Shown: positions 1 through 64,000, counted from the first letter of the stretch. The stretch: 64,000 nucleotides of DNA from Rhodosorus marinus CCMP1338 (GCA_029953675.1 JAMWBK010000001.1:2542001-2606000), one strand, 5' to 3'. Notes: generated from the sequence alone by a model not told the origin. Program-made: numbers and translations.

Positions 1-540
1 GGTAGGGCATACGGTTGAGGTGGAATCGGAGCTACCCAGATCGGTCTCGGATAGGGCACCGCCCCGCTGTATCGCAGATCTCCTCGTCTCCGATGCTGCC
101 GCCAGACGCTCAGCATATGTTGACCTCGCGATGAATTGCCCTGTGGCAAGCGCCCATCTCACGGCTGCCGCCCGTCGCCGGGGAGCAGCTGCTTCGGCCC
201 TTCGCCGCGTGAAGGAACGACGGTGTGCTGAGAGTATGGCCAGCCTGCCTCGCGCTGCGGGTCGCTCCCACCGGTTCCAACCTCTCATTATGGAAAGCTT
301 TGGTCACGTGGAAAAGTCGGGTTTGGAGTGATTGCGGAAATGTTTCACTGAGCATCCTGTTGAATACTTGGAACTTTTGTGGCGCTTAAGTGTCTCTTTG
401 TGGCGATATTCGAGCAGCATGCTTGCCGAGGCGCGCCATCGTTGCCTGGGTTTGCACGCTTCCCTCCCTAGTTCTTAGTTCCTTTTAATGGTTTGCGCAG
501 CGCTGTAGGCTATGCTAATAAAGCCAGTAAAAACCTAGTA
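1..540 (+). mobile_element. 3' fragment of CRE-like non-LTR retrotransposon family B (RLE C-terminus, 3' UTR, tail)
   Basis: ORF 20-331 has RCIADLLVSD..YVDLA (RLE PD..D motif), VKERR and FQPLIMESFG. It is interrupted by a TGA at 329-331, then followed by the stem-loop at 495-515 and an AATAAAGCC-type tail. It matches the copies at 19,000-22,700. Confidence 0.9.
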
Positions 541-1160
541 GGAAAGCTTTGGTCACGTGGAGAAGTCGGGTTTGGTGTGGTTGCGGAAATGTTTTACTGA
601 GCGACCTGTTGCATACGGTTGAGGTGGAATCGGAACTACCCAGATCGGTCTCGGAAAGGGCACCGCCCCGTTGTATCGCAGATCTCCTCGTCTCCGATGC
701 TGCCGCCAGACGCTCAGCATATGTTGACCTCGCGATCACATACCCTGTGGCAAGCGCCCATCTCACGGCTGAAGCCCGCCGCCGGGGAACAGCGGCCTCG
801 GCCCTTCGCCGCGTGAAGGAACGACGGTATGCTGAGAGTATGGACAGTATGCCTCGTGCTGAGGGTCGTTCCCACCGGTTCCAGCCTTCATTGTGGAAGG
901 CTTTGGTCACGTGGAGAAGTCGGGTTTGAAGTGGTTGCGGAAATGTTTCACTGAGCATCCTGTTGAATACTTGGAACTCTTGCGGCGCTTAAGTGTCTCT
1001 CTGTGGCGATATTCGAGCAGCATGCTTGCCGAGGCGCGCCATCGGCGCCTGGGTTTGCACGCTTCCCTACCTAGTTCTTAGCTCCTTTTAACGGTTTGCG
1101 TAGCGCTGTAGGCTATGTTAATAAAGCCTAGTAAAGCCAGTAAAAACCAGTAAATCCATC
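541..1160 (+). mobile_element. Two further family B 3' fragments (541-610 and 611-1160) joined head-to-tail
   Basis: Repeats the sequence of 1-540 and ends LGLHASLPSS*. Stem-loop at 1098-1118, then tail TTAATAAAGCCTAGTAAAGCCAGTAAAAACCAGTAAA. Confidence 0.88.
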
Positions 1161-1552
1161 CATTGCTGAGGAGCTACTACTACTACTAGTAGTGTGGTCT
1201 CTTTAGTGGTAGTGGCTGAGTGTGCTTCAGTAAGTAGTTTACAAATAGCCCGTACAGCCTTGGCTGGCCTTGGCTGCTTGGGATAGCTGGAAGGAAAGGG
1301 AGGACCGAATTTGCGAGTGGAGGTGGTGCACGCGCAACGACTGCAAAGATTTTACCGCGCCGCAAAGTGACAAATAGAAGTTATTTTTATTGCCAACAGT
1401 GTGTTGAAAACTAGAGAGCACGCAGACGCAGTGTCCCTGCCCGCTCGGCGGTTTTGAATCAGTGGTACCATGCAGCAAACAAAGTCTTCCGTTTAGCGCT
1501 GACTGAGTTCATGCGCGTAAGCTTTGCACAAAAACTGAAAAAATCGAAGGGA

Positions 1553-4500
1553 TCAGCAAGTGGCGCCATCCACAGAAACAATCCTGACATCGGTTGGGCA
1601 GCTGCTGGATTCTGCACGTGAGATAGATTTGACGGCGGAATCCTGGACAATATGGTTGAAACTTGCAACAGCAGCCACGCGGGTAAAGCTAATAACGACA
1701 TCGTCTGAGTGTTCCCAAAACAGTTTCTTTGGTTGATCGTGCCAGGTCCATGCAAGCTCGATCCTGCTTGGTAGTCGCGCGCCGGTAGTTTTCGCTTCAA
1801 ATTGAAACTCGCAGACCTTGGTTGCACTTCCGTCCCTTCTTCTGTGGTTCTCGATGATCTTCGTTGATATGCCATATGATTCACACGGCGCGGGGCTCTT
1901 TCTTGTTGCACGTTCTTGTCGGGATGCCCTTTTGGAGCTCTTTATCGTTGTCGCCGTTGCTTCTCTCGCTTCTCCACGAGAGCTGCATAGCATCGGGTGT
2001 GCAGTATCCAGGACTCGGTCCAAGGCTCCCAGAACGTACTCTCCGGTGAAGTATACTCTCACGTTTGATACATCCGAGGTGCTCGAGATCTGCGTTTCCA
2101 GCTCGTAGTTGCTGAAGGGACTCACGCGAATCGTGTTGTCCGATGAAAATTCCGCTTTCTGTGAGATGCGAGGCCCCCTCATCCACTCCTTGATCGTCTC
2201 CTCATCATCTTCCGGTGCCTCTCCGAAGTAGATAAATCGGCGCTTGAGATTTGCATGTGTAAACTTCCTCGTCAGGAATGGAAAGTCCTCGTCATCTGTT
2301 TCCATGACCCGCATCACCCCGGAGTCGCTCAAGAGCGTGATGTCGATTGTCGGCGAAATTTCTTCGTCGACACCGTCAAAGACCACATAGATTTCATCGA
2401 CGCTGGCGAGCGGGAACATCAGAGGGTTGTTCGCAGGTGCTGGACGCATATTGAAAGCGGGCTCAGTAGGGTCCACGCAAAAGTTGATGATTCCGGTCTC
2501 CAAAAAGCTGTTCCAGTTTTCCTTTCCCACCGTCGCCTCGTTCAGGTTAACGGGACCCCAGTAAGATGCGTACTTTAGGGAAAGATGATCCGTGAATACG
2601 TTAGCATACCACGACTGGAGGTCCTGCTCGAGCGAGAGAATCGAAGACGCTGCACACTTGAAGAAAAGCTTGCTGTCCAGGTCGATGATGCTCGCTTCCC
2701 ACACACAGTTGGATAGCGCGACCTTGTCCCCCGGCGATGGTAGCCCCATCATGAGGTAGTCCCTAGCGGCGACCACGTTAAATATGTCCCGGTTGAAATC
2801 TTGGACGATCATTTTATAGGTCGCTTCCTGCGCGTTGACGACGGCAGGTGCGGCTGGGTTGACCAAGCCCTCCTGTAGGCCACGTTGCGTCTCAGCCACG
2901 ACGTTTTGAAGATACATCTTGGTCGCAGTGACTTTCTGTAGCAGTTTCATATACGCAGAATACACGTTCAATACGTTAGTGCGCTGGTCAACCCACATCT
3001 GCATGTTGTCAAAACTGGTCAACAACTCCGTCGCCTCCGAGTAACAGTGCTGCTTCATATATTGGACGTAGTTATCAAGTTCCTGTCGATTCAAGTTGAT
3101 CTTAGCGGACTGTAGATCCTGGTCAAGGACACCTATTTTCTCAGCAATATCAACCGCCTCGTCGTACTCGGCGGCGTTGTACAGGTTGAGCAGGGGATCC
3201 GACAGCTGTCCCTGATAATTGGACAATGACGGGAGGTCGCCCGAGACGATGGCCGCGCTAGGATCGAAGTCGGCCCAAGGGTCACCATCACCTGCAGCGG
3301 GAATGTATTGCGTAAAGCTATCGGCCCAACCGGGAATTTTCTCGAACGGAACATCGCTGATGGCTTTTACACCTTCAAAAAAGGTCTGCACTGCAGTCGA
3401 TGCTTCAGGGATCGAGGTAATCGCGTTGACAGCCTTCACAGAACCGAAAAATCCATCCACTACGTTGAGCGCCAAGCCTACAAGCTGCATAATCCTCTGG
3501 AACCTCATTCGCTTTTGCACGTTTGCCCAACATTGGTCGATGCTCGCCTGGTTGTCTTCCATCTCCTGGCGGTACTTCTCTATTTTCGCAGCTGTGTCAA
3601 ACAGGGTTTGGTTCATCAGGAGCAACGAGCCGTAGATGTCTTCTTGTTTTGCTATCTGTGCTTTTATGCCAGTGTTTGCCTCCTCGGTTGCATTGGCCAA
3701 TAGTTGAGCAGAAAGCTCCGCATCTAGAACGCTGTTCCGAAAGGCGTCATAGTACTCTTCAATGGACTCTCCTAGCCGGCGCTTGTTCTCGAGATTTTCT
3801 AGAAGCAGTTGGAAAGAAAGCACGCTGACGTCCCCGAGAGGTTGTCCGGACGGGGAAGACATCTGGTTCGCGGTTTGAAAGATGTTCGATGCTTGGCTCA
3901 GGTACGTGAGGAATTTGTTCTTCTCTGCATCGTCTGTCGCGTTGTCGTGCCACACCTGTGCGTTGGCCATGATTTCCGCGACGAACGAGAGGATCAAGTT
4001 GTAAGCGACTTGATTCTGGTCGTTATCTTCGTTGAACATCATCATATCGAGCATCATCTTGATCTGCTGCAACCCAAAGTCCAAGTACTCTGCTGGTTTG
4101 GGATGGGTGAGATAGGCCCAATCCTGTGGATTATCCCCGACGTTATCATCATGAGGATCTACTTGAGCACCTGAAGTCAAACGGACAAACTCTCCCGGCA
4201 GCTCATCCGCGGGAATTCCATCGCTACCGTTGGCACCGGCCGCTCCAGTTGCGCCTTGGCGGTTAAATACCGGAAAGGTTATAGGGGTTTGTGTCCTCCA
4301 CGACCAAGTTTTCCGGTTCAAAACTATAAGCAAGTCTTGATAGACAACGCAGTTTGGCTGGTACGGCCCACTGCCACCGGCTCCACCTTGAGCACCGCGT
4401 CCCACATTCCCGTTGACCGACTCGAACGAGAGTAGTTCCCTGGCCTGTTCCTCAGAAAGAGTGTTATCTCCACTGCCACTCACCGAATTGGAATACATTC

Positions 4501-5377
4501 TTACTCTTCCAGCTCTACCAGCATCTCCGCCTCTTCCTCCAGCTCCTCCTGCTCCCCCGTTAGCTGGCGCCCCAGCCGCATGCAATGAGCAAAGTTGCAC
4601 CCAAAAGTTTGGTGCATTTGATGGTGGCTTTGGACATTTATTACACCACGCCTTGCCGCAGTTGTCTTTACTCGAGCTCATCCCCAGGTCGCATTTTTCT
4701 CCTTCAGATCCTTTTCCCCCGTCCCCACCATCGCCACCATTTACTCCATCAACGCCATCGCCACCGCTTGCGAGGATCCTCATCTGATATCCGTTTTCGT
4801 GTAAACTCGTGAGATTCAGATGCTTGGCGACCATGGTAAAGTGTCCTGCGTCGTGTCCGTTTTCACCATCCTGTCCCGGAATTCCCATACCCCCAGCGAT
4901 TCCTCTGCTCCCCCCCGCGGGCCGTTGTGCGGGAGTGGGAGGCTTCGCGGGGATGGGTTGAACCGCCTGCGTGTTGTCCGTTCCGTTGAGGTTAAGTGTA
5001 AAGTCGCCGTCAGATCGAATCTCGATGTAGTTCGCGATGATGGTTAAGTTTGAGCCACGCATCGAGGCTTCAACTCCGGCGCTGCCCTTAATCAGGACAT
5101 AGTAGGCGTACAACACGAACTCTCCTTCTTCTCCAATCAGATCTGTTGTCGGAGTGGACGACGACGTGAAATCCAGCGTGTAGAAAAAAGGCGCATAGAT
5201 TGTGAATTGGTTGGCCCTATCACCGCTCGCAAACCCCGACCTGATATCTAGAGACATCAAGCACATGTTATCTGACAAACCCCATCCATCGCACAGCTCA
5301 TTAACGGCAGCCTCACGTGCTCCGACAAAGGCACCCAGGCCCACGGCCAGCAGAAGAATAATCCGCATTCTCTCCAT
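1553..5377 (-). CDS. Intronless secreted ~1274-aa protein with glycine-rich repeats, long coiled coil, hydrophobic hairpin and C-terminal beta domain; putative alpha-pore-forming-toxin-like
   Basis: Uninterrupted 1353-codon ORF. The likely start is MERMRIILLLAVGLGAFVGA at 5377, a signal-peptide pattern. It carries GxxGxxG runs, a heptad-rich helical region, the LVGLALNVVDGFFGSVKAV segment and C-terminal VSPFSNYEL..DVSNVRVYFTG. The ORF is well supported; the function is inferred. Confidence 0.75.
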   Translation of the reverse strand: MERMRIILLLAVGLGAFVGAREAAVNELCDGWGLSDNMCLMSLDIRSGFASGDRANQFTIYAPFFYTLDFTSSSTPTTDLIGEEGEFVLYAYYVLIKGSAGVEASMRGSNLTIIANYIEIRSDGDFTLNLNGTDNTQAVQPIPAKPPTPAQRPAGGSRGIAGGMGIPGQDGENGHDAGHFTMVAKHLNLTSLHENGYQMRILASGGDGVDGVNGGDGGDGGKGSEGEKCDLGMSSSKDNCGKAWCNKCPKPPSNAPNFWVQLCSLHAAGAPANGGAGGAGGRGGDAGRAGRVRMYSNSVSGSGDNTLSEEQARELLSFESVNGNVGRGAQGGAGGSGPYQPNCVVYQDLLIVLNRKTWSWRTQTPITFPVFNRQGATGAAGANGSDGIPADELPGEFVRLTSGAQVDPHDDNVGDNPQDWAYLTHPKPAEYLDFGLQQIKMMLDMMMFNEDNDQNQVAYNLILSFVAEIMANAQVWHDNATDDAEKNKFLTYLSQASNIFQTANQMSSPSGQPLGDVSVLSFQLLLENLENKRRLGESIEEYYDAFRNSVLDAELSAQLLANATEEANTGIKAQIAKQEDIYGSLLLMNQTLFDTAAKIEKYRQEMEDNQASIDQCWANVQKRMRFQRIMQLVGLALNVVDGFFGSVKAVNAITSIPEASTAVQTFFEGVKAISDVPFEKIPGWADSFTQYIPAAGDGDPWADFDPSAAIVSGDLPSLSNYQGQLSDPLLNLYNAAEYDEAVDIAEKIGVLDQDLQSAKINLNRQELDNYVQYMKQHCYSEATELLTSFDNMQMWVDQRTNVLNVYSAYMKLLQKVTATKMYLQNVVAETQRGLQEGLVNPAAPAVVNAQEATYKMIVQDFNRDIFNVVAARDYLMMGLPSPGDKVALSNCVWEASIIDLDSKLFFKCAASSILSLEQDLQSWYANVFTDHLSLKYASYWGPVNLNEATVGKENWNSFLETGIINFCVDPTEPAFNMRPAPANNPLMFPLASVDEIYVVFDGVDEEISPTIDITLLSDSGVMRVMETDDEDFPFLTRKFTHANLKRRFIYFGEAPEDDEETIKEWMRGPRISQKAEFSSDNTIRVSPFSNYELETQISSTSDVSNVRVYFTGEYVLGALDRVLDTAHPMLCSSRGEAREATATTIKSSKRASRQERATRKSPAPCESYGISTKIIENHRRRDGSATKVCEFQFEAKTTGARLPSRIELAWTWHDQPKKLFWEHSDDVVISFTRVAAVASFNHIVQDSAVKSISRAESSSCPTDVRIVSVDGATC

Positions 5378-5879
5378 TTGCAAGGTCTTTCTTCCTCTTG
5401 ACGTTGGTTTTATTAACTGCTTGTTGTTAACTGTATTCTCATGCCCAAAGTGTTCACCTCTCGCTGCCATGGTGTGCGGTCCGTTAAATAGACTTGCAGC
5501 CTCAATTCCCTTTGCATAAAATGCAGAGTCCTGTGTGGTGCTTGTGAATGTGATTGGGAGGTCAGGCGCGCTTTCCGCGCTACTGGAGCACAGAACATCC
5601 ATCCATCCACCCATTCACGATGTTGCTCGTGTTGACAGCGGCTGCAAATTCTGAACCGATGTGCTTTGCTAAAGTCTATACTTGGCATTCGGCCTGCATC
5701 TTGACTGCTTGTGAGTAAAATTGGAGGCTGTCTTGGCAACCGATAAGCTATGGCGGAACGGACTCGCCACATCTTCATCTCTGGGGTCGCCGACTAAAGG
5801 CTACACGTTTATTTCAGTCTCGGGGTACCCCGTAGCCCCCCTTCTCCAGTTACATTCCGCAGCGAACCACAACACCCCA

Positions 5880-6315
5880 GAAACACACCCCGAAACTGGC
5901 CAATTGCTCGCACCAGCGACTTCAATGAATTTTAGTTTGCACATCGTTCATTCTCATTTTTACAATACCCACAGCTCCCAACCTCAGTTTGTCAGACTTG
6001 CCAAGTTTGCTTCCGGGGTTAAGTCATTCATCAGTTTATCAGAGCCTAACTACCCTGAGAAGCGAGAAACAAGACGTTAAGTCCGTGTCGGGTTAGCCCT
6101 GACGAACACTGGTACACTTGCCAATTGCTCACAACAGCGATTTCAATGAACAGTAGTTACACACCTCGTTCATTCAGTTTACAGTACTCCAGAGCGCCTC
6201 ACCTCGGTTTGTCAGGCTTGCCAAGTGTACGCTTCTCGTGTTAACTCAGTGCCGGGTTACCCCTGACGGACACTAGCACTGCCAACTGCTCGTAACAGCG
6301 ATTTCAATGAACAGC
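5880..6315. repeat. Three diverged tandem copies of a ~160-220-bp unit
   Basis: Core GCCAA(T/C)TGCTC..CAGCGA(C/T)TTCAATGAA at ~5899, ~6120 and ~6280. TTTGTCAG(A/G)CTTGCCAAGT is shared by copies 1 and 2. Confidence 0.8.
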
Positions 6316-6663
6316 CTGTAAAACCGCCAACGAACAGTAGATACACGCATTTTGAATTCGGTTTACAGACTCCAACTGGTCCCAACATTAGTAACACCAC
6401 CACAACCACCACCGCCATAGCTCCCAACATCGGTTTGCCGATTTGGATGATGGACAGGGGTGGATCTATTCATTTTTGGAAGTTCCATACGTTCCCCGCC
6501 GCAGCAAAACACATCAGTGTCCGCAGCCACTGAAAACTTGGTTGATGATGCTCGCCTACCAGCCTTTGGCGTCATGAATGAATGACTAGTGTACGAGGGG
6601 TACGAACTCCATCATTTGAACGAGCGCTGCGGTAGGTAGCTGCCGATTAAAGGCTAAGGGGAC

Positions 6664-7244
6664 GGTGGTAGTCCACACCACGGTGTCAGCACCATGGTGC
6701 TCACCCAGGATCTGACGCTGTAAACAGCTGAGCGCGTGGTCTTCTACCCCACTCTGGGGTCTCCTTAGCCTGGGCTCCTTAGCCTAGCCCCTCCTATTTC
6801 CTTTGCGTCTCTCTAGCGCTACATTCGGTAGTTCAATAAACGGAAACAGCTGAGCGCGTCGATCACCGTTTGCAGGGTTGGCTAGTGCGTGAATCTGTCC
6901 GGCAAATGGCAAAGAGCTTGACATACCCAAAATAGAAAGTTCCGTTTAGCCGACAGTGAATTGATTGTGAGTGATTGATTGAGAACGATTATGATTAACG
7001 TATTCTACCAGATGGATTGGCTGGATTTCGATTGGATAAGGCCTATTCTATCGAAGAGAGAAGATCTCTTAAATCCTGTTGGTCATCGTCCGGTTTCTTC
7101 AAAAAATGTGCTTGGCGAAACTTTTTTGGTTTTGATCGTGAGAGATCCCTTTTTGATGTCCACATGTTCTGCCAGGAAAAACAAAAACAAATGTGCTCCT
7201 GGCGACCTGTTTGTGGCGTTGCATAGCCACGCCGAGTAGTGGCT
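6664..7244. repeat. Copy 1 of a ~460-bp non-coding tandem unit (carries a 106-bp insertion)
   Basis: Aligns by eye with 7245-7387 plus 12297-12535. Shared blocks: GGTGTCAGCACC, GGATCTGACGCTGTAAACAGCTGAGCGCGT, CCCAAAATAGAAAGT, TCCGTTTAG, AATCCTGTTGGTCA, TGATGTCCACA, AAATGTGCT. Confidence 0.85.
6738..6843 (+). mobile_element. 106-bp insertion with 16-bp TSD, probably the extreme 3' end of a non-LTR element
   Basis: AAACAGCTGAGCGCGT occurs at 6722-6737 and 6844-6859, and as a single copy at the paralogous empty site 7303-7318. The insert ends in GGTAGTTCAATAAACGG. Confidence 0.8.
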
Positions 7245-7387
7245 AGTGGGAGTCGACACCCCGGTGTCAGCACCACGGTACTCACCGAGGATCTGACGCT
7301 GTAAACAGCTGAGCGCGTCGATCACCGTTTGCGAGGTCGTCTGTCCCGCAAGCTGCAAAGAGTTTGACACCACCCAAAATAGAAAGT

Positions 7388-7546
7388 ACCGGTTCCAGTC
7401 ATTCATTGTGGAAAGCTTTGGTCACGTGGATAAGTCGGGTTTAGAGTGGTTGCGGAAATGTTTTGCTGAGCATCCTACTGAATATTTGGCGCTAGGCGTT
7501 TAAGTGTCTCCCTTTGGCGATATTCCAGCGACAAAAAAAAAAAAAA
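7388..7546 (+). mobile_element. Family B RLE fragment ending in a non-templated A14 tract, fused to the 5' end of element A
   Basis: 7388-7532 matches family B ORF sequence (compare ~21251-21398) with one small deletion. It stops at CCAGCGAC, where B continues ATGCT; A14 follows at 7533-7546. Confidence 0.85.
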
Positions 7547-7798
7547 GAAGCAGTTTTTGGTTTCGTGAGGGTGTATGGTGCTGGCTTTTGGTGGTTTTGA
7601 GTCGCAATTGTGTTCTTCGGTGGGAGGCGCTTCTTTCTGCAGCCTTTCCCCCGCATCTTCTAGTGGTGTGGTGCGTGCTGGGGGTTGCTAGCGCCTCTTG
7701 GAGGTCGTGGTGGTTTTTCTTTGGTTGCAAACGTTGGGAACAAGTTCTCTTTTTGGGGGTTTCGTGGGGGAATCGGTTTTTCACACCTTCCAATCTTT

Positions 7799-9097
7799 AT
7801 GGTTGGGGTTTCCCCACCCATTCCGGCGGACGGAGCCGTTCTCTCAGCGCGCGTGGAGCTCTGCGTGGGCGGGTTTAGTACCGCGGCCACCCTCACGGAC
7901 TGCGCTGACGAGTTAGCCCATGGGATCTGCTCGAAACTGACGAGTCTTCTTGTGACTGCCTCCCAGGAACACCGCCTGCCCCTGCTGATCGCCTATTTGG
8001 AGCGCTTCTCCGCCTCCGCGCCTGCCCCATACCCCCCGGTGCCCGTCCCCGCGGATCCGCACGGTACAGCGGGGCCTGCCTCCACCCGACCCGAGCGCTC
8101 CGCTCCGGTCATTCCTGATTCCGACTGGCCTACCCCTATTCAAGGACAGACGCCTCCTGGGCCCGCGTCGGGCCCGAATCCTGCTCCCTCCAGTGCCCCA
8201 CGTGCGACCTATTCGCAGGTCCTACGCAGGGGCTCTTCTGAACAACGCACGACGGCAATGGTGCGTATGATGCCACAACACATCCCTATTGACTCTTCTC
8301 GCCAACTATCTCCGTTCCACTTTGTTTGGATGACGAACGTGCGTCCCCAGACCCCCTCTCGTGGTCGGGGCCGCGCGCCCGTCCACTACCGCGATTTTCG
8401 CGACACCATGGCTTCCTCCCTTGGGGTCGCCCCGTCTGAATTCCTATATGTGGACTTCACGGGCCCTCATGCCTGTTTTCTTGTTACTGACTCGGCTTAC
8501 CAGTTCCTTCAATCGCTTGTAACCACCCCCGCGCCCCAGCGCTCTGCTCTGGCCAACATGATACTGACTCGTCCTCATGTCTCTTTGTTTGTCGAGTTCG
8601 ATCGTTTTGACGCCGGCTGGGTTCCACCGTCGGCCTTGCAAAACCTGGATGCCTCGCAGGCTTCGGTTGTCGCGCTACACACTCATGCGGCGCGGCTCTC
8701 GCGCATACAGGCCAGCCTCTTCGCGCGTTTTCCTCCTCGCGGGGTCCTCCGCACCGCGCTAGAGGCCTTCCTCTCCACTGAGGCCACCCTGCTGGAAGCC
8801 CACCCTGCGTTTGACCTTCTGCCGCCGACTCTTGAGCACCCTTCCTCCCCTCGCCCTGTCTCCGAGGCTCGTGACACCGACATGGCAGAAGCACCATCGG
8901 CCTCTCCGAATCCGCTGGCTCTGGACACCCTCAGTCAAGACTCCGCTGCTGAAAACCCTGTGTCTACTTTCTTCAGGTCTTTTAGTTCCTTCGTGCGCCC
9001 TCCACGTAAGCGTCGTGCGGCTCCTGAGCCTCCCTCCGAGGCACCTCCTCCGGATATTCGATCTGCCTTCCCGACTGAGGGGAGGCCCGATGTCTGA
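7799..9097 (+). CDS. ORF1 of element A (~432 aa), Pro-rich flanks around an RRM-like core
   Basis: Open frame 7685-9097 with first ATG at 7799. The segment FVWMTNV..YRDFRDTMASSLG..FLYVDF..HACFLV..AYQFLQSL has an RNP2/RNP1-like beta-alpha-beta-beta-alpha pattern. Its stop overlaps the ORF2 start (ATGTCTGA, 9090-9097). Confidence 0.7.
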   Translation: MVGVSPPIPADGAVLSARVELCVGGFSTAATLTDCADELAHGICSKLTSLLVTASQEHRLPLLIAYLERFSASAPAPYPPVPVPADPHGTAGPASTRPERSAPVIPDSDWPTPIQGQTPPGPASGPNPAPSSAPRATYSQVLRRGSSEQRTTAMVRMMPQHIPIDSSRQLSPFHFVWMTNVRPQTPSRGRGRAPVHYRDFRDTMASSLGVAPSEFLYVDFTGPHACFLVTDSAYQFLQSLVTTPAPQRSALANMILTRPHVSLFVEFDRFDAGWVPPSALQNLDASQASVVALHTHAARLSRIQASLFARFPPRGVLRTALEAFLSTEATLLEAHPAFDLLPPTLEHPSSPRPVSEARDTDMAEAPSASPNPLALDTLSQDSAAENPVSTFFRSFSSFVRPPRKRRAAPEPPSEAPPPDIRSAFPTEGRPDV

Positions 9098-12000
9098 GTC
9101 TTCCTCCTCCGCGTGCGTGTCGTCCCGGTTACCCCTGTTTACCAGTGACCGCTCAGCCTGGCTTGAGCGTGTTCTCTCGTGGTTTTCGCACCTTGTCGCC
9201 TCCTACCCGGACGGTTCCCTTCCCCTTTGTCGTCAGAGCACGGCCGTACGGCTCCCTCGTCGACTTCATAAGCCCCTAGGATTGGTGTTGGATTTTCTCT
9301 GGCAGCAGGTGGCCGCGAACCCTCACTGCTCTCTTCGCTGGGAACTCTTGTTCTTTTTTCCCCGCCTCGTGCTCACATCCTCTACCGTCCCCCTCAACCC
9401 ACATCCTCGCCGGGTCCACCCTCGCCGAAAACTGCAAATGTTCCTTTCCGGCGACTTTGAGGACCTCGAACGTCTTTATTTCGCTTCTCTCTCTTCCTTT
9501 TCTCCTAGTGCTTCCTCAGCTTTTAGGTCTTCTCGACAGAATCGGGCGCGTCACGCGGTGGCAGGCGGTGATCTGCGGCGGGCAGCCGGGATCCTCCAGC
9601 AGCGGCAACCTGTGGTTCCATACTCCGATGATCTTTCTTCACCGCTCCGTTTGCTCTTTCCCTCGGAAGGCTCCCTTGGGACTCCTCGTTTGAATCAGTG
9701 TTGGAAGAGTACCGCGCCGCGCCACATCCCAGTGCGCGGTTAGTGGTCAATCTGGAGGCGGTGCGTGAGTTGGTTCATGATGCTCCGAAGGGCCGTTCCC
9801 CAGGGCCCTCGGGGCTGCGGGTGGAATATCTCCGTTTCTTAAGTGATGAAGGTTTGAAGGCGTTGGCGTGGGTGGTCGAAGCGCTTGTGAATGGTGATCC
9901 CCTGTGTGAGTGTGCGTGGTTCTTGGTCGGGCGTTCGCAGTTGTGTCTGCTTTCGAAGCCCGGCCACACGGCCTCGAGCCTTGCTATTCGCCCTATTGGC
10001 CTGGTTGAGGTGGTCCGCAAATTGGCGGCGCGATGGTTAGTGAAAATCCTGGTTCCCGAATCCCGCCGTTTCTTTGGGCACGTGCAGTTAGGCGTGGGCT
10101 ATCGTGGTGGCTGTGAGTTGTTGTCTGTTTTACTCCGTTCGGAAATGGCGTACTCCCCAGATTCTGGGCTCCTCTCTGTAGATTTTACCAATGCGTTCAA
10201 CCGCGTCTCTCGTCCGGCTCTCATGCACGTGGTGCGCGAAGTCTTCCCTGTAGGCTTTCCCTTTGTTAGTAGACTTTATTCTCCGCTTGGTCGTGGGGCT
10301 ACCTATGACACCCTTGGCGCTTCCTCACACACGTTTGCGGCGCGCACAGGGGTACAACAGGGTGATCCCTTGTCCCCTTTCCTACATGCCTGTGGACTAC
10401 AACTCGTCTTGCTTTGTCTTCGCTCCGAATTCCCGCAGGTTCGTACGGTTGCATACCACGACGACGTGTGCCTCCTGGGGCCCCCTGATACTCTAGCACT
10501 CGCTTATGATCGTCTCCGCTCCTTGGCTTCGCGGGTTGACCTGGAGGTTAATCATCACAAATCGTTCTACTGGGGAGGTGTAGCTGCACAAGAGCAGCAG
10601 GTACCTGCGTCGTTCCAGGATATTTGGAGACCGGATGGTTTTGTCCACTTAGGCATCCCCTACGGGTCGCCGTCCTTCGTTGAAGGCGAGTTGCTGCAGC
10701 TCCTCGGTAAGCACAGACAGCTGGTTGCAGAGCTTCGACGGCTACCTCCGGGCTTTCTCCAGTGCTCGTTGTTGCTGTTTCGGTATTGTTGCAGTCAGCG
10801 GTTAACCTATTGGCTTCGCTCACTTCCAACTCATTGGGGCCGGTGGTTGGCCACTCGTGCGGATGCTGAAAGTTTCCGTGACCTGGGGTATTTTCTCGAT
10901 GAAGAGCTGAGCGCTCTGCCGCGACCCACCTGTGATGTTGTGCGCGCCCAGGTAGGCCTCCCATTGCGATTGGGGGGACTGGGCCTCTGCAATCGTGTTG
11001 TGGTCCAACCTTCAGCCGCAGTAGGGGCCTGGGGAACCGCACTTCCCACTTTGAGCAGCTTGGGTATCTCGAAGTTCCGCAATTTGATGGCGAGCCTCTC
11101 GCGGGGTGTCTTGCTTCCCAGCGTACCGGAAAGCGCCCAAGACTTGTTTCTGGAGCTCCAAACCGCCCTGAATTCCTGTACTAGTCTCCCCGAAACCGTT
11201 CAACCCCGTCTTCCTGACTGGCGAGCTGTATTTGACCGCTCTCGAGGCTCCGCCCCGGGGATTCGTCCTGCGCCTGAACCTGTTCTAGGGGAGATTGACC
11301 CAGTGGTTGCCGCAGAAGAAGAAGTTCCAGTTGATCCTCCTGATGATTCCCAGCGCGCTGGGAGCCGAGCTCAAGCACGCACGGATGCGCTGCAAAATAT
11401 CCTTTCTTGGGACTTGCACCGTGCTGCATATGGCCGACTCCTCGCGCAGGTGGTCTCATCTTCTCGCGCTCGCGCCCGCCTACGTAGTCTTGGAGGGGTT
11501 ATTAGCTCTCAGTGGCTCATGACCGTACCAGCCTTTCCGCCACTCACACTGTCGGATTTCGAAGTGCGTACTTCACTGCGCTTATACCTCGGCTTACATC
11601 AGCCCCCTTGGCCGTACGAGATGGGTTCGTCGTGCCCTCTCTGCTCTCAGACTGAAGACAACGCAGATTTTGGCGCCCACCTGCTCGCTAGTTGCCCGGC
11701 GGTGAAAGGTGCTCGAACCCGCCGCCACACACGGATCTTGAACCTGTTATACCGGGAACTTCGGCCTATAGTCCGGCAAGCCGGTCTGGAAATCGAACGT
11801 GAGAAACCTTTACCCGTCGCGGACTTTCAAAATGATGAACGCCGTGTAGCCGACCTGGTGATCACCTGTGACGACAGCCGCCGTACCACATACGTTGATC
11901 TTGCTGTTCCTAACCCTCAAGCTAGTCGTTATCTCCCGGCTGCGGGGGAGCGCCGTGGATCTGCCGCCGCCAGCATGAGACGCCGCAAAGAGATCAAATA

Positions 12001-12232
12001 CGCGGGGGCTTTGTCTTCCCCTGGTGTTCGTGCTTCGGCACTAGCACATCGCTTGGTACCCCTGATCATTGAGTGCTTTGGGTTCATGGACTCTGTTGGT
12101 TCTCGCTGGCTTCGGGAGTTGTTCCGCGAACGCCCTGACCGTCTTCAATCGTTGTTTACCCGCTTAAGTTTCCTGCTGTGGCGCATGAATGCCGCTTTGA
12201 TGTTGGAGGCGCGAGTACTTCGCCGCGCTTAG
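9090..12232 (+). CDS. ORF2 of element A: reverse transcriptase, zinc knuckle and RLE (~1047 aa after correcting one frameshift near 9670)
   Basis: Motifs: RSPGPSGLRVEYL, IRPIGLVEVVRKLAA, VDFTNAFN, GVQQGDPLSP (CRE-type), AYHDDV, LPLRLGGLGL, CPLC..HLLASC..RTRRH, VADLVI..YVDLAV, RKEIKY, PLIIECFG. The N-terminal part lies in the frame of ORF 8811-9743. Confidence 0.92.
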
Positions 12233-12296
12233 TCTTTTTTTCCCCTCGGGGTTTTTTTTTCAGCCTCCGATTAAACCATTCATTCAAATAGAAAGT

Positions 12297-12535
12297 TCCG
12301 TTTAGAAGAAAACAAATTGATTGAGTGATTGATTGATTAAAATCATATATTGTCGTATTCTATCACTGCCAGAAGGTCTTTAATCCTGTTGGTCACGGCG
12401 AGGCTGCCTCAGAAGCCGGGCGGGTGCCAAGCACAGCACCCGCCCGGCTTTGTTTTGAACGGGATGAGATCCTTGGTGATGTCCACACATCTTCTCCCGG
12501 AAAAACCTTATCAAAACCAAATGTGCTTAAGACGC
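12297..12535. repeat. Distal part of copy 2 of the ~460-bp unit (proximal part at 7245-7387)
   Basis: Continues the alignment with 6941-7200 immediately after the TSD. Confidence 0.8.
12413..12450. other. Perfect 15-bp GC-rich hairpin with 8-nt loop
   Basis: AAGCCGGGCGGGTGC (12413-12427) pairs with GCACCCGCCCGGCTT (12436-12450). Confidence 0.9.
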
Positions 12536-12984
12536 AGTCATGAGCTTACTGCTAGCAAACTCGTTGGCTCGGGGATTAAAAATAGAATTCTGGCTGCCAA
12601 GGGTCGAGGACTGCCAGCCAGTCTGAGTGATAGTGGTTGATGGATGGCAGCTGTATTGGGCCTAGGGCTTCAGGCGATGCTTATTATCAATAAACATGTT
12701 GGCCATGATTTCGAACAGGACAGATTCATTCTAACTCCATTCAATGTATATATTTCCTATATTCTCGAGAGCAGGTCTTAAAATAGATGAAACACTAAAA
12801 GTATTTATTCCGAGACCAAAAAAAGCACCGCTGGGCAAACAGCCATGAGGACGGTTCAGTCAGCAACTAATTTCACACTCAACACCATGTTCAGCATAAT
12901 GATCGACATAGTGTTTAACCTAACGTTGAATGAATTTGTTTAATGTTGGTGCATGACCAGTCTTCCCCCGGGAGAGGACCGGTC

Positions 12985-15030
12985 TCACAGGGTCCAGCCT
13001 TTCATTGTGGAAAGCTTTGGCATGTGGAGAAGTCAAGCTTGGAAAGCTGCGTAAATGTTTGACCGAACATCCTAGAACAATATCTAGTGCTCCTCCGCCG
13101 TCTAAGCGCTTTCTGGCGGAATTCTAGCAAGATGCTCGCGGAGCCGCACCACCGCCGCCTGGGTTTACATGCTCCTCTCCCTAGGTCCTAGTTTCCTTTT
13201 ATATTTTGCGTAGCGCATCAAGCTACGTTAGTAAAACCACATAATGTTGGTTGGTTCTGTCATTCACACATGAATTTGCTTCCCCAGGCGCGTACTGATC
13301 GGAGAAAAGTGGAAACATAATAGTTTCACTCCGAAGGTCTTTATTCTAGTCAGGACGCTGTCCAGACATGCACCGTGTCACATGCTCTTTTTAAGATACT
13401 AGAGTTTCGTAAGAGTTAACCGACGCGGATGACAATTTCATTATTTTTAGGTTTCCTGACCATCCTGTTGAATAGCTGCGACTGATAGGCCGGTTAGGAG
13501 TCGCCCTCTGGCGATACTCTGCCAGCATGCTCGCCGAGGCGCGCAATCGGCGCCTGGGTTTGCACGTGGCTAGAATATCGCCAGAAAGCGATACTTAACC
13601 GGCGGAGCAGCATATATTTTTCAGGGTGTTCGGTGAAACATTTGCACAGCCACTCGAAGCTTGACTTTTCCAGATGCCCAAAGATTTCCGCAATGAAAGG
13701 CTGGAACCTGTGAGACCGCCCTCTTCCCGAGAAAGAGTGGCCATGCTCTCAGCGTACCGCCGTTCCTTCACACGGCGAAGTAGAGAAGCTGCTGCCCCCC
13801 CCCCGGGGAGAGCGCCAGAAGGGAGATTGGTACCGGCCACGGGGGATGTGACAGCGAGGTCCACATATACTGAGCGTCTGGCGACTTTGTCCGATACGAG
13901 GAGATCTGCGATGCAACTCGGAGGGATGTTTGCGGGTGCTCGAGGCAGTGCCGATTTCACCTCGACCGTGTAGCCAACTCTTGTCAAGTGGTCGCTGAGG
14001 ATGTATTTTAGGCGCGTGTGTCGCTTCTTGCGATGACCTCGCAGCAGTCCACACGATCCCAGGAAATGGTACCCACATCCGTCGATACGACTCGCACAAC
14101 CTTGGCAGAAGGAAGGGCGATTGGAATGCCAAGGGGCCTGTGGCAAACTCAGGTAGTTCCGTGGCGCGGTCCGGAACTAAGAGGCGTCTAGTCCTTGGGC
14201 CGATGACGAGGGCAGAGTGGTTAGCCATAGGTGGGATAGATTACCTCCCATAGCCCGTAGACGAGCCGAGGTGGTAGGCGGTGTAAGTGAAGAATTGACG
14301 CAAGATTGCGGGAACAGCACTGTGTTGGTCCCAAGTGAGGCTATGTTGGATCACATCAGTGCGTGAGCTCCATGATCTGCTCATATACACGGGAAATCGG
14401 CGGTAGGTGACCCGGGGCTGGCTTCCCCACCGTCGCTCTAACCGAGGATTCCACTGAAACCTCATTGCGTGGGGCATCTGAAAATTCAAGCTTGGAGTGG
14501 CTGCGCAAATGTTTCACCGAACATCCTCAAGCATATCCGGCGGCCCCCCGGCCGTTTAAGTGTCACTCTCTGGCGGTATTCCAGCACAGGCTCGCCGAGG
14601 CGCCCCACCGCCGCCTACGCTTGTGCCAGGTGGCTCGGGGTTTTGCCAAGTGGGTTGGGTTTTTCGCTGTTTACGACCCCCCCTATTAAACCCCCCTGTT
14701 TTCGCGGGTTTAACCACTTCTGGATCGTAAACGTCGAAAAACCCAACCCACTTGGCACAACCCTAGTAAAACCACCACCCCGTTGACCGAGTGCTGGCGG
14801 GCGATGGGGACGCCAGCCCCAGGTAACCCGCGGCAGATTACCCGGGTTTGAACATACCGTGGAGCTCATGCACTGATGTGATTCAACATAGACTCACCTG
14901 GGACCAACACAACGCAGCTCTCGCACTGTTGCTCAACTCTCCACTCTCGCCGCCAACAACCGTTGGCTCGTCTGCGCGGCATGGGAGGTCAGCCATCTCA
15001 CCTGTGGTTAAGCACTCTGCCATCCTCACC
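12985..15030. mobile_element. Jumble of diverged family B fragments in both orientations (approx. 12985-13240 +, 13455-13575 +, 13595-14460 -, 14465-14640 +, 14860-15030 +)
   Basis: ORF 13595-14146(-) has CQGC..GYHFLGSC..RHTRLK and CIADLLVSD..YVDLAV. The plus-strand pieces repeat the WLRKCFTEHP..LWRYSS region. A stem-loop variant lies at 13208-13228. Confidence 0.8.
14637..14764. repeat. ~40-bp imperfect inverted repeat around a ~48-bp loop
   Basis: GGGGTTTTGCCAAGTGGGTTGGGTTTTTCGCTGTTTACGA (14637-14676) against TCGTAAACGTCGAAAAACCCAACCCACTTGGCACAACCCT (14725-14764), about 4 mismatches. Confidence 0.8.
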
Positions 15031-15032
15031 TG

Positions 15033-17790
15033 GACTTTACTAGCATAGCCTGAAGCGCTACGCAATGTGTGAAGATGAACTAATAACTAGGGAGGGAAGC
15101 ATGCAACCCCAGGCGCCGATGGCGCGCCTCGGAAAGCATGTCGCTGGAATATCGCCAAAGGTAGACACTTAAACGCCTCAAGAGCGCCAAATATTCAGTA
15201 GGATGCTCGGCAAAACATTTCCGCAACCACCCTAAACCCGACTTATCCACGTGACCAAAGCTTTCCACAATGAATGGCTGGAACCGGTGGGAGCGACCCT
15301 CAGCGCATGGCAGACTGGCCATGCTCTCAGCATACTGTCGTTCCTTAACTCTTCGAAGGGCTGAAGCCGCGGCCCCCCGGCGGCGGGCGGCTGCGGTGAG
15401 GTGGGCGCTGGCCACGGGGCAGGTAGTCGCAAGGTCCACATATGTTGAGCGTCTGGCAGCAGCGTCGGAGACGAGGAGATCGGCTATACAACGGGGCGGT
15501 GCAGAGTCCGAGATTGATCTGGGCAGCTCCGACTCAACCTCAACCGTATGCCCTATCCGAGTCAAAAATTCGCTGAGGATGTACTTGAGGCGAGTGTGAC
15601 GCCTCGTACGGAGACCTCTCAATAGTCCGCAGGAACCCAGGAAGTGGTAGCCACAAGCGTCAATCCGGCTCTCACATCCCTGACAGAAAGACGACAGAAA
15701 GACGCCGATTAGAGTGCCACGGAGGCTGTGGCAAACCGAGATAGATCCGTGCGGCAGAACGGAACTGGAAAGCATCGAGACGATGACTCAATGACGACGG
15801 TAGAGTGGTAAAAAAACCACAAGTGCGAGAGGTGGCCTCCCATGCCGCGGAGACGAGCGGCAGTGGTAGGCGGTGTGAGAGGAGAATTGAGCATGACTGT
15901 GTGAGCGGCACTGTGTTGGCCCCAGGTGAGGCTATGTTGAATCACATCAGTGCGGGAGCTCCACAATCGGCTCAAACCCGAGTAGTCTGCAACAGGTGAC
16001 CCGGGGCTAGCCTCTCCGTCATCGGCAAGAACTCGGTCGAGGGAGAATCCTCAATCGCTTCAGCTCGTCCCCATAACAGCTCCCTCCAGTAACGAAAGCG
16101 GGACCTATTTGCGTCCGGCACGGCGTTGCACCCCTGAACGCGTGTTGAAGACCATCATAAATTGTCAAAAGCGGGGGCGGCAGGGTCACTGGATCCTCGT
16201 TGGTTAAAGCTCGAGCCAAGAGGCAGGCACTTCGCATCTGGAAGGTCACCAACGTTCGCAGCGCGGTAGCCCAGGAGGCAACCGCCGCTGGCGAGCATAC
16301 CAGCCCACGGTCTGCGACGCCGAATCCCCTAATCGCAACGGTAGAGCGATCTGTGCACGAATCAAGTCCCTGTCGGGAGCAGCTTCAAGATCGAGGGGCT
16401 CATCCAAGAGCGTTCCCCAGTGTTGCAGGGTCATCTCGTCGGCTTTAGCCGCGATCCACGAGCCCCAAGCTGGAGGCAGGCTGCGCAACCAGTAGTTGAG
16501 TCTGGGACCGGCACAAAAGCGGGAAAGCAAGCAAGCCGATTGCAGCATGCTGTCGGGTAGGCGCTAAATGGCGTCGGTGAGTTGCTTGTGCCGTGCCAAA
16601 ACTCGCTCGCAGGATGCTTGGACAAAGTTGTCAGTCCCCAATCCGACGCCGTGGGGTTTGAACCCTTCACGTTCGCTGATTAGTCGCAGAGTGGGTGGCA
16701 GAGAGGCCAGCGACACGTCCCTCGGGGGGAGAAGGCGACATTTTTCTGTTTCCACAGTCAAACCGACGCGACGTGCAATCGCTTCGATCTCGGTCAGCCC
16801 CCTAGCCAGGGTGTCAGGGGTGCCCAGCAATGTTACGTCATCGTGGTAAGGCGCAGATTCGAAGATCCGAGACCTCAGTCGAAAGACGTAAAAGTACGAG
16901 CTGTAGGGCACAGGCATGAAGAAGAGGTCCGCAAGGGTCGCCTTGTTGGACGCCAGTATGTGCTTGAAAAACAGTGCCCTCCGTTGTCAAGTAGGGGAGG
17001 CTCTCCCCTCCGTAAATACCCGATAGAAACGGCCACGCCCCCGGAAACACCGGTCGGAGCACCTCTAGCGCATGCGTCCGCGACACGCTGTTGAATGCGT
17101 TCCGGAAATCAACCACCAAGACTCCCAGCTCCGGCCTACTGGCGCGTTCTAGCTCGATCCCATGGGTGATCAGTTCGCAACCCCCAGAAAATCCCGCCAT
17201 AAAAGCTGTGACGCGCTGGCGAAGGCGCTGGCATAGCCACCTCCCGACTAACTTCCGTAGGCTCTCCACCATCCCGATCGGCCGGAGACGCGGGTGGGCC
17301 GGCTGGTGGTCAGGTTTCGTGAGCAAGCAAAGCTGTGCCTGCCGGAGATGTTCCCATGGCGCAGACGCACCCGATACGCCCTGGAACAACTTGTTAAGGA
17401 TCCTCAGAAGCGCGCTCTGGCCAGGCTGGCTCTGGGCCTGCAATAGCTCTGTTCTTAGTCCGGAGGGTCCGGGGCAGCGTCCCCGACGCGAGGTACGAAG
17501 CAAATCCTCCAGGTCAGACTCACTGAGGGTCAGGTCGATGCGAAACCTGGCCAACTCCGGACGGTCCAAGAATACCTCGAATTCAGGGGACAAGTCCACG
17601 TCGGACTCAGGGAACAAAGACGACACCGTCTGGGCGAGACTATCATCGTAGGGTAGGACAGGCGCCTGGCCCTCCAAAACCCGCGCCGCTCGACTTAAAT
17701 CGCCCACTGCTACCAATTTCCGTACTCGAGCCGGCACGGGCGACACTGTGCCATGCCGAGTCCGACGGGCGGATGGTGCTGACGACGCCA
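15033..17790 (-). mobile_element. Longest family B copy (5'-truncated, RT through RLE, disrupted)
   Basis: ORF 16838-17791 has RGRCPGPSGLRTELL, LRPIGMVESLRKLVG, VDFRNAFN and GVQQGDPCGP. A 1-nt insertion precedes YHDD. Further nonsense and frameshift lesions follow, then the RLE ORF 15080-15775. Confidence 0.92.
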
Positions 17791-17827
17791 AATAGCTGCG
17801 CTGTAGCCTGAAGCGCTACGCAAGGCA

Positions 17828-19685
17828 ACGATGACGTAACATTGCTGGGCACCCCTGACACCCTGGCTAGGGGGCTGACCGAGATCGAAGCGATTGCACG
17901 TCGCGTCGGTTTGACTGTGGAAACAGAAAAATGTCGCCTTCTCCCCCCGAGGGACGTGTCGCTGGCCTCTCTGCCACCCACTCTGCGACTAATCAGCGAA
18001 CGTGAAGGGTTCAAACCCCACGGCGTCGGATTGGGGACTGACAACTTTGTCCAAGCATCCTGCGAGCGAGTTTTGGCACGGCACAAGCAACTCACCGACG
18101 CCATTTAGCGCCTACCCGACAGCATGCTGCAATCGGCTTGCTTGCTTTCCCGCTTTTGTGCCGGTCCCAGACTCAACTACTGGTTGCGCAGCCTGCCTCC
18201 AGCTTGGGGCTCGTGGATCGCGGCTAAAGCCGACGAGATGACCCTGCAACACTGGGGAACGCTCTTGGATGAGCCCCTCGATCTTGAAGCTGCTCCCGAC
18301 AGGGACTTGATTCGTGCACAGATCGCTCTACCGTTGCGATTAGGGGGATTCGGCGTCGCAGACCGTGGGCTGGTATGCTCGCCAGCGGCGGTTGCCTCCT
18401 GGGCTACCGCGCTGCGAACGTTGGTGACCTTCCAGATGCGAAGTGCCTGCCTCTTGGCTCGAGCTTTAACCAACGAGGATCCAGTGACCCTGCCGCCCCC
18501 GCTTTTGACAATTTATGATGGTCTTCAACACGCGTTCAGGGGGTGCAACGCCGTGCCGGACGCAAATAGGTCCCGCTTTCGTTACTGGAGGGAGCTGTTA
18601 TGGGGACGAGCTGAAGCGATTGAGGATTCTCCCCTCGACCGAGTTCTTGCCGATGACGGAGAGGCTAGCCCCGGGTCACCTGTTGCAGACTACTCGGGTT
18701 TGAGCCGATTGTGGAGCTCCCGCACTGATGTGATTCAACATAGCCTCACCTGGGGCCAACACAGTGCCGCTCACACAGTCATGCTCAATTCTCCTCTCAC
18801 ACCGCCTACCACTGCCGCTCGTCTCCGCGGCATGGGAGGCCACCTCTCGCACTTGTGGTTTTTTTACCACTCTACCGTCGTCATTGAGTCATCGTCTCGA
18901 TGCTTTCCAGTTCCGTTCTGCCGCACGGATCTATCTCGGTTTGCCACAGCCTCCGTGGCACTCTAATCGGCGTCTTTCTGTCGTCTTTCTGTCAGGGATG
19001 TGAGAGCCGGATTGACGCTTGTGGCTACCACTTCCTGGGTTCCTGCGGACTATTGAGAGGTCTCCGTACGAGGCGTCACACTCGCCTCAAGTACATCCTC
19101 AGCGAATTTTTGACTCGGATAGGGCATACGGTTGAGGTTGAGTCGGAGCTGCCCAGATCAATCTCGGACTCTGCACCGCCCCGTTGTATAGCCGATCTCC
19201 TCGTCTCCGACGCTGCTGCCAGACGCTCAACATATGTGGACCTTGCGACTACCTGCCCCGTGGCCAGCGCCCACCTCACCGCAGCCGCCCGCCGCCGGGG
19301 GGCCGCGGCTTCAGCCCTTCGAAGAGTTAAGGAACGACAGTATGCTGAGAGCATGGCCAGTCTGCCATGCGCTGAGGGTCGCTCCCACCGGTTCCAGCCA
19401 TTCATTGTGGAAAGCTTTGGTCACGTGGATAAGTCGGGTTTAGGGTGGTTGCGGAAATGTTTTGCCGAGCATCCTACTGAATATTTGGCGCTCTTGAGGC
19501 GTTTAAGTGTCTACCTTTGGCGATATTCCAGCGACATGCTTTCCGAGGCTCGCCATCGGCGCCTGGGGTTGCATGCTTCCCTCCCTAGTTATTAGTTCAT
19601 CTTCACGCCTTGCGTAGCGCTTCAGGCTATGCTAGTAAAGTCGGGGGGAGTAAAGTCCAGTAAAGTCCAGTATAGCTAATAAAGC
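17828..19685 (+). mobile_element. Family B copy truncated at the RT catalytic motif; inverted near-identical duplicate of 15033-16844
   Basis: Begins at (H)DDVTLLGTPD. The ORF track gives identical peptides on opposite strands, e.g. the 231-aa ORFs 15080-15775(-) and 18900-19595(+). Confidence 0.92.
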
Positions 19686-22600
19686 AGCTGAGAGCATGGC
19701 CAGTCTGCCTTGCGCTGAGGGTCGCTCCCACCGGTTCCAGCCATTCATTGTGGAAAGCTTTGGTCACGGCGATAAGTCGGGTTTAGAGTGGTTGCGGAAA
19801 TGTTTTGCTGAGCATCCTACTGAATATTTGGCGCTCTTGAGGCGTTTAAGTGTCTCCCTTTGGCGATATTCCAGCGACATGCTTTCCGAGGCGCGCCATC
19901 GGCGCCTGGGGTTGCATGCTTCCCTCCGTAGTTATTAGCGAGCGAGTTTTGGCACGGCACAAGCAACTCACCGACGCCATTGAGCACCTACCCGACAGCA
20001 TGCTGCAATCGGCTTGCTTGCTTTCCCGCTTTTGTGCCGGTCCCAGACTCAACTACTGGTTGCGCAGCCTGCCTCCAGCTTGGGGCTCGTGGATCGCGGC
20101 TAAAGCCGACGAAATGACCCTGCAACACTGGGGAACGCTCTTGGATGAGCCCCTCGATCTTGAAGCTGCTCCCGACAGGGACTTTATTCGTGCACAGATC
20201 GCTCTACCGTTGCGATTAGGGGGATTCGGCGTCGCAGACCGTGGGCTGGTATGCTCGCCAGCGGCGGTTGCCTCCTGGGCTACCGCGCTGCGAACGTTGG
20301 TGACCTTCCAGATGCGAAGTGCCTGCCTCTTGGCTCGAGCTTTAACCAACGAGGATCCAGTGACCCTGCCGCCCCCGCTTTTGACAATTTATGATGGTCT
20401 TCAACACGCGTTCAGGAGGTGCAACGCCGTGCCGGACGCAAATCGGTCCCGCTTTCGTTCCTGGAGGGAGCTGTTATGGGGACGAGCTGGAAGCGATTGA
20501 GGATTGTCCCCTCGACCGAGTTCTTGCCGATGACGGAGAGGCTAGCCCCGGGTCCCCTGTTGCAGACTACCCGGGTTTGAGCCGATTGTGGAGCTCCCGC
20601 ACTGATGTGATTCAACATAGCCTCACCCGGGGCCAACACAGTGCCGCTCACACAGTCATGCTCAATTCTCCTCTCACGCCGCCTACCACTGCCGCTCGTC
20701 TCCGCGGCATGGGAGGCCACCTCTCGCACTTGTGGTTAACCACTCTACCGTCGTCATTGAGTCATCGTCTCGATGCTTTCCAGTTCCGTTCTGCCGCACG
20801 GATCTATCTCGGTTTGCCACAGGCTCCGTGGCACTCTAATCGGCCGTCTTTCTGTCAGGGATGTGAGAGCCGGATTGACGCTTGTGGCTACCACTTCCTG
20901 GGTTCCTGCGGACTATTGAGAGGTCTCCGTACGAGGCGTCACACTCGCCTCAAGTACATCCTCAGCGAATTTTTGACTCGAATAGGGCATACGGTTGAGG
21001 TTGAGTCGGAACTGCCCAGATCCATCTCGGACTCTGCACCGCCCCGTTGTATAGCCGATCTCCTCGTCTCTGACGCTGCTGCCAGACGCTCAACATATGT
21101 GGACCTTGCGATTACCTGCCCCGTGGCCAGCGCCCACCTCACCGCAGCCGCCCGCCGCCGGGGGGCCGCGGCTTCAGCCCTTCGAAGAGTTAAGGAACGA
21201 CGGTATGCTGAGAGCATGGCCAGTCTGCCTTGCGCTGAGGGTCGCTCTCACCGGTTCCAGCCATTCATTGTGGAAAGCTTTGGTCACGTGGATAAGTCGG
21301 GTTTAGAGTGGTTGCGGAAATGTTTTGCTGAGCATCCTACTGAATATTTGGCGCTCTTGAGGCGTTTAAGTGTCTCCCTTTGGCGATATTCCAGCGACAT
21401 GCTGTCCGAGGCGCGCCATCGGCGCCTGGGGTTGCATACTTCCCTCCCTAGTTATTAGTTCATCTTCACGCCTTGCGTAGCGCTTCAGGCTATGCTAGTA
21501 AAGTCCAGTTATTAGTTCATCTTCACGCCTTGCGTAGCGCTTCAGGCTATGCTAGTAAAGTCTTCAACACGCGTTCAGGAGGTGCAACGCCGTGCCGGAC
21601 GCAAATCGGTCCCGCTTTCGTTCCTGGAGGGAGCTGTTATGGGGACGAGCTGAAGCGATTGAGGATTCTCCCCTCGACCGAGTTCTTGCCGATGACGGAG
21701 AGGCTAGCCCCGGGTCCCCTGTTGCAGACTACCCGGGTTTGAGCCGATTGTGGAGCTCCCGCACTGATGTGATTCAACATAGCCTCACCTGGGGCCAACA
21801 CAGTGCCGCTCACACAGTCATGCTCAATTCTCCTCTCACGCCGCCTACCACTGCCGCTCGTCTCCGCGGCATGGGAGGCCACCTCTCGCACTTGTGGTTA
21901 ACCACTCTGCCGTCGTCATTGAGTCATCGTCTCGATGCTTTCCAGTTCCGTTCTGCCGCACGGATCTATCTCGGTTTGCCACAGGCTCCGTGGCACTCTA
22001 ATCGGCCGTCTTTCTGTCAGGGATGTGAGAGCCGGATTGACGCTTGTGGCTACCACTTCCTGGGTTCCTGCGGACTGTTGCGAGGTCTCCGTACGAGGCG
22101 TCACACTCGCCTCAAGTACATCCTCAGCGAATCTTTGACTCGGATAGGGCATACGGTTGAGGTTGAGTCGGAACTGCCCAGATCCATCTCGGACTCTGCA
22201 CCGCCCCGTTGTATAGCCGATCTCCTCGTCTCCGACGCTGCTGCCAGACGCTCAACATATGTGGACCTTGCGATTACCTGCCCCGTGGCCAGCCCCCACC
22301 TCACCGCAGCCGCCCGCCGCCGGGGGGCCGCGGCTTCAGCCCTTCGAAGAGTTAAGGAACGACGGTATGCTGAGAGCATGGCCAGTCTGCCTTGCGCTGA
22401 GGGTCGCTCTCACCGGTTCCAGCCATTCATTGTGGAAAGCTTTGGTCACGTGGATAAGTCGGGTTTAGAGTGGTTGCGGAAATGTTTTGCTGAGCATCCT
22501 ACTGAATATTTGGCGCTCTTGAGGCGTTTAAGTGTCTCCCTTTGGCGATATTCCAGCGACATGCTTTCCGAGGCGCGCCATCGGCGCCTGAGGTTGCATG

Positions 22601-23035
22601 CTTCCCTCCCTAGTTATTAGTTCATCTTCACGCCTTGCGTAGCGCTTCAGGCTATGCTAGTAAAGTCCAGTAAAGTCCAATAAAGCAGCTGCTTCGGCCA
22701 TTCGCCGCGTGAACGAACGACGGTATGCTGAGAGTATGGCCAGGAGTGGAGTCGGAAATGCGGGTTCGGAGTGGTTGCGGAAATGTTTCACTGAGCACCC
22801 TGTTGAATACTTGGAACTTTTGCGGCGTTTAAGTGTCTCTCTGTGGCGATATTCGAGCAGCATGCTTGCCGAGGCGCGCCATCGGCGCCTGGGTTTGCAC
22901 GCTTCCCTACCTAGTTCTTAGTTGCCTTTCACGGTTTGCGTAGCGCTTTAGGCTATATATTATCCGAAGAAAGCCAATAAAGCCAATAAAAGCCAAATAA
23001 ACCAAATAAAGCCAGTATAGCGCTTCAGGCTATGC
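19686..23035 (+). mobile_element. Head-to-tail array of 5'-truncated family B copies (approx. 19686-19937, 19938-21508, 21509-21562, 21563-22683, 22684-23015, 23016-23035)
   Basis: Repeated RLE C-termini (SLPSY*/SLPSS*), stem-loops and AGTAAAGTCC/AATAAAGCC tails. Each is followed directly by the next truncated copy. Confidence 0.92.
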
Positions 23036-24904
23036 CGTATAGGACAGATTTAGACCAGGATTTGTTGATCTGGTCCAGCCGAGATTGAACTAAGAAGGAC
23101 TATAGAAGAGTTGAGCCAATAAACCATACATAGGCTTCAGAACAACATTTGCGTGAAGCTGCAGAGGAAAAATTAGATACGCGAAGGTCGCTTGTAATCT
23201 GCTCACAAGTTTTATCATCTTTTTAGTTACCTTCTTGAATGAACTTTGTTTAAGGTGACCTTTTAAATTTCCTGCTGTGGCGGATGAACGCTGCTTGTGT
23301 GTGAAGGAACGCGATCTTCAAAACGCGCATCCTTTTCATTCCCTTAGGGCTTTCCGCTTGCAGTCTCCGCTTGAGCAGGCTCATTAAGTGATTGAATTTG
23401 TTACATTGGAGCATTAAGTACCCCAATAAATTCAAGTGAATGAATTTATTTAATTAAATAATCGGTTACCTCCGGATGAATCGCAGTGAACGCGACTCCA
23501 TATCCCCTCCCACTCGACAAAACAACACAAATCGTTTTCTAAAATTGATTGCTTCGTATCTATTTGTTCACAACTCTATCATCTTTTTAGCCAAGTGGCT
23601 AAAAAGATGAGCCAGCGCAAGATAAGCAACTTGCGCTGGCTCTGGATGCATGAAAGTGAAAACTACGCCCCACCTCCCTACGTACACTGCTGTCTAGAAA
23701 CAGTGGAGAAAAACAAATCAATTTGTTCCCAGTGCACTCCCCAAGGCGCCCCACCGTCGTCTGCGCTTCATGATTTTCTCCCTAGTTTCTGTTGGAAATA
23801 CAAGGCCTATGAGTCTTGTCTTTATCTGTTACTCACCCCTCTAATGGTACTAAACGCACTTTGCCGACCTCTGGGGTAAGCAACATAATACTCCTACAGC
23901 CTCTGAGATCTTGGGACTTTCGGCAAACGTCCATGCAGATGCAAGCGTACAAAAACCCTAATCCTACTCACGCTTGATCCTTATTGCTCTAATAGCTGAC
24001 AAACGAAGAATCAAATCTAGTGCCTACAAGTCCTCTATGTTAGTAGCCGACTCTGTCCAACAGTGCTACCACCTCAGTTCCCCTTCTGCAAGCTCGATTA
24101 ATATCGGAAACATCATAGGTTACTCCCGCCGTGGATTGGCCTATGGTTGTACTGGAACTGGACTTCTACAAGAAACGCTTATGGCTGCAAATCATTCACG
24201 TACCAGCAGAGCATTCGACAGTAGCCGGATATAAGTAATCTTTTGACAGTTTCTAGTGTAGCGCATCTAGTAAAGTCCAGTGTAGCGCATCAGGCTATAC
24301 CTTATAAGACAGACTTAGACCAGGATTCGTTGATCGGGTGAATAAATCATACACAGACGTCATAACAACATTTGGAGCTTCGAGGAAAAATTAGATACGT
24401 GCTAGATCGCTATGCCAATAAATCCTGCTAGTAAAGCCCAATAAAGCCAGATCACTTGTAATCTGCTAACAATTTCTATCATCTTTTTCGTCGTGGTTTA
24501 ACCGTTTTCGTTAGCTTGTTGAGTGATTTTTGCTTAATTTGACCTTTTAAGTTTCCTGCTGTGGCGGATGAACGCTGCCTTGGTGTTGAAGGCCCGATAT
24601 CTTCGCCGCGCGCATTCTTTTCACTCCCTTTGAGATTTTTTCTTTCATCTCCATCTCCGCTTAAGCAAGTTTCAATAAGCCCAAAGCCCAGTTCATTAAG
24701 TAAGCCGTTTCCTCTGGATGAATGGCAGTGAACACTATGCCACATCCCCTCCCACCCGAAAAAAAAAAACACAAATAGTTTTCTAAAATTGATTGCTAAG
24801 CATCTAATTGTTCACAGCACTATCATCTTTTTAGCCACTTATCTCGAGCCGGCTCTGGATGTATAGAAGTGAAAACTACGCCCCACCCCCCAAACGTACA
24901 CTGC
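23016..24904. repeat. Diverged direct repeat of ~650 bp (23016-23690 and 24281-24904), each starting with a family B stem-loop and containing a family A-like 3' remnant
   Basis: Shared blocks: TTAGACCAGGATT, GGAAAAATTAGATACG, TTTCCTGCTGTGGCGGATGAACGCTGC (compare element A 12169-12195), TTTTCTAAAATTGATTGCT, GTGAAAACTACGCCCCACC. Confidence 0.8.
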
Positions 24905-25717
24905 GGTCTCAAAAAAATTCCACCTCCTGGTTCGAGGAAATTTTTATACACTATCGAGTGTGGGAAAATGGGAGACGTTGCTCACCTATATTCCTCGACC
25001 CGGGGTGGGCAATTCGTTTCCTGCACAACGCTAGGGAATAAGTTCATTCAGTACAAGACAGACTTACACAGGGATCTGGTGGAGTGTCGCGACGGGGTCA
25101 GGCCAGGGTAAGTCTCTAGAGGATTTTAAGTAAAGTGGTGATTGACCAAGCACGCAGGCGTCATCATCATCATTTCATTAAGCTTGGAAGCTGATACGCT
25201 CGATAGTTCCGGATATGCAATTCATTTTGGTGGCATTTCGGGATCGGGTAGCCATTGACAAACCTAAGGGACATTTCCTTCGTGAGCGGTGACCCATTGT
25301 ACGCTAGTCTGGGGTTCCTAGCTGTCAGAGAACTGATTGAAGAAGCTCGTTACGGCCCTTACGTACCCTCCCTGTAGTATTCAGCAAATGAGTCACCTTT
25401 GCGAAGTTGAAAGCTCAAGCTCGGAGGATAAGCAGACTTGAACTTGGGAAACTTTTAGCCTTTTTCGGGGGTTTTAGAGCGTTTGGAAGTTCTTGACAGT
25501 TTATCGATGTGCTTTACAGATTATCACCCGGCTCAGTATGCGAGCAAAAGAGAAGTCCTCAAGTTCCTCCGCTAATATTTAAACAAGGCAGGGCACAGCG
25601 AATCTCAGGAGTGTCGCTTTGGGTTGCTCTTCGGCAAACGCAGGAAGACATCTAGCTGCGGTGAGGAGCAGGCGCTCTTTTATTGCATTTGAAGTACGTC
25701 GAAGTTCTTAAAGCGAT

Positions 25718-27544
25718 ATGTGTGCTGCTCCAAACAGCGAAGACGAGCTCTGGGAGGCGCGCTTGCGCCTTGCTAAGATTGCAGCAGATGTTTATTATAA
25801 TAACGATAATCCAAGAACCACGACGCAGGAACACGCGTTGCTACACCGCGTGTACACAGAGATCTATGAATTAGCCATACGAAAACTTAACAATGGTCGT
25901 GGGAATGAAGCGCTAAGTGATAACGTTCAGAGATTATACCTCGAGCTCTTGTGTACATACAATAAGGAATACAGCTTTAACCCCAATGGTGATGAAATTG
26001 AAGATGCCGAAAGGGACTACCAAGGGCTTATGCTAAATGAAAACCAGAGGAAGGCAATTCATCTACTGGCGGTCAACTTGAGCTTTAGCGCCGATCGCTT
26101 CAAGCATCTGGAGAACCCCTTTCCTCCCGAAGGTTTACCTCTTGGAACATATGAAACGATAAAGCTTGTGATTCTTTACCCGATCACAAGAAAAGGACAT
26201 TGGATCGACGACCACGGCGTAGGAGCTCGGGATATGATACCAAACCGCGACAAATGGAAAAAAGTTGCTTCTTATGCGACGAGTGAGTTGAAGGCGAACG
26301 TGAGTGGTCCGGATGGTATCGCAGATTCTATGCTCAAGTCGCTTCAAGACGAGAATGAGCGGCACTTACCTGCACCCGGTCGTATACAGGGTCTTGAAAA
26401 CCTGGCTCAAGAACTGCTCGGAACGTACAAGATGGAAATAACAAAATTTTCGGATGAAGCGAGGAGTACTTTGGAAAAGCAAATAACTGACTTTCTGATT
26501 CTTTTGACAAAGTTGAAGGAAGATCAACGAATGAACGAAGATGGTCCAAAGAGTGTTCTAGAGAAGGTGTTGCCCAGCTTCTACGGTGTAAGCGTAGATA
26601 GCAAGTTGAAGATACAATCTGTTACCACTCACAACTTCGGTACGAGCGTGGGATACCCGGAAGCATTGTTGGCTGCCAAAAATGATAGAGGTTTGGTGAT
26701 CTATAACGACGGTGAGATTTACTGGACCGATAACTTATTAAGACCCATAAAAGGGAAATCTACGAACGAAGCGGAAGGTCAGGAAAAAAAAAAAACTTGG
26801 ATGCAGCGGCTGAAGGAATCTGCACTCCGCTTGCTCGGTCAAAAGACCGAGATTGAAATACCTACTTCCGAAGAGCAAAGTGCGATACATGATCCTGACT
26901 TCACAATTGATGGCGGCACGGTTAAGGAGCAGAAGGGCCAGTTGTACATGGTGGTTCCCTGTGATTGGAAGCGCATCCTTGTCGTGGTTTACGTAATAGC
27001 TTCGTTCGTTCTTTCTATACTCGCCGCTGCACTTAACTGGGGGGAAAGATCTAACGCATTCGAGAAGTTACTGGATTTCTTTGCTCTCTTGGCTGCAATG
27101 AACATACTTATGTGGATCCCGTTCAAATTCTATTATGGTATGAGCGAAATGGCCAGGTACATCTTTCTAGGTGAACTGCTGACTACGTCCTGGGAGGTGT
27201 ACGAGGCATGGTACGCAATGCACCAAGGCGGAAATGCGTACAGAGCTCTTGCCGCTGGCACGAATTTCACAACGATTAGTCAGAAAAACTCTGCCTTTGT
27301 TGATAGATCCAGATTTGGAAGCATCAATATAACTTCAGCGAGGGGAAGAGACTTGAGAAATATTCTCTACGTAGGGAGCACCACTGCAATCAACGTCAGG
27401 AATAAGAAGGTGTTCAACGTGACCATGACCGAGGAGACAGTTTACTTGTCCCCTAGCTCGGCCAAGACAGTCATCGTGTGTCCAGAAGATGTGGATGATA
27501 AGATAATAGCCAGTGCGTTTGTGGGAGGTACAGTTGATTGTTGA
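25718..27544 (+). CDS. Intronless 608-aa protein of unknown function with two adjacent predicted transmembrane helices in the C-terminal third
   Basis: Long uninterrupted ORF starting with ATG. Hydrophobic segments ILVVVYVIASFVLSILAAAL and LLDFFALLAAMNILMWIPF. No family confidently recognised. Confidence 0.75.
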   Translation: MCAAPNSEDELWEARLRLAKIAADVYYNNDNPRTTTQEHALLHRVYTEIYELAIRKLNNGRGNEALSDNVQRLYLELLCTYNKEYSFNPNGDEIEDAERDYQGLMLNENQRKAIHLLAVNLSFSADRFKHLENPFPPEGLPLGTYETIKLVILYPITRKGHWIDDHGVGARDMIPNRDKWKKVASYATSELKANVSGPDGIADSMLKSLQDENERHLPAPGRIQGLENLAQELLGTYKMEITKFSDEARSTLEKQITDFLILLTKLKEDQRMNEDGPKSVLEKVLPSFYGVSVDSKLKIQSVTTHNFGTSVGYPEALLAAKNDRGLVIYNDGEIYWTDNLLRPIKGKSTNEAEGQEKKKTWMQRLKESALRLLGQKTEIEIPTSEEQSAIHDPDFTIDGGTVKEQKGQLYMVVPCDWKRILVVVYVIASFVLSILAAALNWGERSNAFEKLLDFFALLAAMNILMWIPFKFYYGMSEMARYIFLGELLTTSWEVYEAWYAMHQGGNAYRALAAGTNFTTISQKNSAFVDRSRFGSINITSARGRDLRNILYVGSTTAINVRNKKVFNVTMTEETVYLSPSSAKTVIVCPEDVDDKIIASAFVGGTVDC

Positions 27545-27880
27545 AATTGAAGGTCGAAATGCGCGGGAACAGGTTTCCCTTAAAACCCGCACGAAGGAGA
27601 ACTAAGGAGACTCAATCGACGTCAAGGCTTCTTGAAATTTTCCCGTTACCCGCTAAAACCCCGCGACAGTCATTAAAGTTTCACTGCTCACCATGCGAAG
27701 TGTTCAACGGACGCACTGCAATCGCCTATTGCCCGCTTTTATATCTTTATTAGAGTGCCCGCTCATTTTTCCCTTGGTCCCCCCTTAAACTGGTAGCAGA
27801 TTACCACTGATCTGCACCTATCGAATGCTCCCCTTAAGCTACCTCCACGGATACGCGAACTGATGATGATATGCGTTCTG

Positions 27881-27918
27881 TGTTCAAGGGGACTGGTTTA
27901 TACCAGTCCCCTTGAACA
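27881..27918. other. Perfect 17-bp hairpin with 4-nt loop
   Basis: TGTTCAAGGGGACTGGT-TTAT-ACCAGTCCCCTTGAACA. Confidence 0.92.
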
Positions 27919-28849
27919 TAAGTCCAGGTCTGGGACACCCGTAGATCAATCGGAAAGTGCATCCCCAATCAAAATCCGTATATTGACTGAACCTAGGTGA
28001 GTGGGCGTTTTTAGTTTGGCAGTCGGACTTGCTCGCCAGTAGTGATTCGTTTTTTGTCAGTTACCAGAGTATTTGCGTTCAAACTTCTGTAGGGTCTTTA
28101 CACGCTTGCATCTGCCTGAACGTTTTCACGAAGCCCAGGGATCTCAGAGACTGGAATTGCATATACAGTGATCCTAGAAGCCATCCAGTGTGGTTGGGTT
28201 TGGAATAAAAGGTTAAGCAAGCGGATCTACGCCGTAAAACGCAGTGATTCATCATGCACACAGAAGAACCATTAAATCGAGAGTGACAGTCTGTCACACT
28301 CGGAAATAATCACTATTCAATGCCAGAGCCAGAATTCCAACAATCTATCCATATCCACTCTGATATTGTTAACATGAATTCCCTTGTTTTCGCGGGTTTA
28401 CCCACTGCTGGGTCGTATTTTCAATAATTTAGGTTGCCATGTTGAATGAATTTGTTGTACGCTTGCTTTTTCCGCTCGGAAACTCTGTTCATCTTTAGTT
28501 CAAACTAAGCCAAACAACCAAGCCTGCTAGCCAGGGTCTTATAGCTGTTTGTTCCTACTTGTGGAAGCACATTCGAGAGGTCATAATGTGGAGAATACGA
28601 CTATTTACTACTTCTTTGGCTTCTTTCTTGACCTGCTCAAGCGTTCGAGGCTCTTTTCTTAACCATGTCGATCGTTCACAACTCCTCTTGTTCCCTTCGG
28701 ATCGTCCATTACTTCTTTTGGTCCCTTCAAGAGCAGCTGTGCCACGTTTCTTACCTAGGAACCCCTATGAACGTTCTTTCCTCGCGTCATCCCGGTGGGA
28801 AGGTACCTTCCCAGTTTGCGGACTCGCAACAAAATTATTTTTAATTCCA

Positions 28850-29045
28850 ATTAAACCAGTTGGAGGCTGAAAGGAAAAACGAGGGCCACGATAGATTACG
28901 AACGGTAAACGTCGAGAGCGCCTCCAACATCAAAGCATTCATACACCACAGCAGGAAAATTAAAATCGTAAACAACGAGGAGAGACGGTCGGAGCGTTCG
29001 CGGAACACCTCCCGAAGCCAACGAGAACCAACGTAATCCATAACG
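28850..29045 (-). mobile_element. Diverged 3' end of a family A element
   Basis: ORF 28841-29041(-) MDYVGSRWLREVFRERSDRLSSLFTILIFLLWCMNALMLEA matches the ORF2 C-terminus. The 3' UTR block TTTCAGCCTCC is retained. Confidence 0.85.
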
Positions 29046-29133
29046 CCTACCGCTTAACGGGAAGGCCCCGACGAACAGTCCGAACCAATCCGGTTAATTA
29101 TATTTTTGATTAAAAGACCAATCTATTGACGTT

Positions 29134-29215
29134 GTACTCTTGGCCGAGTGGTTAAGGCGCTAGCCTGCTAAGTTAGTGGGTTCATCCCGCGTGAGTTCGA
29201 ATCTCACAGAGTACG
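29134..29215 (+). tRNA. trnS-GCT: tRNA-Ser(GCT), 82 nt, long variable arm, no intron
   Basis: Acceptor stem GTACTCT/AGAGTAC with discriminator G. A-box TGGCCGAGTGG. Anticodon stem CTAGC/GTTAG with loop CTGCTAA. T-loop GTTCGAATC. Downstream T5 Pol III terminator. Confidence 0.96.
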
Positions 29216-30469
29216 ATTCAGCTTTTCTCTGCTTTTCGATTGGAAACCAGGAGGGGTTGGCTATCCGAACTTTTTTCAGATGCGATGGTCGGAAAATGTA
29301 CCCCGCTTCCTTTTTTTTAATGTGCCAAGTTTGCGGGAGGGTAAGATTTTTGTTTCTTGTCCTGTCGAAGACAGCCTGTTTTCGAAGCCCCAGATGGTCC
29401 GCTCGAGAGCTAGGATGCCGAAATTTGGGGTGTTTTAGTTGGTGGTCCGCTCAGAGGAAATCTTCAATACCCCAACAAACTACATTAGAAAGTACAGTGA
29501 CCAATAGAAGAGGCTGAAAATGTTGATTCACCATTCATATTCCTTAAGAGCATGAAGTCACTATTATTGGTTTATAAATTATAAATATTTAATGAATTGG
29601 TATAAATTACGGTTGCGTATTGAAACAGACAAGCGAGACACAGGGTATGGGTAGAGTAGTTACATGAGCTCGACTCGGTCTTGGGAGAACTCCTCAGTTT
29701 GCAGATGATTAAATGAATACTGGACACGACTAGCTAGGAGCACGAGTTCTCAGACCTATCTTTCCACGTCCGGGGCTTCAACCTTCCGAACCGGTTCTGT
29801 AAGGCCCTAGTTCTTGCAAGATTAGCGGCGAGCTGTTCTGCTTGCTTTGCTTTCTTCATAGAGTACAAAAGTCAGCTATGTCCGCTCCGTCGGGCTTTAC
29901 GTTTTTCGAAGCGGTGCTTGAACCGACGGAATCTCGCGGTGAGCGGATCTTCTGCTGGCTGTGGAAACGTTAATCCGATCATCTACCTATCGCTTTTCTG
30001 CAGGTGCCTCGTGAGGCGTTCCCTTTTGTTGCCAACCAGTAGGTCGCAACGCTTACAGATCAGCTTAGTTTTGACCTCGATCGTACCACCGTTTTCGCTG
30101 CGTTGGCAACTGGAAGCTGCAGCGTAGCGCATACTCCTTTCTCCGTACCATCAGTATCGTAATAGTTCTGCACCATGGGACGATTTATCATCCACCTCAC
30201 AAACAAATGTATTCACTTTGAACGGAGCAGGCAGTCCAGGCTTTCTGACCTCGTGCATGCTAGCAGAATATGCCAACCCATAGCTATCCGTCCGCGTTCC
30301 CATTTGCGAAGATTCCATTAATTCCCCCTACGCCAGATATATTGAGACACGCAATATGAATACATGTGAGCTGTATGACCAATAGGAGAGGCTTCGGGTT
30401 AACATCCACCATTCATAATCCCTTAAGAAAACCAAATTTTTGGTAACCATCGCTCTCAATTGATCTTTG

Positions 30470-31110
30470 GGCCGTCCGAGATGGGTTCGCCGTGCCCTGT
30501 ATGCGCTCAGAACGAAGACACCGCGGTTTTTAGCGCACACGTGGTTGGCAACTGCCCCCTTGTGAAAAGGGGCGCCCTAAACCACCAACATACGCGGATC
30601 TTGAACCTGTTATACCGCGAACTTCGGCCTATAGTACGGCAAGTCGGTCTTGAAGTTGAACGTGAGAAGCCCGTGCCTGTCGCAGACTACCAAAATGATG
30701 AAGAACACAGTGGCTGACCTGTGACGACAGCCGCCGTACGACGTACGTTGATCTTGCTAGTCCTAATCCTCAGGCTAGTCGTCATTTGCCGGCTGCGGGA
30801 GAGCGCCGTGGATTTGCCGCTGCCAGTATGAGACAAAGAGTTGAATTATGCGAGGGCTTTGTACTTTGTCTTTCCCAGGCACTCGTGCTTTGGTTCTAGC
30901 TCATCGCCCGGTACGTCTGGTCATTGAGTGCGTTGCGTTTATGGATTCCGTTGGTTCTCGTTGGCGGCGGGAAAAGTTCCGCGAGCGCCCTGACCATCTG
31001 TCCTCGTTCTTTACCCGTTTAAGTTTCTTGCTGTGGCGTATGAACGCTGCTTTGTTGTTAGAGGTGCGCGATCTTTGCCGCGTATAGTCCTTTTTTCCCC
31101 TCGGGGTGTT
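30470..31110 (+). mobile_element. Decayed 3' portion of a family A element
   Basis: CPVCAQNED..AHVVGNC..HTRILNLLYRELRPIVRQ and MDSVGSRW..RLSFLLWRMNAALLLE are closely similar to ORF2 11620-12232. Frameshifted; the same 3' UTR TTTTTTCCCCTCGGGG. Confidence 0.9.
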
Positions 31111-33829
31111 TTCTTTACAGAGTCAGTCTCTCTCGGTCCAGACAATTGGGGAGCGCCATATCCCCAGACTGTGAGACTTCAAAATGAAGTCTAGAACGCG
31201 GGCTTCGTCCACCCCGCGCATTCGTGCTTCAGCTTTGCGGCCCCTGGTAGCGTTCCCGTTTCTTGTGAATTACGTTTCATGGATTACTACTCGTTTTACT
31301 GTTCTTTAGAGCCACAGTTTGTGGATGCCACTGTAGGGACGTTTCATAGGTTCAGTCAGTTTCCGTTAGCTTCACAAAGTATTCCGTGGGCACCAAGACC
31401 TGCCCTCCTCGCCGCTCACCCGTTTGAGTTTTCCGCTGTGCTGTTTTGACGTTGGAGCCTTTAATGGTCGTTTTCATCTGCCCTCAGATGTTGTTTTTTC
31501 TCCGAATAAGCATATTTCTTGCGCGTCTCACATTTCCGCTCGGAAAACCGGTTCATGTTTACTTCAGACTAACCCAAACAGTCAAGTCTAGCTAGCCATG
31601 ATTTTCTAGCTGTTTGCTACTACTTGTGGAAGCACATTCAAGGGGTAATAATATGGAAAAACAGTACTAGTCACTACTGCTTTTGGCCCGTTCCTGACCC
31701 ATTCAGCCGTTCAAGGCTCTTTTCTCGACTTGGTCGATCCCTCTTCAGACCGTTCACGAATTCTTCTGGTTCCTCCAAGAGGCTGGACTTTACCACGTTT
31801 CTGACCTAGGAGAGAGCCCTCCTGAAATTTTAGTCCCTTTGCCTCATCCTGGTGGGATAGGTAGCTTCTCACTTTGCCGACTCCAACCAGGTTCGTTTAA
31901 TTAAAATGAAAAACCGTTTGGGCGCATCTAATGAAAACCCTAACCGACTACTATTTCGCTTTACTGGAAATCAACATTTGCTTCAGCAGGAGTAGCGTAG
32001 TACAACAAGATCAACATGTCCAGCTAGATTTTGGGCTAGTAGGCATATCTTACCAACGGGGTGTGGAAGGCAGAAGTGAGGCCTGGAAAGCGTTCTTTTG
32101 GGTGGGGTTGGACCCCGACTCTGCTTATTCTCAGATTTGTTGTAAAAAAGAATTTGTGCTGTTAGGTTGAGTCGTGGCACATTCCAACCCCCCGCCGGTG
32201 TGAAAGAAGCATTCACTGGGGATATGGATGTGGAGGAATATTTCCTGAGAAAATGTGAAAAGGTTTGGATTAATCTCGATATAGGGCAGAGGTACAGCGA
32301 GAGGGCGGTGTGGGGCTGGAGGGGACTGAAAGTCCATGAAGATAAGCTCTAAACTACATATGGGGGAGATAATATCTTATTAGCCTACGATACGATTTCT
32401 TATCTTCAGGAATGCTGATTGAAATGCTAGAAAATTTTCTGGATAGCCGGCATTCCTTGAGTGATCAAATCCCGTTCGGGTATACATAGGCCGGCAAGGT
32501 TGGGAAGGCGATGGGCGTCGGTCTAGTCTTTCGGCACGGTAGTTGTGTAGAGGACTTCAATTTGTTGATGTTAGCTCTGAAATCACCCGAACCATGGTCG
32601 GGTTTGTTGCTGTTTCCCCTTTACAGATACGAGGTACAATGGCTCGTAAATGCTGCTCTCGGATTAGCATGTCCAGGAGTCGTAAGAGTCTCCATGACAA
32701 AGGATATGAAGTGATTAACGACAGAACGAGTACGTTATTTCTTGCCAGGCATTGTCACCTTCGTGTTGGGCGAAAACTGAACCTCTCCTCTCCTGCGGCG
32801 CCCTAGGTGTTTGGAAGAATACTTTTACTGGTGGATTCCCAGGTGGGGAGGTGTTCCTAAGTGAATGGATTGAGAATGGTATGCAGGAAGACATCCCAGA
32901 GCTCGAGGCACAATTCCAACCCTCCGCCGGTGTGAAAGAAGAAAGCACTGGGGATGTTATCTGCTATCCGTACTTGGGCTTTTGCTATGATATCGACTGG
33001 GACGATGCTCTCCAACCCTCGACGGCGTAGATTCGCCGGTTTGGAGGCCTAAAAGTTTTTCAAAGCAGAACGATCGTTCAGTCGGTCCAAAACCCGGTGT
33101 AAACTGAAGAGTTTGAGTCTTCCTGATTTTTCCCTCATCCTGTACCAGAGGCATCTTCCGCGTGTGAAGTTTGAGCCAGCCGACCAATCCCGTCGACATC
33201 CTCTGGATCGCAGAATAAAGCCTTGGATTCCCGCCCTACCGCGGCCAACGCATCAAGCATTCATACACCATTCAGTGCGTTGACCCTGACCGTGGCCCTG
33301 TCTAAGTCGGATGGTATTCGCTCTACGATATGAAGTGAGCAACCAAACCACCGCCCGATCAGCCGCGTGAACTTAACTAGAAACTGTATAAATGGTGAAG
33401 AAACGTTCGTAGCTCTAGCGTCCCGTATCCTTCGCAAAATTTGCCAGTGTTGCTGTCAGTTGCCGTCGTCGTCTTGTTTCATTTATGACGATATGCAGCT
33501 GCCAAGCAAGGGCCAAAGCTTGACAGGTTATAGTTCTTCGATTCTGGGTAATTAGAAGCGCAGCTCGAGAGAACCATAGCTCTGCAAACACTCAGCGCTC
33601 AGCATCTCATGAGCGGACTCTCGAAGACGAAGACTGCAATTGCGAGAGCGATGGTAACCGTAAACTTTACTGAGCAGCTGCCTACTGCAGCGAATAACTC
33701 GTTCTACTACTATCTAGGGGCAAACTTACGGGAACCCCGCTACCGGGGTCTCATGCTACGTTCTAAAAGAAAAACAGGAACAACTGAATTCGCCAACTGG
33801 TCCACTCGCAAAGCGCCTATCGCGATCTC

Positions 33830-36345
33830 TGCGTTACCTTGCCAAAGTTTCCAGTTCATCTGAGCCCGAACATCGCTCAGCTCTGCACTCCGGTGCAATA
33901 TATATATTGCACCATAAATACTTGCAGCTATCTCGTAGAAACTCCTGTGCTATTGGTCCTGTCCGCCCAAAGCTCTCGATCGCGATCGGGATGAACTTGT
34001 CGTCTGGTTCCCCGCCGACATCGCCTCCTTGTAATGTGCCATTTTCCACCTCTCCGCTGACTTCGCGGCGTACCCATTCTCTGACCCACTACGGTTCACG
34101 AATTCTCCTCCAGCGGCGAGGTAACGCGTCACGTCCAGCGCATACCGCTGGAACGTCCTTTGATGAGTGCCAATAATATCCGGTCGTAATCTGTAAGTCT
34201 CGAAGTACCCCTCGAGTGCTTGCTTAATGTCGAGGAAATCCCATCGATTCAGCGATCGCGCCAGCTCCGTACAGATTTCGTCAGGTGTTCGCTGCCATGG
34301 TCCCGTCGAGGTTGGGCAGTGGTGAAACCTTGGTCCACCATAAGTACTCTGTGTACTACAACTAGTACACCTTTGCGTCGTCCTAATCCCAGCAGATCGG
34401 CAGCCCAACTGTTGTCATTTCTGCGAGTTGAATTTTTTTGGCTCGAGCGTCGGTATTTCCCGCATCCACGCTCCCGATCCCGATCCAGCTGCGGATTGGA
34501 TTCGAGCACGATTTTCCGGGGAAATTCGCGGACCCAGGGCGACTAGCTAGTCTGCTCACGGAGCTTTCTTTAACCCGGTCGCGCTCAAACGCTGCTTTGT
34601 TTGTAGACGCGCGTCATCAGCGTCTTATCTCTCGCTTCTCAGGGTAGTTAGGCTCTGAATAAACGGATTCGTCACCAGCGGTTAGAATGCTGTACGGTGT
34701 GCCTCGGGAGAGGGTCTGTCATATAGAACCAAGATTCCAAGCGCGAGGGTCTTCTGGGGCTCCCTCTGGGGGGTTTCCGTTGTCTGCTGCAGGGTGACCA
34801 GACTCCTGATCCGGGGGTGGGTTTCGGGACGCAGTCTGCGTTGTACGGCCCTGGAAGATGCACGGATCTGTTCCGCGAGTTGGGCGGTTGACCGCTGGAG
34901 CCCCCTCGGGGTTTGCTGCTCTGGAGCTCCGCCGGTAGAAACCTGCCTCTGTAGTTCAGCGAGGTAAGGCCAAGCACCGTGATTGCTTCTGAATGTGTTT
35001 GTCCACGCAGAGTAGAAAGCGATAGGCTGGATTCGCGTTCGAATAGCGAACCCCAATCCCCCCAGCGGCAAGGCAGCGCGATCTGGTCCAAGACAGGTTG
35101 TAGGTACTCCTCGTCCTCTACGGCCGTGGAAGAGAGGGCTGCAGACAAGGTTTCCAGATGATTTCTTGTTATGGTATCCGCCTCACGTGCAAGAGTGCGT
35201 CCAAAAGGATAGGCTAGGCATCGTTTAACGTAATCCAGTCGGGTTTCAGCCTGTACCTGAACAGGGCGAAATGTGTGGTAAAGTTCCTGGGGAGGTAGTT
35301 GCGCTATTTCCTTGAAGAGTTTTTGGTGCCTGTTTTGTAGTGCACGGCACGCTTCCTGGATGCATTGCCGGGGTTGCCTATAGGGATCGACTGGATTGTA
35401 ATGCGTTCTCTGGTAACATGTACTCCGGCGGATCTCCCGATTGACTACTCGGGAAGTCGTCAGGGTTCGTCCGTAGAGGGGGCTGAGTTGCTGGCGGGAT
35501 CCGAGTGCTGGTAGCTTTGTTTGTCCCCAGACTAGTGCTGCTTTCAGTGCTTGCAAAGGCCCTACGATGGTAATATCGTCCTGGATAGCGATGGTGAGAT
35601 CAGGGAACTGTTCGAGCAAAGCCCTTAGGAAAGGTGCAAGTGATAGTGCATGCAGCGCCGGTCCAAGCGGGTCGCCCTGTTGAACTCCTGTAACTGCCTG
35701 TAGCGTCAGTCGGGAGTTCTCGTTTTGGTTCTGCCCGTGTGTAGATCTCCAACCACAAAGTGTGGGTGAATCCACTTCGTCGCTTCCGTAGCCAAGTCAA
35801 TAAACCGCGGCAATCTCCGGGAAATGATGGTCCACTAGTTGTTTGGCAATGCGTCTATCAATGCGGTTGAAGGCATTCTCGAGATCGAGCCTGTGTAGCA
35901 CAGAGTCTGGTTTGCATGCGAGATGGGCCTGGATCGCGTGAAGGGAGTGTTCACACCCACCACTGACTCCGATGCCGAGTTGTAATGGCACTAAGAGCTC
36001 ACGTACCCTGTCGATAACCGCGCGAAGGGTCCATTGCGTCACGACCTTTCGCAGAACTTCCGGAACTCCTATAGCGCGATCTCCGGGGTGTTCCTGGGGA
36101 GCTGCGTCCTTGGTGGGCTTCGCGAACGGTAATAATCTACTGCTGTGCAGGGCGGGGGTCAGAGGAGATGAAAATTTCTCAGGAGCAGTCGCGAGTTGTC
36201 GCGGTACGCGGATCAATGCCACCTGGGTCTGTTGCGTTGCTCCTTGGAGGTGTTCTGCACGGAGTACGCTAGGGCGACGTGCAACCCCTAGGGCGAACTT
36301 CGTTTTCGCATCACAGGACAGCCTTTTTCGGGGGCTGCGGCTAGG
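33830..36345 (-). mobile_element. Decayed 5'-truncated CRE-like element, family C (copy C2)
   Basis: Frameshifted pieces: RAIGVPEVLRKVV, LDLENAFN, GVQQGDPLGP, IQDD, LPCRWGG, RARIQSAAGSGSGAW, CTSC..FHHC, LRPDII..YALDV, KFIPIAIESFG. Confidence 0.88.
34533..34663 (+). mobile_element. 131-bp 3' end of a further CRE-like family (D) nested antisense inside C2
   Basis: Encodes RLASLLTELSL..SNAALFVDARHQRL..* and ends AATAAA. CGGA flanks both sides (34529-34532 and 34664-34667). Removing it restores the C2 reading VTNPRISPENRARIQ. Confidence 0.75.
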
Positions 36346-38102
36346 CTAAACGAAGATCCCGCCCAGCCGAGACTGTAGACTCTATCTTTTCTGGAAGCTC
36401 CTGGAAATTTTTGTGCTTGGGATCCGCATCCCCACGACGACCCCACCATCCGATACTGGAACCCCAGCCTACTTTACCTCCATACTATGCTTTTCTGTTC
36501 CGCCCAAGATGGGACTTCGACAAGGACTTGTTCCACGAGCTAGGATCGACTTGACGAACACGCTCGCTAAAGAAAAATGGTATCGAATAAGGTTTCTCTA
36601 GCCTCCTAGAACGACGCTCAATTTATACCGCTGTCTGGTAGGCTGAAGCCGGGCTGGGCAGCCTTTCCTAAGCATCCTTGTCCAAAGGGACCGCAGAGCT
36701 GTACCCATTCCAGATCGTCATTCACGAGACTTAGCCGTAGAAATCCTTCTACTGCTTAGACCGTCAATACTGAGCTTCCGCGGCGCTGAGGATGAAACTC
36801 GAACGAGGTGTGCTCCACCGGGTTGGGTACGGGAATAGGAAGGCAAATAATGAGCATGCTGGAGTCAAGAAAAACAAAGGTGGCGATGGTGAGAGAAATG
36901 CGATCGGAAAAGCAAGAAATCGAGGGACAAGGAAAGCACAGAACCTGGGGGACTACATCTTCTCCATGAGGTTGCGAGTTGAGGACCAGGATGCTCTACC
37001 ATTAATACTCCATAGCTCGACAAGTACACACAGTCGTTTTAAGACAGCAGAAAAACCCAGCTTTGAAGGTAGAAACCCTAGACTATCGTTTCATCGTTCG
37101 CGACCAACATGCTGGGTCGTAGACTTTAGGATGGATCACTTCATGGCTGGGTATGTTCCCGGGGTACGCAAACACGTTGAAAAGGAGCGGGGCAGCCTTC
37201 GCGATCATTCCCACCTCCAAAGTCCGCTAAATTCGCTCCATAAGTCTGGTCCTGTGGAAACTGAAACCTATTCTTTTTCATGGTACCAATACGACCGCTG
37301 TGAATCTGCACCACCTTGTCCGCGGGGAGGGAGGGGAGGGGGAACCATCCTTTTACTTATCCCATCGACCCCAAAAGAAAAGCCGACCAGTCACGTCTCC
37401 TAAAAATCCTCATTTACACCATGAAATCTTGTCCTTACCGCCCATCACGCGCATCAACCGCCTTCGTTAAGCTCCCAATCCAGGTCGAACCAATTCAGCA
37501 ATGGTCCGCTATCCCATTAACCATCAAAATGACATCCCTTTCAAGGGTTTTCCTTGAAAAGCTCCATTTCGATGTCATTTTGTAGGGATTCATTTTTTCC
37601 CCCCCACGGCCGGGGAAGGTGTTCACGTGCCGGTGGATATCGTTGGAAGGAGTTCAGGGAGGTTAAAGGTAGAGTGGCGTTTGGCTCAGATGACGACGAG
37701 GTCTCTGGAGATGCGTTAACCAGTATTTATTACTTTGTATGTTTTGTTGAGATCATGGGGTAAGATGATTTGGTTGGGGTGAGTTTACGGGGAGGTGGGC
37801 TTGAAAGAGCAATGGGATCTGGGGTTGCCCGGGTTGGATTGTGGCGGATTGGATTAGGTGAACCCTGGAGGCGGGGGGGAGCAGCGGTTGACGGGGAATT
37901 TTGAAGACAATGTATGGTTTTGAGGAATTTGGTGATCAGAGCGTGCTGCGTAGGATTTAGGGTGTGGAGGAGTGGACCCGACCCTCGTTAGACTTTGGTT
38001 CCCGCCCTTGAGAATCAGTCGGCGGGAACGATTTGCACCAAAATCTCAGTCTTGACCGGCGATAACGAGGTCGGGGGTTCGTGTGCTGAGCGTTGATCAA
38101 TA

Positions 38103-40955
38103 ATGGACAAGGTTGGTAGGCCCTCTTGGCAGGTAGGGGCGCGCGCTGCTCACCGACGTGGACGGTATTTGATGACAGCTTCGAGCGAACCGTGCCGGTG
38201 TGCTGGACAAGGTGCGAAATGGTCGGAACGAGGGAAAAGAGCTCAGACACGCTCGCTGTCGTCTGCTCCGAGGAGCGCTCACGCATTGAGCACGTACCCG
38301 GGAAAGTTTGGTGAGATGGACGATGTTATGAGCGCTCTACATCACGGGCAGGGCGAAAAGGCTTCGTTTGCAGTTCGAGAAGCGCTGAAGGGCCTGACGT
38401 CGTATGAACTGGAGCAGTTTATAGGCTTAGTCGAAGGTAAACACGCAGAGCAGGCAGTGGTGCTTCTGGCGACGGAACTGTGGAGCAGAAACTCCCTCGC
38501 AAGCACAAGGTTGTGCAGCTTGATGATGCGCAAGCTCGTTCAATGGAGACAACTTGGAGCCATGCTGGACCTCTACAGGAAAATGAGAGCCCATAAGATC
38601 GAGCCGGATTCGTTCACTTCATCTGTGCTGCTGCTCTCTTGTGCTCGCGGAGAGCGAATAGCCGAGATGGATGAGGTCCTAAGACACCTTGGGGCACGTC
38701 ATGTAAACGACCGCGTGCTTGCTGTGGTCCTTGCCGCCTACCATCGCAATGGCAAGACCAAAAGAGTGCTGGAGGTGTTCTCAGCTCTAGACCGAACTCG
38801 AGTGAGCACCGACAGGGTGAAGGTGGTTCGTGAAATTGAAAAGATCATCGAAGGCAGTAACTACAACGACCCCTCCACAACGACTTTGTTAAGGAGTGAT
38901 CTGGAGGTTCTGGGCTTGTCTCTGAACAAGCCCAAGCGCGTCGCGGCTGCTTTACGATCACTGGACAGGGAGGATTTGGACTGGTTCATGAAGAGGCTGC
39001 TTACCAAGGGCGATCAGAAGATGATGGCTAAGATTCTGCTAGGGATGGACAGCGACGCGTCGGCCTTTGTGGCGGAAATTCTGCTCAAAGCCCTGGCTTC
39101 GAAGGGTGTCGTCATGCAGGATGAGCTTTTGGAAGCCATCGTACGCACTTTTGCGGTTCACGGGGAGAAATCTCCGGGGAGCATGGAGCGCACCATGGCC
39201 CTCATCGAGGAGAAAACGCCGCTGACCTCATTTCGGAAACTGGATGAGCTCCTGAAAGCCATGAACAATGCAAACTTGACTGAAAGAGTCGAAGAAATCA
39301 CCGACGAGTTGATAGCGAAATCGAGCAGCTTGAAGTCTCCGGACGCGGCAATGTCGGTCCTCAGCTACCATCGAAAGCATAGAGACCATTGGGCGACCCA
39401 CAATCTATTCATGAAGATGGTAGAGGCAGGTGTTGGTTTTCGATTGCAGGACTGCGTGGCGCTCATGAACCGATTTCTGGACGCACGGGAGCGCGCTCTG
39501 GCAAGGCGGATGGCAAAGTACATCGATGAACACCCGATTTACGATCGAACGTCGTCGGTTGTTGAGGTGAATATTAGGATGGCCATGCAGTACAAGGACT
39601 CGCAACGCGTGCTCGACCTAGTTGAGGAGGGATTGGCCACGGGGTTGAAAGTTTCTGACTCCGGGAAAGAGTACCTGTTGATGGCTCTGGCTTCGACCTT
39701 TGAGCCGATGAGGGCGCTTGCGTCCTTGCAGACCTACAAGGTCAGAAAGCAGGAGCACGTGGAGAGGTTGATGCAGTTGTACCTTGACAGGCGCAATTTC
39801 GCAGCGGTGGAGACAATTTTCGCTTCCATGGAGAAAATTGGACTTGAAGAGACCAAGGAGGCGCACAGTATTCGGCTACAGGCCCTGGCTCTTGGCGAGA
39901 GCGGCCGGGATTTGCTGGACGCCGTGTACGATATGAAGGAGGCGTTTGCGTTGGATCCTCAGGCAGGTCGAATAGCGCTGAACGTTCTGATCGGGATGGG
40001 GAACTTTGTCTACGCGAACGAGCTGTATACAGCTCTCGTCGACGTGAATGCAAAAGTGGACAGGTCGGTCTATAAAGGCTTGGCGGAACTTGCGACCCAG
40101 GCGAAGAATCGGCGAGCAGCGTTCAAGTATGGGCAGCTGTTTGAGCTCGCAACTTTAGCGGAGACGCCGATCAACGCACACGAAGCGCACATGCTATCGA
40201 TGAAGATCTTTTCAGAATTTGGAGACTATCGAAGGTGCGTGAAGGAGTTTACCGATCTGGGACAGATCACAGACATCATACCCCCGGAAGCTTACCGCTA
40301 TCCGTACATGGCGGAAGCGAAGCTGGGCAACTGGCTTGGCCTTGAGATGTTCGTTCGTCACCGGCGTCACAACCATGTCAGACCCGACCGCGAATATTTC
40401 GTCCACTACCTCAGGGCCAAGGCCATTCTGCGGAGTGATGTGCCCGTCCAGCCGTTTCTGGAGGATCTCCGCGTGAATGGCGTAAGACCAGATGCAACGA
40501 TCTTTATGGAAATGATGAGACTGAAGATGAGCGCTAGGGAGTACTCTTGGGTAGATAAGGTCTTCCAGACGATGGTAAGTAGTGGTGTGAAGCCTGATCT
40601 CGATCACCACGCTCTGTTGGTGGTGGCCCTCTTGCGTCGGGAGACTCTTATGCCGCAAGTGTTCCGGCACGTGATGAGGAAAACTTTGATGTGCTTTGAG
40701 GAGGCAGCAGGTGATAATCCAGTGGAGTTGTACAAAAGAGTCATCAGTTTTTGCGTGGAATACGGAGAAACCCAGACGTTGAGGCTGTTCACAGAGAAGC
40801 TAATCAGCCAACGAAGAGTGAGTCTGGCGCAAAGCGAAGAGCTACGCCGACTATTCGAGGATAGGATGAGACAAGAGACGGCGAACGTGTTCGGAGCGAC
40901 CAAGTCAATATTTGACCTGCGGCCGCTGGTGAGATGGACGCCGTCGTGGAAATAG
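38103..40955 (+). CDS. Pentatricopeptide-repeat (PPR)-like helical repeat protein, up to 950 aa (start uncertain)
   Basis: PPR-type motifs: LDLYRKMRAHKIEPDSFTSSVLLLSCAR, LEDLRVNGVRPDATIFMEMM, VFQTMVSSGVKPDLDHHALLVVAL. Confidence 0.8.
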   Translation: MDKVGRPSWQVGARAAHRRGRYLMTASSEPCRCAGQGAKWSERGKRAQTRSLSSAPRSAHALSTYPGKFGEMDDVMSALHHGQGEKASFAVREALKGLTSYELEQFIGLVEGKHAEQAVVLLATELWSRNSLASTRLCSLMMRKLVQWRQLGAMLDLYRKMRAHKIEPDSFTSSVLLLSCARGERIAEMDEVLRHLGARHVNDRVLAVVLAAYHRNGKTKRVLEVFSALDRTRVSTDRVKVVREIEKIIEGSNYNDPSTTTLLRSDLEVLGLSLNKPKRVAAALRSLDREDLDWFMKRLLTKGDQKMMAKILLGMDSDASAFVAEILLKALASKGVVMQDELLEAIVRTFAVHGEKSPGSMERTMALIEEKTPLTSFRKLDELLKAMNNANLTERVEEITDELIAKSSSLKSPDAAMSVLSYHRKHRDHWATHNLFMKMVEAGVGFRLQDCVALMNRFLDARERALARRMAKYIDEHPIYDRTSSVVEVNIRMAMQYKDSQRVLDLVEEGLATGLKVSDSGKEYLLMALASTFEPMRALASLQTYKVRKQEHVERLMQLYLDRRNFAAVETIFASMEKIGLEETKEAHSIRLQALALGESGRDLLDAVYDMKEAFALDPQAGRIALNVLIGMGNFVYANELYTALVDVNAKVDRSVYKGLAELATQAKNRRAAFKYGQLFELATLAETPINAHEAHMLSMKIFSEFGDYRRCVKEFTDLGQITDIIPPEAYRYPYMAEAKLGNWLGLEMFVRHRRHNHVRPDREYFVHYLRAKAILRSDVPVQPFLEDLRVNGVRPDATIFMEMMRLKMSAREYSWVDKVFQTMVSSGVKPDLDHHALLVVALLRRETLMPQVFRHVMRKTLMCFEEAAGDNPVELYKRVISFCVEYGETQTLRLFTEKLISQRRVSLAQSEELRRLFEDRMRQETANVFGATKSIFDLRPLVRWTPSWK

Positions 40956-42207
40956 GATTAGGAAGAAAAGCTGTTCTTCAGCCGCGATGTACAGAGGGGG
41001 GACCACAGTAGGGCACATCCCACACCCGCACATCTACGTCGCTTTGTTCAGGCCTGTAACATAAAAGACAAGGCACCAAGTGCAGAAAGAAATAATACTG
41101 CCCTTGCACTCTATGGCGCGAGCCGTTCGCCCAAGGTCAGGGGTTCAACGCGAAAACAATCGGGCAACTGCAACCAGGTAGATCAATGTGAGCCAAATCG
41201 CCGACGATCATTTAGTGAGCTCAGCAGCAAGCACCATGGGTCGACGACCTGACTCAACCCTCTCTAATCTTCACTCCTAACAATCTCCTATTGAAAAGTC
41301 CATCAATCCCAACAGACATACCCCAACCTCTCCAGCCGCACCCCCCAACTCAACTGAATGCGATCCATCTTCCAAACCCCCCCCCTAGCAAACCGATCGA
41401 CCTCCCCAATCTCAATTCCGGCAAAATTCACTAGTCGTTGGCTAACCCCTCTAATTTCACCACCAAATTCTTTTTGAAGTTACCCATCCCCTACCCGATC
41501 AACAAAATCTCTTGCTCAATATCTCATTGTTTTTAAAATAAATTAAAACTATGCAAATTTTACAGAAACGACCTAGGGTTTTGAATAAGTACCAAACTGC
41601 GTTTTCGTACAAATCAAAGAGGGGCCAATAAAATATTTTTCAAACCCCCCCCATGGGTTTTTGGGGTTGAGGATGGCCGATGACATTTTCCGAATACAGA
41701 ATACGTGCCAAAATTAATACTGTTTTATCTGTTTTTGATCGGTTGGAAAAACGAAAAGATTTATTTTATAAGAAAAGGGAATGTTTTTTTCTAGTTCTAA
41801 GCGATTTTGGGCTTTTTGGGGTTTGGCGTTGGGTGTCTGACGTGGGTAATGGTTGGTTTTCTTGTGGATGGGAAAGCGAATGGACGGGTGACGCGGGTAT
41901 TGATGGATGACATTGTTTATGTGATGGATGACGATTTTACTGATAGATGACAGGGGCCGGGGGAGAGGGGTCTGAATGGATGACAGCAATCTTGATGGAT
42001 AACGGCTTGGTGGTGATTGTCTGAAGGAGGGGGGGGGTTGTAGGAGGGCTTATTTGAAAGTGATTTTGGGGAGGTGTTTGCCAGAGCTGGACCGGATGAA
42101 GAGCCTTGAGGGCTAAGTAAGAGGTTTAGGCTTTGGAATGGTATTTTTGTCACATTATTAGGAAGAATTTTTGAGGCCTTTGGAAGGCTGGAGGTGCCGT
42201 AGGCGCG

Positions 42208-45151
<2,944 letters not shown>

Positions 45152-45453
45152 AGAAAGTGAATGTGCTCTTTTTTTCCTGTGCAATAGATCTGTAAGAAGA
45201 AATAAATTAACTTTTAGAAGAGATCACTGTTTCTGCAGCTCTCCTCACCTTCCATTACCACTTGCGATTTAAACGGCAAGATGCTGGAACGTTCTATTCT
45301 CGCCACAGCCAGAAGTAGAGTAGACTTTATACCGTCCTCCCTTTCAACAGTTACTGAAGATCGACCCTCCATCCTAAGAGTCTCCAGGCTGTAAACAAAA
45401 CCACGTTGCTCGGCTACGACTGAAATGGGGTTACGTTAGTCTGGGGTTACGAG

Positions 45454-46980
45454 AACTGAAAAACTCGTCCAAGAGGTCATCCGTCTACCGACCACTGAGC
45501 TACCAATTAAACTGTGCCTATTCCGCTACTGCGCAGGACCGCGTCTAGACTTTGCTCTACGCACGCTCGCCCTACAATACGGAGCCACTCTCGCACGCGA
45601 AGCCGATCGCATCTCGCTCCTGGAACTCGACAAACTGTGCGGCTCGCTCCTCGAAGGCCAGGGCCTCACAGGACCCGCAAAAGACGTGGTCGAAGCGCAG
45701 ATCCAGCTCCCTTGCCGATGGGGTGGCGCAGGCCTAGCGATGAGAACACGAATACAACCCCTCGCCTTCTTCAGCAGTTGGCGACAGACTCTGAAGCTCA
45801 ATTGGACTGGATCTAGCCACCTAGGAGCGCTACTCGATGCCTGCACATCGACGAACCTGACCGAGCACCATCACATTCGACCCCTGCTCCACTCGACGGA
45901 TCAACTTGGAGCACAACTAATCGAAGCGAGCCTCCACTCAAAACGCTGCCTGGCACGAGGAACACCGGCCCCCATACTCCGCCTAACAGAATGGCAATCG
46001 TTGGAGAGCCAAGAACAAGCAGAGAACCCGCACACACCACCCGACAGGCCCTTGATCGGTTCAACCCAAAAACTCCTCTCCAACTGGAGTCACCGACGGG
46101 CATTCGAGGAAATGGTGGAGAACGCGGAGATCAGCGAGACGGCACACGCGCGAATACGCTCCTGCAAGGGATCAGGAGGGGGTACTTGGCTGCGAGACTT
46201 GCCAAGGAAACACGGACGCGGCCTAAGTAGCGGAGAACTGAACCTGAGCCTTCGACAACTGTTGGGATTACCCCTGCCGGGTGTACGAATACTTAGTACG
46301 TGTACGATATGTTCCCAACCACACGACGCTGCAGGCATTCAACGCCTTCACCACTGCACCAGCTCTACCGGCAGTTGGACAATTCGGCATAACATGGTCA
46401 GGGACGCCCTGGCGACAGTGCTGAGACAATGGCGACTAGAAGTGACAATAGAACCGACCGGACACTACCAAGGCAGTCGGCTTCGGCCTGACATTCTAGC
46501 CCGACACCCACGAACAGGCAAGCTCTACGTGATCGATGTGAAGGTGACCTCGCCTTTGCAAAGAACACACCTCCACAAAGCGTCTTGGGAGACCGGGTAT
46601 GCGGCACGGAAAGCGGAAAAGTTTAAAGAGTCCAAATACCGTGACAGTATCGGAGAACATAACGACGACATCTTCGTCCCCTTCTGCCTGGAAACATTTG
46701 GGCAGATGGGACAACAAGCGAGTGAGTTCCTCAAGGAAGCGACTATACACCTGGATCAGCGGGCAACGCAAGTAAGTGAGGCTCGGGCGATCTTGAACCG
46801 CACTTTGTGGAAAGGAAACGCTATCCTTGCCACCCAGGCACGTCGTGTCGACGAAGCAGACTATGACATCGTCCCTATCTTAGAACGTAGCCACACAACC
46901 CATTAGGGGTTTCTTTGCTGACCAATAGGATCCTTATTGCTTCTTAATGGGCTCCAATAGGGAGTTCTTCAGTAAAGTGT
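45454..46980 (+). mobile_element. 5'-truncated CRE-like element, family C (copy C1), reading frame intact
   Basis: Stop-free frame from 45452 to 46906 (484 codons): LFRYCAGPRL, LPCRWGGAGL, CTIC..LHHC..RHNMVRD, LRPDIL..YVIDVKV, KESKY, FVPFCLETFG. The exact 3' end is uncertain. Confidence 0.9.
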
Positions 46981-47942
46981 ACGCGGTTACCAATCACAGC
47001 AGCGAGACGCCAGAAGGGAGGGGAAGGGGGAAGGGGCTAACTTTGGGTTAACGATGCTCTTGCAACACTATAGTTCGTATCTATGCATGAGCATCCACTC
47101 ACCTTGACAGCCGTGTGAGCTCAGAGCCCCAGCTAGAACTCGGAAACGAATGAAAACATGACATGGTCAAAAGCGTTCAATGCAACGTATAATGTTTTCC
47201 TTAATTTCAAAATATAGACACTTGTCGTTTAATGACTGACTATTAACGACACTCGTCAAATAGTTTGTGGGTATATTGTGTACAAACTACATCTATTTTT
47301 TCAAGGATTGAATTGGAGACACCTGTCGTTCAACAACTGATTATTAACGACACTTGTCAAATATCTGTTGGATATGTTGTGTACTAACGAGTAGGTACGT
47401 AGTAAATCGTACGAAATTCAGAAAAAGTGAGAAATTCATCGTGAAATTGGAGACACACACAATCGCGCTTCGTTTCGTGGCCGGCACAGAACAGCAAGCG
47501 CCCGTAGACAAAATGAAAAAGTCACAGTTCCTTCTAAACTTTGGGGTTCCTAAAAAGTTCCAGAAATACACCCCCCACCCGCCTGGTAACAGGACATGGA
47601 ACACATGTCGAATAGGTTCCACAGCAACCCCAGTCCGGTGGATGGTTCACCAAGTTGTTGTACCCCGCTGCCATGATGTACATAATTCGCGAATATTTAT
47701 CTTTTGATAATAATCGATAGGTCTTATCGTACAAATTGTACGATCGTACCCCCGCCCCCCCAGGAACTATTTTGATATGGTAACGCAGATGAATCTTGGC
47801 AAATCCAAAGGAGCCCCTTTGGTCAAAATAAAAAAACACAATCCCCCTTAATATTTCTCCTAATCCATAAATACCATCAAATTTTTATGAAATATCGCAG
47901 TTCCAACGTTTAAACAGTCCGCTTTCTTACCCCCCCTGTCAC

Positions 47943-48048
47943 CGAGGCTTGCACCCCCCTTGTATTACGCACGAATCGACATTCCCGGTTAGTCTGGGGT
48001 TACGAGGCTTGCACCCCCCTTGTATTACGCACGAATCGACATTCCCGG
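47943..48048. repeat. 46-bp perfect direct repeat separated by 14 bp
   Basis: CGAGGCTTGCACCCCCCTTGTATTACGCACGAATCGACATTCCCGG at 47943-47988 and 48003-48048, with spacer TTAGTCTGGGGTTA. Confidence 0.92.
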
Positions 48049-49026
48049 CAGAAAAATCGGAAAACAAAATACTGGAAGATCTTCTAATGTTCCTCCCCCT
48101 CAACCTACCGCTACTAATTTGACGAAGAGTATTCTTACAACTCCTGCGATCATACGCCCTGGCTTACACTTCCCATCAAATCGAGTAATATTCAACCACC
48201 CGTATATAGTCCTGATTCCAATCCCCCACTCTTAAGTTTTGTATTTAGTTTTTCCGATAATCAGCATATCTATATGTTTCTCATCCCTCTAGATCATCAC
48301 CCATATGAAACGACTAGGAAACCAACTACTAATACCACCCCCCCCAACCCCAACCCTCTTTCCCTCCCTTCCAAATTAGGGTTAAAACAAAGACGGAATC
48401 TGAGGAAATATTATGACCTGAGATTAGGCCAGGAGAACAATTCTGGGAAGTATGGGACTGTATTTTAGAATTTTAGCCTGTTCAAAAACCTTTGTTTTTG
48501 TGCACGAGCAAAAAAAAAGGCGGTAAGGGGACTGTTTTATGTGGTATTTAGGGCGTGAAAGAGTTTAGTTAGAGCTGACTAGAGCTAAATGGCAACACTC
48601 TTTTGTTCGAGTTGCGGTGGATGAGGGCGAGAAAGGAAAGGAACGGAGGGAAAGGAAGAGAAGGAAAAGGAAGGGAAGGAGACCGAGAAGACGAGTGGTG
48701 GCTGTTATATGCTAGAGAACAGGGGGTAATTTGTGGACAGCGAAAGTGTTGTGGGGGGTTTGCTGTCTGTTTCCCTTCGGGTTGTTGACTTTTGTGCTTT
48801 CGGCGGGGTGGGTGGGGGTGGGGAGGGGGTTGAGTGATTGTTTGGTTCTCTGTTGGCTCTGTTCGGGACTTTTTGGATTGTGTTTCAATTTGAATAGGTT
48901 TGTTTTTGGGTGAGTTGGAATCGGGGTCGGAACGAAGGGCAGGAGGTATTGAGTGTAAAGGGGTTGCCAGGCGCTGTTGGCGAGAGTAGCCCTCTTTCGT
49001 ACTTTTGGAAAGAACACACACACAAG

Positions 49027-49766
49027 ATGCCGCGCGGTTCTCTGGATCTCACGGAGGAGACTATTAAAGAGTTTCGGGAGGCGTTTGCGCTTTTCGACCA
49101 GAATAGTGATGGAACAATAACTGTGCAGGAGTTGGGAAGGGTAATGAATAGTATGGGGCAAAATCCATCCGAAAGGGAGCTGAGGCAAATGATTGACGGC
49201 GTCGATGCGGACGGTGATGGAACAATAGACTTCGCAGAGTTCGTGACCCTCATGGCTAGAAAAATGAGCACGGATAGGGACGCGGAGGTTCGTCAGGCGT
49301 TTAACATATTTGACAAGGACGGAGATGGCTATATAACCAAGTGGGAGCTCAACACCATCATGCAAAGTTTTGGTGAAAACTTAACCGAGGAGGAGGTGGG
49401 TTTGTTGAACGCGTTCTGACTTTTGGTTGTCCCTTCGCAGGGCTTTGTATCTTCCGATTTGAATTTTGATTGATACATCCAGCGGTTTCTCAATTAGTCG
49501 GGGAATGAATAGCTTACCCCAGAGCACCAGTAGGAGAGCGTTTCCGTTAGAAACTAGGCTCTGAAGTGTCTGCTATGGAAAACTCCCCTTTCTTTGTTCT
49601 GGATTCTGGGTTTCCGGATATCTTCTAACGAAACTTTGGAGAAAACTGTGCCTAACGAGTTTTTTTTTGTTTGCAGATAAACTTGATGATTCAAGAAGCA
49701 GACAGTAACGGCGACGGAAAGATTGACTACGAGGAGTTCGTTGCCATGCTTGACGCAAGCTGCTAG
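49027..49766 (+). CDS. CaM: Calmodulin or calmodulin-like protein, 152 aa, 2 exons
   Basis: Exons 49027-49395 and 49677-49766; intron GTGGGT..CTAAC..TTGCAG. Four EF-hands: [48 protein letters not shown]. Confidence 0.93.
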
Positions 49767-51690
49767 TCGGAGATGGGAAAGGACAGGCACGAGGAAGCCG
49801 GACCTTTGGGTCGCCACGCAAGAATTTCGAAATGACAGTTACTACTTGACCGGAGCATCCTTCTACCACAGCAGAGTAGTGGTGGAGAGGAAACTCCCCA
49901 TGCGAGTGTGATCAACCCGTAGCAGCAAGTTTCTGATCGTCCGCTTCCGCTTGCAAAGTGTCAGCTGGGTGCAGCAACGCGTTTCGACTAGTGCCGACCG
50001 GACTGAAACTCCTCTTTGCTTCTCCTTAGAGAATTCAGAATCCCATTTGCTTTTGCCAGGACTGAATGGACTGAATTTCCACTGCTTTCTTTGGCCCCCT
50101 ATCGATGTTGAACAACTGGGTTTTTCTTTTCTCATTTTTTAACCTTAGCGAATGAACGAATGATACAGAGCATATTTTTTTTTGTTACACCTTCAAGTTC
50201 GGATACAAGATGGCAAGCTCTGGATCTAGTTCCAGAATACCGTGACGCTTTTGACAGCCCATCGCTCAAGGCTTTGCGCTGGCTCCGTTCTGGGTTCAAA
50301 CTAGCGCACCGCTATCCAAGCAAGCACCCAAATCCAGCGCAGATGAAGTCAAAACGCATAGCTTCCCTAAGGCGCATACCAAACGAATTTCAGCTGACGG
50401 ACGTTTCCCAATGCCACTACTCCAGTCCACGAAAATTAGTCGGGGCGCTTGGAGCTCGTCATCTCTTCCGAACGCTAGGCCTCGCCTTGTTTCTCCTGCT
50501 GTGGTCTATATTGGCTGTTTGACTTGGCTTCGATTGTTTTTCATTGTCCTCGCTTTTTTTGTGGACGACGTCATTGCGTTGTGCTTGTCATGTGAGAAAA
50601 GACATGGGTCCTGCGCCAGACTCGTTTTGCGAGTAGGTGACTTCACCACTTTCTTCAACAGTATACCGCTTGAATCGGGAGCCGTACCGAAAGCATCAAC
50701 AGAAGAACGTTTCCTTCGTTGAAAAATGCTCCAAAACAGTTCTCTTCCCTAGCGCAGCCTGAACAGCCGTTGCCCAGCATGGACCCTAATATCCGACCAA
50801 CTTGCACTATCCAAGAGGGAGCTCAAGTCCAAGCCGTGGTGATATCCAACTTCGACGAGCAGAAGTGAAAACTAGCAAACGCTTAACAAAAGTCACAGAC
50901 CGAAATGGTGAACTAGATGCGCGTGACTTGAGTTTCTTAGATCTTATAAATCGCAGCGGCGCCCCGAGATGGTAACCGAAACCCTAAAGCTGCAGGTGGG
51001 ACGAGGAAGGAACAGGCACTTTTGAGTGGCAGTTGGAACGAACAGTTCCGAACCAAGTTGCAGTATTTTTTTTGCCATCCAGGAGTGGAAAGCTTGCGGG
51101 AGAAGAGGGGAAACCCGCACGCACATCTAGACATGGACAAGTAGCAAGTTTTTTGGCGGGCTTGAGAGAGAAATCTTCGAGCCTTCAAAGCTCCTAAGGA
51201 GGTGGTGGCTGTGGTGGTGGGGGAGTATTTTTTTGTTCGTTATCGAAGAGGGGCTAGTTAAGAGGGATTCTGTGAACGAGGACTTTTGTGGAAGGGGAAG
51301 TTTGGTTGTGTTGGACGACCTGATAGTGTTCGGTTCCTACGAAATGAGGAGACTGAGATGAGTTTTTAATCTGAAGAGCGGGGAACAAGTTCCGATGGTC
51401 AATCGGTGAGTGGTGGAGTCGAAAGCTGTGCGCGGCAAAAGACTACCAAGAGCGTCTGACATGGGTGTGTTTGCGTCTGGATTCGGGAACTTGGTTTTGT
51501 TTTTGAAAGGGATTTGGATTTGGATGGATGGAGGAAGTGGAGGAAGAGGATGAGAGATAGGAGAAGTGCGAGGGTTTTGGGGAACCCCGTGTACTCCACG
51601 GTGTTAAGCGGAAGTTTGAAACGTGTTTGAAGGTGTGTTTATGCGTGTTCTTTGGGGTGTTGGATTTCTCCAAGTTCAAGTGGATTTCAA

Positions 51691-54621
51691 ATGGAAGAAG
51701 CGGGGAAGGAGGCATTTGAGGACGAGGACGAGGACGAGTTGTTGCTGACTGACTCCAAGATGCTGGAAACATCCTTGCACAACCCTCCGCCGTTTAGAGG
51801 GGACCGACCAGCAGATCTTCCGCTGCTGACAGACCTACGAAATCCGAGTTTTGGTTCCGGCGAGGGGGACGAAAGTCCGAACTATTTGCTCGTGTCCCAG
51901 CGCGCGAGCACCCCGCAGTTCGGAGTACCTGCGAGTGCTTTTATGTCGGCTGTCGACCTCGTCCCAATCCACCAGCGAAAGAGATCCTCGGCAGGGAACA
52001 TGGTTCTCTTGTCACCAAGGGCAGCGAGCGCTCAACCACCATCCACCAGTGACATGGAGGTCTCCTCATCGAGCCCACACGGTGGATGGCGTAGCCCGGT
52101 CACCAGAGTCAGCCTTAGGCAGTCCGCCAGTAGGCGTCGATCGGTTCTATTTGACCCGGAAGAGCTCTTCGTAGCCGATTCGATTGAATCGGACACTAAC
52201 AGTTTGAGCAAAGCGGAGGCTGAATGTGGCCTGTGCCCAAACCCCAAAATTGACACGCTCAAGGCGTACAAGCCGCGTAAGACGTTCAGGGAGTCCAGAA
52301 ACCTAGCCGGATTTTTCACTTCAGCCGGGACGAATAGCGAATTGAGCTCGGGGGATGCCATCATGCTGGGCCCAGCGGAATGCTATGAGGAAGCTGCGCG
52401 TGCCATAGCGCTACTGAGGAAGAAGGAAAGCGATCTCGCCGAGCGAGCAGGCCATCAGAGAGTAGGGGGAACAGCGGAAAATCGTGCGTACGTTGGTGGT
52501 ACGCGCGATACGATGCAAAAATCGCTGTTCTCTTACCGCTCTTATGACAAGCAGAAGAAGCTTGAGGTTGAGAGCTCCTTCATGCGATTGGTCGAAAACC
52601 GATTGATGAACATGAGGACAGAGACGCGAGAGTTCCAGGTAGCTAGCGCAATTTTCATGAAGGTTGCGATGGACCGCTACGCCACGGATCCCCAGAGTGG
52701 GAACGAGTTTATCGATCCCATGTTGACGCGCATGTATTCGAGCAACGTCAAGGCCTTGAGAGTGCGTTCGTTCGAGCTACTGCTTAACTTGGCCGTGCAT
52801 GGTGCGTTTCTTGGGCGAAACGAAACTGCTGTTTTCAGCTCCCTACTGCACCAGCTCCGGAAGCTGTTGGGGCTGCTCACTGCTGCAGGGCCCGATGAAG
52901 AAGATGGGGACGTATGGTTTGCCGCAATGAAAACGTCGCTTTGCTACCTTCGGGCTTTCGATCCCGAGAAGAGGGCAACGGTGCTCCCGGTGAACGTCGT
53001 ATCTGTTTTTGCCAACAAGTTTGCTCCGAGATCGCCCGCAATCGAGAGAATTCTCATTTCCGAACTGTTCTGCAAGGCCGGATTTATCGACGATCTTGGC
53101 CAGGGTAGTGATTCACACGTTGGCTTTCAGGATCTAAGCAGGGAGAACAGTGCTAGACATGGTGTAGTTGAAAAACGTAAAACGAGATCGGGACCATCGA
53201 GGAGGGAGCAGTTCCTGCTTATTCTGATGGAACCGGAGACGTTTGGAGGACGGCTACCAAGCCCAGATGGGCTTTTCAACGAGGAACTTCTGCAGCGGTC
53301 TGGAGGCTTGTCCCTATTGGTGACCTTGTTAGCACGTGCTAGGTCCATCAGGAGCATTCAAGATATCCTGATGACTCTGGTGAGCTTATCTATCTCAAGA
53401 GCCAGGAAGAAGCGAAACCTGCGCGTCTTGTCCGCAGATTTGAGGTGGCAGGTGAAAGCCATAGTCGAGATATTCAGAACGCAGACAAAGCATTGGAACC
53501 CGTCACATTTTCTCCGTTTTCAGGTGAGCTCCTTCACGGATAGTGTCCTTCGGCACCTGTTCTTCGAACCTCTGTTCATGGACGATAGCGACCGCGACGG
53601 GAACCAAGAGCTTCGGGAGATTGTCCGCGCGCTGAACGAACGAGTGGACAAGGACCTGTTCCTAACAACGCTATTGGAGCTGGTCAACATTGGCGAGGAG
53701 ATGAGAGGAATGGATTCCGAGCATGGAGGCATTGACGTGCCATGGAGCGATCGAATTGTGCGTATGGAAGGGGAGGTACTGCGGATTGGGTCCGAGTCTG
53801 AGCGCCCCTTGGTACCCGTCGTGGCCGTGATCTGCAGCACGGTGAAGGAGTTATTCTCTGGAGGCAAAACCGCTTCATCCGCATACATCGAGGAAGCGAT
53901 TCGGCTGACGGAACTGCTTTTGTATTCGCTGCTCGTCCGCAATCCGCTCTGGCCGGAAACGCGTTTCTTCGAGTCCGAAGCCCAAGGGCTTCTCATGGGC
54001 GCACGGATTCTATCAAGAGAAAGTCTCAGCCTGGTTCGCGTGGATACTCTGAGTACCCTGCTGTCGATTCTGCCAAGTGAATCTCCCAAGTCACCGACCA
54101 AGACGCAATTTGAATATATCTCGGTGCTCCGACAAGCGCTCGCGGAGCTGCTCGCGAACAGGGTAGTCACAGAGCTGTTAAGGTTCACGGATGACCCGGA
54201 TGCCTGCGTGGCTGAGCGGGCGTGCAGGGCGTTGGCCAGTTCCAGGGGGGGAATGCCGTTGCGGATGAAACACAAAGCCGCTAAGACCCTGCTCCATTCC
54301 CGCGAGGGCGACTATTCATTAGCAGTGTACAACTTTCTGCTTCTACGCGCATATCGCTCGTTGACGCTGGAGTTACGACTGAACGGTACAAATTCAACGA
54401 CTGCCGAAGACAGGATCATCATCAGTGCCGCGCCACCCAACGGCTGTTCGTACAGTACAGCTGAACCCTTCACGACACAGTCGCCGCGCAGTCCACTGCC
54501 GAGGAACGAGCCCGTAGAAGACCCTGAATCACGAGCCGAACACAACTCGTTCTCTGACCTTGTATATACTTCACCCCTTGAGGACGACGATTCAGATTTT
54601 GACGAGTCGGAACTGGACTAG
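51691..54621 (+). CDS. ~976-aa conserved uncharacterised ARM-like helical protein with low-complexity N-terminus
   Basis: Long intronless ORF with first ATG at 51691. MLTRMYSS..RVRSFELLLNLAVH and RFTDDPDACVA resemble from memory the plant At3g12590-type family; not searched. Confidence 0.75.
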   Translation: MEEAGKEAFEDEDEDELLLTDSKMLETSLHNPPPFRGDRPADLPLLTDLRNPSFGSGEGDESPNYLLVSQRASTPQFGVPASAFMSAVDLVPIHQRKRSSAGNMVLLSPRAASAQPPSTSDMEVSSSSPHGGWRSPVTRVSLRQSASRRRSVLFDPEELFVADSIESDTNSLSKAEAECGLCPNPKIDTLKAYKPRKTFRESRNLAGFFTSAGTNSELSSGDAIMLGPAECYEEAARAIALLRKKESDLAERAGHQRVGGTAENRAYVGGTRDTMQKSLFSYRSYDKQKKLEVESSFMRLVENRLMNMRTETREFQVASAIFMKVAMDRYATDPQSGNEFIDPMLTRMYSSNVKALRVRSFELLLNLAVHGAFLGRNETAVFSSLLHQLRKLLGLLTAAGPDEEDGDVWFAAMKTSLCYLRAFDPEKRATVLPVNVVSVFANKFAPRSPAIERILISELFCKAGFIDDLGQGSDSHVGFQDLSRENSARHGVVEKRKTRSGPSRREQFLLILMEPETFGGRLPSPDGLFNEELLQRSGGLSLLVTLLARARSIRSIQDILMTLVSLSISRARKKRNLRVLSADLRWQVKAIVEIFRTQTKHWNPSHFLRFQVSSFTDSVLRHLFFEPLFMDDSDRDGNQELREIVRALNERVDKDLFLTTLLELVNIGEEMRGMDSEHGGIDVPWSDRIVRMEGEVLRIGSESERPLVPVVAVICSTVKELFSGGKTASSAYIEEAIRLTELLLYSLLVRNPLWPETRFFESEAQGLLMGARILSRESLSLVRVDTLSTLLSILPSESPKSPTKTQFEYISVLRQALAELLANRVVTELLRFTDDPDACVAERACRALASSRGGMPLRMKHKAAKTLLHSREGDYSLAVYNFLLLRAYRSLTLELRLNGTNSTTAEDRIIISAAPPNGCSYSTAEPFTTQSPRSPLPRNEPVEDPESRAEHNSFSDLVYTSPLEDDDSDFDESELD

Positions 54622-55226
54622 GACGTGTGGTGGCGGCTCAATGGGCCTAGGCCGTGGATCCCTAGGCACACGCCTCCAAAACTCTCCGGGTGGCCCCTTT
54701 GAGTACACCCCAAGCCAACCCCGGCGTCTGGTAATTAATAGTATAGAGACAACTGAAAATTGTAATTGTAAAGCAGGAACAAAGCCCATGTGGATATGAA
54801 GAAGGCGATCACAATTCGCCTGGCCAGAATCTGACACGCTCTTACTGACAGGGCTTTGGGACCAAGGCCCCCGGGCCCCAAACCCCCCCGCGGCAAAAAA
54901 AAATACTCCCCGGGCATGGACGCCATCCCCAAAGTCGAGAACGAAACAACGCCATTTGCGAAGTAGTCTCTTTAATTAGGAGGACACTTTTTAGCAAGAA
55001 GGGAAGCAGTGCGTCTCCCATTGAACGGGAGGTACCCAGTAACCATTCCTTCTCCGATTCGTGGAAGCAAACTGCGTACTGGAGTAGACCGGCTTCCTCT
55101 CACGAGGAGAAACGGTCCCGTTCTCAGTCTGCATGCCATGTTCCTTCGCCTTGGATTTTTTCCCAGTTAATTTGATTAGAGTGCCCGCCGCCGCAATGGG
55201 AACGGTTGAAGAGCCTGTTCGAAAGG

Positions 55227-56140
55227 CTATGAGGTGCCCAACGCCGGAGTCGTTGCCATCACCGTTGGCAAGGACTCCTCCTCAGCTCTGACCTGAACTG
55301 CGATCTGCCGAATCAGGGCCTTCACAAATTGAAGCTGCTCCTCAAGCTTTATCTGTGAAACGCTCGGCACGTGGAGAAATAGAACCAAGGCGCCGCTGTT
55401 CTTCGCGTGGTGGAGGGAAAGGTAGTACGTCCAGTTGCACACGAACCTATTATAACGGTGATGAACACGTTGAACATCGACATCACGCAGACGGGATAGC
55501 AAGTTTCGTGCCAAGGGTATATTACCTGCCGGCGTCCGTTGATGTCTGTACATCGAAGCTTTGCTCTCTGAGGATTGAAGCAAGCTTCGCGGTCGGTAAA
55601 GTGGTCTGAATTGCGTGCGTTGTAGTTCCGTTCTTTCGGACAATAGGCTGCTTTCTAGGCGAGAATCCTCGCTCATCGTGGTACTGGAAATCAGCCTCGT
55701 TCACTCCTTTCTGCTCCAACCTGAAGTTGTTTGCTCCACAGTCAACTCCCAAGTGCAAAAACACTATAGGGCGATTTACTGGTTTGCTGAGATTATTGTG
55801 CAACTTGGACAGCGCATCTAACGCGACAAAAGACAAAGCAATAGAGTCTTTCAGCTAGTTGCAACAAGGGAATATATCAAGAGGTAGACGGCTGGGAGTC
55901 CATACCATCTGTATACTCAGCGCTGACTTCCCAAATATGACAGGAAGCAATTCTCGCAGGGAGAAACTCTCCACGGTCAACTCGGAGTTCCTCCCTAATC
56001 AACTCGATCAAGTTTTCAGTCGGATTCTCCTTCAAAGACCCAAACTTCCCAAATCCCGTTAAATGAAACTCCACCAGCCCCTGGTCCTCCTCAACTACAG
56101 ACCCACCAACACCACCAGCCCTTCCACCCCAACTCCCCAT
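55227..56140 (-). CDS. pcp: Pyroglutamyl-peptidase I (peptidase C15), 3 exons
   Basis: Exons 56140-55906, 55817-55526 and 55446-55227. Motifs: HLTGFGKF..ENPT, FLHLGV, FRLEQKGVNEA (catalytic Glu), STDAGRFVCNWTYY (catalytic Cys, rebuilt across the intron), LFLHVP (His). Confidence 0.92.
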
Positions 56141-59100
56141 CCCTTGCGGAAACCCTCCTTCTACACCCCAAACAAACCTTTCCCAGCTGCTTCTTAAAAA
56201 AGCTCAACCTCGATCAAGCTGTCCTCCTCCTCCTCCGTCTCCAAACCTCCTCTTTCAACAAAAGACGACGGCCTTTCAAGCCAAAACCTTCTCTTCGTTT
56301 CTCCGAAAAGTATCTACTTCAGATACAATACGTCACCCTACTTCGATACAAACTAAACTCCCCTCCCCTCACAACACCTCCCCCCCCACCCTTTCCACGC
56401 TCCCCCTCACACCACTACCACCATACCCTCCCTCCTTCCCTCTCTCCACAATCCAACCTTCCAAACCTATCATCACAACACTCCCAAAACCTCATCTGTC
56501 CCCTTCCTCCCACTCACAAATATCATCAGCATATCTCAACTTACCTTCTCCTTATGAGCTCCTCCTCAACAAATACATAAGAAGAAATGACTCTCAATCT
56601 CCAAACCACTAAACAGAGACAAAGAGAGGGAGAGAGAGAGTTTTTCAAGCGGTTTTCAGTTAGGGGTTGTGGGTTGGGTTCCAAAGTGACGGGGAGGGGG
56701 AGAGGGACGATAGTAGAACACCCAAAAACACCTCCCCGATGTAATCTAAACGTCTTCATGATGGTTTAGAATTCCTTAAAATGTCCAGATGATTCTCCCT
56801 TCTCAGTCAGATGATTTCTTCTCTTCCTCTAGCGACTCGGTCACCTCCCAACTCAATACGGTCTGTACTAACCTTCTCCCCCTCCCCTTCTCCTGCTGCA
56901 TTCTCTAAATTGAAGTGAATAAACCTACCCCTAGAATAAATTGTGTATTTGAGAAAAATGATAATTTTGAGGATGAATTAAATGATATGAGAACTTGGCT
57001 CAACCCGTTGTGGAAATGCTTCTAAAATGGTGTGGCAGTTTGGCTTTCGATATGTAGGGGGTGTAATTAGATCTGGCATTGGATGGTGGGCGTTGAGTGG
57101 GTGCAGGTCGGAATGGTGTGGCTTGTGAGCAAGAGTGATAGCTCTCAAGTACGCTGAAGGAACTGTTCAGGAGAGTTGGTTATATGAACGGTTTAGAGCA
57201 AGCTGTCTGTGGTTTTCAATTATGAGAAGGTTTCATTTGATCGAGTAGCCTCCTATGAAGTTTACTGATTGCAGAACACTCGATACTCACAAGAGGGGAT
57301 TCCAAAAGGTTTGGTGTGTGTAGATATGACTGCCCTTCAGAATATGAGGGATCAGCACAGGGATCGAAGGTTTATATAGAAATCTCTCGTGATCTAATCC
57401 AGGATTCACGTTCGGCGGCCCGGGCTTTGTCGTTTGACTCGAGTCCTGCAGCCCGGGCTGCGGACTGCGGCCAAATGCTCAGCTCTTCAAAGCCCTCAGA
57501 AGTAACGTGAACACTTTTACGGAGCCGTGTGATGGTTGTTTAGAGATGGTCACCGTTTTTAACACAAAGGTAGGTTTCGGAGGAGATCTCCGGTTTTGGC
57601 TATTGTTCAGATCCGTTTAGTTCGCTTAGCAATCCGATCTTTTGCTTTGCTCCTCTTTACCGTAGGGATGGACGATGATGGATAGGAGCATTCCCATGGA
57701 TGGTAGATTCGCCCTTGAATTGTAATAGTCTGAACATTTGCCGAGTTGCTGTGGTTCCCGCTGTTGACTTGGGCGTTGGTGATTAGACTTGTGCAATGGC
57801 GTGGGCAAATGCACGTTCTGTTTTGAAATATGTAGGACGACAGCTTTGCCTATATGCACTTTGCCATTGCATTGAACAGCTTTCCCGTTCTATGCGGAAA
57901 AACTCCGCTCTTTTCTGACGCTGACTTGAAGATCTGGCTACGATTACTTCGGCAGAAGAAAATTTTGAAACTGCCGAAAAATTCTGAAAAATGAGGGAGC
58001 ATCGAAAACTGATCCGCACACACTCATGTGGACGAAAGGAGATTTGGATCTTGGCCTTTGCGCGTGACAGCCGTAGATCAAACACTATGGACGTTTCAAT
58101 CCACTCGCTGATGGTTGCCGGTGGGAACTCCACCCACTCAACGCATGCAAGATTACACATGTATCTCGGGAAATGCCGTGCATACGTCCTCTCATAACAG
58201 AGTAACTCACTAGTTTCAGATGAGCGATTTGGTTCTAGCCGGCCTTTCAAGCTCAAAAAAACTAACCCACCTCCCCGCAGGCTCAGGGAGTCCTCACTTT
58301 GCTCGGCCGTAGGCCAGCTGTATTGAGGCGAAAACATCCTCACAGAACAAGTTACCTAAAAAAAAAATTTTCTTTTTTCGTCCGTATGGACTCACAGCTG
58401 TCCGGTAAGGTCAGAACACTTCCGTACAACCCTCACCACGCTGCCCAGATTCAGTTTCCATGAGCGACGCACAGAGCTTCTTGCATGATCCCGACGTTGG
58501 AAAAATCCGCGCCAGTCCAAAAAAGAAATGGACGCTTCTCCTTTTCATACACCACTATCGTCGCCTTCCTCAACACGGCTTACTGGCTACCAGTTCCAAT
58601 TGCGCGCCGCCTCAACTTGACTCCAACATGCCTTACCAAAAAAACCAAAAAAAAACAAATCCAAGTAATCATTGGATGCGAAAACCCTCCCCTTCCACAC
58701 CACTCGTCTGACAGAATTATGTCTTTTTAAATACACTTCAATAGAAGAAAAGAGTTTTCGCAGTTTTCCACGCGATTCCACTCGCCTCTAATCGACCTCG
58801 GAAGAATCTATCCACATTCCAAAATGACTTTCCATGGAAATACTTCATCCCACTTCCCTGCTCCCTCCAAATGTTCTCCATATGACCTATTGAGCATAGT
58901 CAATGTAATGTGAGTGGTAGGGATGCCGTTCATAAGCAACTGGCCGGCCGGCCTAATGCGTCATCTGCGGGGAGTGAGTTCTCTCAAGACACTCTTCAAC
59001 CAACCCTGTGGACTTTTCACCAAACCCGAACTGGTTTCTCCACCATAACCCTTGGGAAGGAGAAGAGGGCGAGGACGTCAATTAAGTTAAACAAGCCCTA

Positions 59101-61188
59101 TTACCTCTCTGCCTCGAACTGCCCGTGCGCCAGCTGGCTAAGGTGGCGTTTGAATCGGAGAGGCACTTCCTCGCCCTCTGCTGCCTCTCCCCTTCCTCCC
59201 CCCCCCTCTATCCTCTTACTCGGACCAAAAACAAAACATTACTGAATACTTTGAAAAAAACAATATTGTCTGCAAACACAAATGGACTTTTGAATATGTC
59301 GAGAACTGGATGTCAAAGTTTTGCCCGATACTGGACTACGGAAATTTTTAGTATTTTCTATTGGTTTAAGTCTCGCTGAAAATACTTCACAACACCAATT
59401 AAATCCGTATAAAAGTCAAACTACAACCCCATTGGTGACCTTGAGAGTTTCTATTAAGGAGGCCCAGCACCGTCAGTTATAACTTAATCTGTATCGTACT
59501 TTCGGTAAATATATGCGTACATATTATTTATTTATGAAATGTTGGCCGTCCGCAATAGATTGAATTTACGATGAAGTGAGTGCACTGGAATGCAAATGCT
59601 GAGCAACGCTTGGACCATTGAACGTACCGCATACACATCTGATCAGATACCTTATTTTCCAAATTGCATTTCCGCCCCTCTCGCACCTAAGCCGAAAACC
59701 ACTGAATAGCCATCTACAATCTTCACATAATTATTACCAAAATGAATTGAATTGGATATGCAAACTAATTTCAAGGGGTTGAAATAATCATTATTGAAAT
59801 TCGCTACACAAACGAAAAAAAAGGATTCTAACCGATAAACAGGGTTCCCAAGGGGCAAGTTTCTTTCTGGTCAGCAGCCCTCGATCAAGTGAAATAATTA
59901 CATGAAATAAGAACTTGAAAGATGATTAGGACAGGGGGGAGGGGGGGGAAGGGCCTTGGCTTCGAAAGTAGATGAAAATAGAACGAAAGGTGCTATGGAG
60001 ATTAGATGCAGACAGTGCATATCAATGTTTGTGCATCATTTTCGATGGGTTTTTTCTAATTGCTAAGTTCCAAAAAGAGGGGTTGTACAAACAAGCTTTC
60101 GTGCCACTTCTCCGCAAGTCCATGTCGTCAAGGGGGTGGGTCTTGTCTTCAAACACTTTAAACTGAGTGTACGAGCAGTCTGTCTGTCTGGCCCAAAACG
60201 AAAAAAAAAGGGGCAAAAGAAAAACAAAACCGCGTTTTGTTTCACATTCAAATGTGTTTCGAGGGTGAACAAAAAAATTCCAAAATACATCCTCAATAAC
60301 AAGTTGCGAACATTGGACAATCAACCTCCCCCCTTGTTCCTCTCGCAATATCTTCTTATCGATCCTTTTTTTAATTAACAATAAAAATCCACCGCGCCCC
60401 CGGCCTGAGTGACTACCCCTCGAATCACATTCGTCTCACCTCGTACTATACATTTTAGTACACAAAATTATCATCGTTTCTTCCAAGAACCTCAACTACG
60501 AGCCCGACCAATTCTCAACGATGGTTTTTTCCACCCCTAACTGAACACACAATCACAAACAGATTGAGGTAGATTACAGGAGATTTATTTTTCTTTTCTT
60601 TTTTTGGAGGTTGTGGATTTTTTTTAATGTTGGTACACTTACCTCAAACCAAACCCATGGACATGGACCACGGGGAGGCAGAGGCCGGGGGGAGGGGGGG
60701 AGGAGTTGGAAAAATAGAGAGGGAGGGGCAAATGGTAATGGGAGGCTTTCCATTGAGTCGCGCCCATTTGGACTGGGTAATGCGGGATGTACTGTGCGTC
60801 CAAATAAATAAGGAAGGGGAGGGGGAGGGCATTTTTTTTCTCACCGTGTCTAATATTCCAAAACTTGTTAAATGCTTTCCAGGAGCTGTTTAGATTTTTT
60901 TTTAGGGGGGGTTTGGGATTTTTTAATGTGGAGGTAGGGATTTGGAGGGGGGGGAAGGGGTTGAATTTTGGGGCTTATTTTGTGGAGCGATGGCTTGGAA
61001 TTTTGTGTGCTTTGATGTTGAGCTACGTTGGAGGGGGGATTTAGGGGGTAGAGCTGGGGGGAGGGGGAAAGGATGGATTTGGAGGCTGAGTGGTTGGATT
61101 GGTTAGGAATTGGTGGTATGAAGGGGTGGGGGAGGGCTGGTGAATTAGGTTGATGCCAGCTGCGAGGTTCATCTGGTTGAGTCGTACA

Positions 61189-61227
61189 GAGTGGGGTGAG
61201 TGGGGTGAGTGGGGTGAGTGGGGTGAG
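61189..61227 (+). repeat. (GAGTGGGGT)4 minisatellite, canonical G-quadruplex motif
   Basis: Four GGGG tracts with 5-nt loops, about 50 bp upstream of the homeobox ATG. Confidence 0.88.
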
Positions 61228-61277
61228 AGCGGTTTTGGCTTTTGTGGTTTGGCGTGTTTTCTAATGATACAGGATCG

Positions 61278-63218
61278 ATGATGAACAAAGGCTCGGAAAC
61301 ACCGTTGTCAGAGTCAGGGAACCCGAACAAGGGCCATATGACGAGATGGAAGCCCTCAGAGGAACAGAAGAGATGGCTTATGCGTGAGTTTCAGGAGAAT
61401 GCATATCCGGATACAGTTACCAAAGCCAGACTGGCCGCACAGTTGAGGGTCAAACGAGCTCAGGTTTCAAAGTGGTTTCAACATAAACGCGAAAGTCTCT
61501 CGAAACTCGGGCACTTCAATCCACAGAAACAGAGAGAAAGGAGAACAAAGGAGGAACTGGCGGTGCTTCAACGTACGCCAGACTGTTATTTTCACGAGAG
61601 CACAAATACGAAACAGACCCAATTCTAACACTTTTCGTCTTTCGCTCGAAACCCCATGTTGTCGCGGACTCAGAGGCTCTTGACCGTCACCCCTATCCAA
61701 CTGCTGAACAGATTGAGGACATCCAGAGGCGGACAGGAGGCTCCATGACTGCCGCACAGGTGAAATTGTGGTTCAAGCACAAGCGAAATCTGCTTGCGAA
61801 GCGCGGAGAACTCGAGCTCAAGTCCCAGAAACGAGCGTCCAGGCCTTTCAACTCGGAAGAGATTGCCGTCATTAGGGGCGCATTGGTGGTCATGCCCAGC
61901 CTGGATACGGCATCAATGGACAAGCTCGCCAAGCATCTCAGTGTACACAGAACGGCAATTAAGCATTGGATTCAGCAGCAGAAAGTGGAAATGGACGACA
62001 GCACCACGGTGGATGGGTTGGGTTCTTCCAGTGTGGGGAAATCGAGCCCTGAGTCACGGACGGGGAGGACAGACACCGTCGATGGTTCGGACCCGCCTGC
62101 ATCTCTTTCTGAAAGACTTGGAGCTCGACAGCCGCACCTATCAATACCAGAAATATCCTCAAGGAAGTTGGCGGATGACCGAAATGGAGAAGACTCTCTG
62201 TACTTCTCTACCCTGACTCCGGAGCACCCGCAGGACCAGCTAAGCTTGCAAGTGGGCGGAGACCACACCAAGAGCCAGGAAGAAGTTGCGATGTTAAACG
62301 GTAGGAGAGGTAGGAAACGATCGGCGGAGGAGGTTAGTAGGGAGCAGTCGAACATCCTCGGGGTGGATAAGGACAAGCAAGATCAGAGGAAACACCTTGA
62401 GTGGGGCCCGTCCGGAAGCATAAAGCCACTGAGTTCGGGACCGACGGTGGATACATTTCAGTCGGCATTTCGACGACAGGGGCTGTCAGGGCTAGGCAGG
62501 CTTCCCCAGCCACAGCTAGAAGAGCAGGCCACTGAGGACAAGGATGGGAAGGGTGGTCGCCTCCCGCTTTCTCAAATTTTCCACACGCAGAGCCTAGCAG
62601 ATGAGTCCAAGGTGAGGCATTCAGACCAGAGCTTCGTTTACTGGTCACCTCTCCTTTCCACACCCAATTGGTTCTAAATCTTTCAGTTCGAAATTGGCTT
62701 GTTTTGCTCAGGGCAAAGGCAGGCCTGTGGAAGCAACACCGGAATCAGACCTGTCACGGCGCTCAGTGAACGGCATCCATGGAAAGTACGCTCTACCCGC
62801 GGGTCGTGCGGAGCCGGTGCTGAGAGGGAATATTCTGTCGTCGGCCAGACTCCACTCTGGAGGCGGCGGTGGTTTCGGATCGTATGGATCATCCATGTCC
62901 GCTCAGTATTCGCTGAAACTCGCACAAGTCATGAACAGTCTTGGGCCGGGATCTGGTCAGTCGCAGCCTCCGATTCTAGGCGGGATCCATGCGTCATCAG
63001 GAGCGGAGATTGCGTCCAACCCTCTTGGAGCAGAAGCTCCCCCGATTATGGATGTAGGGGCAGGAATTGCTCCGGAGGCGATTCATAATGATATCGCGGC
63101 ACAGCCAATGTCGGATCTCACCCAGGTTCCTCCCGACCAGAAGTGGCTTCACCTCTTGGATGGAACGAGTGATGCGGGTACAGGCCCAGCTTATTCTAGT
63201 GTAGGTTGGCTCCTATGA
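61278..63218 (+). CDS. Homeobox transcription factor with two clear and one degenerate homeodomain, 3 exons (an upstream exon is possible)
   Basis: Exons 61278-61572, 61674-62611 and 62712-63218. HD1 EEQKRWLMREFQENAYP..QVSKWFQHKR. HD2 KEELAVLQQALDRHPYP..QVKLWFKHKR (spans intron 1). HD3 SEEIAVIRGAL..AIKHWIQQQK. Confidence 0.88.
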
Positions 63219-64000
63219 AGAGAGGGGAGGGAGATCCTTGCCGCCCCCTCCCCAGGGTGGAGAAACAACCGCTAAAGGTATCTGCACGTGCTGCAGAGTT
63301 GTGTATTTTTTTTAATATTGGTAGTTCCGTTTGGAGCCTTTGACCGATTGCCGTGCCAGGAGCGCTGTGCTTTGGGCAGCTCCTTCATTTGGTCTTGCAT
63401 CGCAGATGTATAGAAGTGTTTCCCTGAAACCTTGCTGCAAATAAATTGGAAAGGAAGCTTGATCAATCTTCACAATAGTGTTCACAACGGCGTACTAACC
63501 AGTCGAGAGCGGTGCCACTAGCTACAAAACTGTGACTACAGCTGCGAAAATAACAAAAACTTTTCATCTCTTTACATTATTTACAGAAAGTTCGCCTGAT
63601 GATGAAACACAAATGTAGCCAATCTGTTAATGTTATATATATAATCAGTCGCACACTAGTTGGTGTCTCACGAGTCAACGCCTGTGATCAGATTCATGCA
63701 GCTGGTACTGCCACTTGCGAGCGGTTTGGTATGGTGTAGCACATCCGTTGGCCGTGCATTCCCGAGTCTTAATCCGCTGTCAAGCGCAAGAGTGCCCAGC
63801 TCAGGACGTCGCTCCTACAACGCAAATGGTCCTCAATCAGAAAGCTGTCCGCTTCACGCAAGTAGTACCGCTCGACTGTTCCCCTAGCTGTCCAGTATGC
63901 CAGTGCGAGCTATTGCCGCGACCTCTTACTCCGTTTTAGCTTCCAGCAATTTCCTCTGTCGCTTTCTCGTTCGGAGCTCCTCGTCCTGCACCACGTGACT

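Follow-up and report, generated by a model that had tools for sequence, protein, structure and literature searches.

The window analysed here is a stretch of 64,000 nucleotides from contig 1 of assembly GCA_029953675.1 of the unicellular red alga Rhodosorus marinus.

A complete single-exon gene among retroelements

The longest open reading frame (ORF) in the window belongs to a gene on the minus strand, which is present in the window as a single copy (Table 1). Its frame holds no internal stop codon; over these positions, the five remaining frames contain 29–67 stops. At a stop probability of 0.046 per codon, ln P for 1274 codons without a stop is about −60, in line with the original prediction of an intact ORF. 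The same prediction placed the gene amid retroelement debris, and fragments do lie on both sides of it. The reverse transcriptase ORF of the plus-strand copy matches Pfam RVT_1 with E = 8e-11. Copies of the window's retroelement also adjoin the R. marinus paralogues of the gene. The contingency-type locus that had been suggested is not supported.

Table 1. Coordinates of the gene, its protein regions and the neighbouring retroelements, counted from the first nucleotide of the window.
Feature	Position	Strand	Basis or remark
Non-LTR retroelement 3′ end (endonuclease-domain coding part), two tandem copies of ~604 bp	1–1144		
Complete single-exon gene, 1274 codons + stop	1553–5377 (stop 1553–1555)	−	Collinear end to end with R. 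marinus paralogues
Putative signal peptide, aa 1–20 (MERMR / IILLLAVGLGAFVGA / probable cleavage after VGA)	5318–5377	−	Hydropathy; equivalents in paralogues
N-terminal β-strand region, aa 21–150	4928–5317	−	Strands in AF2 model 1, pLDDT 70–83
Gly-triplet domain, aa 151–390	4208–4927	−	Five Gly-x-x blocks alternating with β-strands
Cys-rich insert, aa 229–263, 5 Cys (C229, C240, C245, C248, C263)	4589–4693	−	Between Gly blocks 2 and 3
α-Helical region, aa 420–935	2573–4120	−	AF2 helices; assigned as TcA-like helical part and channel helices
Longest predicted helix, aa 553–640, 88 residues	3458–3721	−	H149–236 in model numbering; runs into the hydrophobic tip
Hydrophobic Gly-containing tip, aa 626–652 (FQRIMQLVGLALNVVDGFFGSVKAVNA), candidate membrane-inserting loop	3422–3502	−	
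C-terminal β-rich domain, aa 936–1125 (~190 aa)	2003–2572	−	Positioned like the TcB-binding domain of TcA
Low-complexity linker, aa 1126–1163	1889–2002	−	pLDDT < 50
Tail β domain, aa 1164–1274 (~110 aa), 4 Cys	1556–1888	−	All strands, pLDDT 60–82
Retroelement copy	7388–12263	+	ORF1-like 7685–9097; reverse transcriptase and C-terminal endonuclease ORF 9698–12232

The open frame continues in the 5′ direction to an ATG at 5614, which would give a protein of 1353 aa. The 79 added codons are without coding periodicity and all R. marinus paralogues begin at the signal peptide, and we therefore take the start at 5377 (MERMRIILLLAVGLGAFVGA) to be correct. The Gly-rich part and the last ~150 codons show weak coding periodicity (GC3 > GC2); despite this, the latter are coding, since the tail is kept in the paralogues. 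The base composition is host-like, with a GC3 of 0.59 compared to 0.50–0.65 in neighbouring genes.

The deposited annotation holds no model that matches the window copy, and a search of 1.84 billion representatives found no transcript or protein model with at least 50% identity to it. The exact product of this ORF is not recorded for any gene. The gene is intact and was apparently missed by the deposited annotation.

A conserved family in R. marinus

In R. marinus, at least four intact single-exon genes with putative signal peptides make up the family, and the three other than the window copy encode proteins of 1263–1270 aa. The window copy is the most divergent member, with 36% identity to the other paralogues. 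Among these three, dN/dS amounts to 0.15–0.19, indicating purifying selection, and the dN between the window copy and the paralogues (0.66–0.68) is well below the saturated dS. One paralogue corresponds to a complete MMETSP transcript. The three are split into fragments in the deposited annotation, and the gene calls on record at their loci list no Pfam family. The family is conserved, under selection and partly expressed. A recent arrival of the gene, which had been proposed, is contradicted by the host-like GC3 and by a family of at least four members whose identity has dropped to 36%.

The N-terminal part: putative signal peptide and Gly-triplet domain

The signal peptide, the Gly-rich runs and the Cys-rich insert that had been described for this ORF are visible in its sequence and shared with paralogues or relatives. 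The n-, h- and c-regions of the putative signal peptide can be recognized and are conserved in the three paralogues. The β-strand region that follows includes a conserved CxGWGLxxxxC loop and strands such as LTIIANYIEI, and is kept in the paralogues and in a protein of the jakobid Andalucia godoyi.

The Gly-x-x blocks of the Gly-triplet domain contain 4–8 triplets each and span residues 156–174, 205–226, 274–290, 328–337 and 375–387. Their Gly columns are invariant among the five sequences aligned. For blocks 1–3, AF2 confidently (pLDDT 70–87) gives segments that are neither helix nor strand. A Cys-bearing insert is found at the equivalent position in all relatives. The Gly-triplet domain has no match in Pfam or in the PDB, and the N-terminal ~400 residues constitute a novel domain.

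With only 4–8 triplets the Gly blocks are too short for a collagen helix to be likely; the Pfam Collagen family is not matched, and the SclB model scores 9 bits compared to a cut-off of 325. Bundles of polyglycine-II or polyproline-II (PPII) helices are present in the snow-flea antifreeze protein, in the glycine-rich domain of ALK/LTK and in the adhesin tips of phage gp38. The short Gly-x-x runs with strictly conserved Gly are similar to such bundles (background on PPII bundles in PMC11364801), but the blocks here alternate with β-strands and are accompanied by the Cys-rich insert. None of these three proteins is among the best 50 structure matches in the PDB.

Helical region, hydrophobic tip and C-terminal domains

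The long helices, the hydrophobic hairpin and the C-terminal β domain anticipated by the original prediction are recovered in the models (residues 420–935, 629–650 and 936–1125, respectively). Residues 629–650 form the sole hydrophobic stretch apart from the signal peptide. The hydrophobic character of the tip is kept in the paralogues, in the Andalucia protein and in a spider protein.

The C-terminal β-rich domain is the most conserved part of the protein, with the motifs FFKCAA, NFCxDPTEPxF, VSPFSNY and VSNVRVYxTG. At the position of the low-complexity linker, the paralogues carry a Pro/Thr-rich linker. The tail domain is conserved among the paralogues, and P0004 and P0006/P0011, which are short proteins of R. 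marinus, share it.

Structural resemblance to Tc toxin A subunits

Two AF2 models were used for structure searches: model 1, of the full-length protein, and model 2, of residues 405–1135, obtained with a different crop and alignment. When model 2 was compared to the PDB with Foldseek, TcA subunits accounted for all 20 of the best matches, with E-values of 5.7e-6 to 6.5e-4, probabilities of 0.95–1.00 and 618–751 aligned columns, which is approximately the whole query. All solved TcAs are represented, namely Photorhabdus TcdA1 (prepore, intermediate and pore), Xenorhabdus XptA1 and XptA2, YenTcA (YenA1–YenA2) from Yersinia entomophaga, TcaA–TcaB from Y. pseudotuberculosis and two TcdA4 entries (Morganella TcdA4 among them). 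The first unrelated match has E = 1.4e-2 and a probability of 0.35. Model 1 also ranks TcAs in positions 1–3. Long helices are prone to spurious structure matches; the scores of generic coiled-coil proteins (SMC, dynein, MukB) are worse than those of each of the 20 TcA entries by a factor of 1000 or more.

The superposition on TcA does not reach a TM-score above 0.5: the query-normalised values are 0.14–0.20, with an rmsd of ~60 Å and identities of 8–12%, so the likeness lies in the local order of structural states and not in a global superposition. A low TM-score is expected if the monomer model misplaces the long helices; the TcA-like fold is a prediction. The input alignments for AF2 held only 4–9 sequences, and mean pLDDT is 49 and 54 in the two models (~35–65 in the helical part). 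Given these pLDDT values and TM-scores, we regard the evidence for a TcA relationship as strong, but not final.

At the sequence level, the TcA families of Pfam (TcB-binding domain, neuraminidase-like and VRP1/N-terminal) were not found in the protein up to E ≤ 1, in three relatives up to E ≤ 0.1 or in six family members up to E ≤ 10. NCBIfam returned no family, and profile searches of PDB sequences no TcA chain. The original prediction had recognized the TcB-binding end of TcA in the motifs VSVLSF and SPFSxYxL..DVSxVxVxFxG. The resemblance holds in predicted structure and fails in sequence, where it is undetectable, and these motifs can therefore not be called TcA motifs. A search by structure might also have returned a non-toxin fold, and it ranked TcAs at the top. 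The likeness to fern insecticidal proteins of the PtIP-83 type, which had been proposed as well, is not supported, and no such protein appeared among the hits of the searches made.

In TcAs, a helical domain is followed by the channel with hydrophobic tip loops and by the C-terminal TcB-binding domain (PMC11435725; PMC6795518). The order is the same in the algal protein, where the helices with the hydrophobic tip precede the β-rich domain. [quoted passage not shown] Ig-like receptor-binding and neuraminidase-like domains were found neither by Pfam nor by Foldseek, their place being taken by the Gly-triplet/β N-terminal domain. Receptor-binding domains are also missing from some TcAs, such as Yp-TcaATcaB (PMC6795518).

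Several differences from TcAs are evident. They are bacterial proteins of ~2500 aa, twice the 1274 aa observed here, and they end at the funnel, whereas the algal protein adds a linker and a further β domain. TcAs work with a TcB–TcC partner (the RHS/YD cocoon), the genes for which usually lie close by. The algal protein has a putative eukaryotic signal peptide and no known TcB/TcC partner, and no RHS/YD (TcB/TcC-like) domain was found by Pfam in 10 long ORFs of the window. Teneurins, which are adhesion receptors, are eukaryotic descendants of the TcB/TcC-type YD-shell. They would be comparable as eukaryotic proteins built on a part of the Tc machinery, and the Andalucia relative is likewise a membrane-anchored surface protein; however, the algal family lacks YD/RHS repeats and resembles the translocator (A).

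Relatives in a jakobid and a giant virus

The Andalucia protein matches the N- and C-terminal regions with BLASTP E-values of 7e-11 and 7e-22. Downstream of these regions it carries FN3 repeats and a transmembrane helix, and it was automatically named 'Twitchin'. A second relative, found by structure only and missed by sequence search, is the uncharacterized protein A0A481Z1I0 (1032 aa, 14% identity) of Mimivirus LCMiAC02 (Mimiviridae), a metagenome bin from deep-sea sediment (PMC6401483). It matches the model of residues 75–1274 over 1143 columns (Foldseek, E = 8.8e-22) and is the only match to extend across the N-terminal as well as the TcA-like part.

TcAs occur in bacteria, this family in one red alga, one jakobid and, by structure, one giant virus. 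Its distribution in eukaryotes is patchy and may include a spider besides the red alga and the jakobid. The 1.84 billion representatives contained no bacterial sequence relative, so that the horizontal acquisition once envisaged for this gene finds no support as far as bacteria are the source. Some form of transfer may still have taken place, given the patchy eukaryotic spread and the giant-virus homologue.

Alternative explanations

The protein might be an extracellular adhesin or a matrix or cell-wall glycoprotein, with the TcA match produced spuriously by long helices in a low-quality model. The collagen-like Gly-x-x blocks and the Pro/Thr-rich linker of the paralogues point in this direction, as do the FN3 repeats, membrane anchor and name of the Andalucia relative, the weak Foldseek matches of the small β domains to chitin-binding, pilin and BslA-type sandwiches, and the low model confidence and TM-scores of the TcA matches. 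In this case, adhesion would be the function of the Gly-triplet domain, of the helices as a long coiled-coil stalk and of the terminal β domains. We nevertheless find this explanation unlikely, since generic coiled coils fall far below all 20 TcA entries, two different models converge on TcA, a conserved hydrophobic tip within the helices has no role in a stalk, and the Gly blocks, which match no Collagen family, have too few triplets to form a collagen helix. Somewhat less likely is a role in membrane fusion or entry for a protein derived from viruses. The family would then have passed between giant viruses and their eukaryotic hosts, with the hydrophobic loop of the long helical hairpin acting as the fusion loop. 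The full-length structural homologue in Mimivirus LCMiAC02, the patchy eukaryotic distribution and the membrane-anchored Andalucia protein would fit such an origin, together with very weak profile matches to arenavirus GP2 and coronavirus S2′ (E 0.06–0.8). However, these sequence matches are at noise level, the algal proteins are without the membrane anchor that fusogens need, the Foldseek matches in the PDB include all TcAs and no fusion protein, and the alga keeps at least four paralogues, with purifying selection among the three that are measurable.

The gene itself might be an unexpressed relic: a divergent family member left behind among retroelements, in which no stop codon has arisen so far. 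Its position as the most divergent member, the weak periodicity of the Gly-rich part and tail, and the lack of a transcript, protein model or recorded product among the representatives searched are what such a relic would show, although absence from the annotation says little because the other paralogues are also badly annotated. The improbability of a frame open by chance (ln P ~ −60), the retention of every Gly and Cys position that is invariant in the family along with its conserved motifs, and a dN well under the saturated dS make it very unlikely. We consider least likely of all an α-pore-forming toxin of the ClyA or tripartite type (Hbl, Nhe, Ahl, Smh, MakA) instead of the TcA type. Those toxins share long helical bundles and a membrane-inserting hydrophobic hairpin with the algal protein, and several appear in the Foldseek lists, but with partial query coverage, probabilities of 0.2–0.41 and E-values (NheA, 0.11; SmhA/B, 0.14–0.2; AhlB, 0.7–0.9; MakA, 0.57) that are ~10^4 times worse than those of TcA. 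In addition, the algal protein is three to four times longer, and its conserved C-terminal β domain and its Gly-triplet domain are missing from the much smaller ClyA-family proteins.

A possible membrane-piercing device

On balance, the predicted models favour a secreted protein that is related, distantly and at the level of structure, to the translocator (A) subunit of bacterial Tc/ABC toxins through its C-terminal ~730 residues. The new N-terminal domain, with its β-strands and five Gly-x-x blocks, would stand in for the shell decorations of TcA, and the very long antiparallel helices are predicted to end in the hydrophobic, glycine-containing tip. [quoted passage not shown]

Oligomerisation, pore formation, the target and any passage of cargo are aspects that we infer from the analogy with TcA. 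The prepore of TcAs is a homopentamer shaped like a bottle, with a stretched linker and a 3_1 trefoil knot. Following this analogy, the protein would oligomerise into a soluble prepore, and its N-terminal domain, its tail domain or both would bind a surface. A trigger would then free the long helices, and the hydrophobic tips would enter a foreign membrane and open an α-helical pore. In the Andalucia protein, the FN3 repeats and the transmembrane anchor replace the tail domain, suggesting that the C-terminal end holds the device on or near the surface of the producer, with the tip outward. The protein would probably serve to harm grazers, parasites or competitors, either when they touch the cell or once it has been released.

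A more far-reaching reading, which we put forward tentatively, is that these proteins are the first TcA-type membrane-perforating translocators outside bacteria and form an ancient family of red algae, jakobids and Mimiviridae, possibly also of arthropods. The channel and funnel core of Tc toxins would be fused to a Gly-triplet recognition domain, possibly of the polyglycine-II type, and tethered C-terminally to the surface of the producer. The result would be a piercing device that is complete in itself without the TcB/TcC cocoon, depends on contact and is used in defence, predation or viral entry, and giant viruses would be the likely vehicle of its patchy spread. A TcA-like membrane-piercing device would be the first on record from eukaryotes and from a giant virus.

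An intact gene for a secreted protein

The minus-strand ORF at 1553..5377 runs for 1274 codons plus a stop, without a single internal stop, and no other ORF in the window is as long. In each of its other five frames, this interval contains 29-67 stops. At a per-codon stop probability of 0.046, derived from composition, ln P for the frame being open by chance is about -60. The window copy is a real, intact gene encoding a secreted protein. Its GC3 of 0.59 is host-like (0.50-0.65 in neighbouring genes), and long intron-free ORFs with host-like base composition fit a unicellular red alga as the source.

The frame stays open further upstream, to an ATG at 5614 that would add 79 codons. This start was ruled out, since the extra codons lack coding periodicity and all relatives begin at the signal peptide; the start originally proposed (MERMRIILLLAVGLGAFVGA) is therefore correct. 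Periodicity is also weak in the last 150 codons, and as every paralogue conserves this tail, non-coding read-through was ruled out there.

Hydropathy analysis and AF2 models confirm every feature listed in the original prediction. The N-terminus is signal-peptide-like. Gly-x-x triplets follow in five blocks, each of 4-8 triplets, and an insert with five Cys separates block 2 from block 3. Long helices are then predicted over about 500 residues, and the protein also has a single internal hydrophobic stretch (aa 629-650) and beta-rich C-terminal domains.

A paralogue family in R. marinus

All sequence relatives were found with HMMER, in an exhaustive scan over 1.84 billion representative proteins that returned only eight matches to the window protein. 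The top match, P0010, is the 1264-aa product of a complete R. marinus transcript and has a signal peptide of its own. Its identity to the window protein is 36-37%, and the two are collinear from the CxGWGLxxxxC loop through the ...SCPTxxRxVS end. Inspection of three further loci (L002, L003 and L004), on other contigs of GCA_029953675.1, revealed that the shorter R. marinus matches are fragments of uninterrupted single-exon ORFs (see the table). Together with the window copy, these establish at least four intact paralogues in the genome.

The window copy is the divergent member of this family. Among the three other paralogues dN/dS is 0.15-0.19; when these are compared with the window copy, dN is 0.66-0.68 and dS has reached saturation. 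The existence of an old, host-like paralogue family contradicts the proposed recent arrival of the gene. Among the 1.84 billion representatives, none reaches 50% identity to the window copy, and its exact product is not on record for any gene; the window copy appears to be unannotated in the deposited R. marinus models. These models split the family into fragments and none matches the window copy; comparative studies built on them would miss it.

Two R. marinus MMETSP transcripts, P0006 and P0011 (153-166 aa), contain only a Pro/Thr linker and the tail beta domain, with 25-28% identity to the tail of the window protein. They are either 3' ends of another paralogue or stand-alone tail-domain proteins.

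Relatives outside the alga

A protein of the jakobid Andalucia godoyi (P0003) matches the window protein twice by BLASTP, in the N-terminal region at 7e-11 and in the helical and beta C-terminal region at 7e-22. In the viral structure library BFVD, the mimivirus LCMiAC02 protein A0A481Z1I0 (1032 aa) aligns with an AF2 model of aa 75-1274 (model 1, nine-row alignment) over 1143 columns at 14% identity, with E = 8.8e-22 and a probability of 1.00. This is a full-length structural match that sequence search did not detect, and the second-best match in the library lies far below it (E = 7.6e-4, probability 0.25). LCMiAC02 belongs to the Mimiviridae and was binned from metagenomes of deep-sea sediment (PMC6401483). 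When viral and metagenome contigs were scanned for patterns of the conserved C-terminal domain, no further family members appeared.

The HMMER scan of the 1.84 billion representatives also matched a protein of the spider Nephila pilipes (P0008, GFT70513.1, 2162 aa) at E = 6.3e-4, through the Gly-rich part only. Support from hhalign is limited to the hydrophobic-tip stretch, at E = 0.1. In P0008 an N-terminal P-loop G domain precedes Gly-triplet blocks with a Cys-rich insert; long helices come next, then a hydrophobic hairpin, and the C-terminal beta region carries an SPY..W...-type motif. Its collinearity with the algal family is seen by eye and is not statistically established; P0008 is a possible relative that we do not count as an established member.

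No bacterial relative of the window protein was found in the same scan. The sole prokaryote-like match, P0007, reflects collagen-like repeat similarity. Horizontal transfer had been raised in the original prediction; transfer from bacteria is without sequence support, and transfer with giant-virus involvement is possible.

Predicted structure resembles the A subunit of Tc toxins

Searches of Pfam, NCBIfam and PDB sequences with the window protein, its relatives and the family profiles gave only noise, even at E <= 10. Structure comparison by Foldseek was carried out with two AF2 models. Model 1 has a mean pLDDT of 49, with 70-87 in the N-terminal strands, Gly blocks and tail domain and about 35 in the helices. 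Its three top PDB matches are all TcA, the translocator subunit of bacterial Tc toxins (YenTcA, 1.4e-3; XptA2, 5.8e-3; TcdA1, 2.2e-2). Model 2 covers aa 405-1135 and was built from a four-row alignment. With a mean pLDDT of 54 and a pTM of 0.43, it predicts helices as long as 88 residues and, after them, a mixed beta domain.

In the PDB, 20 entries match model 2 at E <= 1e-3, and every one of them is a TcA subunit. Their E-values range from 5.7e-6 to 6.5e-4 with probabilities of 0.95-1.00, and the 618-751 aligned columns correspond to essentially the entire query. The matches span every solved Tc toxin and include prepore, intermediate and pore states. The first non-TcA match (E = 1.4e-2, probability 0.35) is to an unrelated protein, and generic coiled coils come next.

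Identity between model 2 and the TcAs is 8-12%, with TM-scores of 0.14-0.20 and an rmsd of about 60 A, so that the likeness lies in a shared succession of local structural states and not in a superposition. The match is good evidence because it is specific, full-length, reproduced in two different models and in agreement with the linear anatomy of the protein: a helical region, long antiparallel helices with a hydrophobic tip, and a C-terminal beta domain of about 190 aa. TcAs have their parts in the identical order of helices, tip-bearing channel and C-terminal beta domain, and the part matched here is the one reported to be conserved, whereas the TcA shell varies (PMC11435725, PMC6795518).

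At the level of predicted structure, these results support the proposed TcA resemblance and alpha-pore-former reading, and the fold-level likeness is probably real. Bacterial TcA is the nearest known relative of the window protein. We do not class the protein as a TcA, since its sequence, shell domains and known partners do not match those of TcAs. The motifs on which the resemblance was originally based are real and conserved in the family, but could not be tied to TcA by sequence: VSVLSF is the window protein's version of a conserved xVSxxSF, and SPFSNY...VSNVRVYxTG falls in the most conserved block.

N-terminal and tail domains

The N-terminal 400 residues, which comprise beta strands, a Pro-rich stretch and the five Gly-x-x blocks, matched no known domain in the sequence and structure searches made. 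The Gly columns of these blocks are invariant from alga to jakobid, and AF2 confidently models the blocks as neither helix nor strand. By analogy with known examples, this pattern may point to polyglycine-II-type helices packed on a sheet.

C-terminal to the funnel-like beta domain, a low-complexity linker (Pro/Thr-rich in the paralogues) leads to a 110-residue beta domain with four Cys. At the position of this tail domain, past the common region, the Andalucia protein has instead FN3 repeats, a transmembrane helix that would anchor it in the membrane, and a short tail, a hint that attachment is through the C-terminal end.

Genomic surroundings

The window copy occurs once within the window, with retroelement remains on both sides. 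It is notable that L003 and L004, but not all three of the other paralogue loci, also adjoin copies of this non-LTR retroelement; these copies are 95-99% (ORF1) and 97.5% (RT) identical to the window's at the amino acid level. L002 has only a small fragment of the element. A TE-rich compartment might explain the association, as might a preference for insertion close to these genes. The contingency-type locus of the original prediction is unsupported as a mechanism.

Retroelements account for roughly a third of the window. The further copies listed in the table belong to at least two related lineages in both orientations and are 29-98% identical at the protein level. The two tandem units beside the window copy encode the region of a putative restriction-like endonuclease domain. 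A tandem array built of 3' ends is unusual in a non-LTR element.

Features of the window and of the paralogue loci
Feature	Sequence	Position	Strand	Description
Window copy	window	1553..5377	-	1274 aa
Paralogue	L002 (contig 4)	5596-9408		1270 aa; deposited model 657 aa
Paralogue	L003 (contig 12)	4593-8399		1268 aa; deposited models 500+132 aa
Paralogue	L004 (contig 5)	8001-11792		1263 aa, 92% identical to P0010; deposited model 328 aa
Retroelement copies	window	1-1144, 7388-12263		beside window copy; 1-1144 holds two ~604-bp tandem units, 92-94% identical, from the 3' end of the retroelement ORF
Retroelement copies	L003	2825-4096, 8775-16256		beside paralogue
Retroelement copies	L004	203-3088, 11949-12149		beside paralogue
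Retroelement copies	window	13500-22950, 28900-31100, 33750-36300, 45440-46906		full and partial RT/endonuclease copies
ORF	window	25718-27544	+	608 aa, ATG-initiated; periodicity like that of coding sequence; no Pfam match; near residues 430-500 apparently hydrophobic segments; probably a membrane-protein gene without assigned family
tRNA-Ser	window	29133-29216	+	anticodon GCT; Rfam 60.5 bits; only RNA gene found in window
PPR gene	window	38103-40955		950 aa; product exactly matches one of GCA_029953675.1 contig JAMWBK010000001.1, putting the window at about 2,542,001-2,606,000 there
ORF	window	51652-54621	+	989 aa; no Pfam match at all
ORF	window	61745-62677	+	310 aa; sub-threshold homeodomain match, E = 8e-4, 19.6 bits vs cut-off 22.9

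Proposed mode of action and alternatives

The window protein would enter the secretory pathway, probably oligomerise as TcAs do, and either stay at the cell surface or be released from it. The Gly-triplet domain, the tail domain or both may recognise a target, upon which the hydrophobic tips of the long helices would be driven into the foreign membrane and create an alpha-helical pore. Pfam searches revealed no gene for an RHS/YD cocoon, the partner of TcA in Tc toxins, within the window. TcAs by themselves form functional pores (PMC6795518), which makes a pore former without a cocoon plausible.

Each alternative is less probable. The protein could be an adhesin or matrix protein, and the TcA match an artefact. 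The membrane anchor of the jakobid relative is compatible with such a surface role, and the convergence of both models on TcAs argues against it. A ClyA-type toxin would likewise build its pore from helices; ClyA-type toxins in the PDB match model 2 only at E 0.1-0.2. A fusogen derived from a virus would accord with the mimivirus protein, which matches the algal model over its full length. An unexpressed relic would suit a gene lying among retroelement remains, and the undamaged frame argues against it. As an explanation as a whole, we lean towards a secreted TcA-like protein with pore-forming function.

Throughout the literature searched, Tc toxins are treated as bacterial machines, and the sole eukaryotic Tc derivatives discussed there are the teneurins, which derive from the B/C cocoon; nothing relevant on eukaryotic or giant-virus TcA-like proteins was found in it, nor on PtIP-83, the fern insecticidal protein named in the original prediction. 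If our reading is true, a secreted A-subunit-like family shared by a free-living red alga, a jakobid and a giant virus would show that eukaryotes, too, have the translocator half of the Tc system, and would pose the question of what job such a subunit has where there is no cocoon. The family would also offer a much smaller natural channel core (~140 kDa) for mechanistic study, and a candidate means by which unicellular algae or giant viruses may breach foreign membranes.
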